Shown here: in pieces, positions 1-64,000 of the stretch
Layout: the number at the start of each line of letters is the position of its first letter
How positions within the stretch are numbered: the stretch's first letter is position 1
DNA from: Bdellovibrionota bacterium
GTDB lineage: Bacteria > Bdellovibrionota_C > UBA2361 > OMIW01
Direction of reading: 5' to 3'
Length of the DNA stretch: 64,000 nucleotides
Assembly: GCA_044235645.1 (NCBI GenBank)
Contig: JBIIHQ010000007.1
Coordinates: 34,628-98,627 of the forward strand
The notes under the pieces: generated by a model
What the model saw: the letters and a program-made list of their open reading frames with translations, nothing else
What the model was told of the DNA's origin: nothing
Database searches by the model: none
Made by a program: the position numbers and the translations under genes

Positions 1-120
1 CGAACTTCCTCGGGGCGATGACGCATCTACCGGGGAGGGTTATGCGACACAAGAAGACGAAATCTGCATTCCCTGCACCGCTGACTGCTCTCGCGAAAGA
101 ACCTCTTCCTCGACAACTCC

Positions 121-1404
121 ATGGTCGATGATATCCGCGCGCCATTTCCGACTCACTCCGCTCCTGGGACCTCGCGCGACGGGGCTGCCCGAGACAACGG
201 GCGGGGAACCGAACTTACGACGACGGTGCTCGCCCAAGATGGCAAACTCGGGATAGGGATACACTCAAAATTTCTTCCCCTTACCATCTCCCTTGATGCG
301 CGGGCTGGGGATATCGTTCGAGTCCGGATCGAACCTCCCTCGATTGATCACGGGAATAAAGAAACAATAGTGCGGGTCCTGCGGATACTCTCACACCCGA
401 ATCGGGGCCCAGGGCTCGCGACAACAACTCCCCGTACCCTCAGAGATCTTTTTTCCGCTGCCTCGATAAAGCCACTCCAGGAGCTCCTTTTGGCACTCCG
501 AGAGGTGCTCGAACGGAAAGGGCCGATTGATAAGAAAATTTCCCTAAAAACGGGAAACAACGTGGCCGAACCCACCCCTGGACCCGATCCTCGCCTCCCG
601 GGCCTCGCGCCACTCTCCCACTCTCGCACTCACCATATTCCCGCTGCTTACGGAGTTGGAGGCCCCCGACCCGAGGTCGCCCGAATGGTGGCCTCCCGTG
701 AACCCGCGCTCCCCATCGCCACACCGATCCCGCCAACTCCCCCTCAATCTGCCCCTCCAGAAACCTCACTCCGGTCACTCGTCGAAGCAGCGGTTCGCAT
801 GATAGCCGAGCGGGCCGCTGACGGTGGAAAGCAATCTGCCCCCACTCCCCGAACCAAATCATCGGACGACAGCTCCGCCGCGGACGAGGCCACCCGCCGA
901 TTTCAACGACTCGTCACCGAGGCTGGCCCAATCCTCGACCAGTACAACCGCCTCTTTGAATCGCTCAACCAACCGTCATACCTCCTCACCACCCTCGGCA
1001 CCCAAACCCCGATTGTCCCGCTCGAGCTCTCGTTGCTTCGCACCCCCCATCGTCCCGACCGCTCGGGCGAGGGGGTTGAGCACCCGATGGATCGAAGCGA
1101 GATTGCGGGCGATGGAGGCACGGCACATCATCGTGTGTACACCCGCCTCCGAATGACGATCCACTTGCCCACCCTCGGCCCCCTCGGGGTCGATGTGGCA
1201 TATCGGGAGACAGAGGTGCTCCTCAAGATGATCTCCCCTTCGCCACAGGTAGCGGCTTATATGGCCGGGGAGCTACCAGGCCTCGTGGAGCAGTTGAAGG
1301 GGGCGGGATATGGCGGGGTATCGTGGTTTACGGAGGTTGGGGAGGTTGGTGGGGTTATGCCGGAGTGGTTTCGGGAGTTGGTTGAGGAAGGGGTGGTGGC
1401 TTAG
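121..1404 (+). CDS. FliK/SctP-like length-control (ruler) protein with C-terminal Flg_hook/T3S4-like domain
   Basis: 427-aa ORF with a Pro/Ser/Thr-rich low-complexity centre. The C-terminus RLRMTIHLPTLGPLGVDVAYRETEVLLKMISPSPQVAAYMAGELPGLVEQLKGAGY fits the L.P..LG.V.V ... L...L..L...G pattern of FliK/SctP C-terminal domains. By-eye call only. Confidence 0.4.
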   Translation: MVDDIRAPFPTHSAPGTSRDGAARDNGRGTELTTTVLAQDGKLGIGIHSKFLPLTISLDARAGDIVRVRIEPPSIDHGNKETIVRVLRILSHPNRGPGLATTTPRTLRDLFSAASIKPLQELLLALREVLERKGPIDKKISLKTGNNVAEPTPGPDPRLPGLAPLSHSRTHHIPAAYGVGGPRPEVARMVASREPALPIATPIPPTPPQSAPPETSLRSLVEAAVRMIAERAADGGKQSAPTPRTKSSDDSSAADEATRRFQRLVTEAGPILDQYNRLFESLNQPSYLLTTLGTQTPIVPLELSLLRTPHRPDRSGEGVEHPMDRSEIAGDGGTAHHRVYTRLRMTIHLPTLGPLGVDVAYRETEVLLKMISPSPQVAAYMAGELPGLVEQLKGAGYGGVSWFTEVGEVGGVMPEWFRELVEEGVVA

Positions 1405-1515
1405 GCTATTGAATCTGGGAACAGCTGAGCGAAAATCGACGGCGGAAGGCTTACGGTAGCTGAGGAATCGTTCACTTGAAGATAGTTCCGCAACGCCGCA
1501 AGTGCTTCCCTCTTT

Positions 1516-1551
1516 TCCGCGGAAATGCCACCGTCCGCGGAAATGCCACCG
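1516..1551. repeat. Perfect 18-bp tandem duplication (TCCGCGGAAATGCCACCG x2)
   Basis: Read directly: 1516-1533 and 1534-1551 are identical. Each unit contains a CCGCGG palindrome. It lies in the 924-nt gap between the FliK-like ORF and acs. Confidence 0.9.
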
Positions 1552-2328
1552 CTCAAACCCCCACTGGTCCAAGCCCCACCGGCCGTAACTGAATTCCCCG
1601 CCAAAGCGGCTTGTACCGCCAAACGATCGAACCTCGGAACGCTCGTCACGGTCGACGACGTGTCCGGCGCTTGGGACGCTGGACTAGACTCCACACCCAC
1701 CAACCTATCCAACCTAAAGGTATTACTCACCACGATACGTTCCCTCTGGACCTACCACACCTCACCGACCTCTCACTCTTGAGAGATATGCCCCGAACCA
1801 AACCCCGTGTGACATATAACCTCAAAAAAACTCTCGAATCGAAGTGCTTGCTCGGCACACGAGGTATCAGAGACCCCGGGGAGGAGGGATTGCTGACACC
1901 ATTCCTCTTCTCCAACGACGGCTATATAGTTCACTTACCTGCCGGGCGAATCGACTTCGAATCAGCCGTCTTACTAACTCCCGCCCGATTTCCGCACCCC
2001 CTCTTGGCGCCTGGGGATCCCGCTTTTATGACTCTGAGACATGGGGATGGGGAGCATAGCCCTCCACCACTCTGAGGATATGAGCGTCTCAGCGATGGTA
2101 GTGCCCTCTGGCGATTCAGATGGACTACCCACCTCCCCCTACCGGTGCTATAACCCGCTTCACCCCCCGGATCCAAGCGCCGATTTCGAGGCGCTGCCGT
2201 CCGCGCTGGGGCATCTTCGCACCTCGCTCGGAACTGAGTATGTTCTTTTGCCCCCTCATTTCGGGGCCTCTTCTCACCGCACCCAACGCGACTCTGAACA
2301 CGTCCTGCCTCACCACAAGGAGCAAGCT

Positions 2329-4293
2329 ATGTCCTCCACCATCACCTCGCTCGGCGGATATATTCACGAATATCAGAAGAGCATCCTTAACCCAGCTCAG
2401 TTCTGGGAGCAGATTGCGGAGGAGTTTTTTTGGCGAAAACGGTGGGATGTGGTGCTCTCCCACGATTTTTCTGAGCCGCGAGTTGAGTGGTTTGGCGGGG
2501 GAAAGCTCAATATTGTCGAGAATTGTCTCGATCGGCATCTCTTCACCCGAGGAGATCAGCCAGCGATTATCTTTGAACCGAACAACGGCACCGGTGCCGC
2601 TCCGGAGCCGTCCCGCACACTCACCTATCGACAGCTCCACACCGAAGTTTGCCGTGCCGCGCAGGCGCTCGCGCGGCTCGGGGTGCGGCACGGAGATCGG
2701 GTCGCTATTTACCTTCCACTGATACCAGAGGCGATCATCGCGATGCTCGCGTGCGCACGGCTTGGGGCGGTCCACTCGGTCGTCTTCGGTGGTTTTTCTC
2801 CCCAAGCGCTTCGGGAGCGAACCAACGACTGCGGCGCACGGGTGCTGATTACGGCCGATGGCGCGTATCGGGGCGAAAAGGAGGTGGCGCTCAAAGCGGC
2901 AGCAGATGAGGCGCTGCTGGGCTGTCCTGAGGTCACCGATGTGTTGGTCGTCAGGCGCACGGGAGCTACAGTTTCGATGATGAAGGGCGAACGGGGACAG
3001 CGCCGTGATCACTGGTGGCACGAAGCGCTGGCCTCGTCGGAACCGACCCACGAGGCGGTGGCGACCGATGCCGAGGACATGCTCTTCGTATTGTACACCT
3101 CCGGTTCGACCGGAAAGCCCAAGGGGGTAGTTCACACCGTCGGCGGCTACATGGTGTACACAGCGTACACATTCCAGAATGTGTTTCAGTGCCGCAGCGG
3201 ACACGGGTCAGGCGGTTCAGGCGAGCGGGATATCTTCTGGTGTACCGCTGACGTTGGATGGATAACGGGGCACTCATACGTGACGTACGGCCCCCTCCTT
3301 GCGGGGAGCACCATCCTTATCTACGAGGGTATCCCCACCTACCCACATCCCGGTCGCTACTGGGAGATTATCGACAAGCACCACGTTACTCACTTCTACA
3401 CTGCTCCAACCGCGATACGGGCTCTCCAAGCGCTCGGCAACGATCACATCGAGCCGTATCACCTCTCCTCGCTCCGGGTGTTAGGCTCGGTCGGCGAACC
3501 GCTCAACGAGGATGCATGGCATTGGTATCACCATCATATCGGCAAGGAGCGATGTCCTGTCGTTGACACCTGGTGGCAAACTGAAACGGGGGGAATCATG
3601 ATCGCCCCGCTCGCGGGAATAACCCCGACAAAACCGGCACACGTGACCCTGCCCCTTCCCGGTGTTCAGCCCGTCATCGTCGACACGACTGGCAAGGAGC
3701 TTACCGGCAATAGTGTTGAGGGAAACCTCTGCATCAGATTTCCGTGGCCCGGCATGTTGCGGACGACCTTCGGAGATCATGAACGGTGTCGTCAGAGCTA
3801 TTTTTCCCAGTATCCGGGGCTCTACTTCACGGGTGACGGCGCGAAGAGGGATGAGAACGGCTACATAAGAATCTTGGGTCGGGTTGATGATGTCATTAAT
3901 GTATCAGGACATCGACTCGGCACCGCCGAGATCGAAAACGCGATAAATGAGCACCCCAAAGTCCTTGAATCAGCGGTGGTGGGATACCCCCATCCGATAA
4001 AGGGAGAGGGGATCTACGCCTACGCGATCGTCGACCTCACCGACCGGTCCGCCGATAATCTCGCGCGCGAGATCAAGGAAACCGTCGCGCGGATTATTGG
4101 ACCAATCGCACGCCCTGAGGTGGTGATTCTTGTTCCGGGACTTCCAAAAACTCGTTCGGGCAAGATCATGCGACGCATACTTCGCTCCCTGGCAGCGGGT
4201 GACACCTCACATTTTGGCGATACCTCGACCCTCATCAATCCCGAGATTGTCGAGCAGATCGTCGCGGCGGTAGGGGCGATGAGACAGCCGTAA
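2329..4293 (+). CDS. acs: Acetyl-CoA synthetase (AMP-forming)
   Basis: ORF 2041..4293 trimmed to ATG 2329, which is preceded by AAGGAG (2317-2322), giving 654 aa. Motifs YTSGSTGKPKG, GWITGHSY, WWQTETGG, YFTGDGAKRDENGY and PKTRSGKIMRR are typical of Acs. Confidence 0.95.
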   Translation: MSSTITSLGGYIHEYQKSILNPAQFWEQIAEEFFWRKRWDVVLSHDFSEPRVEWFGGGKLNIVENCLDRHLFTRGDQPAIIFEPNNGTGAAPEPSRTLTYRQLHTEVCRAAQALARLGVRHGDRVAIYLPLIPEAIIAMLACARLGAVHSVVFGGFSPQALRERTNDCGARVLITADGAYRGEKEVALKAAADEALLGCPEVTDVLVVRRTGATVSMMKGERGQRRDHWWHEALASSEPTHEAVATDAEDMLFVLYTSGSTGKPKGVVHTVGGYMVYTAYTFQNVFQCRSGHGSGGSGERDIFWCTADVGWITGHSYVTYGPLLAGSTILIYEGIPTYPHPGRYWEIIDKHHVTHFYTAPTAIRALQALGNDHIEPYHLSSLRVLGSVGEPLNEDAWHWYHHHIGKERCPVVDTWWQTETGGIMIAPLAGITPTKPAHVTLPLPGVQPVIVDTTGKELTGNSVEGNLCIRFPWPGMLRTTFGDHERCRQSYFSQYPGLYFTGDGAKRDENGYIRILGRVDDVINVSGHRLGTAEIENAINEHPKVLESAVVGYPHPIKGEGIYAYAIVDLTDRSADNLAREIKETVARIIGPIARPEVVILVPGLPKTRSGKIMRRILRSLAAGDTSHFGDTSTLINPEIVEQIVAAVGAMRQP

Positions 4294-4577
4294 AAAGATA
4301 TCACAGAGGACTTGCCAGCAGTCGTTCAATCGTTTGTGATAGAGGCCTCTGAGTGATGGCACGCGAGAAGGGAACGCCTAGGTGCGGTACCTGCCTCGCG
4401 GTGGTCGAAACCGTGAGAGGGCGCGCGCCGTTGAATGCCTCCTCACAACTAAAAACTATTCCGAGAAAAAACTCCCCGTCAGTCTCTGCTATTGGTAATT
4501 CTCAGCCCTCTACCTTCATGTACCGTAATCCCATGCACCGAATCCACCCTCGTTTCCCCATCTGGCAACCTTACAAA

Positions 4578-5744
4578 ATGTCAACTCGAATCTCTCAACA
4601 AGGGGCAGGTACGCTCGGTTTTCTCGTAGCGCTCGCGGCGGTGGCTGCCGTCGGGACCTTTTTGATGTTTATCTTCGGCGTCGTCGTTCCACCCGGGATG
4701 ATCGGCGTTCGCCAGATATACTTCGATACGGTCATAGGACCCAAGCAGGGATTTTCTGATCATGCCCTCGAGCCGGGGTACCATGGCAACATTCCGTTCC
4801 TCGGCACAATTCATCTTCTTCCAAGCACGTGGCTCCCGATACACTTCAACGCGGCTCGCTCGGAACAGCCTGGGACGCTCGTGCTTCCTCCACTGACAGT
4901 GAAATCGAGTGATGGGGTAACGGTGAACCTGGATCTCACCGTGATGATCCGGCTCCGCACCGCACCTGACGAAAGTGGTCGGGGTGGCCCTCGAAGCCTC
5001 CTCGTCAATGTCGGAGCATCACCTGAAAGCTGGGTGCCGATGGTTCGGACAACGACAACCAAACACCTCGTTGAGGCGCTCAAGGATCTCACAGCTGAAG
5101 AGTTTTACGACTACCAAAAACGAACAAAACGCGAGGAGCAAGGGGCCACCGCGTTGCGGAGCGCTCTGGCTCCGGTTGGGCTTGAGGTGGGCAGCGTCCT
5201 GCTCCGTCGGTTTGTGTACGAAAACCCCCAGATCGAGGAGGCAATCTTTCAGAAAAATCTCCAACAGGTCGAGCACGTCCTTGGCATTATGCGGCGGCGT
5301 CTGGCTGAAGAAGAAACTGTCACCGCAAAAAGGATTGCGGATATCGACCGCGAGATATCGGTTGTGACGAAGAATGCGCAGGTGCGCGCTGATGCCATTC
5401 GCGAGCAGGCACAGGCGACGTTGATGAAGGCTCGGGTTGAGGGTGATGCGATGGTCACCCAGGCGCGCGCCAATATCGATCGACAACGAGCGGATCTTCT
5501 CGCGACAACCGAAGGAGCTGATATCTACGTTGCACGGCAGCTTACCCCGCTCCTCCGCTCGCTCAAGGGGGGAGTCATCAGTGACCTGAATCCATACGAT
5601 CTATCCGGATGGGTTGAGGGGCTCATGCCACCGAAGGAAGGGGCGGGAGTCGGTACGGTCAATAGTCTCCGTCGCTCGGTGGTCCGCGAACCACGGCGCG
5701 ACGCTGTCCCCGCCTCAACGAACGTCCCGGCCCCTCAGCCGTAA
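4578..5744 (+). CDS. SPFH/band-7 domain membrane protein (HflK/HflC-like topology)
   Basis: ORF 4353..5744 trimmed to ATG 4578, just upstream of an N-terminal TM helix (LGFLVALAAVAAVGTFLMFIFGVVV). It has an SPFH-like core (PGMIGVRQIYF..., SSDGVTVNLDLTVMIRL) followed by a coiled-coil region. The start is uncertain. Confidence 0.65.
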   Translation: MSTRISQQGAGTLGFLVALAAVAAVGTFLMFIFGVVVPPGMIGVRQIYFDTVIGPKQGFSDHALEPGYHGNIPFLGTIHLLPSTWLPIHFNAARSEQPGTLVLPPLTVKSSDGVTVNLDLTVMIRLRTAPDESGRGGPRSLLVNVGASPESWVPMVRTTTTKHLVEALKDLTAEEFYDYQKRTKREEQGATALRSALAPVGLEVGSVLLRRFVYENPQIEEAIFQKNLQQVEHVLGIMRRRLAEEETVTAKRIADIDREISVVTKNAQVRADAIREQAQATLMKARVEGDAMVTQARANIDRQRADLLATTEGADIYVARQLTPLLRSLKGGVISDLNPYDLSGWVEGLMPPKEGAGVGTVNSLRRSVVREPRRDAVPASTNVPAPQP

Positions 5745-5835
5745 TTAATAATTGTTTTTCTGGCGTGTCGCACAGGTGCGGTAACAGATCATCAATTGCA
5801 CCATCCCAACCAATGCATTCAAGAGAGCCTTCACA

Positions 5836-7254
5836 ATGACCTCACCCTTCTTCCCCCGCCCCCGACGCCCGATGCAACCCCTGCTCCGAACAATGGCCCT
5901 TGGGTCGGTTCTGTGTATCGTGGCGGGGTGTGAAACAATCGGACTCGAAAGCGATCTCGTCCCCTCGATCGGGTTTCAGCAGGTGCAGGGAACCGAAGTC
6001 GCGCTCAAATTCCGGAAAATTCCCCGCCTGATTGGTGGAGGGATTGGTAGTGAGGTGATCTCACCGGGGGGAAAAGTGCTCGTGTGGCCGTGGGAGGAGC
6101 TTATTCGGCTCACAAATACCCAGCGAACTGAATCATGGGGTACCGGCGAGGGTGCCCACCGCCCCCTGGCTGCTCGGTCGAGTGATGGCAACGAAGTCGC
6201 GTTTGATGTGACGGTTATCTACCAAATTTCCCGCGACCCCGCCGAGCTGCGCGATCTCGTCACCTCGGTGGCCCATACCGATGAGCAGATCCGCGAACTC
6301 GTTGTTTCGCAGGTCCGCGCTCTGGTGCGCCAATTCGCAAACCGATTAGCGACCCGAAAATTTGTCTCATCAGACCTCTCTTCTGAGCTGCGGCGGGTTG
6401 AAAAAGAGGTGCCCACTCCGGGTAATCTACCAAGGAACCCGGCCACCGATGAAGCGGGCACCTTCGATTCAGTGAAACGAGAACTCGAGGTGACCCTTGA
6501 GCAGGCACTCCGTGGGTATCGGCTCGAACTCATTCAGCTCTCAGTTGCCAATCCCCGATTCGTTCGATATCGGGAGGGGGATGAAGGTGCGGGAGAACAG
6601 GTCGATGACACCTACCAGACGATGCTCGTCAACGTGCAACGGGAACAACAAGCGATCAAGCGGGAGAGTGAATCACGCAAGACACAGGAGGAGCGTAAAT
6701 ACGGGGAAAAGGAGATTGCGCTTAAAGAGGCGAGTAAAGTGATCTCCGCCGCCGAAGCAGAGGGAGAACGAATCGGCGAGGAGGCCCGCTTCATGCTCGA
6801 GACAAAACAGATAGAAAAAGAAGCTATCACAAAGTCGGGAAGCGATATGCTCGCGAGTATGCGGGCCCAGATCGAGGCAGTCGCTGGAAAGGGAGGAGAC
6901 GCTCTTTTAAGACTCGATATTGCGAGAGAACTCACTGCGGGCAACGCGTCCTTTATCGTGCTGAACACAGACACCGGAAGCGCAACAGGCGGTTCTCCCG
7001 GTAGTGTTGATGTCCGAAAAACCGATACTAATCGATTAATTCAGCAGCTTGGGTTGATCGAGGCGATGCGAGCTGAAAAACGGACTGGAATTTCAGGAAA
7101 GAACGATGCGGAAAGGGGTGCTCAGGACGAGATCAAAGGTGCCGATGCTCTCGTAACGAGTGATGTGACGCCCAGCCCAGGGACGGCTCTCAGGGCGGTT
7201 CCCTTCGCGCGAACGGGAGACGAAAAGGTAAAGCCGAGCGGTCGCAGGGGATAA
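5836..7254 (+). CDS. SPFH/band-7 domain lipoprotein with long coiled-coil tail
   Basis: Lipobox LCIVAG-C follows a basic N-terminus. The SPFH-like core includes VALKFRKIP..., SSDGNEVAFDVTVIYQISRDP and IRELVVSQVRALVRQ. The C-terminal half is Glu/Lys/Ala-rich. Confidence 0.6.
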   Translation: MTSPFFPRPRRPMQPLLRTMALGSVLCIVAGCETIGLESDLVPSIGFQQVQGTEVALKFRKIPRLIGGGIGSEVISPGGKVLVWPWEELIRLTNTQRTESWGTGEGAHRPLAARSSDGNEVAFDVTVIYQISRDPAELRDLVTSVAHTDEQIRELVVSQVRALVRQFANRLATRKFVSSDLSSELRRVEKEVPTPGNLPRNPATDEAGTFDSVKRELEVTLEQALRGYRLELIQLSVANPRFVRYREGDEGAGEQVDDTYQTMLVNVQREQQAIKRESESRKTQEERKYGEKEIALKEASKVISAAEAEGERIGEEARFMLETKQIEKEAITKSGSDMLASMRAQIEAVAGKGGDALLRLDIARELTAGNASFIVLNTDTGSATGGSPGSVDVRKTDTNRLIQQLGLIEAMRAEKRTGISGKNDAERGAQDEIKGADALVTSDVTPSPGTALRAVPFARTGDEKVKPSGRRG

Positions 7255-7785
7255 CCGGGCTGATGCCGGGGGGTGGCGACTCACAATTAATTGGAATCCT
7301 CGATTTATCCCCCCCCTTCTCCACCAACACCTTGCCCTTAATCCGATCAAACAAAATTATCCTCTTCCTTTGCCTGACAGCTCATTACGAGCCATCGGGC
7401 AGGAGTATCCGAATCATTCAGTACCCGACCTCAGATTGCTGAGTCCATCGAACTCATCTTTGATCACAGTCAATCAGCTCTTAGAGGATCCGACAATATT
7501 TTAGTGAGTGACCATACCCTTTGAACCGACGCCCGTAAAAGTAAATTTTGGAGCCCCCTTCGCAGAGAGGCTCGCCACCACCGACAGCGCCGTTATGCCA
7601 TCATTCGGTATCGCCGAGGACTCCGAGAGCACCGACGCCGCCGACCACTTACCGTCGGCTCAAAGCCGGAGGAATGTTGCGATCAAAGACACCCCTGTTA
7701 GTGGTGAGAGATGCGACTGCGGTGAGCGAGCCTTTGCTGGCCCCTAACACTTCATGCGATTCACGCTCGCACTTCCCTACGGGCT

Positions 7786-7831
7786 AGAAAAAGAAACGGC
7801 GCCTTTGCAGAAAATTCCTGCGTCGGCGCCG
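7786..7831 (-). terminator. Intrinsic terminator downstream of small ORF 7947..8186
   Basis: On the minus strand, stem CGGCGCC (7825-7831) pairs with GGCGCCG (7797-7803). An inner 4-bp extension follows a 3x3 internal loop, and the hairpin is followed by UUUCUUUUUCU (complement of 7786-7796). Confidence 0.5.
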
Positions 7832-7946
7832 ATGAAAACCAAATCGTCGCCGAAAACCAACTCAGCAAAGGAGCACACCCCACCTCGCAGATTTTGAGTG
7901 ATACCTCGAGAACAACTCTGATGGGGGCATCGGAACTACGCTCCTC

Positions 7947-8186
7947 TCAATGATGCGAGCGTAGCTGGCAGCCTCGTGGCTGCTGGTAACATGCCCTCGC
8001 CTGCGGCGAAAGATTCTCAACCGAGGAGTGACCGGGGCCTAATGGAACTTGCCGCCTGCTATCATCGAAGACGACGGCAGGGATGGCGAGCGCCACTACG
8101 AGTGCGGCAACGACCAACGGTTCCCGAGGAGAGGCCGAGGCTGAGGTAATCGTGACACGCTGACGATACATACGGCGAAAAACCAA
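7947..8186 (-). CDS. Small hypothetical protein with N-terminal hydrophobic segment and C-terminal Cys-x6-Cys
   Basis: 79-aa ORF and the only ORF of 60 aa or more in this unit. It has a basic N-terminus, then PLVVAALVVALAIPAVV, and ends ...ACYQQPRGCQLRSHH. There is no convincing SD; the start is TTG 8186 or ATG 8171. Confidence 0.25.
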   Translation of the reverse strand: MVFRRMYRQRVTITSASASPREPLVVAALVVALAIPAVVFDDSRRQVPLGPGHSSVENLSPQARACYQQPRGCQLRSHH

Positions 8187-8194
8187 AGCGCTGA

Positions 8195-8209
8195 ATGATA
8201 AATTATCAT
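8195..8209. promoter_or_regulatory. Perfect 7-1-7 palindrome ATGATAA-A-TTATCAT (Fur-box-like operator candidate)
   Basis: Read directly. It overlaps a weak sigma70-like promoter (TAGATT-17-TATCAT on the minus strand) immediately upstream of ORF 7947..8186. The TGATAAT/ATTATCA-type half-sites resemble Fur boxes. Confidence 0.4.
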
Positions 8210-8658
8210 CTCAGGCAAATCTACCGTGGCCTCAAAAATTACTCGTCCCGCCTCTCAGCAGAGATGAGAAGCGACCGATTTCGTCCATGCTCCGAAATGA
8301 AAGCGAGGGATTTCTGTCATGGGACGCACACTCATTTAGATCATTCGTGAAAATACGCATGAGAGGGAGCTGTTTTAAATGGGCGCGACCGTCGTCACCA
8401 GGGGATAGAAGATCGCGATTGCCTTAGCGGTGGGCCTTTAACTCCCGACAAGGGGCGGCCCCGAGTGCGCAGGACGAATCTCCCTGGAGACCATACCGTC
8501 GGGACAACAGAGCATTGGATGAATTGTTCGCCTCTTTACCGGAACAGTAAGGAATTGAACCGGACCAACCAGCCCAATGAAGCTATCTCTTTGACTAGTG
8601 GGTGATGAAGGGCGTCTGAAAGGAGGTCCAACCCCCAATGGACGACCGAAGCTCATAC

Positions 8659-8703
8659 AAAAAAAACAGGCGCCTCGGATGATATTTCATCTGAGGCGCC
8701 TGT
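8659..8703 (-). terminator. Rho-independent terminator of small ORF 8774..9034
   Basis: An 11-bp GC-rich stem (8666-8676 pairs with 8693-8703) carries a 16-nt loop. On the minus strand it is followed by U8 (complement of A-run 8659-8666). Flanking GCTCATAC/GTATGAGC can pair as well. Confidence 0.75.
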
Positions 8704-8773
8704 ATGAGCAGATCTCCCGGAGGTCCACGAGGGTCCAAAGAGCACCGGAACCTTGAGGGAACCCCAATGAGGT

Positions 8774-9034
8774 CTAGCCCTCCGACTTCGGGGGGCAAGA
8801 ACGCACCCTCGAGGCAGAGCACCGCTGCTTCGTATCGAAAACGCTCAGACTCACTGGCTGAGTACATCCAACCCCTTTCGCAACCGAACCCCCTCCGCGG
8901 AGGTTGGTACGGATACAGGCGGCCGGAGCGAGAGTCGGACCGGGTTCGGTGGCCGGCAGACGCTCTCCCCGACCCTGTGCGAGGGCAGGAGTGACGGAAG
9001 CCAGGCTGAGGGCAATCAGAAGGAGATAACGCAT
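8774..9034 (-). CDS. Small secreted Cys-containing protein (signal peptide, 4 Cys)
   Basis: 86 aa. It has a classic signal peptide MRYLLLIALSLASVTPALA|QG. The mature part is Pro/Gly/Arg-rich and ends ...RCSASRVRSCPPKSEG. It has its own promoter and terminator. Confidence 0.5.
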   Translation of the reverse strand: MRYLLLIALSLASVTPALAQGRGERLPATEPGPTLAPAACIRTNLRGGGSVAKGVGCTQPVSLSVFDTKQRCSASRVRSCPPKSEG

Positions 9035-9057
9035 TTCATTAAACCTAACACTCCCAC

Positions 9058-9086
9058 ATATTAGAACACCTCCTCACACTAAGCAA
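9058..9086 (-). promoter_or_regulatory. Sigma70-like promoter of ORF 8774..9034
   Basis: The minus strand reads TTGCTT (9081-9086), a 17-nt spacer, then TAATAT (9058-9063). The ATG at 9034 would give a leader of roughly 17-20 nt. Confidence 0.5.
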
Positions 9087-9128
9087 GTTTTATCTCGTCC
9101 AATCAACAAAATTTCCCGATCCCCTGCT

Positions 9129-9140
9129 ACCTTCGAAGGT
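9129..9140. promoter_or_regulatory. Perfect 12-bp palindrome ACCTTCGAAGGT upstream of promoter 9058-9086
   Basis: Read directly. It lies about 42 bp upstream of the -35 element of the 8774..9034 unit. Confidence 0.3.
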
Positions 9141-9163
9141 CGAATAACTCGCCCTTGCTCTGT

Positions 9164-9195
9164 GAGCGAAGAGGGCTTCACTCCTGTGTTTTTTT
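9164..9195 (+). terminator. Orphan plus-strand intrinsic terminator
   Basis: Stem GAGCGAAG (9164-9171) pairs with CTTCACTC (9176-9183) with one mismatch and loop AGGG. CTGTG and T7 (9189-9195) follow. No plus-strand gene is recognisable upstream. Confidence 0.45.
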
Positions 9196-9520
9196 GATGA
9201 GGATTCACAATCGCAAGAAGGGCGAGCCGACGGCCCCCCGAACCGCAACCCCGATGGCTGCCTCCGCAGAAGATGCGAGGAGATACCTCGACAACGAACG
9301 AGTCGGCTCTCAATGCGCTCGATATCTGGGGGTTGTAGGTGAAAGCACTCAGACAATTCTGCGTCGGGCTTACCTTTTCGATTCTTTATTAGAACGGTCT
9401 CTCTTCGGATGAGACGCCTAGACATTACGAGGGAACGGCAGTTCCGCGGTCCTCTCGACGCGTCGACATTGAGAATCAAAATCAGAACAACCCCTAAAAA
9501 AACATCCGCAAAAACGTCCG

Positions 9521-9551
9521 AAAAAAAAAGGGCACCGTACAAACGGAGCCC
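9521..9551 (-). terminator. Rho-independent terminator of small ORF 9637..9852
   Basis: On the minus strand, GGGCUCCG-UUUGUA-CGGUGCCC forms an 8-bp stem with one mismatch, followed by U9 (complement of A-run 9521-9529). Confidence 0.65.
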
Positions 9552-9636
9552 CTTGTGCAATCAAACCTCTTGTCTTCCCACCTACGCAGCTTCGAGAAGC
9601 CACACAAATCTCGAAGATCAAGAGAGCCTGCGGAAA

Positions 9637-9852
9637 TCACTGCGGGCTCACAGTCCTGCAATTGACCCCCCTGTGCTCACAATCCACCGAGTAGGGTACT
9701 CGGCCATTCGAGTAACCCCCCGCCCGCGAAACGATCACGGGTGAGGTCGAGGGACGCCTCGCTCCGGGATTGTTTCCTGGACCCCCTGCCATTGCAGGAG
9801 AAGTGGTGAAGAGCCCAAGGGCAAAGGCCAGTGCGATGCTGATGCAGTTCAC
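9637..9852 (-). CDS. Small secreted Cys-containing protein (signal peptide, C-terminal Cys-x6-Cys)
   Basis: 71 aa with a GTG start. The signal peptide is MNCISIALAFALGLFTTSPAMA|GG. The mature part is Gly/Pro/Arg/Ser-rich and ends ...VDCEHRGVNCRTVSPQ. It has its own promoter and terminator. Confidence 0.45.
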   Translation of the reverse strand: MNCISIALAFALGLFTTSPAMAGGPGNNPGARRPSTSPVIVSRAGGYSNGRVPYSVDCEHRGVNCRTVSPQ

Positions 9853-9875
9853 GTTGGAATGTCAGAAGACCCCTC

Positions 9876-9905
9876 ATCATAGAACGCCGTACCACTTGAA
9901 GTCAA
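9876..9905 (-). promoter_or_regulatory. Sigma70-like promoter of ORF 9637..9852
   Basis: The minus strand reads TTGACT (9900-9905), an 18-nt spacer, then TATGAT (9876-9881). The -10 context GGCGTTCTATGATGAGGGG resembles that of the 8774..9034 unit (GGTGTTCTAATATGTGGGAG). Confidence 0.5.
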
Positions 9906-9944
9906 GATTTCTGACGAAAAAAGTGCCCTCACCCGTTTTTCTGC

Positions 9945-9959
9945 CGAGAAGCCTTCTCG
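9945..9959. promoter_or_regulatory. Perfect 7-1-7 palindrome CGAGAAG-C-CTTCTCG upstream of promoter 9876-9905
   Basis: Read directly. It lies about 39 bp upstream of the -35 element of the 9637..9852 unit. Confidence 0.3.
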
Positions 9960-10387
9960 CCGAAACCGTCGCCGGAGGGTTCGCCTCAGTGTGGAGGAGA
10001 AGCCCCCTCAGAGGAATCAGTGCGCAAAAAGGGGGGATCGGGACGGTTCATGACGAACCGAAGCGCAGGGTGCCAGGCGGGGATTTTTCTTGGTTGAGGC
10101 TATATCGCTGATCTGCAGCGGCTTTTACCCGGCGGCAACGCGAGGGCGGTTCGAACTCTTTCGATATTCTTTTTTTTGGCTGTAAATTCGGCTCAGCAAA
10201 ACAGCCATGCAGCTGCTGGCACCTTGGACCTCCGACCCGACCCGAGCCCCCCTACCGCCTCCTCTCAGGAGCAGGATTCATACGCCGTATTCACATAGCC
10301 CAAATATCATTTGACGGAGGGGGGGGTGAAGGCTTACCCTCTTCTTATGAGTATTCGACACCCCCCGCCCCCCTCCGAAGGGGCGCC

Positions 10388-12094
10388 ATGGGCGGGTTGA
10401 GGCACGTCTTTCACAGGTCACGGCGAGTAGTCAGGAGGTTCCGCGGTATGGATTCGAAGGTGAAAAAAGATTCCTTGCTAAGGAAACCGTCTTCGCAAAA
10501 AGAGCAGGCGCGACATTCTCGGGGCATGATGTTCCTCGAAGCGGCGATGCTGTTGCCGATGGCAGCGGTGGTCACTGTCGGGTTGGCGTATTATGCCAAT
10601 GCCTATGTCACCAAGACGCGGCTGGGTGATAGCGCTCGGGTGATTGCTCGGGCGATTCAGGACGACCCAGGGATTACTCAGGGGGGGCTTTGGAGCAGTG
10701 CGGGTGACCTCGAGCGCGTAATTTCGGAGGCCACCGGGACTAGCGAGGAAGCACCAGCCGGGTTCAATGTAACGACTTACAAGAAATGCAATCCGGAGCT
10801 CGCAAGCTCCTCAGATGATTCTGCTCGAAGACACTTCGAGACAGCCGGCAGGTTTGAGAAAAGAAGAGGCGTTTTCGGCGACTGCAACGTAGAGTCGAAA
10901 GTCGGTGAAAGAGATGTTCGCGTAAGCATCGCTTCGCATGCGACCCGTCCGTCGAAGAGCCAAATTGAAGGGATTATCCCTCCCGACGGCGCAGACGCAA
11001 ACGGAATTCATCCCAGCGGCAGAGCCCACTCACCCGGTTACACTTTTGGTTGGAAGTACGCGAATCCAAACCCGAATCCTGCCAAGCCGTACTGGGTATC
11101 CGTGGTCACAAAAAAGCCCGTTCCACAGATATCATTGTTTGGCTGGACATTTGGGAGCTCTCCAGCACTTGTGAATCATGCAGTGGTACGGGTTGTGCCA
11201 GATCCAAATAGTATCACCCTCTTTCAGCACTGTACGTTCGGGGACCAGCAACCTGGTTTCGTCGCCACCATCAAGCCAGGCCGCTATGCCTCAATGGCTG
11301 AACTTGGCTCGGGGGAATTGGGGTGGTCCATGGATAATCAATTGTCGTCCCTCCGCATTCCCCCCGGAACGCAAGTAACACTCTACGATGGAGAAAACTT
11401 CACGGGTAATTCAATAACGCTCACGGAAGACGCCGGGTGTCTCAACGCGTCAACCCAGAACTTCAACGACCTCACTTCGTCGTTGGTGGTTGAGCGGACT
11501 CCTGCGAGCGTGAGAGTGGACTATTCCAAGTGCCGAAAAGTTTCGAACCAGGGTGAGGGCCCGATATACGTTTCGAGGATAAACTGCGAACCCGGCGAAT
11601 TCCTTGCAACGCACTCGGCCTATTGCGAGGTTCCCGGTTCAAAGATTTGTGCCGGAACTTCGCGGGGGTTCATGCACACCAACGAAGCAACCCCCACGTC
11701 GGCTACTGTTGACTGCTTCTCTGACAATTGGACCGGCGAAGCGTGTAGCTACGTTGAGGGGCTTTGTTGTCCGACGGGAGGGGAGGTACCGACGAAGGCT
11801 CCAGACCCCCAACCGAAGGCTCCTGACCCCCAACCGAAGGCTCCTGACCCCCAACCGAAGGCTCCAGCCCCCCAACCGTATGAATGCCGGAAACCTGGTG
11901 GGTGGTCAAAGACCTGCCCCATCGCTGGCTATGGAGGCCAGGGGAATTATGGGGATTGTGTCAATGTCGGTCAGGAGAGGACTAGGTATTGTACCGGGGG
12001 GTCGTTGATATCAAATGGCGTTAAGATTGGGGTAAAGTGCTCCACCAGCGGCGGAGCGATTGAGTTTTACGAGCTCGGCACCTGCTATCGCTAA
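10388..12094 (+). CDS. TadE/TadG-type pseudopilin-leader protein fused to beta/gamma-crystallin domain, PKAPDPQ repeat and Cys-rich C-terminal domain
   Basis: The N-terminus ...HSRG|MMFLEAAMLLPMAAVVTVGLAYY has Gly then Glu at +5 and a hydrophobic helix, as in a TadE-like/class III signal. Residues ~276-370 carry two Greek-key-like motifs (ITLFQHCTFGD...NQLSSLRI; VTLYDGENFTGNSITL...NDLTSSLVV). A 4x PKAP(D/A)PQ repeat follows. The C-terminal region has many Cys. Confidence 0.6.
   Translation: MGGLRHVFHRSRRVVRRFRGMDSKVKKDSLLRKPSSQKEQARHSRGMMFLEAAMLLPMAAVVTVGLAYYANAYVTKTRLGDSARVIARAIQDDPGITQGGLWSSAGDLERVISEATGTSEEAPAGFNVTTYKKCNPELASSSDDSARRHFETAGRFEKRRGVFGDCNVESKVGERDVRVSIASHATRPSKSQIEGIIPPDGADANGIHPSGRAHSPGYTFGWKYANPNPNPAKPYWVSVVTKKPVPQISLFGWTFGSSPALVNHAVVRVVPDPNSITLFQHCTFGDQQPGFVATIKPGRYASMAELGSGELGWSMDNQLSSLRIPPGTQVTLYDGENFTGNSITLTEDAGCLNASTQNFNDLTSSLVVERTPASVRVDYSKCRKVSNQGEGPIYVSRINCEPGEFLATHSAYCEVPGSKICAGTSRGFMHTNEATPTSATVDCFSDNWTGEACSYVEGLCCPTGGEVPTKAPDPQPKAPDPQPKAPDPQPKAPAPQPYECRKPGGWSKTCPIAGYGGQGNYGDCVNVGQERTRYCTGGSLISNGVKIGVKCSTSGGAIEFYELGTCYR
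11789..11878 (+). repeat. In-frame 21-bp tandem repeat encoding (PKAPDPQ)n linker
   Basis: Residues 468-497 read PTKAPDPQ-PKAPDPQ-PKAPDPQ-PKAPAPQ-P. The nucleotide units CCGAAGGCTCC(T/A)GACCCCCAA are nearly identical. Confidence 0.9.
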
Positions 12095-12414
12095 GTATCC
12101 CGGCGTGGGGACGGGATTGGGGCATCCGTTACTTCGGTAACCCAGAACTTCTCCGCGCATGGCAGAAATCAAACATAAAATTGCTCTGAGGTCTTTTCTG
12201 GGGATCACTTGTTGCGGGCCCATGAACAGAAGGAACAAAGACCTCGGGCGAAGAGGGGCGGTAGAATCGCCCCATGCAAGGCGGGCTTCAAAGGATATCG
12301 GAACTACAAGTACTATGGGAATCTGACCGGCAACGACATCCGGGAGCGTTACCCTGACCGCAGCTGGACCAAAGCTCCCCAAAGGCAGCTCGCTGCGCGC
12401 CCTTTATTTTTCGA

Positions 12415-13356
12415 TTACACCTTCTCACGAACCGCGCGGCCCAGTATCCCATTCGGCCGAAAGAGAAGAATGAGAATGAGCACTGAGAAGACGACTGCGT
12501 TTGTCCAGCTCGTTGCGAGAAACTGATCGGAAAGGGCGCGGATAAGACCGATCGCTATGCCTCCGACGCACGCTCCTGCAAGACTTCCGATCCCCCCCAA
12601 CACCGCCGCTGTAAACGCATCCATCCCAACCCGATATCCCATTTGAAAGAAGATCGTATTGTTGTAAATGGCGTAGACAACACTCGCAAACCCCGCGAGC
12701 GCACCTCCGAGAAAAAAGGTGCCGCGTATGACCGTGGTCGAGGGTATACCACAGAGCTGGGCCGCTATCGGGTCTTGGGCTACCGCCCGCATCGCCCGAC
12801 CGAATCGGGTGCCGTGAACGAGAAACGAGAGGAGCACGAGGATCGGTATCGTCACTGCAAAGACGAAAAGATCTCGGTACGACACGTACACATCTCCGTC
12901 CCAGATTGGTGCTGCTGAAATTAGAGCGGGGAAATCTTTCGGCGCCGCTGCTGCCGTTCCTCCATCGAACACAGACAGAGGCATCCCCCCCCAAAAAAGG
13001 CCGACATTGAGGAGAATATAAGACACCCCTATAGCCGAAACGAGTGCAACGAGCCTCGGTGCCGCTCGGAGGGGCTGATATGCGAGCCGATCTATCGCCA
13101 CATTGATCGTACCGCACCAGAGAGGCACGACTGCAAGGAGGATAATGAGGGTGCCAAGCGGGTAATCAGCAATAAAATGGCCTCCAAAAAGCCCCACCAG
13201 TGTGAGGGCGAGAAAGGACCCCAGCATGAATACATCGCCGTGCGCGAAATTGATCAACTCAACGACCCCGTACACCATCGTGTACCCAAGCGCAATCAGA
13301 GCGATAATCCCGCCGTTGGCGAGCCCGGTAAGGAGCTGTTGGAGGAGGAGCGACAT
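12415..13356 (-). CDS. livH: Branched-chain amino acid ABC transporter permease (LivH family)
   Basis: 313 aa. MSLLLQQLLTGLANGGIIALIALGYTMVYGVVELINFAHGDVFMLGSF is a typical LivH N-terminus, and the protein has multiple TM segments. Confidence 0.85.
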   Translation of the reverse strand: MSLLLQQLLTGLANGGIIALIALGYTMVYGVVELINFAHGDVFMLGSFLALTLVGLFGGHFIADYPLGTLIILLAVVPLWCGTINVAIDRLAYQPLRAAPRLVALVSAIGVSYILLNVGLFWGGMPLSVFDGGTAAAAPKDFPALISAAPIWDGDVYVSYRDLFVFAVTIPILVLLSFLVHGTRFGRAMRAVAQDPIAAQLCGIPSTTVIRGTFFLGGALAGFASVVYAIYNNTIFFQMGYRVGMDAFTAAVLGGIGSLAGACVGGIAIGLIRALSDQFLATSWTNAVVFSVLILILLFRPNGILGRAVREKV

Positions 13357-13412
13357 GCCCGGCCTTCTTTCAATGTATTACCCTGTCACCGCCCCATCGC
13401 ACGGATCCCTCC

Positions 13413-14684
13413 CTACGGTTTTTTGAGCTCTGATAGAAACTCGAACACCCCATGACGGACGATGTTCCCCGAGAGAACTTCGAGGGTGGTATCGCCATTG
13501 GCGTCAAACGACCACGTTCCGAGCGCCCCCTGATACTCCTTTGTCTCACGAAGCGCCTTTAGTATCGCAGCGCGATCCCGTTTGCCTACCTTCGCAATCG
13601 CCCTGAGCACAACACCAGCAGCGTCGTAACCATACACTGCGTACCCCTCCGGCTCGCTAGCGAACTTCGCCTTGTAGGCATCGTAAAACTCCTTCCCTTT
13701 CCCCTTGAGGAGCCGGGGAGGAAGACCAGAAAAGGTGACGTAGGTCCTATCATTTAGCTGTTCCGCTCCTGCAGCGCTGATAAACGCCTGCTCGAAGCAG
13801 CCATCGGGAACCATAAAAGCCGCATCAACTCCCGCGGCCCGAAGATCCTTGGCGACCTGACCTGCATTCGATTGCGTCGTTCCCCCGAAATACACGAGAC
13901 TCGGGCGGGTAGCGCGGATCTTATTGGCAAGCGCCTTGTAGTTCGCCGCCTTGGTGTCTATTCCTTCGAATCCAACTACTTCGAGCCCTATCGCGACTGC
14001 TGTCTTGTTGAATATATCAGCGATACCTTTTCCGTACAGCTCGCGATCATGAAGGATGAAGACCCGCGTCTTACCGAGGTCTTTTGCCCACTGAGCCCCA
14101 GCCGGTCCCTGAATATCATCTGCAGGCACCGTCCGAAAAAAGGTAACCGTTCCACTCGGACGATACATCCGTGGCTCTCCCGGGCCTCCCAGTCCCTCCT
14201 TGGTCAGCCCCGGCCACGATGCCCCCGGGCTAATTTGCGCCAGACCAGCGCGATTGAGCTTCGGTGACGATATCTTTGCTGCCCCCGAATTGTACGGCCC
14301 AATATACGCGACGACTGATGGATCGCTTATCGCCTTATCTGCGTTTCCTCCCTCGACGACCGGGTCCCAGGCTCCCCGCTCGGGAGAGGCATCGTCCCAG
14401 TCTTCGAATTGGATTGGCATTCCTGCCACAACACCACCCACCTCATCAATCGCCAAGCGAATCCCATTCACGATGCTGGTTGTCTGGGCATTCGCACTAC
14501 CGGTGCGGGGGAGGCTTGAGACGATTGTGATGGTGTCTTGTGCGATAACGGAGGATGAACCGGTCCACGCAAGGAGCGCAGCAATTGCTGCCCGCCGGAC
14601 TGTCGTCCCTACTCGGCGAACGAGCCCCACCCCTTGTTCCTCTCGCCGTGAAGCAAAAAATACCTGCATCATGCATACTCCCAT
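13413..14684 (-). CDS. ABC transporter substrate-binding protein, Leu/Ile/Val-binding (LivJ/K-like) family
   Basis: A signal peptide (AALLAWTGSSSVIA|QD) precedes a type I periplasmic-binding fold, with motifs VAYIGPYNSGAA and YFGGTTQSNAGQVAKDLRAAG. It sits directly upstream of livH. Confidence 0.8.
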   Translation of the reverse strand: MGVCMMQVFFASRREEQGVGLVRRVGTTVRRAAIAALLAWTGSSSVIAQDTITIVSSLPRTGSANAQTTSIVNGIRLAIDEVGGVVAGMPIQFEDWDDASPERGAWDPVVEGGNADKAISDPSVVAYIGPYNSGAAKISSPKLNRAGLAQISPGASWPGLTKEGLGGPGEPRMYRPSGTVTFFRTVPADDIQGPAGAQWAKDLGKTRVFILHDRELYGKGIADIFNKTAVAIGLEVVGFEGIDTKAANYKALANKIRATRPSLVYFGGTTQSNAGQVAKDLRAAGVDAAFMVPDGCFEQAFISAAGAEQLNDRTYVTFSGLPPRLLKGKGKEFYDAYKAKFASEPEGYAVYGYDAAGVVLRAIAKVGKRDRAAILKALRETKEYQGALGTWSFDANGDTTLEVLSGNIVRHGVFEFLSELKKP

Positions 14685-14723
14685 ATTCTCAGCCCTGACT
14701 CCGCGTACTTCTCCGTTCGGCCC

Positions 14724-16802
14724 TCACCCTGCGAGAGATACCTTCGCCTGCTCCTGAAGGTGCGTGATCACCGACGCCATCCACCCATCAACCTCATCGT
14801 GCGCGAGGGCCCGATCAGGGTGTTGGAAGGTGAGCCGGTATGTCACCCGTCGCACGTCCTCTCCCTCCTTCAAGAAAAGGTCGACCGGCTGAACCGCCGT
14901 GAGGAACTCGAGCTTCATCCCCTCAATACTGTGCACGACCACGCTACTCCATTCGCGGGTTGGGATCGCAAGAGTGATATCGCGCCGGATTGAAGGGGTA
15001 TTGGCGACCTGCTTGGCGGAGAATTCTTTCATCACCTTCATCAGAAGGTGAAGATCGAACTCACCAACGATATGATCGAACCGATACTTGTGCGCTGCCT
15101 TGATATCAGGATGGATCAACCCAAACGCTCCCACCCGGGTTGAGCCAATTTTAAGCTCACCCTGATATCCAGGATGCAGCCATGAATGACGCGATTTGAC
15201 AATCTGGGGAATAACAAAGAGTCCTCGCCCTATCGCCAACAGCACCCCTTTTACATGAAGCAGCCTGTCCTCTATGGAATCCTCACGCCCCCACTCTTCG
15301 GTATACCATCGACCCCCCACTCCGATCGAGAGGACCTCTCGCTCAAACTCGAAAGGCGAATGGGCATGACGCTCTTTGCTGAAGAGACGCGCCACTTCGT
15401 AACATTTTACCGATGTCGACCCGTGGCGGAGGTTATGTTCAAGCAGCCCCGCAATATGAAGAATGTTAGTTCCTTTCAGAAGAGCGTTACTCCGGTCGAT
15501 CGCATTACTGATCCTGACATGTTGCTCGAGATACCCAGGAGAAAGCTCCTCGAGCGGTGCAATATCGGTCGGAGTATAAAACCCTTTGGTGATCACTTCG
15601 TGAAAGCCGTTCCCGTGAAGGGGGGTTCTCATATGCCCGATAACCTCCTCGCGGGGAGAACGCTCCGGCATGACCGGTTCTCGGAGAGGCAGCTCAATCT
15701 TAACCCGATGGAGCCCGATACTTCGGACAACATCCTCGACGACATCCTGCTCATGAGAGACATCCCATAGTCGCCAGGATGGGACCACTACCACCGCCTG
15801 CTTTGAATTTGACGCGGGATCGAGGGTATATCCCAGATATTTGAGGCGCGAGGTCACCTCAGTTTCATTCAATCGGGGAAGATTCATCTCATCCCGCACG
15901 CGCTGATAGGGGAGAGTAATTTTGCGCACCTCTCGTTGCCCCGGGGGGACAACAGTCAGACCAAGCGGGTGTGCCGATGAGGCATCCTTAACCACCCCCG
16001 AGGCTCCTCGGGCGAGATACACGAGCCGCTTGAGCGCAAATACCACCTGCTCAGTGTCGGTCCCCCGCTCGAACAGATGCGAAGCATCGGTGGAAAGACC
16101 CATAGCACGAGCCGTTTTTCGAATCGCCACCGGGTCAAAGGTAGCTGATTCAACAAGCACCCGCCGCGTTTCGGGGGTGACCATCGAATTCGAGCACCCG
16201 ATGACCCCTGCGACTGCGACAATTCGGGATCGATCCCGAATCACGACCGACCCCGAAGGAACCCGGTAACTGTTCCCATCGAGAGCGGTTATCGTTTCCT
16301 CCTGAGTCGTTGCCGTGACAACGATCTCGCCCTGAATCTTATCCCGATCGAACACGTGGGTCGGTTGACCGAGCTCCATCAAGACGTAATTGCTGACGGC
16401 AACGAGAGGATGACGTCCCTGCTGCGCTCCTCCCGGCACCAAGACCTCAGAGCGGGGAGCCATTTCACCCGACGCGCTCATCTCGAGCAGTGCGTACCGG
16501 GTACAAAGCGCGGTGTCATTCCGCACTGGAATCGAAACCCCCTTTTCGGGAAGATCGGTCGCGATTGAAACAGTTCGAAGGGGAATCAAGAGACGCGCTG
16601 ATAGCTCCCGAGCAGCACCAAGGGCGCACCCGTGATCGGCCCGGTTCGCGAGGGTCTCTATCGTAAAGACCGTGTCTTTTGCCTCAGTTGTTTCGATTGC
16701 TTTAACCTCGAGGCCCGCCTCATCAAGATGAGTGCGAATCTCGCCTATTTCGGCCGTCGGAAGGTCGAGCATCTGTTTGAGCATGGAGAGATAGAGCTTC
16801 AT
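14724..16802 (-). CDS. pheT: Phenylalanine--tRNA ligase beta subunit (short form lacking the N-terminal tRNA-binding OB domain)
   Basis: 692 aa, immediately downstream of pheS. The N-terminal B1-like segment ...LDEAGLEVKAIE is followed within ~10 residues by FTIETLANRADHGCALGAAREL (the TPNRxD motif). B3/4, B5 and the C-terminal anticodon-binding-like domain are recognisable. Confidence 0.9.
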   Translation of the reverse strand: MKLYLSMLKQMLDLPTAEIGEIRTHLDEAGLEVKAIETTEAKDTVFTIETLANRADHGCALGAARELSARLLIPLRTVSIATDLPEKGVSIPVRNDTALCTRYALLEMSASGEMAPRSEVLVPGGAQQGRHPLVAVSNYVLMELGQPTHVFDRDKIQGEIVVTATTQEETITALDGNSYRVPSGSVVIRDRSRIVAVAGVIGCSNSMVTPETRRVLVESATFDPVAIRKTARAMGLSTDASHLFERGTDTEQVVFALKRLVYLARGASGVVKDASSAHPLGLTVVPPGQREVRKITLPYQRVRDEMNLPRLNETEVTSRLKYLGYTLDPASNSKQAVVVVPSWRLWDVSHEQDVVEDVVRSIGLHRVKIELPLREPVMPERSPREEVIGHMRTPLHGNGFHEVITKGFYTPTDIAPLEELSPGYLEQHVRISNAIDRSNALLKGTNILHIAGLLEHNLRHGSTSVKCYEVARLFSKERHAHSPFEFEREVLSIGVGGRWYTEEWGREDSIEDRLLHVKGVLLAIGRGLFVIPQIVKSRHSWLHPGYQGELKIGSTRVGAFGLIHPDIKAAHKYRFDHIVGEFDLHLLMKVMKEFSAKQVANTPSIRRDITLAIPTREWSSVVVHSIEGMKLEFLTAVQPVDLFLKEGEDVRRVTYRLTFQHPDRALAHDEVDGWMASVITHLQEQAKVSLAG

Positions 16803-16905
16803 GGTGTACTCGCGTATCGTAGTAAGAATCGAGTGAGTTAAGATTCAAGGAAATAAAATTTCCATCAGACCACAGGTCTGAGCAGAATAACGGAGCAACC
16901 GCGTC

Positions 16906-17922
16906 TTAACCCGCAAAAACTCGCAGATCGTTGTGATAAAGCTCCCGGATATCGGTGAAATCGCACAGTTGCGCGGCGAGCCGTCCCGTGCCAAATCCAA
17001 ATGCAAATCCTGCTATCTTATCAGGGTCGTACTTGAACTCCCGAAGCACGTTCCGGTGTATCATTCCCGCTCCCGCAACCGTTACCCAACCCGCGCCACC
17101 GCAGAGAGGACATCCTATTCCCTTACACGCGCTGCACTCCACCTGCGCGCCGATGCTCGGTTCAGTGTACGGATAGTATTTCGGGACAAATCGGACCTTG
17201 CGCCGCTTCCCATAAAGTTCTCGCAAAACGAACTGAATCGTCCCCATGAGGTTGGCAAGGGTGAGTCCCTTCTCGACCCACACTAAATCGAATTGATGGA
17301 AGAACGCCGTGTGCGAGGCGTCCTCTGCCTCGTTCCGATATACCCCCCCAGCCGCCATAGCCCGTACCGGCATCGCTCCCGCCTCGAGAGTCCGCGACTG
17401 CATCGAGGTGGTATGAGTACGAAGCACGTGACCCGTATCCGTGTAAAAGGTATCCTGAAGGTCACGGGCAGGATGATGCTGCGGGATGTTGAGCGCGTCG
17501 AAGCAGTAGTATTCAGTCTCGATAACAGGGCCATCGATCGCAACAAAGCCGAGCTGACGAAGAACTGCTGAAACGGTCTCCTCCACCCGTGAGATCGGGT
17601 GTATAAATCCCAACCCAGGCGAGCGCGCGGGAAGCGAGAGGTCGAAGAATTGCTTCTGCACGAGATTTCTGCGTTGTCGCTCGTCCAGTTGACGCTCCTT
17701 TTCCGCAACTGCCTCCTCAACAAGCGCTTTCAGCTCGTTGCACCGCTGCGCAACAGCGGGACGTTCATCAGCAGAAACCTCGCGCAATCGGGCAAAAAGC
17801 CCCTTGAGAATACCATCTTTGCTGAGCCACTCCTTTTTGAGCGCACCGATCTCAGCACTCGCCGCCTCAGCTCGGAATCGTTCAACGAGCGCACCTATTG
17901 CGTCTGTGGTAAGAGTTTCCAT
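16906..17922 (-). CDS. pheS: Phenylalanine--tRNA ligase alpha subunit
   Basis: 338 aa with class II aaRS motifs: HPARDLQDTFY, RTHTSMQ, GGVYRNE, and a GFAFGFGTGRLA C-terminus. Confidence 0.95.
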   Translation of the reverse strand: METLTTDAIGALVERFRAEAASAEIGALKKEWLSKDGILKGLFARLREVSADERPAVAQRCNELKALVEEAVAEKERQLDERQRRNLVQKQFFDLSLPARSPGLGFIHPISRVEETVSAVLRQLGFVAIDGPVIETEYYCFDALNIPQHHPARDLQDTFYTDTGHVLRTHTTSMQSRTLEAGAMPVRAMAAGGVYRNEAEDASHTAFFHQFDLVWVEKGLTLANLMGTIQFVLRELYGKRRKVRFVPKYYPYTEPSIGAQVECSACKGIGCPLCGGAGWVTVAGAGMIHRNVLREFKYDPDKIAGFAFGFGTGRLAAQLCDFTDIRELYHNDLRVFAG

Positions 17923-18072
17923 AGATCACCTTTTTTGATCGAAATAGGTTTCACGACTCGAGGAATATACGAGACCTGAAACAGCGAACATCGTCCCGAG
18001 AGCGTTCATCCGCCTGGAGCCGTTCCGAAAAAACCGTGGCGGGTGTTTTGGGGGCCCAAACCGATGGATTCT

Positions 18073-18594
18073 CTATTTCCGGGGATACCGCTTATCAAGG
18101 ATGCCGTTCCACTCAGCAAGGTAGCTCGAGCCATTTTCGAGGAGTGCCTCAACCTCACCCTCATCCCCGGAAACAGTCGCCTTGGCGATAACATCCCCCT
18201 GGCGAATAGCATCAACGACCTCTTGCCCTGCGATTACTCGACCAAAAACGGTGTGCCGCCCATCGAGATGCGGCGTCGGTCCGTGAGTGATAAAAAACTG
18301 ACTTCCATTTGTTCCCGGCCCCGCATTCGCCATCGAGAGCACCCCCGCGCGGTCGTGGCGAAGCGTCGGAACAAACTCATCCTCAAATCGATAACCGGGC
18401 CCGCCAAACCCCTTTCCTTCGGGATCGCCACCCTGAATCATGAAATCCGCGATAACTCGATGAAAGATAAGACCGTCGTAATACCCCCGCAAAATCAGAT
18501 TCACAAAGTTCGCTACCGTTTTCGGGGTTTCTTGGGGGGTAAGTGAGAGGATGATGGTGCCCCGACCAGTTTCAAGACTCGCTGTTATCGACAT
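18073..18594 (-). CDS. ppiB: Peptidyl-prolyl cis-trans isomerase, cyclophilin type (cytoplasmic)
   Basis: 173 aa with no signal peptide. Motifs include [45 protein letters not shown] and HTVFGRV. Confidence 0.9.
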
Positions 18595-18930
18595 GAATTC
18601 ACCATTGCTGACATTACGTACATCGTTCAGCCCACCTGCCTACCGATGAAACGGCTGAGCGACGGAACTGCGTTCTTACTCTCCTTCTGATTGGCATTAT
18701 CGTCGCGGTTCCCCGACCACAATCGGCACCCTCAATACTTCGGATACCACTATGATGCGGCGGACCGTACGCTACAAAGCCTCACATCCAGATGGATTAT
18801 TGTCGAACAGATCCGGCCGTGCTACCCTCGCGGACATCCGTTTCGGGCGTCCCCTACAGAAGCCGCCCGTCCGACCTTTGTTCGAGGTCGTCAAAGTACC
18901 AAATTTTTGCACTCTGTCCAAGGAGCTCTC

Positions 18931-19743
18931 ATGTCGCTGTCCGAATCTTCGTCCTGTAAAAGCCCCTCAGGGAAGGGGTCATCCTGCAAAACGTCTTTCT
19001 GTCGCTTCGCGTCTGTAACATCTCTGGCAATCGCCCTCCTCGGGGGAATGGTGCTCGTTGGGGGCCAATCAAGCGCCGAGGTCGATCCCAAATTTGCCGA
19101 TCAGGTGAAGCAGTTTCTCGATACTCAGGATGGAAGGGCGACCCTCGTGACCGCCATGAAAAAGGCTGCCGTCGAAGAGCAGGAGCGGGAAAAGGCAGAG
19201 GAACTCGAGAATGCCTTTAAAAACCGGGCGGACGTTTCAATCGGCGCAAGCCCCGTCAAAGGTAATCCAGACGCACCAGTGACCATCGTCGAGTTCTCTG
19301 ACTTTGAGTGCCCGTACTGCAGTCGTGGGAACCAAACAGCTCAGCAGGTCCTGAAGGCCTATCCAAACAGCGTCAAGCTCGTCTTCAAGAACCTTCCTCT
19401 TCCGTTTCACAATGAAGCCACACCGGCTGCAAAAGCCGCTCTTGCTGCTGGGAAACAGGGCAAGTTCTGGGAGTTCCATGATGCGCTCTTCGCGAACCAG
19501 CAGAAGCTAGGGCAGGCGTTCTACGAGGAAACCGCCAAGAAGCTCGCCCTCAATCTCGAGCAGTGGAAAACAGACATGGCATCGGCCGAGGTAGTAGCAG
19601 CAGTTACCGCTGACCAGGAACAGGCAAAGAAACTAGGAGTTCACGGCACCCCCGGCTTTTTCGTCAATGGAGTGAAGATCGCGGGGGCATATCCATTTGA
19701 GCACTTCAAAGGAATCATTGATCGGCTGCTCACAACCAAATAG
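18931..19743 (+). CDS. DsbA-family thiol:disulfide oxidoreductase (thioredoxin fold, CPYC)
   Basis: ORF 18691..19743 trimmed to ATG 18931, which is preceded by AAGGAG (18920-18925). It has a hydrophobic N-terminal anchor, the active site FSDFECPYCSRG, and HGTPGFFVNG. Confidence 0.75.
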   Translation: MSLSESSSCKSPSGKGSSCKTSFCRFASVTSLAIALLGGMVLVGGQSSAEVDPKFADQVKQFLDTQDGRATLVTAMKKAAVEEQEREKAEELENAFKNRADVSIGASPVKGNPDAPVTIVEFSDFECPYCSRGNQTAQQVLKAYPNSVKLVFKNLPLPFHNEATPAAKAALAAGKQGKFWEFHDALFANQQKLGQAFYEETAKKLALNLEQWKTDMASAEVVAAVTADQEQAKKLGVHGTPGFFVNGVKIAGAYPFEHFKGIIDRLLTTK

Positions 19744-19770
19744 GTTATCCCAGCCAAATAGGTTATCCCA
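19736..19770. repeat. 18-bp-period tandem duplication spanning the stop codon of the DsbA-family gene
   Basis: CCAAATAGGTTATCCCA occurs at 19736-19752 and again at 19754-19770, separated by a single G. The first copy contains the TAG stop (19741-19743). Confidence 0.85.
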
Positions 19771-19961
19771 AGGACCCCTCAATGGGTTTTTAGGATAGCT
19801 TCAAGCGGATGGAGGCGCTATCATTGCGATTCCATCCGCATCTCCCAAACGGCTCATGGCGCTTACTTTATCATCCTCGGTCCAGAGTGCCCTCTCAAAT
19901 TGCAATTTTCTGAGCTCCAAGGGTCAGAAAATTCCACCTCAGTCGACCGATTGACAAAACT

Positions 19962-21134
19962 TTACAACAACAGCTTCTCAAGAATATCCAGTCCCTCAGC
20001 GAGTACCTCCTCGTCGCTGAGAAGGGAAAACGCTCCCCACACACCTGCTTCATGAACCCCGTAGAAATAGCCGGGATGCAGAACTACTCCATTCGTCGCC
20101 GCACGCTCAAAAAACCGCTCATCATTCCCACCCGTTGCTCGCCACTGCCCGTTGGGCACCAACTCAGCCATGGCCATCCATCCTCCTTGGGGTAGAGATA
20201 CCCTCAACCAATGACGCTCACCGAGTAACTCCAGCGTCCTCCGACATCGAAGGGCGACCGATTGATTGACGGTGGCCAGATAGTGCTTCCCCTCCCGCAT
20301 CATCGCGCCCATCAGGAACTGACTTAGTCCCGAGCAGCTTAAAAGAAGATCATTCGCATACACCAGTGGAGAGCCGTACTGCCTCCATGCTGCCTCATTC
20401 AACCCCATCCAGCCGACCTTCAGATCGGGTGCACAGAAGCTTTTTGAGATTCCATTGAGGAGGATAACAGGATAGTCAGTTTCCATCGCACGGTAGTGAC
20501 AGGTACGCTCTTTGCCGTGCAAAGCCTGCGCAAATACCTCATCGATGATAAGAGGTGGACGGTAGGGAAGATGTTTTAGCACTTCAATAATAGCGATTAG
20601 TTCATCAGCACCCACAATCGTGCCGGTGGGATTATTCGGACTGACAAGTACAACAGCTGCCACCGATTGATCGAGAAATCCCTCAAACGATTGAGGCGCA
20701 TACCGCCACTGGGCATGACGCCGAAGCGGAACTCCACGGGTTGAGACTCCTCGTTGAAGCGCGAATTCATCGAGGAGGGGGTACGAAGGACTGGGGACCA
20801 GAATCGTACTCCCCGCGGGACAAAGGCTCTGCAAAAGCAATTGATAGCTCTCAGATGTGCTTGCGGTAATGATAATACGTTCTGGCATCAGCTCGACCCG
20901 ATGGTTGATGCGATACCATTCACTAATCGCATTCCGCGCATCACGTGAGCCTTGCGGGTCTGCTTGATAATCTCGATTCAAAAAATATCGGCGCGAAGCC
21001 TCAATAAGGAGCTCAGTCGAAAATGGCGGTAAAAACCCAATCGGATCCGCCCTCGAGAGATCAACAAGGGGCAGCCCCTCTGACTTCCTCAGTTCGATCG
21101 CTCGAGCGATGGCGTTATACCCTGTTTCCATCAT
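19962..21134 (-). CDS. PLP-dependent aminotransferase, class I/II
   Basis: 390 aa. Motifs are VLVSPNNPTG, and the Lys motif LNGISKSFCAPDLKVGW matches the SKxF...G.R.GW pattern. Confidence 0.8.
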   Translation of the reverse strand: MMETGYNAIARAIELRKSEGLPLVDLSRADPIGFLPPFSTELLIEASRRYFLNRDYQADPQGSRDARNAISEWYRINHRVELMPERIIITASTSESYQLLLQSLCPAGSTILVPSPSYPLLDEFALQRGVSTRGVPLRRHAQWRYAPQSFEGFLDQSVAAVVLVSPNNPTGTIVGADELIAIIEVLKHLPYRPPLIIDEVFAQALHGKERTCHYRAMETDYPVILLNGISKSFCAPDLKVGWMGLNEAAWRQYGSPLVYANDLLLSCSGLSQFLMGAMMREGKHYLATVNQSVALRCRRTLELLGERHWLRVSLPQGGWMAMAELVPNGQWRATGGNDERFFERAATNGVVLHPGYFYGVHEAGVWGAFSLLSDEEVLAEGLDILEKLLL

Positions 21135-21200
21135 ACTCTGTTTCCATCTGCGTCATGTCACCCTTGCGCCCCCCCTCTTTGTGCTCCAACCATGTCGTCA

Positions 21201-21839
21201 TCACTTTTGCATGATACTTCGGTGTCCATTAATGGAAACGATAATGTGGTCGAGAAGTCCAATCCCGAGGAGCTCCCCCGCCTGTTTGATCCGTTCGGTT
21301 ATCGAGATATCCTGGGGGCTTGGACTCAACTCACCTGATGGATGATTGTGCGCGAGGATGATCGAACATGCTCTGTCCGTTATAGCATCGCTGAAAACCT
21401 CCCTCGGGTGCAAATGGCACATATTGGCGAGCCCGATAGTCACCACTCTGGTTGCGATCACTTCGTTGGCTCCGTTAAGAGTCAAACAAACGAGATGTTC
21501 CTGTTTCGCCTGACTAATGAAACCAACGAGCGGTGCAACATCGCTGGGGCTTTTCACCCGATACCCGCGGGGGGCGATCCGTCGCCGGGAGAACTCAACC
21601 GCCGCCTCGAGCTGCGCCGCCTTTGCCGAGCCGATACCCTTTATATTCCTCAAAGCAATACTGAGTTCCCCCTCCCGAGGGCTATTGAAGACCTCTAAAA
21701 CGACTTCAGAAATCTGCGAAACATGCCGACCTCTCGTGCCAGATCCGAGCAAAACCGTGAGAAGCTCAGAATCTGAAAGGGCGTGGGCGCCCTGTTTCAG
21801 GAGTTTTTCTCGAGGTAGTGGCGCAGGGGAGGATTCCAT
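21201..21839 (-). CDS. radC: RadC-family JAB-domain protein
   Basis: 212 aa. The N-terminal HhH-like region reads LSDSELLTVLLGSGTRG. The C-terminal JAMM motif reads ILAHNHPSGELSPSPQDISITERI. Confidence 0.85.
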   Translation of the reverse strand: MESSPAPLPREKLLKQGAHALSDSELLTVLLGSGTRGRHVSQISEVVLEVFNSPREGELSIALRNIKGIGSAKAAQLEAAVEFSRRRIAPRGYRVKSPSDVAPLVGFISQAKQEHLVCLTLNGANEVIATRVVTIGLANMCHLHPREVFSDAITDRACSIILAHNHPSGELSPSPQDISITERIKQAGELLGIGLLDHIIVSINGHRSIMQK

Positions 21840-21969
21840 CCGGTCGCTCGTGAGATAGCGTGACTAGGCAAGAGAATATGGCAGGAGGGTGGCGAACGAT
21901 AATCGCTCCACCTTGACCTGTTATCGGCACGAGCCCATAGGAAGTTTCCATCGGTGAAGGGACCAGTTC

Positions 21970-23025
21970 ATGTTCAAGCTGCGACCGCAGGGCCATCGCG
22001 CACCTCAACGACCCGTTTCTCGCGGAGGGAGCGCTCCGTCTCATACCTCAACCAATCGAACGGGTGAAGCATCTATAATCCCCGCACGACCCTCCTCCCC
22101 TCCCCCACACCGCTCACCAGGACATATCTCGACGAACGGGCATCAACATACACGAGCAACCGGGCGCGGACTCGCCGAATTCGATCGAGCCCTCAGTAAG
22201 TTCGAGAATCTTCCTGATATCTCGTTTCTTCCGGATATGCACATCATCGTCCGACTTGACGCCCACAGGCTCGGGATCCACTGGGCATCATTTCCCGATG
22301 CTGACTATCCCCTCGGAGCCTCCTTTTCTCAGGGACTTCGTGCGGCCGCTGTTGCTCTGTTCACGAGTGGTATCCGCATCCTCTTTATCTTTGCCCATGG
22401 CGATGAACTATCAGTAGCGATTGATCCACAAGAACTGATCAACGGAAGAAAAAAAGCGCGTCTCGTGTCGGGACTTGCGAGTGCTGCATCGGTAGGACTG
22501 TGCACCGCGCTCGGTCGCGGAGCTCTTTTCCACGCAAAAGTGAGTGAGTTGCCCTCGAGCGACCATGTTATCGATTACCTCCTCTGGCAGCGACTCGTTG
22601 CCCGGCGAAATACTATCGCTCGTTTCCTCTCTCTTAAACTAGCCGAGGCAGCACTACCCAAAAGCGAAGTAGACCGAATCCTCACAAAGGCGGGGGAGGA
22701 GGAACGGCTCGCAACCCTGAGTCACTTTGGGCTCGATTACGCATCGCTAACACCCTACCAGCATCGGGGTGCCCTTCTCTGGTGGGCCTCTTCGCCCATC
22801 CCGTCCTCGATACGTATAGAGGGCCAGCCTTTCGGTATCGCCGAGTGTGTTGACCTCCCCGAGGAGGATGAGTTTGTCATGGGGATTAGGGCCATTCTTC
22901 GGGGGGTGAGTATAAGCACAGAAGGGGAGGCTCCTGTTTTTCAGCGAGAGCTCCCACGGGAAAATCTGACCAACGACGATTTTGCGAGTGATGGCAACGA
23001 TGAGTCAGAGGACGACACCGACTGA
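21970..23025 (+). CDS. Thg1-like protein (tRNA-His guanylyltransferase/3'-5' polymerase family) with low-complexity N-terminus and acidic tail
   Basis: The core FDRALSKFENLPDISFLPDMHIIVRLDAHRL ... ILFIFAHGDELSVAI matches the Thg1 pattern (F E ... vvRlDG..F ... SDE.S). The first ~70 aa are Pro/Ser/Arg-rich and the true start is uncertain. The C-terminus NDDFASDGNDESEDDTD is acidic. Confidence 0.5.
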   Translation: MFKLRPQGHRAPQRPVSRGGSAPSHTSTNRTGEASIIPARPSSPPPHRSPGHISTNGHQHTRATGRGLAEFDRALSKFENLPDISFLPDMHIIVRLDAHRLGIHWASFPDADYPLGASFSQGLRAAAVALFTSGIRILFIFAHGDELSVAIDPQELINGRKKARLVSGLASAASVGLCTALGRGALFHAKVSELPSSDHVIDYLLWQRLVARRNTIARFLSLKLAEAALPKSEVDRILTKAGEEERLATLSHFGLDYASLTPYQHRGALLWWASSPIPSSIRIEGQPFGIAECVDLPEEDEFVMGIRAILRGVSISTEGEAPVFQRELPRENLTNDDFASDGNDESEDDTD

Positions 23026-23091
23026 GTCTCAACTAAGCGCAAACATGCGCCCCACTCAATGATGAGGTCAACGTCTGCGCTTCGATGAGTT

Positions 23092-23586
23092 TTACGCGGC
23101 GCGCACCGACACTTTACGAACGCCCTTCTCGACACCCGCTTTCTTAGGCAGCACAAGGCGAAGGACACCATTCTTGAGTGTACAATCGATCGCTTCCTGA
23201 TTTATCGCACAGCTCAGCGGTACAACCCGTTCAAATCGTCCGTACGAGGTTTCGTGGTAGGTTACCTCTCCCTCGGTCTTCTCTTCCTCGTATCGCTTCT
23301 CACCCTTGATGGTGAGATAATCGTCACCGAGAGAAATATCTATCTCCTTCTCTGATATTCCGGGCAATTCGCATCGGACGACTATCTCCCTCTCACTCTC
23401 CTTGAGATCGAGCCGAGGCGAATAGGCAAGCCTTCGCTCGGATAGTTCAGAGGAGATATCTGAGGCAAATCCGGGGAAAAACCCCTCAAAGAGCCGATTA
23501 ATTTCGGTTTGTAGTCGCGTTACTGGGTCTAATCGGATTAGCCCCTTCGTTTCTTCTCGCCACGGCACTAAATCACGCAGTTTCAT
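23092..23586 (-). CDS. Small heat-shock protein, Hsp20/alpha-crystallin family
   Basis: 164 aa. The alpha-crystallin domain reads PRLDLKESEREIVVRCELPGISEKEIDISLGDDYLTIKGEK, with SD AGGGAGG upstream. Confidence 0.9.
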   Translation of the reverse strand: MKLRDLVPWREETKGLIRLDPVTRLQTEINRLFEGFFPGFASDISSELSERRLAYSPRLDLKESEREIVVRCELPGISEKEIDISLGDDYLTIKGEKRYEEEKTEGEVTYHETSYGRFERVVPLSCAINQEAIDCTLKNGVLRLVLPKKAGVEKGVRKVSVRAA

Positions 23587-24079
23587 AAAGCCTCCCTTTG
23601 CAAGTATTCACAACGACAGCTTGACTACCCAACTGGATGCAACAACCGACGCGAATATGCTCCCCCGACCCGGTGAGCAACAACCCGATCGACCATGCTG
23701 CTTCCACCTCTTAAGTAATCAGGGGACGGTAATCGGTCAATCAGACAAAATCTGCTCTGAGAATCTTGATTCGAAACGGTGCGTGGAGGGGAAAAACGTT
23801 CTCACTGCGCAAATAATTTATCACCCTTTCGTCGCGTATACTCGCTTGGAGGTTCACAAGCGGGGAATAATTACGATACAAATGAACCGAATACATTCGA
23901 AAATAGAGCGGGATGTGAAAATGACTCTCCCCTCAATAAAAAAAATCGCCAAACAGCCGTTCCAAGAAGAGGGGAAATGAGCGACTGCTCATCTCTTACT
24001 CCCTCCTTTTGAACATCCCGCTGCTTGACGACCTAACTTCGATATTTATCCCTCACTCCCTCCTCAAGGGATACCAACT

Positions 24080-24580
24080 TTAAAAGGGGATATCGTCATC
24101 ATCGAACGAAATATCTCCTGATGGGGCGACTGTCGAAAGAGAGTCCGCGGTCTTGAGCGATGCAAAAACCCCCGGCGCATTCCCCACCTGGGCCATCGGC
24201 GTCTCATGCATTGGCGCTTCAGACAGATAGTCGCTATCAGAGCCGATCTCCTGCTTACTCCCGAGAAACATTACCGAGTCCGCAACAACCTCGGTCGTGT
24301 ACCTATCGCGCCCCTCTTTATCCTGCCATTTTCGGGTTTGTAGCTTACCCTCGATATACACCTGCCGACCCTTGCGCAGAAATCTCCCTGAATTCTCAGC
24401 TACCTTCCCAAAACACACGACTGAATGCCATTCGGTATGATCACTCCAGTTACCACTTTGATCTTTCCGACGATCCTTTGTGGCAACCGTCATCGTACAT
24501 ATAGCAACTCCTGAATTTGCCTGCCGTACCTCTGGGTCCTTTCCCAGGTTACCGATAAGCAATACTTTATTCAGCGACAT
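24080..24580 (-). CDS. ssb: Single-stranded DNA-binding protein
   Basis: 166 aa. The OB-fold N-terminus is MSLNKVLLIGNLGKDPEVRQ...TEWHSVVCFGK, and the acidic tip is DDDIPF. Confidence 0.95.
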   Translation of the reverse strand: MSLNKVLLIGNLGKDPEVRQANSGVAICTMTVATKDRRKDQSGNWSDHTEWHSVVCFGKVAENSGRFLRKGRQVYIEGKLQTRKWQDKEGRDRYTTEVVADSVMFLGSKQEIGSDSDYLSEAPMHETPMAQVGNAPGVFASLKTADSLSTVAPSGDISFDDDDIPF

Positions 24581-24727
24581 AGTTCCTCCACTGGTTGTTT
24601 TTGAACGATTTGTTCAGTTATCTGAGCCTCTGCCCGAGGGTTTGGTCCTCTCATCCCTTTCAATTTATTTTCGATTTATCAGAGGCTAAAGTTTCGCCTT
24701 GAGATATTCCTATTTCTTTCTCTCTTT

Positions 24728-25948
24728 CTATCCCCTTTTCACTAACGGCGATGCCAGTAGTTCCGCGAGCAGTCCGATGAGCTCCTCCTCTCGACCGACA
24801 TCTATCGAAACTGCCGCCGCATGGGGGTGACATCCATCAACAAGCCCTCCCATCGAGCGGGCGACAAGTGGCAACAACTCTGTGAGAGGAGCGGCAGCTC
24901 CTCCAGAGACCTGGGCGGCAATTCCCGTTGGCAGACGCATCGATACTTTTACCTGATTGAGCGGTACCGGTCCAATACCCGGGATAGCATTTGGGACTCT
25001 TTGAAATCCTACGAGGTACCGGTCAGGATCAACCCGGCCTTGCGCAATAAGGTCTTCACATACCAGCCCCACTGTCTTGACTCCAAAGTCAGAGCATGAA
25101 TCGCCGAGCGAAAACCATTGTATGGGCGCCGTCAGATGATGCTGCAGAATAATCCCATCCTCCCCCCAGACCCCCTCAGCATATCGCCCACGCGCCTTCT
25201 CGGCCAGGTGGAGCATTCCCCTTATCTCGCCACTCAATAACCCCTTGAGCGCGAAATCGGGACCACCTCTCTGGTAATCAAATGCGCCGAGAGCATTCAC
25301 ACCGTCAACAATCGAGGTCAGGGAATAGTCGCCCTTCATGAACACTCCCCTTGCGTCCCGGGAAAGGGAGCCTCCCTCTAACGCGCGAGCCGACACGACG
25401 CGATTAAGTCCCTCATCTCGGTGCCCATCTCCAAGCCATCCTAAAACCCCTAACCACGTCAGGTCCCTGTTATCTGGAGAGAGAGATTCAGCGAAGAGCG
25501 CGCAAACAGAAGCAGCACACGCCCCACGTGACCCATTAATTCCGAGAGTAATGGGGTTCAGGAGGAAAACTCGCGAGGACTGGGGGGCATGCCCCCTTCC
25601 CCATCCCTCCTCTAACTGGTGGTGATCGAGCAGGAGAAGCTTTCCATCCGGTGGGAGCAAACGGACAAACTGCGATATGACACCAGAGCCAAAGTCAGCA
25701 ACAACGATAAGCCTCTCGTCACGTTCCTCGAGAATACGTCGAACCACCTCAGGGAACGGCTTTTCGAGGCAGTAACGGGCAACCCGCATGTTAAGACGGG
25801 CAAACGCCGCGGAGAGGATCGCCCCCGAAGCGATACCATCGGCGTCATTGTGATGAAAGACAAGACACGGCGAATGCTGGTACTCTTCCCGAACCTTTTT
25901 GGCAGTATCGTTAACAGCTCTTATAAATTGTTCAATTACATCTGACAC
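24728..25948 (-). CDS. DHH/DHHA1-family phosphoesterase
   Basis: 406 aa. Motifs are VFHHNDADGIASGAIL, VVADFGSG, LLLDHHQ and a C-terminal GGLVDGCHPHAAAV (GGGH-like). It is much shorter than RecJ. Confidence 0.7.
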   Translation of the reverse strand: MSDVIEQFIRAVNDTAKKVREEYQHSPCLVFHHNDADGIASGAILSAAFARLNMRVARYCLEKPFPEVVRRILEERDERLIVVADFGSGVISQFVRLLPPDGKLLLLDHHQLEEGWGRGHAPQSSRVFLLNPITLGINGSRGACAASVCALFAESLSPDNRDLTWLGVLGWLGDGHRDEGLNRVVSARALEGGSLSRDARGVFMKGDYSLTSIVDGVNALGAFDYQRGGPDFALKGLLSGEIRGMLHLAEKARGRYAEGVWGEDGIILQHHLTAPIQWFSLGDSCSDFGVKTVGLVCEDLIAQGRVDPDRYLVGFQRVPNAIPGIGPVPLNQVKVSMRLPTGIAAQVSGGAAAPLTELLPLVARSMGGLVDGCHPHAAAVSIDVGREEELIGLLAELLASPLVKRG

Positions 25949-26292
25949 TTATCCCCACCCTACCACAACGAGTATCATCCGATAGCTGTTTGAAATATTT
26001 CCTTCCCCTCAAACAACCGACCATTCATCTATCATTGCACTAGTTCGCCGACAACCCCTGAATAACAGGGGATGATTGGTACCACCACTCACCACTCAGA
26101 GACTATCGGAGATCCGTGTTCTATTTATACCACAGATTTTCTTTGAAATTGGGAGCTCATGGTCGGTATAATAACGGTGTACTAGAAAGTTAGTTCTTGT
26201 TTTAGATTACCGATGCACCTGACTGAAGTCCCTTCAATGAGACCCTTTCAAGGAGCTATAAGCAAACCGTATTTGGGTTAAGAGGGGTTGTC

Positions 26293-26955
26293 ATGACCAT
26301 TGTCTGTATCTCTCGCCGTGATTCATCGATCATAGCCGTTTTAACCACAGGTACCGTAGATGGAGCATCTCCTGTTTTTCCGACGCAGATTCTGCAAGAA
26401 AATACTGCCGTCACCTTCGGAATAAAAACCCGCTGGACAACAATAAACGGCTCTCTTGAGGGGTTCTCCGGTGTTGTTTCCCTCGACGAGTCGGCAGGAA
26501 CAAAAATTCCTCACGGCCAGATCGTATTTCCGCTCGATAGAATTAGGACGAACACCCTCGCGGCCAATAGGTCACTCCACTCTCTATGCCAGAGTCTTCA
26601 TCACCCTCGAGCCCGGTTTACAATCTTAGGAATTGACGGGATCGACCATATCGAGCACCTCGGGGTAGGAGACTCGATGCCCGTCCAGATTGATGGCGTT
26701 CTCACGATCAGGGCGGTCTCTCAGATGGTTTGGATCTTTGGCACTGTGAGACGAACCCCTTGTCACGTTTGCTTCTCGGGAGACGGTAGCTTTGACTGGC
26801 GCGAGTTCGGTATTGCCCTTCCCAAACGATACCTGCTCAGTGGGGTATCACCACTGGTGTCAATTCATGTTGAGACATCTCTGCCAGTTTACGGGAACCA
26901 GATTTCTTTTGAAGACAACGATAACGCCTCAACCGATCACTGGGCATCAACATAG
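26293..26955 (+). CDS. YceI-like polyisoprenoid-binding family protein (tentative)
   Basis: 220 aa. VTFGIKTRWTTINGSLEGFSGVVSLDE, IDGVLTIRAVSQMV and FDWREFGI fit the YceI pattern by eye. Confidence 0.45.
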   Translation: MTIVCISRRDSSIIAVLTTGTVDGASPVFPTQILQENTAVTFGIKTRWTTINGSLEGFSGVVSLDESAGTKIPHGQIVFPLDRIRTNTLAANRSLHSLCQSLHHPRARFTILGIDGIDHIEHLGVGDSMPVQIDGVLTIRAVSQMVWIFGTVRRTPCHVCFSGDGSFDWREFGIALPKRYLLSGVSPLVSIHVETSLPVYGNQISFEDNDNASTDHWAST

Positions 26956-27016
26956 ACTGATGCCGAATCCACAAACAATTCTGATACCTGATTATCATGG
27001 GAGAAGGATCCGGCAA

Positions 27017-29503
27017 TCACTTAGCACTCTTCGACCTTTTGTGCTGCGGGCTTCCCTCCTCTGCAGGAGCCCGAACCCGTCGCTTGACCGAACCACCATC
27101 ACTGACTGTTCGCGCCCCCCCTCGTCTCTTTATTCGTTGCTTTTTAAGCAAGGTGAGCTGTAAAACCTCAGCAACCTCTTTCACCGGAACAAAGTGGATC
27201 TTTTCCCGCTGCTCACGGGGGATTTCGTCAAGGTCTTTAATATTGTCAAAAGGAATGATCACATGCTTGACGCCGAATCTCAGCGCAGCCAAAGCTTTCT
27301 CCTTCAGTCCGCCCACGCCGAGTACATGGCCGCGAAGGGTCATCTCCCCGGTCATCGCATACTCGGGCGATACCGGTCGACCTGACAATGCGGACACAAG
27401 CGCGCACGCAATGGTAATACCAGCCGAGGGTCCGTCCTTAGGTGTAGCACCACTTGGAACATGGATATGAAAATCGTGCTTGGAAAAGAAGTGGGGGTCC
27501 AACCCGAGCGATTCAGCGTCGGCTCTCGCGTAAAAGAGCGCAGCCTGCGCAGATTCCTGCATCACAGAACCAAGTTGCCCGGTCAAACTGAGCACTCCAG
27601 ATCCTCGCGCGACAGATGCTTCAACGGGCATTATCTCACCACCATTGACGGTCCACGCGAGTCCCCTCGCTAATCCTATGGTATGATCGCTCTCGCGTAG
27701 TTCGGGATCGAATTTCGTTGGGCCCAATAGTTCTGCAACCGCTGACACCGTGACCTCTTTCGGCAGGGTCCCATCGGTAACAAACCGCTTAACCAACTTA
27801 CGACACAAAGCGCCGATCTCTCGTTCAAGCCCTCGCACCCCTGCCTCTGCGGTATACCGTTCAATAATGAAGGTAATGGCGTGGGGCGCGAAGGAAATCT
27901 GGCCTGGTTTGAGGCCATTCTCCGCCATCTGACGTGGCACGATGAACCTCTCCGCGATTTTTTGTTTCTCCTCAAGGGTATAGCCGGCTATCTGGATCAC
28001 CTCGAGTCGATCGAGCAACGCATCAGGAATTGTATCGACCGTGTTTGCGGTAGCGATGAACAAAACTTCTGATAGATCAAAATTGACGTTCAGGTAATGA
28101 TCCCGAAATTCTCTATTTTGCTGCGGATCAAGAACCTCAAGAAGTGCAGATGCAGGATCTCCCCGGAAATCAGTGCCCACCTTATCAAGCTCATCAAGGA
28201 CAACAACAGGATTCTTCGAACCGGCCTGCTTGAGCCCTTGAATAATACGTCCAGGAAGGGCGCCGACGTAAGTTCGGCGGTGTCCTCTGATCTCCGCCTC
28301 ATCACGAACACCACCGAGCGACATCCTAAAAAATTTTCTGTTGAGGGCTGAAGCAATGCTCCGGCCTAGCGATGTTTTACCCACACCGGGAGGTCCGATA
28401 AAGCACAAGATAGGACCGGGCTGACTCTTATTGAGTTTTCTGACCGATAGATATTCGAGTATTCGCTCCTTTGCTTTTTGCAGACCAAAATGATCTTGGT
28501 CGAGTATCCGCGAAGCTTGAGCCAGATTACAACGCTCCTTGGTTCGTTTCTGCCAGGGAAGATCCGCAAGCCATTCGAGATACGTCCGCAGAAGCGCATA
28601 TTCGCTCCCCTCGGGAGACATCCGCTCGAGACGAGAAAGCTGTTTTGTCGCCTCCTGACTCGCCAATTTAGGAAGCTCTGCCGCTTGAAGAGTCCTTTTT
28701 AGAAGAGCGACATCCTCTATCGCCTCCTGACCTTCTCCGAGTTCTTCCTGGATTTGCTTGAGCTGTTCCCGGAGGAAATACTCCCGCTGGCCTCGATTCA
28801 ACTCATCACGCGCCCGACTCTGAATATTCTCCGAGATTATAAGCTTACTGAGATCGTCCTGTATAATCTCATCAGTCATCACAACGCGACGGATCGGATC
28901 GAGTTCCTCCAAAGCTCGTTGAGCCTGCGCGAGTTCGAGCCGATAATGTGCGAGAATCACATCAGCTAATTCTCCCGCATCGTTCACCTGTTCGGTCACC
29001 AAGAGGAGCTCCTCGGGAAGATGCTCCCGTTCGACGAGCACCTGAAGATTTTCTCTGATACGGCGCACTATTTCCCCATTTTCTCGCGAAACAGGAGTCT
29101 CCCTTGCAACGATTGGGTCGACCTGCGCGACAAGAAATGTTCCCTTTCGATACGAACGTGCCCGAGCCCGTACGAGCCCCTGAATCAGAACCTTGTACCG
29201 ACCGTCCGGCTGCTGAAGAGTTCTCACAATATTGGCAATAACGCCGATCCGATACAGGTCCCGAGCTGTCGGAGCATCGGTCTCTGTGTTCCGTTGCGCG
29301 ACCAGAAAAACGAGTTTGTCTCCTGCCAACGCCCGTTCAACTGTGTCGATACTCCCCGATCGGCCGACGGACAATGACATCATGACCGCTGGGAAGGCGA
29401 CGAGATCCTTGGCAGGGAGAACAAGTAACTCACGGGGGAGCGACTCCCACTTATGGGGCGTTCTCTTCGATTTAGCGCGTGACGGGACCTCACCTCTCTT
29501 CAT
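27017..29503 (-). CDS. lon: ATP-dependent Lon protease (LonA)
   Basis: 828 aa with a LON N-domain, Walker A GPPGVGKTS, Walker B VVVLDELDK and protease motif PKDGPSAGITIA. It carries a basic C-terminal extension. Confidence 0.97.
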   Translation of the reverse strand: MKRGEVPSRAKSKRTPHKWESLPRELLVLPAKDLVAFPAVMMSLSVGRSGSIDTVERALAGDKLVFLVAQRNTETDAPTARDLYRIGVIANIVRTLQQPDGRYKVLIQGLVRARARSYRKGTFLVAQVDPIVARETPVSRENGEIVRRIRENLQVLVEREHLPEELLLVTEQVNDAGELADVILAHYRLELAQAQRALEELDPIRRVVMTDEIIQDDLSKLIISENIQSRARDELNRGQREYFLREQLKQIQEELGEGQEAIEDVALLKRTLQAAELPKLASQEATKQLSRLERMSPEGSEYALLRTYLEWLADLPWQKRTKERCNLAQASRILDQDHFGLQKAKERILEYLSVRKLNKSQPGPILCFIGPPGVGKTSLGRSIASALNRKFFRMSLGGVRDEAEIRGHRRTYVGALPGRIIQGLKQAGSKNPVVVLDELDKVGTDFRGDPASALLEVLDPQQNREFRDHYLNVNFDLSEVLFIATANTVDTIPDALLDRLEVIQIAGYTLEEKQKIAERFIVPRQMAENGLKPGQISFAPHAITFIIERYTAEAGVRGLEREIGALCRKLVKRFVTDGTLPKEVTVSAVAELLGPTKFDPELRESDHTIGLARGLAWTVNGGEIMPVEASVARGSGVLSLTGQLGSVMQESAQAALFYARADAESLGLDPHFFSKHDFHIHVPSGATPKDGPSAGITIACALVSALSGRPVSPEYAMTGEMTLRGHVLGVGGLKEKALAALRFGVKHVIIPFDNIKDLDEIPREQREKIHFVPVKEVAEVLQLTLLKKQRIKRRGGARTVSDGGSVKRRVRAPAEEGSPQHKRSKSAK

Positions 29504-29547
29504 CGTAAACCCTTCATCACATTCTCATCACCGCGACGTTCGCACGG

Positions 29548-30963
29548 CTAAGAGAGAACATCGTCAAGAGAGCGAATGACTGGATTAAAGGAGTATACTA
29601 CCCCTTCTTTAAAGGTACCGATCGCGACCGTTCGGCGGACATGTGTCCCCTCGAGCACGAATGTTCCCGTCAATCCTTTGAACTCTCTGTCGTGGCCCCC
29701 GAGTCCTCTCCATCGTCCAGCAATGATTGTGCCAACGTCGAAGCCAAGTGCAGATAGGAAATCCTCACCACGATGACGCTTCGCAGAGAGACACCGATTG
29801 AAGACAGAGCTATACGGGTTGCGATTGTCAGGAATATAGGGAACCGGGAAAATGGCCCCACTAAATGCCTCCTGTGTCGCACGAAGTGCTGCAGCATTGA
29901 ACCATGCCCCTGGTCCAAATACCGATATACGTCGACGAAGCGAACTCCCCATTGAGGAAAGAAGTCGGCTTGCTCCCTGAACCGTATCAGCAACGAATAT
30001 CCCCTGAATAGGCAATTCTTCGAGCCTCTTTACTACCCCCTCGACACCCTCAAACTCCCCGCCTTCCCCGTATGAGCCCTCGAATAACACTGACACCCCA
30101 CTTCCCTCCAACGAGCGACGGAACTCCTGAACTATTTCATCTGAAAAGGGGGTTTGGGTACGAGCAATCGCCAATCGGGTGACACCCGCCCGGACAATGC
30201 CATCTGTAACCAATCCTCTCAGCTGTGTCGGAAGGGAGAACCCAAGGTCGAGAACCGATCCATCTCGGGCTGCGGTTGCCTTCGACAGATTGAACACCGG
30301 AACTCGATTTTCGCTTGCGAGGGAAGCAACTTCCGCCACCTGAGACGAGAGAAACGGACCAATGATCGCTTCTGGCGCGGGCTGGTTGGAAAGAACCGCC
30401 TCGAGTTCCCTCATCGGCGCATCTCCCTCTATGCCGGCATCGAGGACCGAGACATCCACTTCAGTTGAGTCATCCCCAACCGCGAGACCACAACGAAATC
30501 CTCGTTCCACCGATTGACCCATGGTAGCGAACCTCCCTGAAACTGGGAGAAAGGCAATTACGCGTGATCGACGAGGTGGTTGTTTTTCAGGGGAACTGTG
30601 AGGCCAATCCTGACCGCCACCGAAATGAGAATCATCATCCGATGAGTGATCCCCAACCTGATGATGCTGAATCCCGCTCTGCCACCTGAAATCAGATGTA
30701 ATGGCGGTATGGGTTTGGTAGGGCTTTGGGATATGTCTGAGCGGAACCTCCCGGTAGGCGGGAATTTCTCCCCGGGGACGTTCCCTTAATATCTCCTCGC
30801 CGAGTCGATCTCCACTCTGACGAGAAAATCGCTGCGTGTGGTCCCGCGCGCACCCACCTGCCACCAACACGACACTCGCCACGAAGATGAGTGCTGGGAA
30901 CCGACGACTCGAGGGGGGAGCCAATCGCTGATCTCTCCGTGCGGTCCGCTGATTCGCGTTCAT
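29548..30963 (-). CDS. LppC/LpoA-like lipoprotein with type I periplasmic-binding-protein fold
   Basis: The lipobox is VLVAGG-C. VIAFLPVSGRFATMGQSVERGF...IIGPFLSSQVAEVASLASENRVPVFNLS matches the LpoA/LppC C-terminal domain pattern. Confidence 0.5.
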   Translation of the reverse strand: MNANQRTARRDQRLAPPSSRRFPALIFVASVVLVAGGCARDHTQRFSRQSGDRLGEEILRERPRGEIPAYREVPLRHIPKPYQTHTAITSDFRWQSGIQHHQVGDHSSDDDSHFGGGQDWPHSSPEKQPPRRSRVIAFLPVSGRFATMGQSVERGFRCGLAVGDDSTEVDVSVLDAGIEGDAPMRELEAVLSNQPAPEAIIGPFLSSQVAEVASLASENRVPVFNLSKATAARDGSVLDLGFSLPTQLRGLVTDGIVRAGVTRLAIARTQTPFSDEIVQEFRRSLEGSGVSVLFEGSYGEGGEFEGVEGVVKRLEELPIQGIFVADTVQGASRLLSSMGSSLRRRISVFGPGAWFNAAALRATQEAFSGAIFPVPYIPDNRNPYSSVFNRCLSAKRHRGEDFLSALGFDVGTIIAGRWRGLGGHDREFKGLTGTFVLEGTHVRRTVAIGTFKEGVVYSFNPVIRSLDDVLS

Positions 30964-31408
30964 AGCCGTAGCGACCTCATAACAAGGGGGTTATCACCTC
31001 CAGTATCAGGGGAATTTGGGGGGATCGAAAGAGAGAAATCAGAGCGTAAGCTCCCTTAATGAACAGAGAAAGAGCCTCTCTACGTCCGAAAAAGGCGCAT
31101 AAATCAAACATTAATTGTTGTATTTTTACCCCTGACACGAGATAAAACCTTCGCTAAGCTGGGGAAACTCGAGGCACTGCATCACTCGGTGAGCATTGTG
31201 CCATCTCGCATACAAAGTTCTTTGCGGAGACGGTGGTGCCTGATTCTTTGATTCAGATCACTTGCTCGGTCCTGAGTGCGCCCCATCGAAGAGGGGACTC
31301 TGGACCGGGCTGCCTTGCAGGTGAACGGGCCTCACAGGACAGCATTTCGAGCGACCCACCACATACCCCCGAGCCATTTGCCACGGCTCATTACCCAGGG
31401 AGGCGCTG

Positions 31409-32506
31409 ATGGCGACTCTTCGACGGGGACCCCACGCATTCTCTCTCTCTGTCGCTGCCACCGCGGATTCAACGCACCGGCGATCATCACAACACCGCGT
31501 GCGCTCATCCCGTCCCCTCGCAACCCCCCCCCGCGGCTATCTTCATTCGTATCAATGCACGCGACTGCAAAGTCGTAACAGAGAGCAATCCCCCACCCCC
31601 TCCGAGGGGATGCAACCCCCCATCAAGACAACCACGCTCATTAATGAGCTCGTCTTTCCATTGACCCTCCTTCGTCAGGGTGGACCTGGGTATCTCATAC
31701 ATCACATCACTCTTTTTTCATTTCTTCTGATTGCGATCTCATTTATGGAGCAGGCCTCTGCCGCTGTCGTTGCACGAAGCGGAATGCTCTGGGATCTTCC
31801 GCTTGCTATCGCCCCTTTCTTTCCGCTCGGCATCGCTCTGATACTTCGGGTCCTTCTCTTTCCGGTAGCCGTAGGGATATGCGCTCTTCCCATCCGTATC
31901 CTTTTCCTCTCGGGTTCGCTCGACCTCGTTGAGTTGTGCGAGCAGACCCCCCGGGCGATCCGTCGTTCATGTTCGACTAGTTGGCTTATCTTCCTCAAAT
32001 TGGTTCGACGAGCGCTTTCGATGGGCTTCATCGTCGGGTTATTTCTCCTTATCGGGTCCGGACATCGGGGGACAAAAGGCGTGCTTCTCGCGACGACCCT
32101 CGGCTCGGTGGGCTACCTCATTGTGCGGATTCCACTAATCTGCGCTCCCCTTCTCAGTATCGTCGGCGATTATGGACGCCGATATGCTGTCATTCACGCC
32201 GCAACTATTTTGCACCATTCGGCCCGCAAGATTAGATGGTACGTCATCGGATGCATTACCGGCTGGTTCCTCACCCATTTAGCACTCCGAACGATCCTGG
32301 GAGATGCGTCAGCCCATCATTGGAGCATGCTGTTTAACTTCAATGCGATCGGATGGGTCTGGTTTGGGGTTACCTGCATAACCTCCCTCGTTCTCCATGA
32401 TGCCTATCTGCACGAACGCGCAATGAGCGGTATGCAGGCCGAATTAAAGAAGCACTCCTTCGAACGGGATACCTCGCCCATCGGCGTCCTTCCACCCTTT
32501 GGCTGA
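31409..32506 (+). CDS. Hypothetical polytopic membrane protein
   Basis: Several predicted TM helices start from about residue 95. The N-terminal ~67 aa are low complexity, so the start may be ATG 31610. No family was recognised. Confidence 0.4.
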   Translation: MATLRRGPHAFSLSVAATADSTHRRSSQHRVRSSRPLATPPRGYLHSYQCTRLQSRNREQSPTPSEGMQPPIKTTTLINELVFPLTLLRQGGPGYLIHHITLFSFLLIAISFMEQASAAVVARSGMLWDLPLAIAPFFPLGIALILRVLLFPVAVGICALPIRILFLSGSLDLVELCEQTPRAIRRSCSTSWLIFLKLVRRALSMGFIVGLFLLIGSGHRGTKGVLLATTLGSVGYLIVRIPLICAPLLSIVGDYGRRYAVIHAATILHHSARKIRWYVIGCITGWFLTHLALRTILGDASAHHWSMLFNFNAIGWVWFGVTCITSLVLHDAYLHERAMSGMQAELKKHSFERDTSPIGVLPPFG

Positions 32507-32623
32507 GAAGTCGTAGATATCTGGATTCTTTGAAATATGTCGCCTCTGAAAACTTTTGTTGATTCAAGTGGTATCGACATCCCGGGTCGAGTACAATAGG
32601 GAGACGGAGGCAGACACCAAGAA

Positions 32624-34378
32624 ATGTGCTGCTCGCTCTTCCCCACGAACTTTTGGCGGTCCCTCATGAAGAACACGTCGACTCGTCTGGTCTCCATGGG
32701 AGACAGGTCATTAAGGTCAAAAGGCTCGTGCATGCACCTCCCTCCTGCCGCTCTCTTCGTAGGGTGGGTTACGACGGCAGTTGTCGGTTGCGTATTTCTC
32801 CTCCCCTCTCTCGCCCTTGGTACCCCCCGCTCCGCGCGAATAATATCCATCAGAACTGAATATGGTGGCTCTGGAACTCTCTCAGCGACCACTATTGCCA
32901 AAGCGAATGTAATACTCCTTCGATTGTGGCTCCCAGGAAACGGGGTAACAACCATAAAACTAAATCGACCAACCTCATTAAGCTCCTCGAACCTGTGGCG
33001 AGGCTACGCCCAATCACCCTCACGAGACGCCGGAAGACAGAGCAGCGCCAGTAGACGGTGGGCAGCAGCATCACTTACGGAGCAAGCCGGGCTTTTGCCG
33101 TCGGCAGAGTATGTCACCCCTTCCCCCGATCTTTCGGTAATTGGAAAGAAGCTAACGCTCAACTTTGCGACCTCCGGGGTACGGGGAGGGACCCGTTTTT
33201 TTTCACTCAGCGGGGGTGAGGGGGCCAAGAAGTTGAAAGTGGTAAGAGCTCCGCATTTTGCTCTCGCCAACAAGGGATGCCCGATGAAGGGGCACCTTGA
33301 GGAACATGCGCGAGAAATATTCGGTGAATTATCAACTTCGTCGCGATCGAGGCCGTCAAGTGCCCTTTCCGCCCGAGCCGTCAATCTGAGCAAGAAACTG
33401 ACCTTAAGAACCGTCGCAGATTGGAGGTGGTCGGCTTTTTACGGTGCGAATGCAAATACCAGAATTCAAACAATCGCAAATGCAGCGTCAGCAATCTACG
33501 GCAATGACCTCGCCATGAGCCTCTCAATCGATTCACAGTTCGTCGACAACTCCTCCCTGTCGTATCCAGCCTCGATAACAAATCCCGAGAGTTTTCTCGA
33601 ACTCTTTAGCAATCAGAATCTCAAGGGTTCTGCCAATGCAGGAGTTCTTTTCACCGATCGAACCTTTGATGATTCGGTTATCGGGATAGCCTACCTTGGG
33701 GTTATTTGTCGTATTCCTTCGGCATCTTATGCGGCAATACGACGATTTCAAGATGCCCTCGATCCGATCATTCTCGCTCATGAGATCGGTCATACACTCT
33801 CCGCAGTCCATGTTTCCGACGGAATCATGACGACATCACTGAATCCCTCAAATCCTCCATCATCCTTTTCTGCATCATCAATCAACGAGATAGCTTCTCA
33901 TGTCCAGACCTATGGTTCATGCATGGCCTCTGTCTCGCCGAATCCGAATCCGACTCCCACGGCGACACCGAACTCGGGTGGCTCGGGGTCAGCTAGTAGT
34001 ACAACCAGAATCCGCTTACTCATAGCCGGTCCCCGGATAGTTCTGCGACCCTCTGTGTCAGACGAATATGGGTCGGGACTCGGCGAGCAATGTACCTTTT
34101 CCATCAAGGCAGGCTTCTCGAGAAGGGGCCTTTTTTCTAAGGGTACAACCCTCTTTTCTTCCACCTTATCGGCCTTGCCATCAGGACTGGTAGCCCGGTT
34201 ATCGCGTCGTTCCGCGACCTCAGGCCCTCTCTACCTGCGGGGTTACATCCAATGTCCGGGAGCGCCCCTCGATACGACCGCGACCATCTGGTTTGACCCG
34301 TCTTCTCTCAACTTTTCGAAAAAGACGAGTCAATCAAATTTCCTTAAGGATCTGAAGCTTCGCCTGAAGAGAGAGTAG
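32624..34378 (+). CDS. Secreted metzincin-like zinc metalloprotease (HExxHxxSxxH)
   Basis: 584 aa with an N-terminal signal/anchor (FVGWVTTAVVGCVFLLPSLALG). The catalytic motif ILAHEIGHTLSAVHVSDGIM follows GIAYLGVICR. A Pro/Thr/Asn linker and an unassigned C-terminal domain follow. Confidence 0.6.
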   Translation: MCCSLFPTNFWRSLMKNTSTRLVSMGDRSLRSKGSCMHLPPAALFVGWVTTAVVGCVFLLPSLALGTPRSARIISIRTEYGGSGTLSATTIAKANVILLRLWLPGNGVTTIKLNRPTSLSSSNLWRGYAQSPSRDAGRQSSASRRWAAASLTEQAGLLPSAEYVTPSPDLSVIGKKLTLNFATSGVRGGTRFFSLSGGEGAKKLKVVRAPHFALANKGCPMKGHLEEHAREIFGELSTSSRSRPSSALSARAVNLSKKLTLRTVADWRWSAFYGANANTRIQTIANAASAIYGNDLAMSLSIDSQFVDNSSLSYPASITNPESFLELFSNQNLKGSANAGVLFTDRTFDDSVIGIAYLGVICRIPSASYAAIRRFQDALDPIILAHEIGHTLSAVHVSDGIMTTSLNPSNPPSSFSASSINEIASHVQTYGSCMASVSPNPNPTPTATPNSGGSGSASSTTRIRLLIAGPRIVLRPSVSDEYGSGLGEQCTFSIKAGFSRRGLFSKGTTLFSSTLSALPSGLVARLSRRSATSGPLYLRGYIQCPGAPLDTTATIWFDPSSLNFSKKTSQSNFLKDLKLRLKRE

Positions 34379-34388
34379 GAGGATACTC

Positions 34389-34691
34389 CTATTCCGTGAT
34401 GCCCAGCACCCGAAACACGGCAGCCACCGCCCGAAAAAGCTCAGTGGGAATATAATCGCCCAAACCACACTCCAAAAGTCCATCAACAATAGCGCTCTGC
34501 TCAATGACCGGCACCCCGTGGCTCCGTGCGATAGTGACGATCTCATCGGCGCTGAAATAGGCCCCCAGCGCCTCAATCCGTGGAGCATGATCTTCCGCGG
34601 CATCATACCCAATAGCCACGGCACCACGGTAGGAGGGGCCTTTTGAACCACCCGCAAATCCCCCCAATAAACTTTGGTCTGTGGATACCAC
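34389..34691 (-). CDS. sctU: SctU/FlhB C-terminal (normally autocleaved) domain as a separate protein
   Basis: GTG 34691 lies 5 nt after AAGGAGG (34697-34703). The product GPSYRGAVAIGYDAAEDHAPRIEALGAYFSADEIVTIARSHGVPVIEQSAIVDGLLECGLGDYIPTELFRAVAAVFRVL matches the FlhB/YscU C-terminal domain, with GPSY in place of NPTH. Confidence 0.8.
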   Translation of the reverse strand: MVSTDQSLLGGFAGGSKGPSYRGAVAIGYDAAEDHAPRIEALGAYFSADEIVTIARSHGVPVIEQSAIVDGLLECGLGDYIPTELFRAVAAVFRVLGITE

Positions 34692-34705
34692 TTTTACCTC
34701 CTTTA
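34689..34705 (-). promoter_or_regulatory. Stop / Shine-Dalgarno / restart junction of the split sctU (flhB) gene
   Basis: The minus strand reads GTG AGG TAA AGGAGG TAAAA GTG. TAA (34703-34705) ends the N-fragment, AAGGAGG (34697-34703) overlaps it, and GTG (34689-34691) starts the C-fragment in another frame. Confidence 0.7.
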
Positions 34706-35470
34706 CCTCACACAATTGGCGCGAGCCACGATTACTACCGACGATCGCTTCACCGCCCTTACCAAATCTTCTCGAAGCATCGCACGGTGAAGCCCACGCT
34801 GCTGTCCCCGCACCAATGGGTCACCACACTCATCTCTTTGCTCCTGCCGCACCTCTTGCCCGGTCATCATTGTCTGCCATCTAAAACGCCACCACCCAGT
34901 GCTGAAGGAAGCTGCTCCCACCAATGCCAAAAATAATCCGATGCCCACCGACGAGCGGAATAAAAGTGCGTGGACTCCTGTGTCGGACAGAGAGAAAAAT
35001 CCCCTCTGGATAAAATCTCCCGCTATCCACCAAGAAACCAGAAAGCCTAGAGACAATGCGCTGAGCGAACCTATCAGCTGGAGAGGTAAACGACGCAAAC
35101 GACCTATCCACGCGGTCGGCGTCAGTCGAGACATACTCGGGGCAACACGATCGAGTTGCAGGCGGGGACGTTTTATAGCAACCATGAGGAGACATGATAC
35201 TACCGAGCAACCTGCGAAGATCATTCCTATCCCCCCCCAGTCCTCGGTCAATATATTCCGAAGACAGGAATCCAATGCCTGCGCACCTCCACCCCAACAT
35301 TGAGTGGCGATGGAGACGACAGGAGAGCATATCCACCGATGGCTCGACCAACTGAGCACTCCAACCAGCACTACCGAAACGCTCCCAAGGAATTGAGCAG
35401 ACTCGACGGTCGTTCCGTTTTCACGCAGTTTCTTTATATGTCTAGCAGAGCCGGGGAATCTCTTCTCCAT
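34703..35470 (-). CDS. sctU: SctU/FlhB N-terminal transmembrane + linker part (export-apparatus switch protein)
   Basis: 255 aa. The N-terminus MEKRFPGSARHIKKLRENGTTVESAQF matches the EKTE.PT.kkl...r..G pattern. Four TM segments follow. The linker MTGQEVRQEQRDECGDPLVRGQQRGLHRAM fits MS.qE.k.E.Ke.EGdP..K.r.R. The ORF ends ...SSVVIVARANCVR, where NPTH would follow. Confidence 0.8.
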   Translation of the reverse strand: MEKRFPGSARHIKKLRENGTTVESAQFLGSVSVVLVGVLSWSSHRWICSPVVSIATQCWGGGAQALDSCLRNILTEDWGGIGMIFAGCSVVSCLLMVAIKRPRLQLDRVAPSMSRLTPTAWIGRLRRLPLQLIGSLSALSLGFLVSWWIAGDFIQRGFFSLSDTGVHALLFRSSVGIGLFLALVGAASFSTGWWRFRWQTMMTGQEVRQEQRDECGDPLVRGQQRGLHRAMLREDLVRAVKRSSVVIVARANCVR

Positions 35471-35581
35471 CTATTCATCCATCCAGATGTCCCGTTTAAG
35501 CTCGGCTACCTACATTTATCCAAGGTAGTCCCGGCAGTTTACTACTCCCAACCCTTCCCCTCGATTCCCTCGACCTCTCCC

Positions 35582-36259
35582 CTAGAAAAGATAATAGAGA
35601 AGAGAAAAGCTAAGAGCACATTTCATCAGGTGAACTCCTATCGTGATTTCCTGACATAGCGAGAATCGTGATACCAGTCCGCAGATTATCTCGATAGCTA
35701 TGCACCCGAGAAGAAAAGGCATGCTCGTTTTGGCGATCCAAAGACCCGCGTCATACCATGCAGCAGTAACCCTCTCGACCAAGGCGATACGAACGAGCCG
35801 ACTCCCCGGTGGAAGCGTGTTTATCGACTCAGCGAAGGCGACAATGATCCGAGGTAGGGTGCCGAGGAGTACCAAGGTGCCCCAGTTTAATTCGCGAAAA
35901 ACCGCCGACCATATACCCTTCGAGCCATTCGGAGCCATCGGACTGACGATTGAAGCAAAGCTCAGATTCGTCGATAGGTCGACGATCCCGCCCACCAATT
36001 CGGTAGACCAGACCGGAATAAGAAAAGGAATGACGAGCAGGATGCCCACGACACACTCCCTCAGCATCGCCGATATGGGCGAATGGACCCAAACCGACCC
36101 GTTTATGCCGATTGATGCCGGGAGCAGAGATGCGGAATCCCAGACGCAGAGAGCGCTCACAATCCCGAGAACAAAAACGGTGCGCTTTGATAGCCCAGGA
36201 ACCAGAAGCCAGATGGCCCAGCCACGGACAGAGATGGATACAAATGCCACTAGATCCAT
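35582..36259 (-). CDS. sctT: SctT/FliR-family export-apparatus protein
   Basis: 225 aa with SD GAGGAG 5 nt upstream. RGWAIWLLVPGLSKRTV fits the R....i...P.ls.R.v pattern. ECVVGILLVIPFLIPVWSTELVGGIVDLSTNLSFASIVSP parallels FliR ...G...Gl.mGLSFA..vDP. Confidence 0.8.
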   Translation of the reverse strand: MDLVAFVSISVRGWAIWLLVPGLSKRTVFVLGIVSALCVWDSASLLPASIGINGSVWVHSPISAMLRECVVGILLVIPFLIPVWSTELVGGIVDLSTNLSFASIVSPMAPNGSKGIWSAVFRELNWGTLVLLGTLPRIIVAFAESINTLPPGSRLVRIALVERVTAAWYDAGLWIAKTSMPFLLGCIAIEIICGLVSRFSLCQEITIGVHLMKCALSFSLLYYLF

Positions 36260-36292
36260 GACACTCCTCTTTTCCGATTACTCGTGACGGGA

Positions 36293-36571
36293 CTATCCCT
36301 GCCGAGCCATGACAGATGCAGACCGAAAGCAAAGGACAGTAAACTGCGTAATACCTCGCCATGCGACGGGCCCACAATAAACAAGACCGATGCCATAAAC
36401 AGCCATACGAATGAGAAATGCTGACATCTGATCCTGAAGCTGTGTAGCTGCCTGAAGAATGGAAACCGACATCGATACAATTGCCGCGAGCAAAAGGGGT
36501 ATCGAGACAATGACAAGGATCCTGCAAATATCATTACCGAAAGATTCAAGAATCATCACGACGTCGTCCAT
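36293..36571 (-). CDS. sctS: SctS/FliQ-family export-apparatus protein
   Basis: ORF 36293..36616 trimmed to ATG 36571, 2 nt after the sctR stop, giving 92 aa. IPLLLAAIVSMSVSILQAATQLQDQMSAFLIRM matches the FliQ/YscS signature (..QA.TQiqEqtl.F.pK). Confidence 0.85.
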   Translation of the reverse strand: MDDVVMILESFGNDICRILVIVSIPLLLAAIVSMSVSILQAATQLQDQMSAFLIRMAVYGIGLVYCGPVAWRGITQFTVLCFRSASVMARQG

Positions 36572-36573
36572 TA

Positions 36574-37290
36574 CTACAGGTAGGAATAAAAGATAGTCCG
36601 ACTGATCAGAATCCATCCGTCACATGCATAAAAGAGCAGCAACTTAATCGGAAGGGCGATACTGATAGGGCTTACCATGGTTAATCCCAATGCTGTGAGG
36701 GTATTTGCAATAATCAGGTCAACCAGGAGAAACGGTATAAGGATCATGACCCCGATAATGATCGCACCCCGGAGTTCTGATACAACAAAAGCAGCAAACA
36801 AGACTCGCAGAGGAATGGGACTCCCTAACGGCGGCTCCTGGACCGCTGATTCCTTTCGGTCGCTTGTGTCTGGCGATGAGCTGTTCGACGTTGAAGACTG
36901 CTCTGTGTGCCTGGTCATGGCAATCTCTCTCATGGCAGAGAGCTCAGCGGTACCAACCTGCCTTGCAAGGAATGCTCGCCACGGCTCGATTGCCGGCTGC
37001 AATGCAGCCAAATCCCGCAGTTGTGGTGCTTTATCAAGGGCGAGAGGTGGCACATTATCTAAATTTTTCGCTGATTGAACGAGTATCGGATGCATGACTA
37101 TCGCAACAAGGGATGCGGATAACGCAAACTCTATCGCCATCGTTCCACCCGAATTAAATCCTAGTCCGCCCTTTAGGAGATTGATGACAACACTCACCTT
37201 GAGATAACAGGTGCAGCATGTTACCAGCAGGGGTAACGCCGCGAGAAACATCATAATACCCAGCAGCCACTGGGGGTGGGTCGTTGTCAC
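36574..37290 (-). CDS. sctR: SctR/FliP-family export-apparatus protein
   Basis: 238 aa. The GTG start overlaps the upstream stop (GTGA) and AAGGAG lies 7 nt upstream. PLRVLFAAFVVSELRGAIIIGVMILIPFLLVDLIIANTLTALGLTMVSPISIALPIKLLLFYACDGW closely parallels the FliP/YscR C-terminal half. The protein starts directly with TM1, with no cleavable signal peptide. Confidence 0.9.
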   Translation of the reverse strand: MTTTHPQWLLGIMMFLAALPLLVTCCTCYLKVSVVINLLKGGLGFNSGGTMAIEFALSASLVAIVMHPILVQSAKNLDNVPPLALDKAPQLRDLAALQPAIEPWRAFLARQVGTAELSAMREIAMTRHTEQSSTSNSSSPDTSDRKESAVQEPPLGSPIPLRVLFAAFVVSELRGAIIIGVMILIPFLLVDLIIANTLTALGLTMVSPISIALPIKLLLFYACDGWILISRTIFYSYL

Positions 37291-38237
37291 GTGTTGCTCC
37301 TTTGCTCTTCACTATCACCCACGACATCAATAGCAACAACCCGAACCTTCTCGCCGATAAGGGCAGCTCGAATCGCTTCCTGGACATCCTGTGATACCGA
37401 TGCCGGGGAACATCTCGGTGCGTTTACCCGAACCGTTACTCCCCGATGCGCTGAATGCTGGATCTCAACGGATCCTGTCGCTTCCGGCAGCGGAGCTGAG
37501 ACGATGATATCCCCCAGATCAAGCACCACCGTGGCGATGGGATTCTCTTTTGGAGGAGTCATGCGTCCCGGTTGCTCACGTATTTTTTTTTGCCCCTCAT
37601 CACCCATCGACTCAGCACCTCGGTGCTCTGAGAGGACTCCCCCCTCTCGCCGAATACAAGCCAATGAGCCGGAGCCATCTTGCCCCATGAGTGACACGGA
37701 TCCAGAAAGAGCAGGGCATTGATCCTTTTGAATTTCACTAAGATCGGATTGCTTGCATCCAATACCTGTTGCTGTCTTGTCTTCCTGACTCTGCCAATCG
37801 GCTAGCTCAACTCCCTCGCGAAGTCGTAAAAAAAAGAGCTGTGCTCTCACCTCCTGATCAACGCCTCGCACCCGAGCTCGCTCTGCTACAGCAAGAAGGA
37901 GCTGCAGCCTCTTTTCCCAACCAGCGATGCGATGTTGCCGGTCGGCCCCGCTCGCAAGCCCCTCATGAGCGGCAACCACCCCATCTCGAATCCGGGCTTG
38001 AAGAGGTTTGCTCATCTCCGTCACAGAAGACGATCCGCCAGCATCACTCCATCTGCACGTCAGAGGGGCAGATAGTTGTTCTGCAGTCGCAAGAATCTCC
38101 CGAAATTCTGCCCGTGCCTGATCGATTCTCCGAGATCGAACCCGAACCTGAGCAATCAGCCTCCCAATGCGCAGATACCGAGCGTGCTGAATTCGTTGAA
38201 CAGTCTTACCTCGAGTCGTTATGTGGCCGATTGCCAT
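37287..38237 (-). CDS. Coiled-coil protein with FliK/SctP (T3S4)-like C-terminus; possible SctO/FliJ-SctP/FliK composite
   Basis: ORF 37287..38312 trimmed to ATG 38237, 7 nt after the upstream stop, with GGGAGG upstream. The N-terminal half is Arg/Ala/Leu/Glu-rich helical. The C-terminus VSAPLPEATGSVEIQHSAHRGVTVRVNAPRCSPASVSQDVQEAIRAALIGEKVRVVAIDVV fits L.PE..G.V.I...V.V...L..AL...v.v. By-eye call only. Confidence 0.35.
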   Translation of the reverse strand: MAIGHITTRGKTVQRIQHARYLRIGRLIAQVRVRSRRIDQARAEFREILATAEQLSAPLTCRWSDAGGSSSVTEMSKPLQARIRDGVVAAHEGLASGADRQHRIAGWEKRLQLLLAVAERARVRGVDQEVRAQLFFLRLREGVELADWQSQEDKTATGIGCKQSDLSEIQKDQCPALSGSVSLMGQDGSGSLACIRREGGVLSEHRGAESMGDEGQKKIREQPGRMTPPKENPIATVVLDLGDIIVSAPLPEATGSVEIQHSAHRGVTVRVNAPRCSPASVSQDVQEAIRAALIGEKVRVVAIDVVGDSEEQRSNT

Positions 38238-38244
38238 AACCTGA

Positions 38245-38553
38245 CTAGCCTCCCTGCTGAAGTCGTCGAACGACCCCCGCGACCGCCTCTCCGGTCTTAG
38301 CGCAAACCTCAACTCTCATGGCATATTCCGAGAATGCCCGCTGAATCGTCAGAAGCTCCCCGATATTCATCGATACTTCCGGTCTCATTTTGTCAGCCGG
38401 GTTTGGTCCTATCTTGAAGAGCTCCCTGATATGACGAAACTCGGCAAAACGAGAAATACCGCCATCAGAATGATTTCTTGATACCCCTTTCAAGGGGAAT
38501 GCTGAGTGTATTAACTTCGGATGCACCTCCATCCGAGATATCTCACCTGTCAT
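38245..38553 (-). CDS. Small SctI/FliE-like (inner-rod/needle-family-like) protein
   Basis: ORF 38245..38616 trimmed to ATG 38553, with GGAGGA (38558-38563) 4 nt upstream, giving 102 aa. The C-terminus ELLTIQRAFSEYAMRVEVCAKTGEAVAGVVRRLQQGG has the amphipathic pattern and ...AKT......V..L..GG ending that I associate with T3SS rod (SctI) / FliE-type proteins. Weak by-eye call. Confidence 0.35.
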   Translation of the reverse strand: MTGEISRMEVHPKLIHSAFPLKGVSRNHSDGGISRFAEFRHIRELFKIGPNPADKMRPEVSMNIGELLTIQRAFSEYAMRVEVCAKTGEAVAGVVRRLQQGG

Positions 38554-38735
38554 AACGTCCTCCAACTGCGACTGATTCCCCAACTCTGCTACCCGATTAT
38601 TTTTTGCTCTCCGCAAGGCGTGCGAGGACCACCCTTGTACGGCGGCTCTCCATTATCGACAAAGAAAGGAGGAAGTTGCGGATCATTTGCATCCCTCGGC
38701 ATTTTTTTGAGCCGAGGGCTTTTGCCGAGAAAGCC

Positions 38736-39884
38736 CTAATGTCGGGCGACGAGGGGACGCAGGATCGGCGGAGCGAGAAGAGATGTGATGAGTGACATTG
38801 CGACCAACATCCCAAAAATATCTTCACCGAAAACATTTTGGTTACGACCAATTGTCGCGATTAAGATACCGACTTCACCTCGAGGCACCATACCTACCCC
38901 GACGATAACAGCGCTGCGGTTACCAAGTCGCCGAGCGCCAATAAAACCGGCTACGAACTTTGTAAGGATTGCGAGGACACAGGCCACCAGGAGCAATGGA
39001 CCCTGTTCGTCTATTTTGAATCCCTTCATTGAAACCATGGCTCCTGTGATCACAAAGAAGAATGGTATCAAGAAAGCCCCTACGGCTTCGACCTGAAGAG
39101 TAATCGGCTTATTCTGCGGATGCTCAGCGACGATTACTCCCGCGATGAATGCTCCGATGATTGCGGCCAGTCCCACGTATGACGAGGCGACCGAGAGGCC
39201 AAGACAAATAAGAAGCGATACGGTGAGGGGAGAGAGGGGATCCAGTGGAATATCGAGGATCCGGGGGCTCTTCCTTAGCGCGTAGGCTCCCACCGCGAGG
39301 GTGACACCGATAAAACTGACCGAGAGTGCAAGCCCTCCCAACAGCGGCCATACCGCTAGCCCGTCAGCCGATTGGAGTGCTGCGACTACGCCGAGAACTA
39401 ACATGCCGAGCACATCATCAACAATGGCAGCCCCTAGCACAACTTTGCTCTCGGCCCGATGAAGCACACCAAGGTCTCGTAAGACCTTGGCAGTTATACC
39501 TGCAGACGTGGCGACAAATGCGGCTCCCACAAATAGGGCCGCGGGGAGGGCGAGTTGGAGGAGCGACCACGCCCACCAAAACCCCCCACAAAAGGGTATT
39601 ACTACCCCGACACTTCCGACAACAAGTGGCATCCGACCAAGCTTGCGGAGTGAATCGACGCTCGTCTCAAGCCCCACTAAAAAGAGAAGAAGCATCGCCC
39701 CAACCTCTGAGAGCACCCCAAGGGTCTCACCCACCGAGATCCACCCAAAACACGCCGGCCCGAGCAAAACCCCCGCTAAAACCTGACCGACAACCTCTGG
39801 CAATCGTAATCGCTGACTCAGCTCACCTCCGACAACCCCTGCGGCAAATACAAGAAAAATACTTTCAAGTGGAACGTGTGTCAT
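38736..39884 (-). CDS. Cation:proton antiporter (Na+/H+ exchanger family, CPA2-like, no RCK domain)
   Basis: 382 aa with about 11-12 TM helices. LRLPEVVGQVLAGVLLGP is a typical Na_H_exchanger N-terminus. Confidence 0.85.
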   Translation of the reverse strand: MTHVPLESIFLVFAAGVVGGELSQRLRLPEVVGQVLAGVLLGPACFGWISVGETLGVLSEVGAMLLLFLVGLETSVDSLRKLGRMPLVVGSVGVVIPFCGGFWWAWSLLQLALPAALFVGAAFVATSAGITAKVLRDLGVLHRAESKVVLGAAIVDDVLGMLVLGVVAALQSADGLAVWPLLGGLALSVSFIGVTLAVGAYALRKSPRILDIPLDPLSPLTVSLLICLGLSVASSYVGLAAIIGAFIAGVIVAEHPQNKPITLQVEAVGAFLIPFFFVITGAMVSMKGFKIDEQGPLLLVACVLAILTKFVAGFIGARRLGNRSAVIVGVGMVPRGEVGILIATIGRNQNVFGEDIFGMLVAMSLITSLLAPPILRPLVARH

Positions 39885-39968
39885 GCTTCAGTCCTTTTCA
39901 ACGACATCCCCCGCGCACTTCAAAGATACCTCTTGATTGAGTACCCCCATCAACGAAGCTATCTCACT

Positions 39969-42608
39969 TCAATTGACACCCTCTCCAGGCCTATGGTGCA
40001 CAAGCACCTCACGAGGCCGAGCCCCATCCATCTGGCTCACAATACCATCCCGCTCCATTCGCTCGATGATCCTGGCGGCCCTATTATACCCGATTCGAAA
40101 AACTCTCTGAACGAGAGACGTTGATGCATGTTGTTTATCGACTACGAGCTCCACTGCTTTATCATATAACGGATCGTACTCCCCCTCCCCTTCGGCTCCC
40201 TCTTCCCCTTCACCACCATCCTCTCGGAGCGCCGCCTCACAGAACGCAACTATCGTTTCGTCGTACCGCGGTCCCTCTTTTGACTTTATCGCATTCACAA
40301 CTCGATTTACCTCGGCATCGGTTACAAACGCACCGTGTATCCGACGAAGCGGATTGGCTCCCGGGGCCATAAAGAGCATATCTCCCTTCCCCAGAAGACG
40401 CTCAGCTCCCATCGAATCGAGAATTGTGCGGGAATCAATTCGACTCGTTACCCGAAACGACAATCGTGCTGGAAAATTTGCCTTAATAAGTCCAGTAATC
40501 ACATCAACGGATGGGCGTTGGGTCGCCAAGATGAGATGAATACCTGCAGCCCTTGCCTTCTGCGCAAGCCGCGTTATGAGCTCCTCGATATCTCGTCCCA
40601 CCTGCAACATAAGATCGGCGAGCTCATCCACGACAATAACGATCTTCGGAAGGGGTTGCACAACATCACCCGGAATCGCCGGCGCATCGTCTCTGCCGAT
40701 CACCCCATCGCGATCAGCATCATTATCCGAGGAATCCTGCATTGAAGGGTGAGTCTCCGACTGGTTTTCTCCCCTCTCCTCCGGGTCACTTTCCCCTCTC
40801 ACGACCCGATTGAAACTATCTATATTGCGAACCCCGAACCGCTGCATTAATCGGTATCGCCGATCCATCTCCTTGGCTGCCCACTCGAGCACCGCTTTCG
40901 CCTGCTTTGGTACCGTGACCACCGGCACCCTCAGATGAGGTATTCCGTCGTATACAGAAAGTTCGAGCACCTTCGGATCGATCATAATCAGACCGAGCTC
41001 CTGAGGCGTGGCCCGATAGAGCAAACTAACCAGAATCGCATTGAGACACACACTCTTTCCGGTTCCCGTTGCACCAGCAATAAGAAGATGAGGCATCGTC
41101 GCGATATCAACGACAACGGGTAAACCAGAAATATCCTTTCCGAGAGGTATCGCTAGTCTCGATTGATGCCCCTGAGACTCCTCTGACTCAAGCAATTCAC
41201 GCAATCTGACGACATCCCGGCGCGGATTGGGAACCTCAATACCCACAGTACCTTTACCCGGAATCGGAGCAACAATCCTCACCACGGAGGCCCGGAGACT
41301 CATCGCCAGATCGTCCTGCAGGGAAACAATCCGACCGAGCTTAACCCCCGGTGCCGGTTCAAATTCAAACAGCGAAACCACTGGGCCTCGCTGGTATTGG
41401 ACAATACGACCCTTGATATTGAAGTCAGCCAATTTTTCCTCAATTCGCTGCGCTCGGAGTTGTAGCTCCTGACCGTCCTCACCCTCATGCTGCCGGTCAC
41501 TCTCTGCAAGAAGTTTCGCCTGGGGGAATACATAATTATCGAGCACCCTGTCCTTGAGGGGGATCCGTCGCGCGGACTCTGGGGGCAATACCGCAATCGG
41601 AATGCGACGATCCTCCGTTATCGTCCGAGATGTTTCTTCAGAGGAATCGATCGCTTCCCTGAGCAATCGTCGCTTTGGCGAGCTTACGAGTGGCCGACCC
41701 TGCTCAATGACTGCTTTGAGAATGATAGGTTCGGGAGAACGGAAAAAAAGACGGTGCCCCATCTGAACGATGCGCCGCGAAGCTGCAACTCCGAATCGAG
41801 ACATCTGACGGACAGGTGAAAATACGAGCGCCCGGGGCATCGTCACAAAAACATGACGGGCTCCGAACCCCACCCGCGTGACGGCCATCTTTGAAGAGGC
41901 CAGCATCGTGTGTCCGGTGATCAGCGGAGCAAGAACGAAGAGGAGGGAACTGGCCGCTAGAAACGTACCTCCGGGACCGATGAGACCCGAGAGATGTTCA
42001 GCAAGGGTAACACCAACCACACCTCCCCCTCTTGCCCCCGCAAAAAGTCCGAGGAGCAGCGATCCAGAAAACATGGACCCCAACACCGAAACCGCGACAG
42101 ACCGCCACGTCATCGGTGGAGGAGCGGACGTAAGTTCTGAACAACTTTTTCGATGGGTCCGGGTTCCGAACAACCAAAAACACACCGGTAAAATGAATGC
42201 GCCAAACCCAAACCAGCGAAGCATCGATCCCCCGATTGCAACGCCACTGGGCCCGAACAGATGTCCAATTCGAAGCCACGGCAGATCACTATATATCAAT
42301 TCACTGCCGATGATGGCCGCAAGAAGACAGGCTCCTCCAAGGAGCAAAGTGGCAGTCCCGCGCCATACCCGACGCTCAGACACCGTTACATCCCGCTTTT
42401 TTGCTGGAATCCGCTTTATGCCCTCGACCCGTGCTGAACGCGGACGCTGAGTCGTGCGCCGCGCCGGGGCGATCCTTACTGCACCGTTTTTTCGCTGCAT
42501 GGTCAAAATTTGTTCCTTTCCAGGGAGGCGAATATGATCCTCACATGAGGGACAACGTCGCTCGAAAACACCGTCAATCGGCGGGCGATGCCACCCCTCT
42601 CTCAACAA
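39969..42608 (-). CDS. ftsK: DNA translocase FtsK
   Basis: 879 aa, with an alternative ATG at 42500. N-terminal TM helices, a long linker and a motor domain with Walker A GATGTGKS are present, along with IVIVVDELADLM and a C-terminal winged-helix gamma domain (ASTSLVQRVFRIGYNRAARIIERME). Confidence 0.95.
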   Translation of the reverse strand: MLREGWHRPPIDGVFERRCPSCEDHIRLPGKEQILTMQRKNGAVRIAPARRTTQRPRSARVEGIKRIPAKKRDVTVSERRVWRGTATLLLGGACLLAAIIGSELIYSDLPWLRIGHLFGPSGVAIGGSMLRWFGFGAFILPVCFWLFGTRTHRKSCSELTSAPPPMTWRSVAVSVLGSMFSGSLLLGLFAGARGGGVVGVTLAEHLSGLIGPGGTFLAASSLLFVLAPLITGHTMLASSKMAVTRVGFGARHVFVTMPRALVFSPVRQMSRFGVAASRRIVQMGHRLFFRSPEPIILKAVIEQGRPLVSSPKRRLLREAIDSSEETSRTITEDRRIPIAVLPPESARRIPLKDRVLDNYVFPQAKLLAESDRQHEGEDGQELQLRAQRIEEKLADFNIKGRIVQYQRGPVVSLFEFEPAPGVKLGRIVSLQDDLAMSLRASVVRIVAPIPGKGTVGIEVPNPRRDVVRLRELLESEESQGHQSRLAIPLGKDISGLPVVVDIATMPHLLIAGATGTGKSVCLNAILVSLLYRATPQELGLIMIDPKVLELSVYDGIPHLRVPVVTVPKQAKAVLEWAAKEMDRRYRLMQRFGVRNIDSFNRVVRGESDPEERGENQSETHPSMQDSSDNDADRDGVIGRDDAPAIPGDVVQPLPKIVIVVDELADLMLQVGRDIEELITRLAQKARAAGIHLILATQRPSVDVITGLIKANFPARLSFRVTSRIDSRTILDSMGAERLLGKGDMLFMAPGANPLRRIHGAFVTDAEVNRVVNAIKSKEGPRYDETIVAFCEAALREDGGEGEEGAEGEGEYDPLYDKAVELVVDKQHASTSLVQRVFRIGYNRAARIIERMERDGIVSQMDGARPREVLVHHRPGEGVN

Positions 42609-42712
42609 ATCACTTTCCCTGATTTACCTTCCCCCTTTTTTGATGAAGGAAGATGCAAAACAGGAGCTTAGAAACTTAATACCTCGGCGGGCGTCCAGGC
42701 TACTGCCTCGTC

Positions 42713-43429
42713 CTACCCATCACGGCGGAGGAATAATCGCTCACGTTGAGCGGCGACCTCTCGCGCGGCAGCGCGAAATGCCGACCGAAGAAGGGCATGT
42801 TCACTTTTCCATCCCGAGCCCCCCCCTTCTTGTCGCTTCTTCAACTGCAACAGGTTATCGCTGAGTGGCCTGTCGTTAAAGACGTAACTCCCCTGCCAAA
42901 CAACCCGTTTAGTCCGCATATTTCGAAGGGTCATTTCGCACTCGACCTCGGCGGGCTGCATTGCCCCCACAGCAGACCCCTTCAGAGACGTTAAATGTCG
43001 GATCCTGACAGCAAAAACACCATCTCCTGACCCTTCTGAAGCGGATATGACTTCACTTCCCCACTCCTCCCGCATGGCATCTACCACCTCCTGAGTGAGC
43101 TCAGCCTCGCTCAAGGCACCATCATCGCCAGCACTCACAACAGGTGCCACGGCAACCGTATTAACGGAGAGAAGACCCGGTTCATCGAGGACAACTGAAC
43201 GAAGCCCCCCGAGATGCGTTGAAGTCACTCCGGTAGCCGCACAACCACCAAGCAGTGCGGATGCCACTACTATCATTCCCGCGACGAGTGATGATGGTAA
43301 AAATAAAACATCATCCGAAGGCAAGGGCGCTTTCACTTCCCACCTGCGAAGCCTTTTCAAAAAGTTGGCTTTCTTTGAGCTTAGATACAACATCTCTCCA
43401 GAAGACCCTTCCATCGTTTGATAACTCAT
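42713..43429 (-). CDS. Hypothetical lipoprotein
   Basis: The lipobox is SALLGG-C. No family was recognised and the start is uncertain. Confidence 0.4.
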   Translation of the reverse strand: MSYQTMEGSSGEMLYLSSKKANFLKRLRRWEVKAPLPSDDVLFLPSSLVAGMIVVASALLGGCAATGVTSTHLGGLRSVVLDEPGLLSVNTVAVAPVVSAGDDGALSEAELTQEVVDAMREEWGSEVISASEGSGDGVFAVRIRHLTSLKGSAVGAMQPAEVECEMTLRNMRTKRVVWQGSYVFNDRPLSDNLLQLKKRQEGGGSGWKSEHALLRSAFRAAAREVAAQRERLFLRRDG

Positions 43430-43660
43430 CCCCCCTCCTCTTGCGAACCGACGTCATCCCCGCTTTACACCTCTATCTGTGTCTCGGTATTGAACAATCA
43501 ACAAGAGACGAAGTGCAAGGAGATAACGTCGTTACCTCACCCCCTTTTTTGTATTTTGATTTCAGGATTTTCTTTACTTAGCCCCTTGATCCCTCGATTG
43601 CATGATTATTACCATGCCAACGATATCTCTTAAATTTATCCGTCATCGAAAGGTAGCGAT

Positions 43661-43888
43661 ATGTCGCGGTGGTGCATCACAATTCCTCTTGTGTTATACT
43701 CCACCGGTTGTCGAGCCGCCCCCGAGGCGGCGGAACACGCGAAGAGCGCAAAGGTGGGAGGAAAGTATAAGGGATTCGGAGGGCAACCTATTGGTTTCGA
43801 TCCGAAAAAACCATCCGACGCACCATCGATGTATATAGGAGCGGAATACTCCGGAGAGAGGACCCTGAAGAAGCAGTCCGTTTATTAA
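43661..43888 (+). CDS. Small putative lipoprotein
   Basis: 75 aa with GAAAGG about 8 nt upstream. MSRWCITIPLVLYSTG-C resembles a lipoprotein signal. It ends 28 nt before the acidic-protein gene. Confidence 0.3.
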   Translation: MSRWCITIPLVLYSTGCRAAPEAAEHAKSAKVGGKYKGFGGQPIGFDPKKPSDAPSMYIGAEYSGERTLKKQSVY

Positions 43889-43916
43889 GGCAGAGACGTT
43901 TGTAAAAGCAGATACT

Positions 43917-44324
43917 ATGAGCACCAAAGCCACAGAAAAGATCACCGAAGCACTTTCTCAACTTCTTGAGGGATTCGCTGAACTCCAGGAGCAGATTGAA
44001 GAGGATCTTGGCGAAGAGTCCGACGAAGATGAAGACGAAGAGAGGGCATCTGATATAGAGGCGGGCATCATAACCGAGGTGCGATCAGCCATTGAATCCG
44101 TGATCGAGTCAGACGATTTTGCCGTCGAAGACTTTGCAGCGATGATCTCCTCGGTCACCGAAGCGCTTGAAGAGATTGACCCCGACATCTTCGAGGGGAG
44201 TGAGGAAGAGGACGAGGAAGAGGACGAGGACGACGATGAAGACGAGGATGATGAAGACCTCGACTTCGACGATGAGGATGAAGACTACGAGGAAGATTTT
44301 GAGGATGATGACGAAGATGACTAA
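43917..44324 (+). CDS. Hyper-acidic protein (helical N-terminus, poly-Asp/Glu tail)
   Basis: 135 aa. The last ~40 residues are almost entirely D/E (SEEEDEEEDEDDDEDEDDEDLDFDDEDEDYEEDFEDDDEDD). The SD is weak. Confidence 0.5.
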   Translation: MSTKATEKITEALSQLLEGFAELQEQIEEDLGEESDEDEDEERASDIEAGIITEVRSAIESVIESDDFAVEDFAAMISSVTEALEEIDPDIFEGSEEEDEEEDEDDDEDEDDEDLDFDDEDEDYEEDFEDDDEDD

Positions 44325-44687
44325 AGCCTCCGGTTGACGGTAGTCTCCGGATAGAATCGCCGACTATCGATGGCGACGAATATCGCGGATACCTCCTTGC
44401 GATTGGGGTGCGTACACTTCTCATCCCAATCTGTCCTCCCTACATTAGCTTACTTAAGATGGATGTCCACTGGGGAGTGATTGCTCAGAGGTAAGAAAAT
44501 CGGTCGATGGAGAGTTTAAAAGTTCAAGTCGATTTGAGCACGAAAGAATATGTCTTCCCCGAAAGAGGACCAATATCAGGAGATGAGAAGAAGTAGCGAG
44601 GAGGCCGTTTCGAACCTTCAGAACTGCGAGTCGCCAAAACGGCAACCCCTCAGAGCTCCTCTGGCGTCGGCTGCGGGGTAAGCGGAC

Positions 44688-45197
44688 TCAATTCTTCTCC
44701 GAGACCTCCACTTTACTTTCTTGCGCTCGAAGCCTTTCTGCCACAACAGCAGGGACGAGCCCCGATACGTCTCCTCCGAACATTGCGACCTGCTTTACCA
44801 TGGAGGAGCTGACGTACGAAACCTCCTCCCGAGCCATCAAGAAGAATGTCTCTATCGCAGGACGGAGATGACGATTAGTAAGCGCAAGCTGACCTTCATA
44901 TTCGTAATCACTAATCGCCCGAAGTCCCCGCAGGACCACCCGAGCCCCGTGGCTCTCAACAAAATCAACCAACAGCCCAGTGAAGCTGAGCACCTCGACG
45001 CGATCCTCAAATTTCTGACAGACCTGCCGAATCATGTCCACCCTCTCGGCTGAGGAGAAAAGGGGTTGCTTGTTGGGATTCCAAACAACCCCAACGATGA
45101 TTCGTTCGAAAAAGGGAAGCGCTCTCGAGATTATATCAAGATGTCCGTTGGTGAATGGGTCAAACGATCCCGGATAAACCGCAGTGGCAGCCTGCAT
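44688..45197 (-). CDS. coaD: Pantetheine-phosphate adenylyltransferase
   Basis: ORF trimmed to ATG 45197 with GGAGGA upstream. Motifs are AVYPGSFDPFTNGHLDII, LRGLRAISDYEYE and SSSMVKQV. Confidence 0.93.
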   Translation of the reverse strand: MQAATAVYPGSFDPFTNGHLDIISRALPFFERIIVGVVWNPNKQPLFSSAERVDMIRQVCQKFEDRVEVLSFTGLLVDFVESHGARVVLRGLRAISDYEYEGQLALTNRHLRPAIETFFLMAREEVSYVSSSMVKQVAMFGGDVSGLVPAVVAERLRAQESKVEVSEKN

Positions 45198-45386
45198 TCC
45201 TCCCCCCTTCGTGAATGAATCAGATTCCGTGTAGGTTAGTTCTCCCCTTCTATCGCACTCCGGAGAGCTACTTGATATCTTGTCGTACTCTACCCCGCGT
45301 CGCAAAATTATGGCAAATATTCGTCGGTCGTCGAAACTCGGCTGATCCGTTTATAATTCTATTCTGCTAGCTCATGAGAACACCAT

Positions 45387-45662
45387 ATGAGTGGTCCTTA
45401 TTACCTTCCACCAATTACCCGTCAAGCCCTCTCCCGAAAGCAAAAACGGCTCAATGACTGGCGTGCCCTTCTTGAACAGGAGGAGGCTGGTTCCACGATT
45501 CGACAATCGTTCGCGATAACTCTTGAAAAATATCAGGCGATGATCTGGAAGACTTGGCAGGGAGGTAGCTGCTCTCCAGAAGATCGACTTACTCTTGCAT
45601 CTCTCGAGCGCGAGTTAGATAAGGTGGGTGAGCTCGTGAGACTTTCAGCCGCCCCTCGTTAG
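45387..45662 (+). CDS. Hypothetical protein
   Basis: 91-aa ORF filling the coaD-dsbD gap. No motif and no clear SD were recognised. Confidence 0.25.
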   Translation: MSGPYYLPPITRQALSRKQKRLNDWRALLEQEEAGSTIRQSFAITLEKYQAMIWKTWQGGSCSPEDRLTLASLERELDKVGELVRLSAAPR

Positions 45663-45782
45663 CATATTCGGAACCTTTCATCCAAAAGCCAGCACCCCGA
45701 GCCGTGACCTCGAAACAAGCTCTTGGAGCAAGTCCGAATAAGATTAGTTTTAAAACCCCCGCCTGCCCTCATTTAGCTCTCT

Positions 45783-47018
45783 GTGAACACGGCCCTTTTC
45801 TCCGATTCCTGGAATCTTGGAACGCTCGTCTCTGCGTATGTGGGAGGGGTTCTCTCCAGTCTTACTCCGTGCGTTTACCCCCTTATTCCGATAACTCTCT
45901 CGATAATCGGAGTCAGACGAACCGACTCTCGACTTCGCGCTTTTGGGCGCGCCGTCGCGTATGTTTTCGGTATGACGCTCACCTATACCGCACTCGGTGT
46001 TGTATCGGCTCGGGCAGGTCTTCTGTTCGGCGCGGTGTTTCAGCGCCCCATATTCGTCTTTCCTTTTGCCCTCATGTTGGTGCTCCTGGCGTGTAGCGAG
46101 CTCGATATTCTGACAATTCGCTTGTTTTCTGGACTTCAGCGAGCTGCATCACGACTAGGTGGTGGAAGTGGTATCCCAGCGGTAATCTTGATGGGAGGTG
46201 CGAGCGGTCTGGTAGCTGCCCCATGCATCGGCCCCGTTCTTGCGATGATCCTCGGGGTAGCCGCATCTTCAGGTAACGCTCTTTGGGGAGCAGCCCTTCT
46301 CTTTACGTACTCTCTCGGCATCGGCTCCCTCTTTCTGGTGCTAGCGATCTTTTCTCCACTGATCTCACAGTTACCCCGTTCGGGCCCCTGGCTCACCTTC
46401 ATCAAAATTACCCTCGCTATCGGACTCTTAACGGTGGCCCTCCTCTTCGTGCGGCCTTGGATGCCTTTTCCAGCTCCCTCTCCCGTCGTCGCCCTTAGTG
46501 TCGCCATTGGCTCATTGTTGCTAATTCGAGAGAGTTACCGCCAACATCATCGGGCCCTTCGATTCCTTGGTTCAGCGCTGGTAGCAGTAGTGATTTCAAC
46601 GTTCCTTTCCTCTCCGCTGCAGAGGGAGCCACAAAGTTATGGGCAGGAATCTCTTTCCTCCCTCAGTTGGTTTTACTCGCTCAGTGAGGGTTTAACCGAG
46701 GCTCGCCTCACGGGTAAACCACTACTTGTGGATTTTTTCGCCGATTGGTGTGCTGCCTGCAAACAAATTGATGAAGCGACCCTTTCTGACCCAGAAGTCC
46801 ACCGCGAGCTCGCCAATAATTGGGTGGTAACGAAAATTGATTTCACCGAAGAAACGGCGGAAAGTCTCGAGCTTCAGCGAAAATTCCAAATCCAGGGACT
46901 TCCTACCATCCTCTTCTTTGCTGCTAATAAAACGGAGCCTCATCCAAACCGCGTGCTTGAATTTGTACCGCCGACCCAGTTCTTGCAGATTTTGCACGGT
47001 GCGAGAACTAGTCCTTGA
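45783..47018 (+). CDS. DsbD/CcdA-type thiol:disulfide electron-transfer membrane protein with C-terminal thioredoxin domain
   Basis: 411 aa. The TM domain carries SSLTPCVYPLIP and VAAPCIGP motifs. The C-terminal Trx fold reads LVDFFADWCAACK. Confidence 0.8.
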   Translation: MNTALFSDSWNLGTLVSAYVGGVLSSLTPCVYPLIPITLSIIGVRRTDSRLRAFGRAVAYVFGMTLTYTALGVVSARAGLLFGAVFQRPIFVFPFALMLVLLACSELDILTIRLFSGLQRAASRLGGGSGIPAVILMGGASGLVAAPCIGPVLAMILGVAASSGNALWGAALLFTYSLGIGSLFLVLAIFSPLISQLPRSGPWLTFIKITLAIGLLTVALLFVRPWMPFPAPSPVVALSVAIGSLLLIRESYRQHHRALRFLGSALVAVVISTFLSSPLQREPQSYGQESLSSLSWFYSLSEGLTEARLTGKPLLVDFFADWCAACKQIDEATLSDPEVHRELANNWVVTKIDFTEETAESLELQRKFQIQGLPTILFFAANKTEPHPNRVLEFVPPTQFLQILHGARTSP

Positions 47019-47093
47019 AGAGTATGGGGCCTGCGTGGCATCTTAAAGCGAGCAGATATTCGCTCTCATTTATTCCCTCTATCAGCGGGGACG

Positions 47094-48620
47094 ATGGGAT
47101 TATTCTCTTTCGCTAACTCCTCACCTAGATTTGAGAAGGAGCCGTCCGTGGCCACTATCTCTTGCCCACCATACGACATTAACGAGGAAATTCTCCCCGA
47201 CCAACTTTTCTCAGCCACTGCTCCGTGCGGAGCCCTCGTAGAAATTCGGGTTGTTAAATTGGCTGCTGGGGGCTCCTCTCATTCAGGTGTCATCATTCAG
47301 CTACAGAGTTGGATCGACTCAATGCGCGAGACATCTCATCCGCACATCTCCCGGCTCATTGATGTCAAACAAGATGAACAAAACATCTTTCTCGTAACAG
47401 AGTCTTGCGAAGGGATCACCCTGCGCGAGTTGATCCAAAATCAACAAGAACTCGTGCATCCCCTCGTTGTTTATTACATGCAACAGGTCGCTTCGGGCTT
47501 GGATTATCTTCACAGTGTCGGTGTCCATCATCGTGATTTTAGCCTGCGGCGGGTCCTTATTGACCCGGGGGGCACTGCAAAAATCGTCGACGTCGGGCTT
47601 CCAGGAATTCTCCCTGAGGTCGTTACGCATGGGGGGCTTGAGGGTACCGAGCGTGGCTACATCTCTCCTGAAGAGCTTCAAGGCCAGGGGCCGAGCGCTC
47701 AGGCCGATCTCTTCCGATTCGCTGTCGCCTGCTTTGAATTAATCACAGGAGTCCTTCCCTTCACAGGAGACACGCCAACAACACTTCAAGCATCAATCCT
47801 CAGCAACTCGCGAACCCTCCCCGCAGTGCGGTCACGTGTCATGCCGGCCCATCTAAAAAAGGCCTTTGAACGCGCCCTCTCTCCCCAACCCGGGAAGCGA
47901 CCAAACTCCGCAGCTCAGTTAGTCAAGGCACTTACCTACACCGAGACATTTGCCACAGGTCGGGGCCTTGCCGACCTGATGTCTCACAACGCTCCCCCCG
48001 AAGCGCGAAAAAAGGCCAAGGCTCCCCAGTGGCTCGTCGCTGGTGGTCTTGGACTGCTGGTGGGTGTAACGCTCATCGCCGGGACGATTGGTCGCTCTTC
48101 CCCATCAATGATAGAGTCGAGTGCCGACAACCCGGCGCTCCCAGAAGTGGCGCTAGAAACCTCTCCCTTTTCGCCGGTAAGAGATCGTCAAACACCAGCA
48201 AAAAAAATCCTCAAACTTCTTCCAATAGCGCAAAAAGGCACCGGAGGTGAGCAGTCTCTCGTACCAGTCCTTCAATACTTGTTCTCAGAAACAGCTTCCA
48301 CACCAACCACTTCGGAGGAACAACAGCTTCTCAAGGCTCTTCTGGCTCACGACAACCCCAACATCCGACGCACCGTTGTGCAGATTATCGAGAGACGTGG
48401 GATAAAAGAGCTTACGGATCAGTTATTTCCCCTCCTCGATGATGATGATCCAGGCATCCGAAGCGTCGTCGTTCGAGCCCTTCGGTCAACTTTTGCACCT
48501 GTTTCAGTTAAACTTCTCGCTCTCAAGGCTGCCTCGGAATCGGTTCCTGCAATTCACGCCGATATTCTCGCGCTCGCCGAAGGCTACGCAGCGGAATTGG
48601 AGATGCAGAAGGGACAATGA
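47094..48620 (+). CDS. Ser/Thr protein-kinase-like protein with degenerate catalytic motifs, TM segment and HEAT-like repeats
   Basis: The kinase fold is recognisable (HPHISRLIDV, LDYLHSVGVHHRDFSLRRVLID, KIVDVGL, YISPEE, ADLFRFAV). A TM helix (WLVAGGLGLLVGVTLIAG) follows. The C-terminal repeats include DNPNIRRTVVQ and DDDPGIRSVVVRAL. Confidence 0.65.
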   Translation: MGLFSFANSSPRFEKEPSVATISCPPYDINEEILPDQLFSATAPCGALVEIRVVKLAAGGSSHSGVIIQLQSWIDSMRETSHPHISRLIDVKQDEQNIFLVTESCEGITLRELIQNQQELVHPLVVYYMQQVASGLDYLHSVGVHHRDFSLRRVLIDPGGTAKIVDVGLPGILPEVVTHGGLEGTERGYISPEELQGQGPSAQADLFRFAVACFELITGVLPFTGDTPTTLQASILSNSRTLPAVRSRVMPAHLKKAFERALSPQPGKRPNSAAQLVKALTYTETFATGRGLADLMSHNAPPEARKKAKAPQWLVAGGLGLLVGVTLIAGTIGRSSPSMIESSADNPALPEVALETSPFSPVRDRQTPAKKILKLLPIAQKGTGGEQSLVPVLQYLFSETASTPTTSEEQQLLKALLAHDNPNIRRTVVQIIERRGIKELTDQLFPLLDDDDPGIRSVVVRALRSTFAPVSVKLLALKAASESVPAIHADILALAEGYAAELEMQKGQ

Positions 48621-48630
48621 CAGTAGACCT

Positions 48631-49473
48631 ATGACCCGTCCACCTCGTCAAAGGAGATTTTCCACCGCGAGCCGCCGGGAGACTTCTCTCTCCAATCAAA
48701 GCGAAACGCTCCACCCTATCCGCTCGCTATTTTTTACCCTTGGCATCCAGATTGTTGCGAGAACTCTCCTGGGCAGTCTTGATAACCACACACTCGTGAC
48801 GGTCACTCATTTCGCTTTTGCACTGAGTCTCTCTCGACTCCTGTCGCTCTCTCGTCCATGGCAGCTGTGCAATATCCTTATTCCTGTAGGATTAAATCTC
48901 CAAACTGGCTCCCTTCTTCCTTTCATCGGATTCCTTATCAGCCTTATGATCTTCTGGCCGACCCTTCGCGAGCCGATACCTTTCTATCCTTCCCGACGAG
49001 CTGTCTTTCAACACCTTGCCACCATACTAAGTGCGGAGCGACCCCGAGATTTTGCGGATCTTGGCTCAGGAACCGGTTCCGTGCTCTTTGCTCTTGCACG
49101 GAGATTTCCTGAGATATCTTTTGTTGGATACGAGATCGGATATTTGCCACTCCTTCTCTCCCGGATTCGTTCGTTGTGGTACCCTCATGTGACTATTATT
49201 AACCGCTCCATCTGGGACATACATCTCGGGACGCATTCGTGTGTTTATGCATTCTTATCTCCTACCCCCATGGCTCGCCTTGAAGAAAAGCTTGCCGAGG
49301 AGCTTCCGAAAGGTTGTATATTCTTAAGTAACTCCTTTCCACTTCCCCTCACAGAGGCACGCACATTCATCGAAATTGGGGGACAATCGCTTTTCGTCTA
49401 TCGTTCTGATGACATTGGAGTGAAAAGCCAAAAGAGCTCCTGGTATGGGTTGTCATCTGCTTCGCGGATGTAG
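48631..49473 (+). CDS. Class I SAM-dependent methyltransferase with N-terminal membrane segments
   Basis: ORF 48439..49473 trimmed to ATG 48631, 11 nt after the kinase stop. The SAM motif I is FADLGSGTGSVLFALA, followed by VGYEI. Confidence 0.65.
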   Translation: MTRPPRQRRFSTASRRETSLSNQSETLHPIRSLFFTLGIQIVARTLLGSLDNHTLVTVTHFAFALSLSRLLSLSRPWQLCNILIPVGLNLQTGSLLPFIGFLISLMIFWPTLREPIPFYPSRRAVFQHLATILSAERPRDFADLGSGTGSVLFALARRFPEISFVGYEIGYLPLLLSRIRSLWYPHVTIINRSIWDIHLGTHSCVYAFLSPTPMARLEEKLAEELPKGCIFLSNSFPLPLTEARTFIEIGGQSLFVYRSDDIGVKSQKSSWYGLSSASRM

Positions 49474-49507
49474 GCCTTCAAAGTAGCGCGAACCATCAAG
49501 AGATCAC

Positions 49508-49882
49508 ATGGGAAACCATCTTTTCCCTTCTGCTCGTTACTACATTTCAGCTGGAGCAGTGCTCTGCGGGGTCCTATTTTTACTTTTAGTCATACTTCGG
49601 GTGACGCCAGCGTGGGCCATCCTTGGTGCGTTGAACACTTCTTCCCTGGTACTCTGTGGTGTGGATAAATCGCTTGCACGGGGAGGGAAAATGCGTGTAC
49701 CCGAAAACCTCCTTCTTGGATTTGCCCTGGCCGGAGGAAGTATTGGCCTCCTGTTAGGCATGATCATGTGGCGACACAAAACACGAAAGCGCCCCTTTAT
49801 TATTGGCCTTGCTATCATTCTGGTAGCTCAGTTGATTCTCTTCGCGGCCCTTCCCTCGATCTCTGGGAACCCATCCTCCTAA
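49508..49882 (+). CDS. DUF1294-family small membrane protein
   Basis: 124 aa. CGVDKSLARGGKMRVPENLLLGFALAGGSIGLLLGMIMWRHKTRK matches the DUF1294 signature. Confidence 0.7.
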   Translation: MGNHLFPSARYYISAGAVLCGVLFLLLVILRVTPAWAILGALNTSSLVLCGVDKSLARGGKMRVPENLLLGFALAGGSIGLLLGMIMWRHKTRKRPFIIGLAIILVAQLILFAALPSISGNPSS

Positions 49883-50727
49883 TCGTGCCCATTCACATTA
49901 TCCGCCCAAACCTCTATAAACACACCCGCGGTGTTCGCGGCGTGCACGATGGCATCAGGCTTTAAGAGCAGAGCCCTTCTTTCCTCTAGAACAATTCCGG
50001 CAGCCCGGGCTGATCGGAGAGCTGTGATCGTCCCTTCCCCGACAGCAGGAAGATCAAGTCGGAGGTCCTGCTGGGGCTTTGCCCTCTTAACAACGACAAC
50101 GCCGGCTCCCGCAAGACGACCCGCCCGCTCGATTGTGGCATCAGTTCCTTCAATCCCCTCTACTGCGACAACTACCCCATCCTTCACGCACACCGTTTGG
50201 CCGATATCGAGAGTCCCTACCACCGCCGCGGCGTGCCACCCCAATTCAGCACTTCGCCTCTCATGACCCGTCATCCCACGGCGGGTGAGGCAGCCCCGAC
50301 CGGGGAGGCTATCGGCCAAAAGCTCCTCAGCTCCGATAACTGACATCCCCTCGCGGGCCAACTCGTCAGCGATACCTCGCAGAATCTCATCATCACGAAC
50401 CGACCCCACTCGAGCGATAACCCGCATAGCACGCCAATCGGGACGAGCTCCCTGGAATATCCCCACTCGACGGATGCCTCCAGAACACACTACCGACGCG
50501 ACTCGATGACACCGAAAAAATTTGATAATCGTGCCGAGCTGGCCAACGCGCACCCACCGAACCGGAACTCCTCTTTTTTCAACAGCAATGTCGGTTTCGT
50601 CTCGGTGCGCTACCACCACAACAGACATACCTCTCCGAATTGCTTCGTCTAAACATTCAAGAGGAAACTGCCCATTCCCCGCGATAATGCCGAGTGCTGA
50701 TGGAACCTGAGTCGGGATGTCGGTCAT
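49879..50727 (-). CDS. lpxI: UDP-2,3-diacylglucosamine pyrophosphatase LpxI (DUF1009 family)
   Basis: The ORF runs to 50799; ATG 50727 is preferred. Motifs are LGIIAGNGQFP and LDIGQTVCVKDGVVVAVEGIEGTDATIERAG, with the C-terminus RLDLPAVGEGTI. The stop overlaps the convergent DUF1294 stop (CTAA). Confidence 0.85.
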   Translation of the reverse strand: MTDIPTQVPSALGIIAGNGQFPLECLDEAIRRGMSVVVVAHRDETDIAVEKRGVPVRWVRVGQLGTIIKFFRCHRVASVVCSGGIRRVGIFQGARPDWRAMRVIARVGSVRDDEILRGIADELAREGMSVIGAEELLADSLPGRGCLTRRGMTGHERRSAELGWHAAAVVGTLDIGQTVCVKDGVVVAVEGIEGTDATIERAGRLAGAGVVVVKRAKPQQDLRLDLPAVGEGTITALRSARAAGIVLEERRALLLKPDAIVHAANTAGVFIEVWADNVNGHD

Positions 50728-50779
50728 AGTTACCCGTGACGAGCTGCATACCCCACTACACAACCTCTTTGACCTTTCT

Positions 50780-51616
50780 CTAGCCCTCATCCCCACCACG
50801 AGACCTCATGAGGCACACCCCCCGCTCCGAGGATCTGACGAACCCAATAAGGAGCCTCACAAGCTCCCCATAGGATTCACCCATTCCCACCGATTCGAGC
50901 CTTTCTTGCCACGTCCCAGCTCCCAAAAAAAGCTTTCGAAATACTGACCGAGCTTCCGCGATCTGAGCATCCGAAAATCCAGCTCTCTCGAGACCTATTT
51001 TATTGATTCCTGCCAGCCCCGCACGGTCCCCTTGGGCGATCGCGAACGGAGGCACATCCTTCGCTACCATAGCTCCCGCCCCGATCATCGCGTAATCACC
51101 GATGCGGACAAACTGATGCACCCCCACCATGCCACCCACGGTCACTCGATTTCCAACCGACACATGCCCTGCTATAGCCGCAGAGTTCGCAAAAACACAC
51201 CCGCTCCCCACCCGTACGTCGTGAGCAATGTGAGCGGTCGACATAAAGAGGTTGTTGTCCCCGATTGAGGTGACCATACCACCTCCCTGGGTACCCGGCT
51301 GGAGCGTCACGTACTCCCTCATGATGTTACCATCCCCGATACTCAGCCTACTGGGCTCTCCACGATATTTGAGGTCCTGGGGAGGCGCTCCTATTGAGGC
51401 AAACTGAAATATTCGGTTATTGTCCCCGAGGGTTGTATGTCCATCTATCACCACGTGGGAACCGACCGTGCAATCGCACCCGATCACCACATCCGGCCCT
51501 ATCACCGAAAAAGGCCCTATCGTGGTCCCTTTACCAATCCGAGCTCCATCGGATACCACTGCCATCGGATGAATCGAGACCCCCTCGACGGAGACCACGT
51601 TACTTTGAGGACTCAT
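50780..51616 (-). CDS. lpxA: Acyl-ACP--UDP-N-acetylglucosamine O-acyltransferase
   Basis: 278 aa with hexapeptide repeats throughout and an IGAPPQDLKYRGE motif. Its position after fabZ fits lpxA. Confidence 0.93.
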   Translation of the reverse strand: MSPQSNVVSVEGVSIHPMAVVSDGARIGKGTTIGPFSVIGPDVVIGCDCTVGSHVVIDGHTTLGDNNRIFQFASIGAPPQDLKYRGEPSRLSIGDGNIMREYVTLQPGTQGGGMVTSIGDNNLFMSTAHIAHDVRVGSGCVFANSAAIAGHVSVGNRVTVGGMVGVHQFVRIGDYAMIGAGAMVAKDVPPFAIAQGDRAGLAGINKIGLERAGFSDAQIAEARSVFRKLFLGAGTWQERLESVGMGESYGELVRLLIGFVRSSERGVCLMRSRGGDEG

Positions 51617-51625
51617 GATCTTTTC

Positions 51626-52072
51626 CTAATCCGATTCAGCAGCACTAACCGTTCCCGACGCAACGAGCACCCCGTCAACAGTTACCTCACCGTGCATCAC
51701 CCACAGTGGACGCCTTTTTTTAACGGAACGAACATGGATACGAAGGACATCCCCAGGCACGACCTGTTTCTTGAACTTCACGTCCTGAGCTCCAACTAAA
51801 AACACCGTCTTTCCAGGTGCGATGCCATCCGAAGATATCTTCGCCAGAACAGCAGCGGTCTGGGCTATCGCCTCGATAATTAAAACCCCAGGCATGACCG
51901 GCCGACCTGGAAAATGCCCCTGAAAAAATGGCTCGTTCGCCGTTACCGCCTTAAGACCAACCGCCTCAACATTGTCCACAAACTCTGTAACCCTATCGAG
52001 CAGTAAAAACGGATACCGATGAGGCAAGCATTCCTGAATCTGCCGAACGTCAAGCACTACCTTTTCTGCCAC
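51626..52072 (-). CDS. fabZ: 3-hydroxyacyl-ACP dehydratase
   Basis: 148 aa. Motifs are LPHRYPFLLLDRV and GHFPGRPVMPGVLIIEAIAQ. Confidence 0.95.
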   Translation of the reverse strand: MAEKVVLDVRQIQECLPHRYPFLLLDRVTEFVDNVEAVGLKAVTANEPFFQGHFPGRPVMPGVLIIEAIAQTAAVLAKISSDGIAPGKTVFLVGAQDVKFKKQVVPGDVLRIHVRSVKKRRPLWVMHGEVTVDGVLVASGTVSAAESD

Positions 52073-52202
52073 CTTACTTAGCCCCCTACCTTTCCCAAAA
52101 ACTACTAATCCAAACTGTCTACAATACCGTCATACCCTCGCAATCGCGCTATAAGTCCGTAACGCCACCTTTTGGGACATTAGCCACTCCCTCTCGGGTT
52201 AC

Positions 52203-52763
52203 CTAACTCCGTTCATCGAGCTTGGCGACAACAACATCCGAGATATCGATCCCTTTGTCATAATAAAGGACAAGCTGAGGGTTGGCATCGAGGATGACAC
52301 CGTACTTACCAGATGCCCCGAGCTCCTTGATGATCCCATCAATTTTACCAACAACTTTCCCCACTTCAGATCGATTCTTACGAGCGATTGCATCCCTCTG
52401 ATCTTCGAGGGCAACACGGAGTGCCCGCTCTTTTTTTCGAAGTTCCCCCTGCTTCTCCTCGAGAGCAGCCCCGGATAGAAGCTCGGCCTGTTTCTGCATG
52501 CTCTTTTCGAGCGATTCGAACTCCCCTTTGAGTGCCGCGACTCGACTCTCTCCCCGTTTCACCTCGGCCTCGACTTCTTGACGTGCCCGCTGACCTGCCT
52601 TTGATGAAGTGATAACCTTCTGCACGTCAACCACCGAAATTTGCTGTTCCGCAAAAGCGACTCCCGAAAATAAGACCACGCTCCCCCACATGGCAGCCGC
52701 TACCACCCGCAACGCCACCCTTCCGCACCGAGCTTCTTTACCCATGAATCCCCTTTTTGTCAC
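52203..52763 (-). CDS. skp: OmpH/Skp-family periplasmic chaperone
   Basis: 186 aa with a signal peptide and a coiled-coil Lys/Glu-rich body. It lies directly downstream of bamA. Confidence 0.8.
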   Translation of the reverse strand: MTKRGFMGKEARCGRVALRVVAAAMWGSVVLFSGVAFAEQQISVVDVQKVITSSKAGQRARQEVEAEVKRGESRVAALKGEFESLEKSMQKQAELLSGAALEEKQGELRKKERALRVALEDQRDAIARKNRSEVGKVVGKIDGIIKELGASGKYGVILDANPQLVLYYDKGIDISDVVVAKLDERS

Positions 52764-52878
52764 TCAATCCGAGTGGCCACACACACCACGGCCCCCCCTC
52801 TCTCGAACGCCGAGACGATACCAAACTGCGTCCCTCCAGCGCAATCCCACCTCCCCCTCGTTTCGGTCACCCGCAGCC

Positions 52879-55287
52879 TTAGAGTGGAGCTCCGAAGCTA
52901 AATAGGGTCACCATCCCACGCTCCCCTGGTCGCCGATCTCCCGGGAAACCGAACTCTATTCGGATGGGACCCATCGGCGATGCCCAGCGGATCCCCCCTC
53001 CGTATGCCCGGCGCAACGCTGAGAGTTCGATCGAGGCATCATCATCAAACGCCTCCCCCACATCGTAGAAAACGACCCCGTTAATCCCTGCAGCTTGAAT
53101 AAGAGGAACAATAAGCTCGACGTTATTGATAAGCTCCTTACTTCCCCCGTACTGACGGCCCTGGTCGTCTCGGGGGCCAAGCGTTCGGTTACGATAACCG
53201 CGGACCGAAGTTATTCCCCCCGGAAAAAATCTCTTAAAGAGCGGAAATCGGTCATCGGTGAGAGATTCCCCATAATCAAGACGGGTCCGCATCGAGAAGA
53301 TCACTGGCCCATTCGAGAGCGCGAAGAGGGGCCGGTACCAGCTATTTGCGGCGGTCACAAGATAATACTCTTGCTCTCCTCCTAATCCAGCGAATTCGAC
53401 TCCGAACAACTGCCTGACTCCCTTCGTCGGGTTGAGCGGGTTGTCTATTGTATTTCTGATGATCTGGGGCGTGAATGCTGAAATCGTCGATTTTCCCTCC
53501 GATTCGATGACGATAGGAGATGCATTTGCCTCCTGCACGTTAAGAATCTCGACTGACATAAAGTCGTATCGAAGACTTCCATTGATATCCTGCGCCCACG
53601 AACCGAGGAGTGGCTCGAGGGGATAGCCCCACGTAGTCCCAACCCCAGTGGCAGCTCGGCTGAAGTCGATGAGCTCGCGGGTCGCATGCTGCAGATCGAC
53701 CCCGGCAGAGAGCAAGGAGTCATTAAGTCGGGGATCAGTAAACGAAAGAACCGCATTATTTCGCAAACTTCCCACGTCAACATTGAGTGCCACCTGCCTC
53801 CCCGTACCGAAAAGATTATTTTCGGAAATATTGGAGTTAAAAATAGCCCCGTCTGTCGTTGAAAATCCGGCCCCCGCTGAGAACGCCCCGGTTGAAGCCT
53901 CCCGAACATTCAGGGTGAGGTCAACTTGATCGGACCGGCCAGGAACCGGGTCAGTTCCTATCGTCACCTCCTCAAAATAACCGAGCCGCCGGAGCAAGGT
54001 CTCGGTACGTCGCAGCTTCGAGGAGGAGTAGATCCCACCCTCTGGTATCTTCACATCACGACGAATCACATTATCATAGGTTTTGGAGTTGCCCTTTATC
54101 GTCACCCGACGGACCGACACCTCTTCACCTTTCGCGATGGAGTAGTCGATTCCAACCGTCTTGTCGTTCCGGTTCACATTGGTGCGGGGTACCACGTTCA
54201 CAAATGCGAATCCGACATCCGAAAATTTGTCACTGATATCAAATGCATCTTTTCTCGCCTCCGACGCATTGAATACGTCACCTGTCGAGAGGGATATCCC
54301 CGAGAGGGTTTCCGACAAACTACCATTCACAAGATCGCCAGATGCTGATATCGGACCAACCCGATACTGACCCCCTTCGTTGACATCGAACGTCACCACC
54401 AAGTGATCATCAACCCTCTCGATCGCAGGGTCACTCACCGTGCCATCGATGAGTCCATGATCAAGAAGCTGCTGAGTAACGATCGATTTATCTGTCTGAA
54501 GCTGCTCCTGATTGAGCCGTCCGGTCCCCAATAGCCATGAGTTCCACCACTTGTACCGCTTCGTTTCGATTTTCGATCGAAGGTCATCACCATCGAGCTC
54601 CTTCAACCCCCGGAACCGGATCTCCTGAATCCTGAATCGACTCCCCTCCGATACCGTGAAAGTAACATCCGATTGATCAGGCGAAATTGAGGTCACCGCG
54701 TAATCAACCGTTGCGTCGTAGAAGCCCTTATTCTGATAATATTGAACGGCTGCTCGCGCCATCCCATCGAGCCGAGCCCTATCAAGGAAGCGGCGAGTGC
54801 CGAGGCTGAAGACCCCCGAAAGGTCACTCTCTTTGATCTCCTTGTTGCCGGTCACAAATATCTTGCGGATAACCGGTTTCTCCGTGACCTCGTACACGAC
54901 AGTCGCATGAGCGTCCCCCCCTTCTACGCGGACAGAAACTCGGTCAAAAAAGCCGGTCCGATAAAGGGTTTTTACATCTTCTGATAGCTCGTCGGGGGAT
55001 ACCGCTCCCTTCGTATGCTTGAGCTGGGAAACGATAGCCACCTCCGCGATTCGACGGGCTCCGGAAACGGTCACTTTGTGCACATCGAGGGACTTTACCT
55101 CCCCCCACGCCCCCGACCCTGAAAAAGCCATCCCTCCGAGAACCCCCAGGATTGTTGTCATCCTTCGGAGTGCCTCACCTGGAGTGGGGGCCCTCCCTCG
55201 AGGCGAGCTAGAACTGAGAGCCTCTCGAGAATATTGGTTTCTTGTCTGACCGACGAGCAGACAACATTCGAAAAAAGGTAATCGCAT
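52879..55287 (-). CDS. bamA: Outer-membrane protein assembly factor BamA
   Basis: 802 aa, with a possible start at ATG 55161. POTRA repeats (e.g. IRFRGLKEL, RVTIKGNSKT) and a C-terminal beta-barrel ending ...GMVTLFSFGAPL are present. Confidence 0.93.
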   Translation of the reverse strand: MRLPFFECCLLVGQTRNQYSREALSSSSPRGRAPTPGEALRRMTTILGVLGGMAFSGSGAWGEVKSLDVHKVTVSGARRIAEVAIVSQLKHTKGAVSPDELSEDVKTLYRTGFFDRVSVRVEGGDAHATVVYEVTEKPVIRKIFVTGNKEIKESDLSGVFSLGTRRFLDRARLDGMARAAVQYYQNKGFYDATVDYAVTSISPDQSDVTFTVSEGSRFRIQEIRFRGLKELDGDDLRSKIETKRYKWWNSWLLGTGRLNQEQLQTDKSIVTQQLLDHGLIDGTVSDPAIERVDDHLVVTFDVNEGGQYRVGPISASGDLVNGSLSETLSGISLSTGDVFNASEARKDAFDISDKFSDVGFAFVNVVPRTNVNRNDKTVGIDYSIAKGEEVSVRRVTIKGNSKTYDNVIRRDVKIPEGGIYSSSKLRRTETLLRRLGYFEEVTIGTDPVPGRSDQVDLTLNVREASTGAFSAGAGFSTTDGAIFNSNISENNLFGTGRQVALNVDVGSLRNNAVLSFTDPRLNDSLLSAGVDLQHATRELIDFSRAATGVGTTWGYPLEPLLGSWAQDINGSLRYDFMSVEILNVQEANASPIVIESEGKSTISAFTPQIIRNTIDNPLNPTKGVRQLFGVEFAGLGGEQEYYLVTAANSWYRPLFALSNGPVIFSMRTRLDYGESLTDDRFPLFKRFFPGGITSVRGYRNRTLGPRDDQGRQYGGSKELINNVELIVPLIQAAGINGVVFYDVGEAFDDDASIELSALRRAYGGGIRWASPMGPIRIEFGFPGDRRPGERGMVTLFSFGAPL

Positions 55288-55464
55288 AAGGTAGCTATCC
55301 TCTAGTGTTCATAACGACCCTGGCATGGTTGCCCCTCACCCTCCCCCTGTCAAGATAGCCTCGCCAAACCGAAGATCGATTTCGGGATTTTTCTCGAGTG
55401 GGGCCTCTCTCCCCCTTTTCACAAAAATGAATTATTTTGGCGTGCGACAACTGAACCAAAAGGC

Positions 55465-56733
55465 ATGGAATCTCAGATAGGGGGAGGTATGGAACTATCT
55501 TTTCTAGTCAGCACGGGGATGATTATCGGCGGGCTCCTCAGCTCCCTTTCTGGCACTCTTCTTGTACCCCTCCTGATTCGGTGGCTCGATAAATCCCAAT
55601 CCGCTGCCAAGACCGAACGCAGTGCTCGTACCCGCGCAACTCGAAGGACCGATTATTCGCCCGCCAATCAAGAGTGCAGCTCCCTCGCGATTTTGCTGCC
55701 AGCCCCGGAAGGGGAAGAATTCTCCGAAGGACCGCTTCCAGAAGAATTTCGAGCTTCTCTCGAATCGATAACGTCAGCGATTGCCGTCGCCAAACGAAAG
55801 AATCCAAGCTTCTCCGCTGAGGTGTTCATAGGGACCCGCGAACAATTCTCACATGACGCGGCCACCGTAACCGGGGTACTGAGTGGGGCACGGGCACGAA
55901 TCGTCAAGACAGGTCACTCGGACCATTGGGAGATTGTGCGGGTGCTCGTAGAACGAGCGTGGGCCTATGATTGGCTGGCGGTGGTGGAACCCGGGACGGT
56001 GTGGTCACCTCGACTCCTTTCCGAGGTGGTAGAGCAAGTTCAGGAGGATGGAAGAGTCGCTCTCGTCTCGCCGCGTCACGGGTCAACTCGGTCGTCCTCG
56101 CTGATGGCCTCTCTTTCAGCGTTTGCCTCCGCCGGGCTGACCATGTGCAAGAATATCCTTCTTCGACCCTCGCGGCTCTCAGGACTCCCCATCGCACTCA
56201 ACCCGGCGACCACCTTCTACCGGAGTGATGAACTGATAGATACCTTTCGGTTTCTTCAATCTCATTCGGCCCAGCGGGGTAACCTCCTGCTTCCCTTCGT
56301 TTTGAAGGCGATCCACCCCCAAGTGCGGATTGTAGGAACGAATTCTTCCCGTTCAGCCGGGGTTTTCGCTCCGGCGAATCTGCAATCGACGCTACGGGGG
56401 GAACGGCGGCAGCTGCCGGCTGCCGTTGACTGTCTCCGCCTGTTGAAGTCTCTTCCCATCCGCCGATCTCCGGCGCTCACGCTTGCTGCCCTCGAGTACC
56501 TCTTCATCTCCGGATGGGTGTATTGGACCCTCGCAATGGTGGGAGGCAGTCTCCTCTTGGTCGGTCAAAGTAGCGGTATGGACGCCGTCATGATGGCCTC
56601 AGGAGCGATAGGAATCATCACTATCAGTCTTACCCTCTGGGGCCGAATTAGCCTTCGCACGATTGCAGATGAGATTTCAACGTCTCTCAGAGTGCCGCTC
56701 GCTATCGCCTTTCCCACCTCAGGGAGAAGATAG
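55465..56733 (+). CDS. Hypothetical membrane protein, possibly degenerate GT2-like
   Basis: 422 aa with an N-terminal TM and C-terminal TMs. LAILLPAPEGEE and YDWLAVVEPGT loosely resemble GT2 motifs. The call is weak. Confidence 0.3.
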   Translation: MESQIGGGMELSFLVSTGMIIGGLLSSLSGTLLVPLLIRWLDKSQSAAKTERSARTRATRRTDYSPANQECSSLAILLPAPEGEEFSEGPLPEEFRASLESITSAIAVAKRKNPSFSAEVFIGTREQFSHDAATVTGVLSGARARIVKTGHSDHWEIVRVLVERAWAYDWLAVVEPGTVWSPRLLSEVVEQVQEDGRVALVSPRHGSTRSSSLMASLSAFASAGLTMCKNILLRPSRLSGLPIALNPATTFYRSDELIDTFRFLQSHSAQRGNLLLPFVLKAIHPQVRIVGTNSSRSAGVFAPANLQSTLRGERRQLPAAVDCLRLLKSLPIRRSPALTLAALEYLFISGWVYWTLAMVGGSLLLVGQSSGMDAVMMASGAIGIITISLTLWGRISLRTIADEISTSLRVPLAIAFPTSGRR

Positions 56734-56774
56734 GACGATGCCATGAGCGACGCCCTCGATTTCCTACTCGCCTC

Positions 56775-57980
56775 CTAGCCTGTTTCATTCCTCGTGACCG
56801 GAGTATGCCGGCGAGGCCCTACGACGAGACGGGGCAACCCTAAGAGCCGTTCCGCAATAATTGAGCGCTGAATTTCCGAGGTTCCCGCCGCGATGGTACG
56901 TCCTCGAGAATACAGGTAGCGGAGGGAATGGGCAGAATCGGCCTCGGAAATAATAGCATTTACCCCTTCGAGACGAAGGCGAAAATCAGCAAGCTGCTGG
57001 AACGATTCGCTCCAAAGCAATTTATCAATAGAACCCTCCGGCCCCGGAGAGCCTCCTCCCGCATAAGATGCGACATGGTGGTAGGCAAGAGCCCGGATTG
57101 CATTGAATGTGGCGACATGAGTCGCCAGCTCAGCCCGATCCGAATCGCTCATTCGTGCTTGCCAAACAGGGCTTAGCAGCTCCTGCAGTACCCGTTCCGA
57201 TTGAACGTGGCGAGCAAAAGTGAGGACAACCCTTTCATACAGGAGCGTCGTCAGGGCTATCGACCAACCCTTTCCAACCTCACCGACGAGGTGCTCTCGT
57301 GGTACGAAAACACCATCGAAAAAAACTTCGTTAAACTCCTCTTCGCCTGAGATTTGGCGAAGAGGACGAACCGTGACACCCGGGCTCTTCATATCGACTA
57401 ACAGGTATGACAACCCGTCATGCGGTCGCTCCCCCCGACCAGTGCGCCCCAAGAGGAAACACCAATCGGCGATATGCGCAAAACTAGTCCAAATTTTAGA
57501 CCCATTGAGTCTAAACCCCTCGCCCCGCATCGGATCAACAACCGACTCACATTTTAGCGACACTGCAGTGAGGTCGCTTCCGGCTCCTGGCTCTGAGAAG
57601 CCTTGACACCAGATTTCCTTGCCCGAAAGGATCGAACCGAGAAAGCGCCGTCGCTGGGTATCCGTTCCGTGAGTAATGAGCACCGGCCCTACCATGGTAA
57701 GCCCGAAAAGCCCCAACACCTGCGGCGAACCCACCCGACCCAGCTCCTCCTGAACCACCGCCTCCTCGACGAGGGTAAGGCCCCGTCCTCCGAACTCAAC
57801 AGGCCAGTGAAGTCCGAGCCAGCGCCCTTTTGCCAACTGACGTTGCCATTCTCGACCAACCGTGACAAACGATTCGAGGCTACTATCCCGATTGGCGGTG
57901 GGCGGGGGATGATCGGCGAGCCATGCCCTGAGCTCCCCCCTAATTGCCTCTGCCGAATCGCTTACACGCCAGGAAATCAT
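56775..57980 (-). CDS. Acyl-CoA dehydrogenase family protein
   Basis: 401 aa. Motifs are CQGFSEPGAGSDL, GSKIWTSFAHIADWCFLLGRT and the C-terminus GTSEIQRSIIAERLLGLP. Confidence 0.9.
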   Translation of the reverse strand: MISWRVSDSAEAIRGELRAWLADHPPPTANRDSSLESFVTVGREWQRQLAKGRWLGLHWPVEFGGRGLTLVEEAVVQEELGRVGSPQVLGLFGLTMVGPVLITHGTDTQRRRFLGSILSGKEIWCQGFSEPGAGSDLTAVSLKCESVVDPMRGEGFRLNGSKIWTSFAHIADWCFLLGRTGRGERPHDGLSYLLVDMKSPGVTVRPLRQISGEEEFNEVFFDGVFVPREHLVGEVGKGWSIALTTLLYERVVLTFARHVQSERVLQELLSPVWQARMSDSDRAELATHVATFNAIRALAYHHVASYAGGGSPGPEGSIDKLLWSESFQQLADFRLRLEGVNAIISEADSAHSLRYLYSRGRTIAAGTSEIQRSIIAERLLGLPRLVVGPRRHTPVTRNETG

Positions 57981-58061
57981 GCAGCTCCTTCAATGACGCC
58001 AGCAGACCACGGTACCGACGCGGGGATTATGCCCCTCGCGACTAAAAGGTATTGATTCGAA

Positions 58062-58802
58062 CTAGCGCCCCGCCTCCTGAAGCTTACGGGCCGCCCCACT
58101 ATCAAGGTACCACGTCACCTTATCAGCCACACCCCCGAACAGGAGGGCCGGACACTCATCAACTGAACCAATACCCTTCACCACTCGGTAGACTACATCT
58201 GCTTTTGCTTGGCCACTTACCAGAAAAAGGATTCGCCGCCCTGCCATCAGAATTCGCGGCATCAGGGTGATTCGGGTCACTCCATCTTTGGGGCTTGTAG
58301 CCACCGCTACCAGCCGTTCACTCTCCTCCCGAAGGAGCGAAGAGTGCGGAAATAGCGAAGCTGTATGTCCGTCATCACCCAGACCGAGCAGTACGATATC
58401 GAATAGAGGAAAATCCCCTTCGATTGCACTTCGAATCGTCGCCTCGTAGTGCCGCGCCACCTCTTCTGAGTCGGAAAGATCGGTAGGGATGGGAAAAAGT
58501 TTCGGAGGAACCGCCAACCCCGAAAGCATCGTTCCTTGGACCATATGATAATTTGATTGATCATCCGAGTGGGGAACATAGCGTTCGTCTCCCCAAAAAA
58601 GAGACACCTTATCCCACGGGACCTCTGCCACCCGAGGAGGATGCCCGAGGGCACGATATACCGCCCCCGGAGTTGTCCCTCCTGAGAGTGCTATCGAGCA
58701 ACTTCCCCGTTCAGCCACCGCTTCCCCGATGAGCGAAACCAACTCATCAGCCACATCACCCCCAAAATTGCGAGGCTCGATTATCTCGACATTTGTTTCC
58801 AT
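58062..58802 (-). CDS. pgl: 6-phosphogluconolactonase
   Basis: 246 aa. Motifs are SIALSGGTTPGAVY, LFWGDERYVPHSDDQSNY and LGLGDDGHTASLFP. Confidence 0.9.
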   Translation of the reverse strand: METNVEIIEPRNFGGDVADELVSLIGEAVAERGSCSIALSGGTTPGAVYRALGHPPRVAEVPWDKVSLFWGDERYVPHSDDQSNYHMVQGTMLSGLAVPPKLFPIPTDLSDSEEVARHYEATIRSAIEGDFPLFDIVLLGLGDDGHTASLFPHSSLLREESERLVAVATSPKDGVTRITLMPRILMAGRRILFLVSGQAKADVVYRVVKGIGSVDECPALLFGGVADKVTWYLDSGAARKLQEAGR

Positions 58803-58823
58803 CTGCTTACGTCCACTAATCCT

Positions 58824-60155
58824 TTACCCGGTTGTACTCGATAGCCCCTTGGTGACCCGGCGCCAGAATGAAGACGATATCCGGGGATCCCGCAATCGTT
58901 CCACCTCTCGCCACCGCGGGAAAAAAGCTGCAAACGACCTTGGCTGCATGACAGCATCTTTCGCGGGATATATTCGTCCCCTATCGGCGACCACAATATC
59001 CTCAAGACGGCGAACCAATCGAAACACATCCTCACCAGTGATCGGAAGATCCAATGCGAGGGTCACCCCCGGCTGGGGAAACGACATGATACCGGGCGAT
59101 GGCATATCTCCAAACTCCTTCAGGACTGCCAGAAAGGATCCCGCGCCACTTCTCGACAAAGCATCGAGAATTTCCCCCACCGCATCTTGCGACGCAACGC
59201 ACTGAAACTGCAAGAAGCCTCGGGGCCCGTAGAGCCGATTCCACCTCCCCACCGCATCCAGGGGGTAGAAAAAGGGGTCGTAATGCACCCGCTGATTTTC
59301 GATCCGCCACCCCTTTAACGCTCCATACACCGAGTTAAATGCCCGCATTGACCACGATGAAAGCAACCATGGCGGGGCGGTAAATGGAACGACTATCTTT
59401 TCTCCGGCTAACCGACGCGCAACTGGGCCCGGCTCTGTCGCGTGCTTACCCCGATAGAGAACCCCCCGCCCCAATCGTCCACCACGCGCGAGACAATCAA
59501 CCCACGCCACCACAAAATCGTACCGCTGCTCACTTTCTCGAGAGAGAGAAAAAAAATCCCGATAGTGTCCGAAGGGAATCGAATCCATCATCATCCACGG
59601 ACCCGCCACCCTGGTCAGCTGAATGTCAGCCCAGAGAATAACGCCGGTTAATCCCAGCCCTCCGATAGTCGCCCCGAAGAGATCTGGATTACTTTCAGAG
59701 GAGCACTCTGTTTCGGTGCCATCTGAGCGGGCAAGCATCAAGCGCCTTACCCATCGACCGAAGGTCCCAGAACGATGGTGATTTTTACCATGGACATCAT
59801 TTGCGATTGCCCCGCCCACCGTAACGAACTTCGTGCCGGGGGTAACAGGAACAAACCAACCCCGGGGGACAAAAACTGACAGGATCTCGCCTATACTTAC
59901 CCCCGCCTCACACCGAAGCACTCCTGTCGCCTCGTCGAAGGAACGAAGACATCGCAACTCTCGCATCGGCAGAACAGAGTGACCTGTATTAAGACAGACA
60001 TCGCCGTAGCTCCGTCCCAAGCCGAACGGGAGCAGAGTTCCCTCTTTTGGCCATGAGACACGGGAGGCTGTCCTCGCGCATGCCGAGAAATTGAGCTGGG
60101 CGATCCCGTAACCAGAATGAGGGGGAAACATCCCCCACGAGGCAATTTCATTCAT
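58824..60155 (-). CDS. FAD-binding (PCMH-type) oxidoreductase, DprE1-like
   Basis: 443 aa. Motifs are PFGLGRSYGDVCLN and VTVGGAIANDVHGKNHH. Confidence 0.8.
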   Translation of the reverse strand: MNEIASWGMFPPHSGYGIAQLNFSACARTASRVSWPKEGTLLPFGLGRSYGDVCLNTGHSVLPMRELRCLRSFDEATGVLRCEAGVSIGEILSVFVPRGWFVPVTPGTKFVTVGGAIANDVHGKNHHRSGTFGRWVRRLMLARSDGTETECSSESNPDLFGATIGGLGLTGVILWADIQLTRVAGPWMMMDSIPFGHYRDFFSLSRESEQRYDFVVAWVDCLARGGRLGRGVLYRGKHATEPGPVARRLAGEKIVVPFTAPPWLLSSWSMRAFNSVYGALKGWRIENQRVHYDPFFYPLDAVGRWNRLYGPRGFLQFQCVASQDAVGEILDALSRSGAGSFLAVLKEFGDMPSPGIMSFPQPGVTLALDLPITGEDVFRLVRRLEDIVVADRGRIYPAKDAVMQPRSFAAFFPRWREVERLRDPRISSSFWRRVTKGLSSTTG

Positions 60156-60323
60156 ACGGGAACTCAGATCGGCAGGGAAGGATCATCGAGCCGCGAAAAG
60201 CCAACTTTAAAATGACCTAGAACACCACTCTCATCGAGGAAAGCTGGGACCTCGCGGGGGAGCGACTCACCACGGGAATCCCCCGCAGAAACGGGGAGAC
60301 TCTTCGGAACACCCAGCGATTCG

Positions 60324-61010
60324 TTACGCAAGGTTATACTTGACGATAGCGTATATCGCTCGGAACCCGTCGCGCCATCCAATTTTTTTTCCCTCGGCGT
60401 AGGTTCGACCGTAATAGGAAATCCCTACCTCAAAAATACGAACCGACAGCTTTGCCACCTTTGCAGTAATCTCTGGCTCAAAACCAAACCGGTCCTCCTC
60501 GATGGTTATCTTGTCAAGCACACTCCTTCGAAACATCTTATAACATGTCTCCATATCGGTAAGGTTGATATTAGTAAACATGTTCGAAAGGAGGGTCAGA
60601 AAACGATTACCCACCATGTGCCAGAAATAAACAACTCGGTGAGGCCCCCCACCCATAAATCTCGAGCCGTATACTACATCAGCACGGTCACGTACGATCG
60701 GTTCCATGAGGATTGGATATTCCTGTGGATCATATTCAAGGTCAGCATCCTGCACTACCACGATGTCTCCGGTTGCGACCGCGAACCCCGACCGAAGCGC
60801 CGCCCCTTTTCCTTGATTAACCTCGTGATAGACGACCTTATCAACGAGCTGCTCAATATCCGATTTGAGAAGTTCACGAGTGCCGTCGGTCGAACGGTCA
60901 TCGACAACAATTATCTCCTTATCCGGAACGGGCGACGCTTTTACCGCCTCGATAATAGTGCGGATCGTCGTCAACTCATTAAAACATGGGATAACCACCG
61001 ATAATTTCAT
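60324..61010 (-). CDS. Glycosyltransferase family 2 (polyprenyl-phosphate sugar synthase-like)
   Basis: ORF trimmed to ATG 61010. Motifs are MKLSVVIPCFNE, IIVVDDRSTDGT, VVQDADLEYDP and a C-terminal amphipathic region. Confidence 0.85.
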   Translation of the reverse strand: MKLSVVIPCFNELTTIRTIIEAVKASPVPDKEIIVVDDRSTDGTRELLKSDIEQLVDKVVYHEVNQGKGAALRSGFAVATGDIVVVQDADLEYDPQEYPILMEPIVRDRADVVYGSRFMGGGPHRVVYFWHMVGNRFLTLLSNMFTNINLTDMETCYKMFRRSVLDKITIEEDRFGFEPEITAKVAKLSVRIFEVGISYYGRTYAEGKKIGWRDGFRAIYAIVKYNLA

Positions 61011-61938
61011 GACCTTACCTCGAATGTAAACGCCCGTTCGGGCCCACGACGGCACCTCAGTCCCCGGCCAAGGAGGGTACCCGTATCCCCTTAGTCCTGC
61101 AAGGTTGTTGACCACCGACAACCGACCTCCCGAGCTGTTCTATCTGGCGATACATCGACCAAAAAGTCCTCCGTACCCCTTGCCAACTTCTCCCCCTTGT
61201 GGTCTTATATTGGACATAAAGGTATTATTTGTGTCCTGAGGCCCTCCGAGAAACTTATATCACGTCGATCAAAGATAACGCTGCATGATAGGCAGATGAC
61301 GAATCGACAAAGTCACGCGGAGATCGGTGGGAGCCTCTTTGGTTGTTAGGTACGGTTAAGAAGGTTGGTTGCTGATGTCCGCCCTCAGCCTCGAGATTCG
61401 GGGTTGCGACCAGAGCAGTTTTTTCCCTCGGGGTAGCCCAGTTCGGGAGTGGCCCCTGCGTTTAAGGAACATCCTCGGGCGATGAGTCCGCTCGTTACCG
61501 GCGCATTAAAAAAGCGGCAGGGCCGTTTTACCGGTTAATCATATCGTCAGTCGGAGCCCTCTGGGCTAGAGTACTTGCATAATCCCTGACACCGGAAAGG
61601 GCTTCCTTCATCCTTTTCAGGAGGAGGAGGTCAATCTCCGAAAGGAATTTCGGTCCGTCGCCATTAACTCCACAGGAGGGCTTTCCTTGTGGCACAACTC
61701 TGAGAGAGGAGCTTTAAAATCCGTGAGTTCTGTATCCACCCCAACCTATCGGCGACCTCGAATAGAATCCAGGCGATCTGCGCGACGTCGTCCCAAAAGG
61801 ACGACATCCCCCTCCTCCATCCATTCCCGAGAACGGGGAGAACGGGTCTCAGAGACGATTCCGGTTGGTTTCTCAGGATCAGTTGCCCAGCCCGCCCAAG
61901 AGCTTTCGGCGCCCGCAAAACAGCGCAGAGATGTCCTC

Positions 61939-61947
61939 TGGTATAAT
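61939..61947 (+). promoter_or_regulatory. Extended -10 promoter element (TGGTATAAT) upstream of 61984..62487
   Basis: TG-n-TATAAT was read directly (TATAAT 61942-61947), about 37 nt upstream of the ATG. The -35 is poor. Confidence 0.4.
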
Positions 61948-61983
61948 CGAGAGGTCGATCTTGACCAGCAGTATCCTATTGCG

Positions 61984-62487
61984 ATGCGTTTTTCCGTCAG
62001 AAAAAGCTACGGGTGGATTATTCTCGGCGTGATTGCATTCATCTCCTTTATTATGATTCACGGTTTAGCCGGCTTCGGTCATATGGATGACCCCTTCACC
62101 CGCGTGCACGTCACTGTCTTTCGGATTGCGCTGGTCGGCCTCATCCTTAGCATCGCTTATTGGGAACTCTATCGGCGAAGTTTTTCCTATCAGATTGAAG
62201 GGTTTCGCCTCTTGATTCAGCGCGGAATCTTCTTCAAAGTATACGCCTCAGTGCCACTCCTTCCCGTTGCCGATATACTGGTCCGCCGGGGCTTCTCAGA
62301 TATGATATTCGGCCTGTACAACGTATCACTGCTGATACCAGTGAGTGCCGGAGATCATATGTGCACCATATCGGGACTGACCAAGGAAGCTTCTTTCGGC
62401 TTGCGAGAGTATCTTTGTCAACAGCTTAACAATCAGGTCTTCGTTGCTGATGCAGCCTTGAAGACCGCCGAACACCCGACCAGTTAA
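61984..62487 (+). CDS. Bacterial PH-domain (bPH_2/YdbS-like) membrane protein
   Basis: ORF 61687..62487 trimmed to ATG 61984. Two TM helices are followed by YQIEGFRLLIQRGIFFKVYASVPLLPVADILVRRGFSDMIFGLYNVSL, typical of the YdbS/YdbT PH-like domain. Confidence 0.65.
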   Translation: MRFSVRKSYGWIILGVIAFISFIMIHGLAGFGHMDDPFTRVHVTVFRIALVGLILSIAYWELYRRSFSYQIEGFRLLIQRGIFFKVYASVPLLPVADILVRRGFSDMIFGLYNVSLLIPVSAGDHMCTISGLTKEASFGLREYLCQQLNNQVFVADAALKTAEHPTS

Positions 62488-62552
62488 GTGAGGCGATTGA
62501 GCTAAATGCAGGGCGTTCGGCACTTTTCACCGGTGAACGGCCGCGTTGCTAT

Positions 62553-63959
62553 ATGATTGTTGGTGCCCCTTTCCCATCTGACGCTCGAATGATTGACCGC
62601 ATCCGGGTCGAGCTCTCTCCGTTTATTGCCCGGTGCAGTGGATTGTCCGATGCGCTCGGTGAAGATGCTGGCCTTTTTTTGGTGGGTGGAGCTGTTCGTG
62701 ATGCGGCACTCGGCATCACGCCGACCGATATCGATATCGCGATGCGTCTCGAACCGTCGGTCGCTCTTGAACGGCTCTCTCGTGCGGGAATACGCACCTA
62801 TGCGACCGGTCTGCGCCACGGAACCATTACCGCACTCCTTGCGGACGATACCCCAGTTGAACTCACCACCTATCGTTTACCGAATCCCGCCAATGATCCT
62901 CTTTTCTCAGATTCGATCGAGACAGATCTATCAGGCCGAGACTTCACCATAAACGCTCTTGCGTTCAATCTGAGGACACGGGCAGTTGTGGATCCGTACG
63001 ATGGACTCGTTGATATTCGGCACGACATTCTCCGTGCCGTCGCTGAACCGCTCGCTCGATTCGGGGAAGATCCTCTTCGTATCCTCCGCATGGTTCGATT
63101 CGGACCGGCGTCAGGACGCACCGTCGATCACGCCACAATGGAAGCGGCTCGACAGCTTGTCGACCGACTATCTGCGGTAAGTGTTGAACGAATCCGAGAG
63201 GAGCTTGTCCACATCGTCTGTTCCTCGCACCCCCGTGCCGCGTTTTACACCCTGAGGGAGATTGAAGCATTACCGCTTCTTCTTCCCGAGCTGATGCCAA
63301 GTGTTGGGTGCGATCAAAATCGTTGGCATGTTGAAGATGTGTTTAACCACACACTCTCAGTTGTCGAGCGCACCCCGGCCTCAGACCGCACACTGAGGCT
63401 CGCAGCGCTTTTTCATGATACGGGCAAACCTGCCACCCTCTCGATAGATGACGAGGGCAATCGTCACTTTTACGGGCACGAGGTGGTGAGTGCAAAGCTA
63501 TGCGAGGAGGCTCTAACACGGCTTAAATGCTCAAACGATGAGGTGCGCGATGTGACACTCATCGTTCGAAATCACATGCGGAATATTGATTGCGGCCCTC
63601 CCGGTGTGCGTCGCATACTTCGAGACCTCGGTGAACAGTTTGATCGATTCCGAGCGTTTCAGGATGCCGATAAAACCCCTGTTATGTCAGACGAGGACCA
63701 CATAACACGGGTAAACCGCTTCGATGCTCTCGTTACCGCGGAAAAAAATCGACTGAAAGGGCGCCCGGTTGACCAGCTTCAGGTGAACGGCCACGATATC
63801 ATGGCCCTTGGGGTACCTGCGGGCCCCCGTGTCGGGAGGATACTCAACGAGCTCGCAGAGTTAGTGCTCGATGATCCGACGCTCAACGAGGCTGCGGTGC
63901 TTCTTCAGCGAGCACGGCAACTTATTTGCGAGCAGATTGAGCCTCCGCAAAAGCGGTAA
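62553..63959 (+). CDS. cca: CCA-adding enzyme / tRNA nucleotidyltransferase with HD domain
   Basis: 468 aa, with an alternative ATG at 62589. Motifs are FLVGGAVRDAALGITPTDIDIA, RDFTINALA and the HD motif AALFHDTGKP. Confidence 0.9.
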   Translation: MIVGAPFPSDARMIDRIRVELSPFIARCSGLSDALGEDAGLFLVGGAVRDAALGITPTDIDIAMRLEPSVALERLSRAGIRTYATGLRHGTITALLADDTPVELTTYRLPNPANDPLFSDSIETDLSGRDFTINALAFNLRTRAVVDPYDGLVDIRHDILRAVAEPLARFGEDPLRILRMVRFGPASGRTVDHATMEAARQLVDRLSAVSVERIREELVHIVCSSHPRAAFYTLREIEALPLLLPELMPSVGCDQNRWHVEDVFNHTLSVVERTPASDRTLRLAALFHDTGKPATLSIDDEGNRHFYGHEVVSAKLCEEALTRLKCSNDEVRDVTLIVRNHMRNIDCGPPGVRRILRDLGEQFDRFRAFQDADKTPVMSDEDHITRVNRFDALVTAEKNRLKGRPVDQLQVNGHDIMALGVPAGPRVGRILNELAELVLDDPTLNEAAVLLQRARQLICEQIEPPQKR

Positions 63960-64000
63960 GTTCCTTAAAAATAGCCACTAGTCGGGAGAAATAGGTCGAT

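What the first reader, a model, noticed from the sequence alone, without database searches (positions are those of the whole stretch)
34389..38553. Compact type III secretion/flagellar-type export-gate operon with no other T3SS component in 64 kb
Seen: seven co-directional, translationally coupled genes lie on the minus strand. They are a SctI/FliE-like gene (38245-38553), a coiled-coil/FliK-like gene (37287-38237, starting 7 nt after the upstream stop), SctR/FliP (GTGA start/stop overlap at 37287-37290), SctS/FliQ (2-nt gap), SctT/FliR, SctU-N and SctU-C. The R, S, T and U assignments rest on long by-eye alignments to FliP/FliQ/FliR/FlhB signatures and on canonical sizes (238, 92, 225 and 255+100 aa). 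No SctV/FlhA, SctN/FliI ATPase, SctJ/FliF or SctD ring, secretin, SctQ/FliN/FliM, FliO, hook, flagellin or translocon gene is recognisable anywhere in the window. The flanks are unrelated: a cation/H+ antiporter and ftsK upstream, and a convergent metalloprotease 10 nt downstream. SctR starts directly with TM1 and has no cleavable signal peptide, which is injectisome-like, while SctS carries the FliQ-like QAATQ. The gene order (O/P-like, R, S, T, U) mirrors the ysc/spa order but lacks Q. Inference: this is either a dispersed or minimal T3SS, or a repurposed export gate.
Basis: partly seen in the sequence, partly recalled or inferred. Interest (0 to 1): 0.72.

Follow-up and report, generated by a model that had tools for sequence, protein, structure and literature searches.

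The report
Secretion-gate operon with split switch gene
An uncultured Bdellovibrionota-type bacterium carries a real seven-gene operon for the membrane core of an injectisome-type (type III) secretion machine, in which the switch protein SctU, normally one protein that cuts itself in two, is encoded as two separate genes broken exactly at that cut site.

Summary
Seven co-directional, tightly packed minus-strand genes lie at 34389-38553. Pfam places four gene products above its curated cut-offs: SctR/FliP, SctS, SctT and SctU, the last as an N gene (profile positions 2-256) and a C gene (262-334). The two upstream genes have no direct Pfam hit. Their positional orthologues link them, below threshold, to SctI (inner rod) and to the SctP/FliK T3S4 ruler domain.

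The main feature is the split SctU. The N gene ends right after the strand that precedes the NPTH autocleavage loop. A TAA stop, an AGGAGG ribosome site and a GTG start follow, and the C gene begins just before the next strand. NPTH is absent. The same operon and split occur in about 25 loci, mostly from Bdellovibrionota MAGs: 0/21 N parts carry NPxH, against 38/39 unsplit relatives. The genes score and branch with non-flagellar systems and are under purifying selection.

No SctV, ATPase, ring, secretin or needle gene lies within about 78 kb. One extra FliK-like gene sits at 121-1404. Whether the rest is encoded elsewhere could not be tested. Verdict: a new variant of a known system, moderately interesting.

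The parts
38554..38735 (-). Intergenic region upstream of the operon (182 nt), with a hairpin just after the antiporter stop. Likely promoter region.
   Evidence: Sequence printed. The sigma-70 scan found no consensus promoter on this strand, so the promoter is inferred only from the gap.
38245..38553 (-). sctI-like gene (102 aa): putative inner-rod/adaptor protein.
   Evidence: The window protein has no Pfam hit. A positional orthologue of about 100 aa is present in all related loci, with an invariant C-terminal helix LxxLQ..Y.LKVE..SKVAES..AS.RKLQQ. Clade-B members hit PF17001 T3SS_basalb_I below threshold (21.3 bits, E 3.8e-4; 17.4 bits), aligned to the profile's C-terminus. The family HMM hits an Ichthyocystis protein that itself matches PF17001. 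hhalign gives E 0.0019, probability 14%. dN/dS is 0.24.
37287..38237 (-). sctP/FliK-like gene (316 aa): helical N-terminal half, disordered middle and a C-terminal domain of about 70 aa resembling the T3S4 substrate-switch domain.
   Evidence: The window protein has no Pfam hit. A positional orthologue of about 285-350 aa sits directly upstream of sctR in all related loci. The L024 member hits PF02120 Flg_hook at 20.3 bits, E 4.8e-4. The family HMM hits Myxococcota T3SS-cluster proteins that match Flg_hook near the cut-off. hhalign against L089 gives E 1.8e-4, probability 48%. The AF2 model is poor (pLDDT 38) but shows helices 8-161 and a beta-beta-alpha-beta C-terminus. dN/dS is 0.37.
36574..37290 (-). 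sctR (238 aa), export-gate subunit. GTG start inside a GTGA overlap with the upstream stop. No N-terminal signal-peptide extension.
   Evidence: Pfam FliP 141.6 bits, matching residues 13-232. NCBIfam EscR/YscR/HrcR 133.6 bits against fliP 116.9 bits, both below their cut-offs. Alignment A1. The identical protein is found on 10 independent contigs.
36293..36571 (-). sctS (92 aa; the mechanical ORF extends to 36616).
   Evidence: Pfam Bac_export_3 48.3 bits. SctS 39.4 bits against FliQ 34 bits. Relatives are 85-93 aa. Start and 2-nt gap shown.
35582..36259 (-). sctT (225 aa).
   Evidence: Pfam Bac_export_1 44.7 bits, profile positions 2-192 of 230. dN/dS is 0.22.
34703..35470 (-). sctU-N (255 aa): transmembrane domain, linker and the beta-strand that precedes the autocleavage loop. 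Ends ...SSVVIVARANCVR*, with no NPTH.
   Evidence: Pfam Bac_export_2 89.9 bits, profile positions 2-256 of 335. C-termini compared with unsplit SctU. 0/21 related N parts have NPxH.
34692..34702 (-). Engineered-looking intercistronic junction: TAA stop, AGGAGG Shine-Dalgarno site, 5-nt spacer, GTG start.
   Evidence: Sequence. Equivalent junctions (SD plus start, or a GTGA overlap) occur in four other clade-A loci.
34389..34691 (-). sctU-C (100 aa): the stand-alone cytoplasmic C-terminal switch domain, starting just before the strand that normally follows NPTH (..PSYRGAVAIGYD..).
   Evidence: Pfam Bac_export_2 51.7 bits, profile positions 262-334. NCBIfam flhB_rel 65.5 bits and SctU 47.2 bits. 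Foldseek top 7 hits of the N+C concatenate model are YscU/EscU C-domains (probability 0.90-1.00, from a low-confidence model). dN/dS is 0.16.
121..1404 (+). Separate 427-aa gene with a FliK/SctP-type T3S4 (Flg_hook) domain. A possible second ruler/switch protein. Its link to the operon is unproven.
   Evidence: PF02120 30.2 bits (cut-off 29.8), residues 341-398. It stands alone next to an NfeD protease gene. The SctP-like family HMM does not detect it. hhalign aligns the two C-domains only weakly (E 0.068).

Best explanation
This is the export-gate module of a non-flagellar type III secretion system (injectisome lineage) in an uncultured Bdellovibrionota-type bacterium, transcribed as one operon: sctI-like, sctP-like, sctR, sctS, sctT, sctU-N, sctU-C.

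By homology with solved systems, SctR, SctS and SctT form the helical pore in the inner membrane. SctU wraps around it and presents a cytoplasmic domain that selects early versus late substrates. SctI builds the first rod layer on top of SctR/SctT. The SctP-like protein uses its C-terminal T3S4-like domain to flip the SctU switch.

The special feature is how SctU is made. In known systems SctU is one chain that cuts itself at N|PTH, and the two pieces stay bound. Here the pieces are made from two genes split at exactly that loop. SctU-N supplies the transmembrane helices, the linker and strand beta-1. SctU-C supplies the rest of the fold. The NPTH motif has been lost. The machine is therefore permanently 'pre-cleaved'.

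Shown: gene identities, the position of the split, its conservation, the non-flagellar affinity and purifying selection.

Inferred: the assembly stoichiometry, the non-covalent N/C complex, the roles of the SctI-like and SctP-like proteins, and that the remaining parts (SctV, the ATPase complex, rings) are encoded elsewhere in the genome.
For: - **Family assignments.** Pfam hits for R, S, T and both halves of U are far above the curated cut-offs.
- **Position of the split.** U-N covers profile positions 2-256 and U-C covers 262-334. U-N ends ...VVIVA plus 6 aa, and U-C starts before ..GAVAIGYD. These correspond to ..VIVTNPTHxAVALRY.. in unsplit SctU.
- **A real cistron junction.** TAA, AGGAGG, GTG, with analogous junctions in the other clade-A loci.
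- **Conservation.** The same seven-gene order appears in about 25 loci. 0/21 U-N carry NPxH and 0/17 U-C carry PTH, against 38/39 in other lineages. Stand-alone U-C occurs in 17 clade loci, against 0 of 48 other loci. In clade B another gene (about 1040 aa) separates the halves, so the fission is old.
- **Size of the family.** 83 of the best 150 clusters (50% identity) matching U-N are N-only forms of 245-295 aa.
- **Non-flagellar affinity.** Shown by the NCBIfam scores and the NJ tree.
- **SctI and T3S4 links.**
- **Purifying selection.** dN/dS is 0.16-0.37 for all seven genes against a relative with 84% identical SctR.
- **Not an assembly artefact.** The identical SctR gene is on 10 independent contigs from several samples, and the 255+100-aa split was called again in L001.
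- **Mechanistic plausibility.** Salmonella needle complexes built with pre-cleaved SpaS work like wild type, so cleavage itself is not the signal (PMC4620466).
- **The lineage has the other parts.** A related Bdellovibrionales MAG encodes SctV, SctD-like, SctJ and SctQ next to R-S-T-U.
Against: - No SctV, SctN/L/O, SctJ, SctD, SctQ, SctC or SctF gene lies in the 64-kb window, in the 10 kb to its right or the roughly 4 kb to its left. None lies within 10 kb of the operon in any of the ~25 related loci. A complete machine is therefore assumed, not shown.
- The window's own proteins fall below all NCBIfam equivalog cut-offs.
- The SctI-like and SctP-like assignments rest on sub-threshold and transitive matches. 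PDB profile searches were negative.
- Both AlphaFold models are low-confidence.
- The tree is a single neighbour-joining tree without bootstrap.
- The taxon rests on submitters' labels of the nearest MAGs.
Confidence: 0.7

Rival explanations
1. A reduced, 'needle-less' or periplasm-limited T3SS-like machine, as in the Myxococcales systems. The lineage keeps only a subset of components: gate, switch, rod and ruler, with perhaps SctV and an ATPase elsewhere. It lacks secretin, needle and translocon, and is used for something other than injecting eukaryotic cells, for example contact-dependent attack on prey bacteria.
For: The nearest unsplit relatives include Myxococcota T3SS clusters. Myxococcales systems that lack secretin and SctF are conserved and judged functional (PMC3459982), and they take part in prey killing (PMC12075869 abstract; PMC10469934). 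The fuller Bdellovibrionales cluster L051 shows SctV, SctD-like, SctJ and SctQ, but no secretin or needle family in the 10 proteins scanned. Bdellovibrionota are typically predators (general knowledge).
Against: Secretin and needle genes could lie anywhere outside the ~78 kb examined. An SctI-like rod protein and an SctP-like ruler suggest that some polymer is built and measured. No functional data exist.
Confidence: 0.3
2. A self-sufficient or repurposed export gate: SctRSTU with SctI and SctP works without SctV, ATPase or rings, or borrows them from the flagellar apparatus.
For: About 25 loci from two deeply diverged clades all keep the same compact module with no other T3SS gene within 10 kb. 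All seven genes are under purifying selection. A separate FliK-like gene hints that a flagellar system may coexist.
Against: No T3SS is known to export without SctV/FlhA (established knowledge of the family). Dispersed T3SS genes are well documented, for example in Chlamydiales, which have at least four loci (PMC3459982). A related MAG does have SctV, J, Q and D beside R-S-T-U. Absence from a 10-kb flank says little about the rest of the genome.
Confidence: 0.1
3. Scattered flagellar genes (fliP, fliQ, fliR, flhB) of an otherwise ordinary flagellar regulon.
For: Flagellar and Sct models score close together for the window's very divergent proteins (SctT scores marginally higher with fliR). Many Bdellovibrionota are flagellated (general knowledge). 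A FliK-like gene is in the window.
Against: In clade B all five products score higher with Sct than with flagellar models, and SctR passes the EscR/YscR/HrcR cut-off. The clade groups with non-flagellar SctR in the tree. SctR has no signal-peptide extension. The rod-like protein matches SctI and not FliE. No FliO, FliN/M, FlgB/C or FliE gene is adjacent in any locus.
Confidence: 0.04
4. The split SctU is a pseudogene or an assembly/frameshift artefact, and the operon is decaying.
For: The two halves are in different frames. The window's proteins are unusually divergent from all curated models.
Against: The same split was called in an independent assembly (L001), and the identical SctR gene is on 10 contigs from several samples. 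The split is present in 21 loci across clades with about 35% identity. It carries a canonical SD and start codon. About 25 extra residues and another whole gene (clade B) lie between the halves, so a single frameshift cannot rejoin them. dN/dS is 0.25 for U-N and 0.16 for U-C.
Confidence: 0.02

Closest known systems
Injectisome export apparatus SctR-SctS-SctT-SctU (e.g. Salmonella SpaP/Q/R/S, Yersinia YscR/S/T/U)
   Same: The same four families in the same gene order. SctR lacks a signal peptide. An SctP-type gene lies upstream. Scores favour Sct over flagellar models.
   Different: SctU is two genes and NPTH is absent. No sctQ lies between sctP and sctR. An sctI-like gene heads the operon. 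No sctV/N/O/L/J/D/C/F is nearby. Sequences are very divergent: the window proteins fall below all equivalog cut-offs.
Autocleaved / experimentally pre-cleaved SctU-FlhB (SpaS, EscU, YscU, FlhB)
   Same: The end state is two polypeptides broken between strands beta-1 and beta-2 of the cytoplasmic domain. Pre-cleaved SpaS is fully functional (PMC4620466).
   Different: Here the break is genetic and permanent, and the catalytic NPTH loop is gone. The C piece carries its own leader of 5-25 aa. In clade B it is encoded 3-7 kb away, behind a sensor-kinase-like gene.
Stand-alone FlhB-C-like proteins (NCBIfam TIGR00789 flhB_rel)
   Same: A short protein (~85-100 aa) homologous to the FlhB/SctU C-terminal domain. 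TIGR00789 is the best NCBIfam match for the window's U-C (65.5 bits).
   Different: The score is below the family cut-off (117.35). From my own knowledge of that family's description, its members accompany a full-length FlhB. Here the partner is an N-only SctU that lacks the domain.
Myxococcales 'Myxo' NF-T3SS / Myxococcus needle-less T3SS*
   Same: A deltaproteobacterial-type predator lineage. These are conserved, reduced non-flagellar T3SS loci long mistaken for relics. They include the secretion apparatus and an inner-rod protein (PMC3459982). Myxococcota sequences are among the nearest unsplit relatives.
   Different: The Myxo loci keep the ATPase and SctJ in the same locus and have a single-chain SctU with NPTH. 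The present module has neither ATPase nor SctJ nearby.
Scattered T3SS of Chlamydiales
   Same: T3SS core genes are spread over several loci, one of them holding sctR-S-T (PMC3459982).
   Different: Dispersal is only presumed here. As far as I know, chlamydial SctU (CdsU) is a single chain.
Other naturally split T3SS genes (HrcQA/HrcQB; RhcC1/RhcC2 secretin)
   Same: They set a precedent for a T3SS component encoded as two ORFs that are both retained (PMC3574062).
   Different: They involve different components. No split SctU turned up in four full-text searches.

Membership tests
T3SS export gate SctR/FliP (PF00813) | Profile match above Pfam's gathering score over the full domain | tested here: met
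   141.6 bits against 26.9; residues 13-232 match profile positions 2-190 of 191.
NF-T3SS SctR (NCBIfam EscR/YscR/HrcR NF009438; TIGR01102) | Score at or above the curated cut-off (179; 208.6) | tested here: not met
   The window protein scores 133.6 and 118.2 bits. Clade-B orthologues score 183.9 and 202.9 bits and pass NF009438.
SctS/FliQ (PF01313) and SctT/FliR (PF01311) | Profile matches above the gathering score | tested here: met
   48.3 bits against 25, and 44.7 bits against 27.8. All NCBIfam equivalogs are below their cut-offs.
SctU/FlhB (PF01312) | Membrane domain plus cytoplasmic C-domain of the FlhB/YscU family | tested here: met
   Both parts are present, but on two polypeptides: positions 2-256 (89.9 bits) and 262-334 (51.7 bits).
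SctU/FlhB (PF01312) | Conserved NPTH autocleavage motif in a single chain | tested here: not met
   The motif is absent from both halves in the window and in 21 U-N and 17 U-C relatives. It is present in 38/39 unsplit homologues.
Complete NF-T3SS (injectisome) | SctV, SctN, SctJ, SctD, SctQ, SctC (core genes in the sense of Abby & Rocha) in the same genome | not testable with these tools
   None lies in the window or its flanks, or within 10 kb in relatives.
SctI inner rod (PF17001 T3SS_basalb_I) | Profile match above the gathering score (32.4) | tested here: inconclusive
   The window protein has no hit. Orthologues score 21.3 and 17.4 bits at the profile's C-terminus. There are transitive HMM and hhalign links. 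The PDB profile search was negative.
SctP/FliK T3S4 domain (PF02120 Flg_hook) | Profile match above the gathering score (29.8) | tested here: inconclusive
   The 316-aa window protein has no hit. Orthologues score 20.3 and 14.4 bits. The family HMM hits Myxococcota Flg_hook proteins, and hhalign gives E 1.8e-4. The separate gene at 121-1404 does pass (30.2 bits).
Flagellar T3SS (FliP/FliQ/FliR/FlhB equivalogs) | Flagellar equivalog scores above cut-off, a FliP signal peptide, and adjacent FliO/FliN/FliE | tested here: not met
   All flagellar equivalogs are far below their cut-offs, and lower than the Sct models in clade B. There is no N-terminal extension. No flagellar-specific family was found in the window.
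FlhB-like stand-alone protein (TIGR00789) | Score at or above 117.35 | tested here: not met
   65.5 bits for the window U-C; 51.6 and 61.8 bits for clade B.

The most novel reading that the evidence does not exclude
The gene fission turned the SctU switch domain into a separately supplied subunit. Substrate switching, or activation of the whole gate, would then be controlled by when and how much SctU-C is made. In clade B, SctU-C lies behind a conserved ~1040-aa GAF/PAS/HATPase_c sensor-like gene. In the extreme form of this reading, the SctI-SctP-RSTU module works as a stand-alone gate without a dedicated SctV, ATPase or ring set.
Probability: 0.12. Interest if true: 0.85.

Novelty: new variant of a known kind. 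Interest (0 to 1): 0.6.

Why it matters
SctU/FlhB autocleavage at NPTH is one of the most conserved and most debated features of type III secretion. The debate is whether the cut is a signal or simply a way to obtain two flexible pieces.

Here a large natural lineage has replaced the self-cut with a gene split and lost the motif. At least 80 protein clusters at 50% identity among the best 150 matches are of this N-only form. This is an evolutionary experiment in favour of the 'two pieces are what matters' view. It also offers ready-made two-chain SctU proteins for structural and biochemical work.

The finding adds non-flagellar T3SS modules to the uncultured freshwater Bdellovibrionota, a predator phylum. 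There they may relate to the needle-less systems of Myxococcus that take part in killing prey. Annotation pipelines that expect a 350-aa SctU would miss or mislabel these genes.

Tried and rejected
- **Word-index homologue searches for the two upstream proteins.** They found only 2 and 4 close relatives. Orthologues had to be collected by position from fetched loci.
- **Profile searches against PDB sequences.** Searches with the SctI-like and SctP-like families found nothing meaningful.
- **AlphaFold2 of the 316-aa protein.** With a 3-sequence alignment it gave pLDDT 38, so no fold search was run on it.
- **Single-sequence model of the SctU-N + SctU-C concatenate.** It was also poor (pLDDT 47.8). 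Its Foldseek hits to YscU/EscU C-domains serve only as a weak consistency check.
- **Locating the rest of the machine.** Walking 10 kb beyond the right end and about 4 kb beyond the left end found housekeeping genes only. The look-up for the acetyl-CoA synthetase gene found nothing.
- **Window proteins of unknown function.** phmmer against all ORFs of the T3SS loci found no hidden T3SS parts. The window's Ser/Thr kinase-HEAT protein is not the orthologue of the kinase-HEAT gene inside the L051 T3SS cluster.
- **Link between the two T3S4-like genes.** The SctP-like family HMM does not detect the FliK-like protein at 121-1404.
- **Literature searches.** Searches for a split SctU/FlhB or for T3SS in Bdellovibrionota gave no description of this arrangement.
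- **Promoter and terminator scan.** It was uninformative.
- **The ORF-poor stretch 7255-10387.** It gave no Rfam, tandem-repeat or repeat signal.

Full report
**Observation.** The junctions are as described: a 7-nt gap, a GTGA start/stop overlap, a 2-nt gap, then 33, 111 and 11 nt. The convergent reprolysin-like metalloprotease ends 10 nt from the last stop codon. A CPA2-type antiporter and ftsK lie upstream on the same strand. The window has 52-60% G+C with no compositional break at the operon, and no tRNA or Rfam hit.

**The four gate families.** Pfam scores:

| Gene | Family | Bits | Cut-off |
|---|---|---|---|
| sctR | FliP | 141.6 | 26.9 |
| sctS | Bac_export_3 | 48.3 | 25 |
| sctT | Bac_export_1 | 44.7 | 27.8 |
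| sctU-N | Bac_export_2, positions 2-256 of 335 | 89.9 | 24.4 |
| sctU-C | Bac_export_2, positions 262-334 | 51.7 | 24.4 |

The R/S/T/U calls are therefore solid. All NCBIfam equivalogs, flagellar or non-flagellar, are far below their cut-offs, so the proteins are very divergent.

**Relatives and taxon.** SctR has a tight set of metagenomic relatives at 58-98% identity ('clade A'). A second set lies at 32-41% ('clade B'). Beyond that come generic FliP/SctR sequences at about 30%. A scan of one genome per GTDB species found clade A once, and clade B in about 15 MAGs. Nearly all are titled Bdellovibrionota or uncultured Bdellovibrionales; a few are labelled Dadabacteria, Pseudomonadota or Deltaproteobacteria. 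After these come Myxococcota, Pseudomonas and other non-flagellar T3SS loci. The organism is therefore most likely an uncultured Bdellovibrionota bacterium, on the strength of submitters' labels. It is a diderm with bamA, ompH, lpxA, lpxI and fabZ in the window.

**Conserved architecture.** Every clade-A and clade-B locus with enough sequence has the same order: a ~100-aa gene, a ~300-aa gene, R, S, T and an N-only U of 253-289 aa.
- In clade A the ~100-aa U-C gene follows at once, with a 4-nt overlap or a 10-12-nt gap that holds a Shine-Dalgarno site.
- In clade B a conserved ~1040-aa GAF/PAS/HATPase_c protein, and sometimes more genes, lies between U-N and U-C, which are 3-7 kb apart.

**The split SctU.** In unsplit homologues the sequence reads ...(A/S)xV(I/V)VTNPTHxAVAL(R/K)Y.... 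In the window, U-N ends ...SSVVIVARANCVR*, and U-C reads M..(24 aa)..PSYRGAVAIGYD.... The junction is gtg agg TAA AGGAGG taaaa GTG: a stop, a consensus ribosome-binding site and a start.

| Set | Motif count |
|---|---|
| U-N, clades A and B | NPxH in 0 of 21 |
| U-C, clades A and B | PTH in 0 of 17 |
| U proteins from other lineages | NPxH in 38 of 39 |

A U-C HMM finds the domain as a stand-alone ORF in 17 clade loci, and only inside long ORFs in 48 other loci. An exhaustive HMMER search of 1.84 billion cluster representatives with U-N returned 150 best hits. Of these, 83 are 245-295 aa and mostly end ...KV(I/V)VV plus a few residues; 3 of the 83 have NPxH. The other main group is 59 full-length proteins, 47 of which have NPxH. 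The fission is thus ancient, exact and widespread.

It is not an artefact:
- The 255+100-aa split was called again in an independent assembly (L001), and the identical SctR gene lies on 10 contigs from several samples.
- About 25 residues of new sequence, and in clade B a whole gene, lie between the halves.
- Against the relative L096 (SctR 84% identical), dN/dS is 0.25 for U-N and 0.16 for U-C. The range is 0.16-0.37 for all seven genes, 0.04-0.09 for lon, ftsK and the antiporter, and 0.18-0.24 for the neighbouring dsbD, protease and membrane genes.

**The two upstream genes.** Neither window protein matches any Pfam or NCBIfam model, and word-index searches found almost no homologues. Positional orthologues from the loci align well.
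- The ~100-aa family has an almost invariant C-terminal helix. Clade-B members hit PF17001 (SctI/YscI/PrgJ family) at 21.3 and 17.4 bits, aligned to the profile's end. The family HMM also picks up SctI-like ORFs in the Ichthyocystis and Anaeromyxobacteraceae T3SS clusters.
- The ~300-aa family has a helical N-terminal half and a conserved C-terminal domain of ~70 aa. One member hits PF02120 (FliK/SctP T3S4) at 20.3 bits. The family HMM hits Myxococcota T3SS-cluster proteins that match PF02120 at about the cut-off.

These links are below curated thresholds. PDB profile searches and the AlphaFold model did not help. I treat 'SctI-like' and 'SctP-like' as likely, not proven.

**Flagellar or not.** In clade B all five products score higher with Sct models than with flagellar models:

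| Product | Sct model (L024) | Flagellar model (L024) | Sct model (L031) | Flagellar model (L031) |
|---|---|---|---|---|
| R | 183.9 | 152.0 | 202.9 | 165.4 |
| S | 40.0 | 20.7 | 60.7 | 56.8 |
| T | 64.9 | 52.4 | 75.4 | 65.6 |
| U-N | 90.9 | 75.6 | 158.3 | 134.1 |

SctR passes the EscR/YscR/HrcR subfamily cut-off. The window shows the same trend for R, S and U. SctR begins directly with TM1. In a neighbour-joining tree of 70 SctR/FliP sequences, clades A and B form one group nested among non-flagellar SctR and away from the sequences named FliP; there are no support values. The 'scattered fli/flh genes' reading is rejected.

**Other components.** Pfam scans covered essentially all window ORFs of 150 aa or more and ten of the roughly 45 leftover small ORFs. 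They found only one further T3SS-related gene: the 427-aa Flg_hook-domain protein at 121-1404. It stands alone beside an NfeD protease gene and is not detectably related to the operon's SctP-like family. Ten kb beyond the right end hold no T3SS gene. The ~25 related loci show none within 10 kb either.

One other Bdellovibrionales MAG (L051) does show a fuller cluster: SctV, a kinase-HEAT protein, two FHA/YscD-like proteins, SctJ, SctQ, R, S, T and a 248-aa U that stops even before the C-domain. The phylum therefore does encode the other basal-body parts.

**Mechanism.** By homology, SctR, S and T form the helical gate with one SctU wrapped around it. SctI seeds the rod on top. The SctP-like ruler acts on the SctU C-domain. 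In this lineage the C-domain (beta-2 onward) is a separate subunit that must dock on strand beta-1 at the end of U-N. This reproduces the state that other systems reach by autocleavage. Experiments in Salmonella show that a pre-cleaved SpaS supports normal needle length and secretion hierarchy, and that cleavage itself is not the switch signal (PMC4620466). A genetically pre-cleaved SctU should therefore work. The rest of the machine is most likely encoded elsewhere, as in Chlamydiales (PMC3459982). It may be reduced as in Myxococcales, whose secretin-less and needle-less loci are conserved and considered functional.

**Novelty.** Split T3SS genes are known for SctQ and the secretin (PMC3574062), and stand-alone FlhB-C-like proteins exist (TIGR00789). 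Four full-text searches found no description of a split SctU or of this Bdellovibrionota module. I rate it a new variant of a known system.

**Limits.**
- The taxon rests on MAG labels.
- The tree has no support values.
- The SctI and SctP calls are sub-threshold.
- The structure models are poor.
- Whether the system is complete is unknown.

Noticed in passing
window 121-1404 (+): A 427-aa protein with a FliK/SctP-type Flg_hook (T3S4) domain at residues 341-398 (30.2 bits, cut-off 29.8). It is monocistronic beside an NfeD-type protease gene, 33 kb from the operon. It could be the flagellar FliK or a second ruler.
   Followed up: partly
window 7255-10387: A 3.1-kb stretch with no ORF longer than 156 aa on either strand, lying between a Band-7/SPFH gene and a 568-aa gene of unknown function. 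It has no Rfam match, no tandem repeats, no notable repeats and ordinary G+C content.
   Followed up: partly
L012 13031-16162, L014 8560-11691, L024 12554-15748, L031 12439-15603 and other clade-B loci: A conserved ~1030-1064-aa protein with GAF, PAS and HATPase_c domains always follows sctU-N directly and precedes sctU-C. It is a candidate regulator tied to the split switch.
   Followed up: partly
L051 28-12389: Another uncultured Bdellovibrionales MAG has a fuller non-flagellar cluster: SctV, Pkinase-HEAT, two FHA/YscD-like proteins, SctJ, SctQ, R, S, T. Its 248-aa SctU ends right after the MTxQE motif, so it lacks the whole C-domain, and no U-C lies within 10 kb.
   Followed up: partly
window 32624-34378 (+) and 31409-32506 (+): A convergent reprolysin-like (M12B-type) metalloprotease and a 365-aa membrane protein of unknown family are conserved immediately downstream of the operon in all clade-A loci. 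The upstream neighbours differ between loci. No functional link was tested.
   Followed up: partly
window 36574-37290 (SctR residues ~125-165): Clade-A SctR carries a Ser/Thr/Pro-rich insertion of 25-45 aa in the periplasmic domain. The insertion is absent from clade B and from canonical SctR.
   Followed up: no
window 47094-48620 (+) and 48439-49473 (+): A Ser/Thr protein kinase with C-terminal HEAT repeats overlaps a 344-aa ORF without a family by 180 nt. The L051 T3SS cluster also contains a kinase-HEAT protein, but the two are not detectably orthologous.
   Followed up: partly
window 21970-23025 (+): A Thg1-like (tRNA-His guanylyltransferase family) protein, which is an uncommon gene in bacteria. 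The Pfam match is marginal (30.8 bits, cut-off 29.2).
   Followed up: no
window 4353-7254 (+): Two tandem SPFH/Band-7 proteins of 463 and 472 aa. An NfeD-type protease gene lies just outside the left end of the window (seen in L007).
   Followed up: no

What the first reader, a model, noticed from the sequence alone, without database searches (positions are those of the whole stretch)
34389..35470. SctU/FlhB is genetically split at the NPTH autocleavage position
Seen: ORF 34703..35470 covers the N-terminal TM and linker part of FlhB/SctU. It stops (TAA 34703-34705) right after ...KRSSVVIV-ARANCVR, where canonical proteins continue with NPTH. The next ORF, in a different frame, carries the C-terminal domain (...GPSYRGAVAIGYD...GVPVIEQSAIVDGLL...IPTELFRAVAAVF). 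The minus-strand junction reads GTG AGG TAA AGGAGG TAAAA GTG. A consensus Shine-Dalgarno (34697-34703) overlaps the stop and sits 5 nt before an in-frame GTG (34689-34691). NPTH is replaced by GPSY. About 30 codons of non-homologous sequence separate the two homologous blocks, so this is not a single-base frameshift. Established: NPTH autocleavage of FlhB/SctU underlies the substrate-specificity switch made together with the FliK/SctP ruler. Inference: autoproteolysis has been replaced by two separately translated polypeptides, a hard-wired 'cleaved' state. I do not know of this arrangement being described.
Basis: partly seen in the sequence, partly recalled or inferred. Interest (0 to 1): 0.75.

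Follow-up and report, generated by a model that had tools for sequence, protein, structure and literature searches.

The report
Naturally two-gene type III switch protein
The type III secretion "switch" protein SctU/FlhB, which normally cuts itself in two at an NPTH loop, is here encoded as two separate genes that break at that cut site, and a whole clade of uncultured (Bdellovibrionota-like) bacteria shares this split, so it is a natural version of the cleaved state.

Summary
On the minus strand, 34703..35470 encodes the four-helix membrane part, linker and first beta-strand of SctU/FlhB (Pfam profile 2-256). 34389..34691 (GTG start, AGGAGG 5 nt upstream) encodes the rest of the cytoplasmic domain (profile 262-334). 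NPTH is absent.

It is not an error or a pseudogene:
- The identical protein occurs on 14 independent contigs.
- Relatives at 82, 43 and 40% identity keep stop, Shine-Dalgarno and start, but with different frame offsets (2, 1, 0, 2).
- dN/dS is 0.25 and 0.16, like sctR and sctT.

A search of 1.8 billion representative proteins found at least 71 clusters of N-halves that end at the cleavage position. In a neighbour-joining tree, all 84 split forms separate from all 73 full-length forms. In the larger subclade a sensor-kinase gene lies between the halves.

A model of the joined cytoplasmic parts (pLDDT 88.8) matches YscU/EscU/FlhB structures, with the strand from the N-half completing the fold.

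Context (sctI-like, possible ruler, sctRST) leans towards a non-flagellar system.

I found no description of a natural split in the searchable literature. The closest known cases are FlhX-type stand-alone domains and laboratory co-expression of fragments.

Verdict: a new variant of a known kind. Whether it arose by fission in place or by recruiting a paralogue is unresolved.

The parts
34703..35470 (-). sctU-N. It encodes 255 aa: four hydrophobic helices (24-40, 83-99, 130-146, 168-184), the cytoplasmic linker and the CN segment up to beta-strand 1 (SSVVIV), then a 6-residue tail and TAA.
   Evidence: Pfam Bac_export_2 profile 2-256 of 335, E 2.4e-25. PDB match to the EscU CN chain 3bzl_A, residues 6-52 of 54, and to FlhB in export-gate structures. 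Hydropathy. Homologues of 253-258 aa.
34689..34705 (-). Junction: stop TAA (34703-34705), Shine-Dalgarno AGGAGG (34697-34702), 5-nt spacer, start GTG (34689-34691).
   Evidence: Read directly from the sequence. Relatives have the same layout with TAG/ATG, TAG/ATG or overlapping TAATG, and frame offsets of 1, 0 and 2.
34389..34691 (-). sctU-C. It encodes 100 aa: an 18-19-residue leader followed by the CC part of the cytoplasmic domain, with no NPTH.
   Evidence: Pfam profile 262-334, E 1e-13. NCBIfam best hit TIGR00789 at 65.5 bits. PDB match of residues 24-93 to FlhB chain B (3b0z) residues 5-75. Independent pipelines call a gene here (100 aa in several, 108 aa in one).
35582..36259 (-). sctT / fliR homologue
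   Evidence: Pfam Bac_export_1, E 1.6e-11.
36293..36616 (-). sctS / fliQ homologue. The start is uncertain; relatives are 86-93 aa.
   Evidence: Pfam Bac_export_3, E 9.7e-13. Gene calls in relatives.
36574..37290 (-). sctR / fliP homologue, with an internal insertion of about 30-45 residues.
   Evidence: Pfam FliP, E 3.8e-41, with 220 residues aligned on 189 profile positions. Alignment A6.
37287..38237 (-). A conserved 316-aa protein: N-terminal coiled coil, variable middle, conserved C-terminal ~80 residues. It may be a ruler (SctP/FliK-like); this is tentative.
   Evidence: It sits upstream of sctR in 14 loci. Five of 14 members hit Pfam Flg_hook, best E 1.1e-4, but the window's own copy does not. 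hhalign and PDB profile searches were negative.
38245..38553 (-). A 102-aa SctI-like (inner-rod-like) protein with a conserved C-terminal motif ELLxxQ..EY.LRVEL.SK...
   Evidence: Seven of 12 family members hit TIGR02497 and 3 of 12 hit NF038054 T3SS_SctI (best E 1.2e-4). No unrelated family was hit. The family profile matches MxiI (8axk_M) at E 0.029. The window's own copy is weak: E 0.12-0.14.

Best explanation
This is a genuine, selectively maintained two-gene form of the type III secretion switch protein SctU/FlhB.

The upstream gene makes the membrane-embedded part that wraps the SctRST export gate, plus the cytoplasmic linker and the first beta-strand of the cytoplasmic domain. The downstream gene makes the remainder of that domain, which corresponds to the 'CC' fragment released by autocleavage in canonical proteins. 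It is translated from its own GTG behind a consensus Shine-Dalgarno that abuts the upstream stop, so the two are probably translationally coupled.

The two polypeptides are inferred to associate by strand complementation, as the two fragments of autocleaved YscU, EscU and FlhB do. This would give an SctU that is 'cleaved' from birth. The self-cleaving NPTH chemistry has become dispensable and has been lost.

The gene pair belongs to a deep clade of sctI-like / ruler-like / sctR-S-T-U clusters in uncultured Bdellovibrionota-like bacteria, and every member of that clade is split.

Shown here:
- the two ORFs and their boundaries;
- conservation across relatives and assemblies;
- purifying selection on both halves;
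- loss of NPTH;
- a single grouping of the split forms in the tree;
- compatibility with the known fold.

Inferred: separate translation, heterodimer formation, and function as the switch or docking subunit.
For: Boundaries:
- The N-half covers Pfam profile 2-256 and the C-half covers 262-334.
- On a full-length HMM with NPTH at 266-269, every split locus ends at 265 and resumes at about 271.
- The two ORFs map one-to-one onto the two chains deposited for cleaved EscU and FlhB crystals.

Not an artefact:
- The identical N-half is on 14 contigs from ENA, Logan, JGI and NCBI samples, each followed by the C-half gene.
- Homologues at 82, 43 and 40% identity are 255, 253 and 258 aa. Each is followed by a 96-100-aa Bac_export_2 gene.
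- Stop and start codons and frame offsets differ among them: TAA/GTG +2, TAG/ATG +1, TAG/ATG in frame, TAATG +2.

Selection (window versus L001): dN/dS is 0.25 for the N-half and 0.16 for the C-half, against 0.16 for sctR and 0.22 for sctT.

Breadth:
- Of the best 150 of 2809 hits among 1.84 billion representatives, 71 are proteins of 242-273 aa that end just after the ...KVIVVE... strand and have no NPTH.
- Among the GTDB species genomes retrieved, the split loci are Bdellovibrionota, 'Bdellovibrionales', Deltaproteobacteria, Dadabacteria and Pseudomonadota MAGs. The Myxococcota, Pseudomonas, Rhodothermales, Halomonas and other loci checked are nearly all full-length, and the few exceptions run off a contig end or show only a weak partial match.
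- In a neighbour-joining tree, one bipartition separates all 84 split from all 73 full-length N-domains.

Fold: an AlphaFold2 model of N(196-255)+C(1-100), built with 25 homologue rows, has pLDDT 88.8 and pTM 0.75. The N-half strand (50-55) and the C-half strand (81-88) are both confidently modelled as strands of the domain, and the junction loop has low confidence. Foldseek top hits are YscU, EscU, CT091 and FlhB cytoplasmic domains, with target TM-score mostly 0.7-0.86.

Context: the pair lies directly downstream of sctR, sctS and sctT. The GC content matches the surrounding DNA.
Against: - There is no protein-level evidence that either product is made or that the two bind each other.
- The structural model was computed as one chain, with an alignment of full-length homologues, so it leans towards the canonical fold. 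The single-sequence model was poor (pLDDT 50.6).
- In 3 of about 16 distinct split loci examined (L012, L098, L099), no C-half lies within the DNA held. The N-half may therefore not always need an adjacent partner.
- All split C-halves score better on the stand-alone family model TIGR00789 than on the SctU or FlhB models, unlike CC domains cut from full-length proteins. The C-half may therefore not descend from the same gene as the N-half.
- Only 64 kb of this genome is visible, so a second, full-length sctU or flhB elsewhere cannot be excluded.
Confidence: 0.82

Rival explanations
1. The origin differs from the reader's account, though the present-day mechanism is the same. The N-gene lost its CC domain, and a stand-alone FlhB-C paralogue (the FlhX / YlqH / TIGR00789 type) was recruited as the trans-acting CC subunit. 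This is not a fission in place.
For: Six of 6 split C-halves, the window's included, score best on TIGR00789 flhB_rel (52-66 bits). CC domains excised from 5 full-length SctU or FlhB proteins score best on their own full-length models (83-120 bits). In the larger subclade the halves are about 3 kb apart, with a kinase gene between them. From my own knowledge, H. pylori FlhX can substitute for a deleted FlhB-CC.
Against: All scores are far below the TIGR00789 cut-off of 117. Part of the score difference is simply the missing PTH residues, which the full-length models reward. The adjacent arrangement exists in a sister subclade of 8 clusters, so adjacency may be ancestral. The C-half is too short (about 75 alignable residues) for the tree I could build to decide.
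Confidence: 0.3
2. Assembly or sequencing error, or a recently broken pseudogene.
For: A stop followed by a frame change inside a normally single gene is the usual signature of an indel.
Against: The same protein is found on 14 independent contigs. Relatives down to 40% identity, and a clade of at least 71 clusters, are truncated at the same place. dN/dS is 0.16-0.25 on both halves. A start codon and Shine-Dalgarno are conserved. About 25 non-homologous codons replace the NPTH loop.
Confidence: 0.02
3. Programmed frameshifting or stop-codon read-through produces a single full-length polypeptide from the two ORFs.
For: In the window the C-half frame is open for 43 codons upstream of the GTG and overlaps the end of the N-half. 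In L004 the two ORFs are in the same frame, separated by one TAG.
Against: The frame offset is 2, 1, 0 and 2 in four relatives, so no single recoding event is conserved. In L001 the C-half frame opens only 5 codons before its ATG. I saw no slippery heptamer on reading the junction. In most of the clade a gene of about 1000 codons separates the halves.
Confidence: 0.02
4. The N-half works alone as the gate subunit. The C-half is a dispensable or purely regulatory accessory, not an integral half of SctU.
For: Three split loci have no C-half within reach. In Salmonella, flhB lacking the CC domain still supports late-substrate secretion (PMC13344023).
Against: The C-half is under the strongest purifying selection of the four genes compared (dN/dS 0.16). 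It is tightly coupled to the N-half in the window's subclade. The N-half keeps beta-strand 1, which has no evident role without the rest of the sheet. In Salmonella, loss of the CC domain abolishes early-substrate export.
Confidence: 0.12

Closest known systems
Canonical autocleaving FlhB / SctU (YscU, EscU, SpaS, Spa40, HrcU, CdsU)
   Same: The domain order is the same: four membrane helices, a linker, then an alpha/beta cytoplasmic domain. The position after sctR-S-T is the same. The end state is the same: two chains held together, broken between strand 1 and strand 2.
   Different: Here there are two genes instead of one. The NPTH loop and its catalytic Asn are absent (Ala in the N-half; PSYR at the N-P-T-H positions of the C-half). 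The break carries extra residues: a 6-aa tail and an 18-19-aa leader.
Stand-alone FlhB C-domain homologues (NCBIfam TIGR00789 flhB_rel; H. pylori FlhX/HP1575, B. subtilis YlqH, Bordetella Bcr4). The names are from my own knowledge.
   Same: Each is a separately encoded protein of about 90-100 aa, homologous to the CC fragment and lacking NPTH. TIGR00789 is the window C-half's best NCBIfam hit.
   Different: To my knowledge, those proteins coexist with a complete, self-cleaving FlhB or SctU and act as spare parts or chaperone-like factors. Here the partner gene is itself truncated at the cleavage site, so the small protein would be the only CC domain. Scores are below the family cut-off (65.5 against 117.35).
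Laboratory split FlhB (co-production of the FlhB fragment lacking CC together with FlhB-CC in Salmonella; Minamino and Macnab 2000, Fraser et al. 2003, from my own knowledge; and flhB deleted for the CC domain, PMC13344023)
   Same: This work shows that the CC fragment is a separable module. It is the docking site for early substrates and a lock that the ruler's C-terminal domain ejects at the switch.
   Different: Those are engineered constructs in a flagellar system. Here the separation is natural, ancient and fixed in a whole clade.
Myxococcus 'needle-less' T3SS* and other non-flagellar T3SS of Myxococcota
   Same: Myxococcota SctU are among the nearest full-length relatives of the N-half, along with Pseudomonas and Mixta T3SS SctU, and Myxococcota are prominent among the nearest full-length-type SctR loci. 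Both belong to predatory or delta-proteobacterial-type lineages (PMC12428579).
   Different: The Myxococcota SctU proteins examined whole are full-length with NPTH. The rest of the apparatus in the window's organism is unknown.
Other naturally split T3SS genes (rhizobial-type split secretin rhcC1/rhcC2; HrcQA/HrcQB)
   Same: They are a precedent for a T3SS component encoded as two polypeptides in some lineages (PMC3574062).
   Different: They concern different components, and none of them is split at a self-cleavage site.

Membership tests
FlhB/SctU family (Pfam PF01312 Bac_export_2) | N-terminal domain with four transmembrane helices, homologous to FlhB-TM | tested here: met
   Pfam profile 2-256, E 2.4e-25. 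Four hydrophobic segments. Match to FlhB chains in export-gate structures 6s3l_K and 8z5s_x.
FlhB/SctU family (Pfam PF01312 Bac_export_2) | Cytoplasmic alpha/beta domain with the YscU/EscU/FlhB-C fold | tested here: met
   Sequence matches to 3b0z_B, 3t7y_A, 3b1s_B and 3bzl_A. AF2 model with pLDDT 88.8. Foldseek target TM-score mostly 0.7-0.86 to YscU, EscU, CT091 and FlhB domains. Caveat: the model was computed as one chain with an alignment of full-length homologues.
FlhB/SctU family (Pfam PF01312 Bac_export_2) | Conserved NPTH autocleavage loop with a catalytic Asn | tested here: not met
   No NP[TES]H motif in either ORF, nor in any of the split N-halves screened by motif (71 proteins), nor in the C-half N-termini read. 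Ala249 sits at the Asn position and PSYR at the N-P-T-H positions.
FlhB/SctU family (Pfam PF01312 Bac_export_2) | Encoded as one polypeptide | tested here: not met
   Stop, Shine-Dalgarno and start lie between the halves. This is conserved in relatives with different frame offsets. In the sister subclade a gene lies between the halves.
FlhB/SctU family (Pfam PF01312 Bac_export_2) | Encoded next to sctR-sctS-sctT (fliPQR) | tested here: met
   Pfam hits to FliP, Bac_export_3 and Bac_export_1 immediately upstream. Same order in all relatives.
Stand-alone FlhB-like proteins (NCBIfam TIGR00789 flhB_rel; FlhX type) | Score at or above the curated cut-off of the family model | tested here: not met
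   65.5 bits against a cut-off of 117.35 for the window's C-half. Other split C-halves score 52-66 bits. It is nonetheless the best-scoring model for all of them.
Stand-alone FlhB-like proteins (NCBIfam TIGR00789 flhB_rel; FlhX type) | Coexists with a complete, self-cleaving FlhB or SctU in the same genome | not testable with these tools
   Only 64 kb of the genome is available. Within it, the only other Bac_export_2 gene is the truncated N-half.
Non-flagellar T3SS (injectisome type), as opposed to the flagellar export apparatus | Presence of injectisome-specific parts (SctI inner rod, SctP ruler, SctD, SctC, SctF) | tested here: inconclusive
   The SctI-like family upstream has only weak hits, but all are to SctI models. 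The ruler-like protein is tentative. The FHA protein of the sister subclade is tail-anchored and is not SctD. No SctC, D, F, J, N, V, Q or L in the window.
Non-flagellar T3SS (injectisome type), as opposed to the flagellar export apparatus | Core proteins group with Sct proteins, not Fli/Flh proteins | tested here: inconclusive
   NCBIfam scores are nearly equal: SctU 58.4 against FlhB 55.3, SctS 39.4 against FliQ 34.0, SctT 33.4 against FliR 34.9, SctR 118 against FliP 117. The neighbour-joining tree places the split clade next to Pseudomonas, Mixta and Myxococcota SctU, but on a stem of 0.011 and without support values.

The most novel reading that the evidence does not exclude
Encoding the CC subunit separately makes the substrate-specificity switch resettable or open to outside control.

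In the 2026 Salmonella model, the cleaved CC domain is a lock and an early-substrate dock. The ruler ejects it once, irreversibly, because each FlhB brings exactly one copy.

A separately encoded CC protein could be re-supplied, withheld or titrated. In the larger sister subclade its gene overlaps the end of a GAF/PAS sensor histidine kinase gene and is followed by a membrane-anchored FHA protein. The apparatus could then toggle between early and late export modes in response to a signal such as prey contact, instead of switching once per machine.
Probability: 0.15. Interest if true: 0.85.

Novelty: new variant of a known kind. Interest (0 to 1): 0.62.

Why it matters
Why FlhB/SctU must cut itself is a long-running question in type III secretion. 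One view is that the chemistry or timing of cleavage matters. The other is that only the existence of two chains matters.

A large, old clade has replaced self-cleavage with two genes and discarded NPTH. This is a natural experiment favouring the second view: a nick at this exact position, not the autoproteolytic reaction, is what the machine needs.

It also fits the recent proposal that the CC fragment is a removable lock ejected by the ruler (PMC13344023), and gives material to test it. Here the 'lock' is its own gene, and in the sister subclade it is linked to a sensor kinase.

On the practical side, annotation pipelines label these halves 'FlhB' without comment. T3SS detection tools that expect a protein of about 350 aa may score such systems as incomplete.

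The clade also points to an uncharacterised, probably non-flagellar T3SS in Bdellovibrionota-like bacteria.

Tried and rejected
- The search for related loci with the broad alignments A3 and A5 failed, because no stretch was conserved enough. I used a single protein and an SctR alignment instead.
- The word-indexed protein search found only 4 relatives of the N-half and 3 of the C-half. The exhaustive HMMER search was needed to see the clade.
- Single-sequence AlphaFold2 of the joined cytoplasmic parts was uninformative, with pLDDT 50.6.
- Rfam and tRNA scans of the window found nothing, so there is no taxonomic anchor. The only close genome is labelled 'Proteobacteria bacterium AM_0729', and the organism's phylum remains unproven.
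- I tested whether the 316-aa protein upstream of sctR is a FliK/SctP ruler. The window's own copy has no Pfam hit. hhalign against the window's FliK-like protein was negative. The PDB profile search returned only coiled-coil matches. Only 5 of 14 family members give weak Flg_hook hits. I kept this as tentative.
- I considered that the FHA protein after the C-half in the sister subclade might be SctD and rejected it. It has a single C-terminal membrane anchor and no periplasmic domain, and its best hits are generic FHA models.
- I considered that the FliK-like gene at 121..1404 marks a flagellar locus. Its neighbours are not flagellar.
- I considered recent horizontal acquisition of the cluster. 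The GC content matches the flanks.
- The 2012 paper on 'split' T3SS genes concerns the secretin and HrcQ, not HrcU.
Full report
**1. The observation**

ORF 34703..35470 encodes 255 aa and ends ...KRSSVVIVARANCVR-TAA. The stop abuts AGGAGG (34697-34702). Five bases later a GTG (34689-34691) opens a 100-codon ORF in another frame that runs to 34389.

Pfam places the first ORF on positions 2-256 of the 335-position FlhB/YscU model (E 2.4e-25). It places the second on positions 262-334 (E 1e-13). On a full-length HMM that I built from 52 homologues, NPTH occupies positions 266-269. The N-half ends at 265 and the C-half resumes at 271.

The two ORFs correspond one-to-one to the two chains deposited for cleaved crystals:
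- N-half residues 201-247 match EscU chain A (3bzl_A, positions 6-52 of 54).
- C-half residues 24-93 match FlhB chain B (3b0z_B, positions 5-75).

The point stands: the autocleavage motif is gone. Four hydrophobic segments in the N-half fit the four helices of FlhB-TM.

**2. Is it real?**

Four lines of evidence say yes.

- *Independent assemblies.* The identical 255-aa protein is recorded on 14 contigs from independent ENA, Logan and JGI/NCBI samples. In each place shown it is followed by a separately called Bac_export_2 gene of 100 aa (108 aa in one pipeline's call).
- *Conserved truncation.* The homologues found by the word-indexed search are 255, 253 and 258 aa at 82, 43 and 40% identity. 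Their contigs show the same synteny, with a 96-100-aa C-half gene directly after.
- *Varying junctions.* Each junction has a stop, a purine-rich Shine-Dalgarno and a start, but the details differ:

| Locus | Stop / start | Spacer | Frame offset |
|---|---|---|---|
| window | TAA / GTG | 11 nt | 2 |
| L001 | TAG / ATG | 10 nt | 1 |
| L004 | TAG / ATG | 12 nt | 0 (in frame) |
| L006 | overlapping TAATG | none | 2 |

  L001 has ATG exactly where the window has GTG, which fixes the start. Offsets that vary like this exclude both a shared indel artefact and a conserved recoding signal.
- *Selection.* Nei-Gojobori dN/dS between the window and L001 is 0.25 for the N-half and 0.16 for the C-half. The neighbouring sctR and sctT give 0.16 and 0.22. 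Both halves are under ordinary purifying selection.

**3. How widespread?**

I ran an exhaustive HMMER search with a profile of the four N-halves against 1.84 billion representative proteins. It gave 2809 hits at E <= 0.001.

Of the best 150, 71 are proteins of 242-273 aa that end a few residues after the ...[RK]xxKV[IV][IV]VE... strand and contain no NPTH. Most of the others are ~350-aa proteins with NPTH at about residue 265. The short proteins are only 30-45% identical to one another, so this is an old and diverse group.

Context was retrieved for several of them:
- P0015 has the window's synteny, with an adjacent, overlapping C-half.
- P0011 and P0008 have the order sctR-S-T, N-half, a 906-930-aa GAF/PAS histidine-kinase-like gene, a 90-92-aa C-half, then an FHA-domain protein.
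- P0007 has no C-half nearby.

Scans of one genome per GTDB species gave these results:
- The split loci are MAGs labelled Bdellovibrionota, Bdellovibrionales, Deltaproteobacteria, Candidatus Dadabacteria or Pseudomonadota.
- The Myxococcota, Pseudomonas, Rhodothermales, Eremiobacterota, Halomonas and other loci checked are nearly all full-length. The few exceptions run off a contig end or show only a weak partial match.

I built a neighbour-joining tree of 84 split N-halves and 73 full-length N-domains. A single bipartition separates the two sets.

The split side has two subclades. One has 8 clusters with adjacent halves: the window's group plus P0015/L011. The other has 76 clusters, and every one of the 13 loci in it whose gene order could be examined has the kinase gene after the N-half.

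This is a distance tree without support values, built on a sample chosen by similarity to the query. I read it as consistent with one origin, not as proof.

**4. Do the halves make one domain?**

AlphaFold2 on N(196-255) joined to C(1-100) without an alignment was poor (pLDDT 50.6). With 25 rows of full-length homologues it gave pLDDT 88.8 and pTM 0.75. In that model the linker is a helix. The N-half strand SSVVIV (50-55) and the C-half strand (81-88) are both confidently modelled as strands of the domain. The 25-residue junction has low confidence.

Foldseek against the PDB returns YscU, EscU, Chlamydia CT091 and FlhB cytoplasmic domains, with target TM-scores mostly 0.7-0.86.

The model is biased by construction: it was computed as a single chain with a canonical alignment. 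It shows compatibility, not assembly.

From established structures of cleaved EscU, SpaS, YscU and FlhB, strand 1 stays in the sheet after cleavage (my own knowledge; cited as refs 14-16 in PMC7064499). I therefore infer that the two gene products associate in the same way.

**5. What system is it?**

Upstream of sctR lie two conserved genes.

- *The ~100-aa protein (window 38245..38553).* It has a conserved C-terminal motif. Seven of 12 family members hit the SctI inner-rod domain model and 3 hit NF038054 (best E 1.2e-4), with no competing family. The family profile finds Shigella MxiI in the PDB at E 0.029. These hits are weak but consistent.
- *The ~316-aa protein (37287..38237).* It has a coiled-coil N-terminus, a variable middle and a conserved C-terminal ~80 residues. 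Five of 14 members give weak FliK C-domain hits, but the window's copy does not, and other tests were negative. 'Ruler' is only a lead.

NCBIfam scores do not separate Sct from Fli/Flh. The neighbour-joining tree puts the split clade next to Pseudomonas, Mixta and Myxococcota SctU, on a very short stem.

One sister-subclade contig also carries a clearly flagellar flhA (406 against 230 bits), an flhG-like gene and fliA 6 kb away. That organism is therefore flagellated, and the split cluster may be a second system.

The window itself holds no other T3SS part. The exception is an isolated 427-aa protein with a FliK C-domain (121..1404, E 4e-7), whose neighbours are not flagellar.

I conclude that the cluster leans non-flagellar. 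This is not established.

**6. Mechanism and rivals**

The best-supported account is a two-gene SctU whose products reconstitute the 'cleaved' protein. Translation is probably coupled in the window's subclade.

- Artefact, pseudogene and recoding are effectively excluded (sections 2 and 3).
- The origin is open. All six split C-halves tested score best on the stand-alone family model TIGR00789 (52-66 bits, below its cut-off of 117). CC domains cut from five full-length proteins score best on the SctU or FlhB models. Part of that difference is the lost PTH residues, but recruitment of an FlhX-type paralogue cannot be dismissed.
- A further possibility is that the C-half is a dissociable regulator and not a fixed half. 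In Salmonella, the cleaved CC domain is both the dock for early substrates and a lock that the ruler ejects at the switch, and flhB lacking it is stuck in late mode (PMC13344023). A separately encoded CC, linked to a sensor kinase in the sister subclade, invites the idea of a regulated or resettable switch. This is speculation.

**7. Novelty**

Nine full-text searches found no report of a naturally split FlhB or SctU. The only 'split T3SS gene' paper found concerns the secretin and HrcQ. The library omits most subscription journals, so absence is not proof.

Three related things are known:
- autocleavage at NPTH;
- stand-alone CC homologues such as FlhX;
- complementation by co-expressed fragments (the last two from my own knowledge).

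I therefore rate this a new variant of a known kind. It is of real interest to T3SS specialists, because it bears directly on why cleavage exists.

Noticed in passing
L013:10818-13538, L014:10796-13588, L057:6844-10038 and the equivalent genes in L095, L097, L101, L103, L104, L108: In the larger sister subclade, a GAF/PAS histidine-kinase-like gene of 880-1080 aa sits between sctU-N and sctU-C. In at least L014, L103 and L108 its end overlaps the start of the C-half gene. A ~300-370-aa FHA-domain protein with a single C-terminal membrane anchor usually follows. This suggests signalling control of the C-half.
   Followed up: partly
window 32624-34378 (+): A 584-aa reprolysin-like (M12B) zinc metallopeptidase with a hydrophobic N-terminal region is encoded convergently, ending 10 nt from the end of sctU-C. 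The same neighbour is kept in relatives at 82% and 43% identity. It could be a secreted protease linked to the system, or the conserved position could be mere synteny.
   Followed up: no
window 121-1404 (+): An isolated 427-aa protein carries a FliK C-terminal (Flg_hook / T3S4) domain, E 4e-7, just above the Pfam cut-off. Its neighbours are an NfeD-type protease and acetyl-CoA synthetase, not flagellar genes. It could be the ruler that acts on the split SctU.
   Followed up: partly
window 7254-10388: About 3.1 kb has no ORF longer than 156 aa, in an otherwise gene-dense window. There is no Rfam hit, no tRNA and no notable repeats. This is unexplained.
   Followed up: partly
window 36574-37290 (-), about residues 105-160 of SctR: SctR carries an insertion of about 30-45 residues rich in Ser, Thr and Glu, relative to the FliP model. 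The insertion is variable across the clade.
   Followed up: no
L012:3790-4569; L098:8687-9463; L099:6190-6966: Three split loci have the truncated N-half but no recognisable C-half within the DNA held. In L099 the kinase gene is followed directly by alanine racemase. The C-half may be elsewhere in those genomes, or lost.
   Followed up: partly
L013:1-3165: One sister-subclade contig has a clearly flagellar flhA, an flhG-like gene and fliA about 6 kb upstream of the split sct cluster. At least that organism is flagellated and may have two type III systems.
   Followed up: partly
window 47094-48620 (+) and 48439-49473 (+): A Ser/Thr protein kinase with HEAT repeats is followed by an overlapping 344-aa ORF with no Pfam hit.
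   Followed up: no
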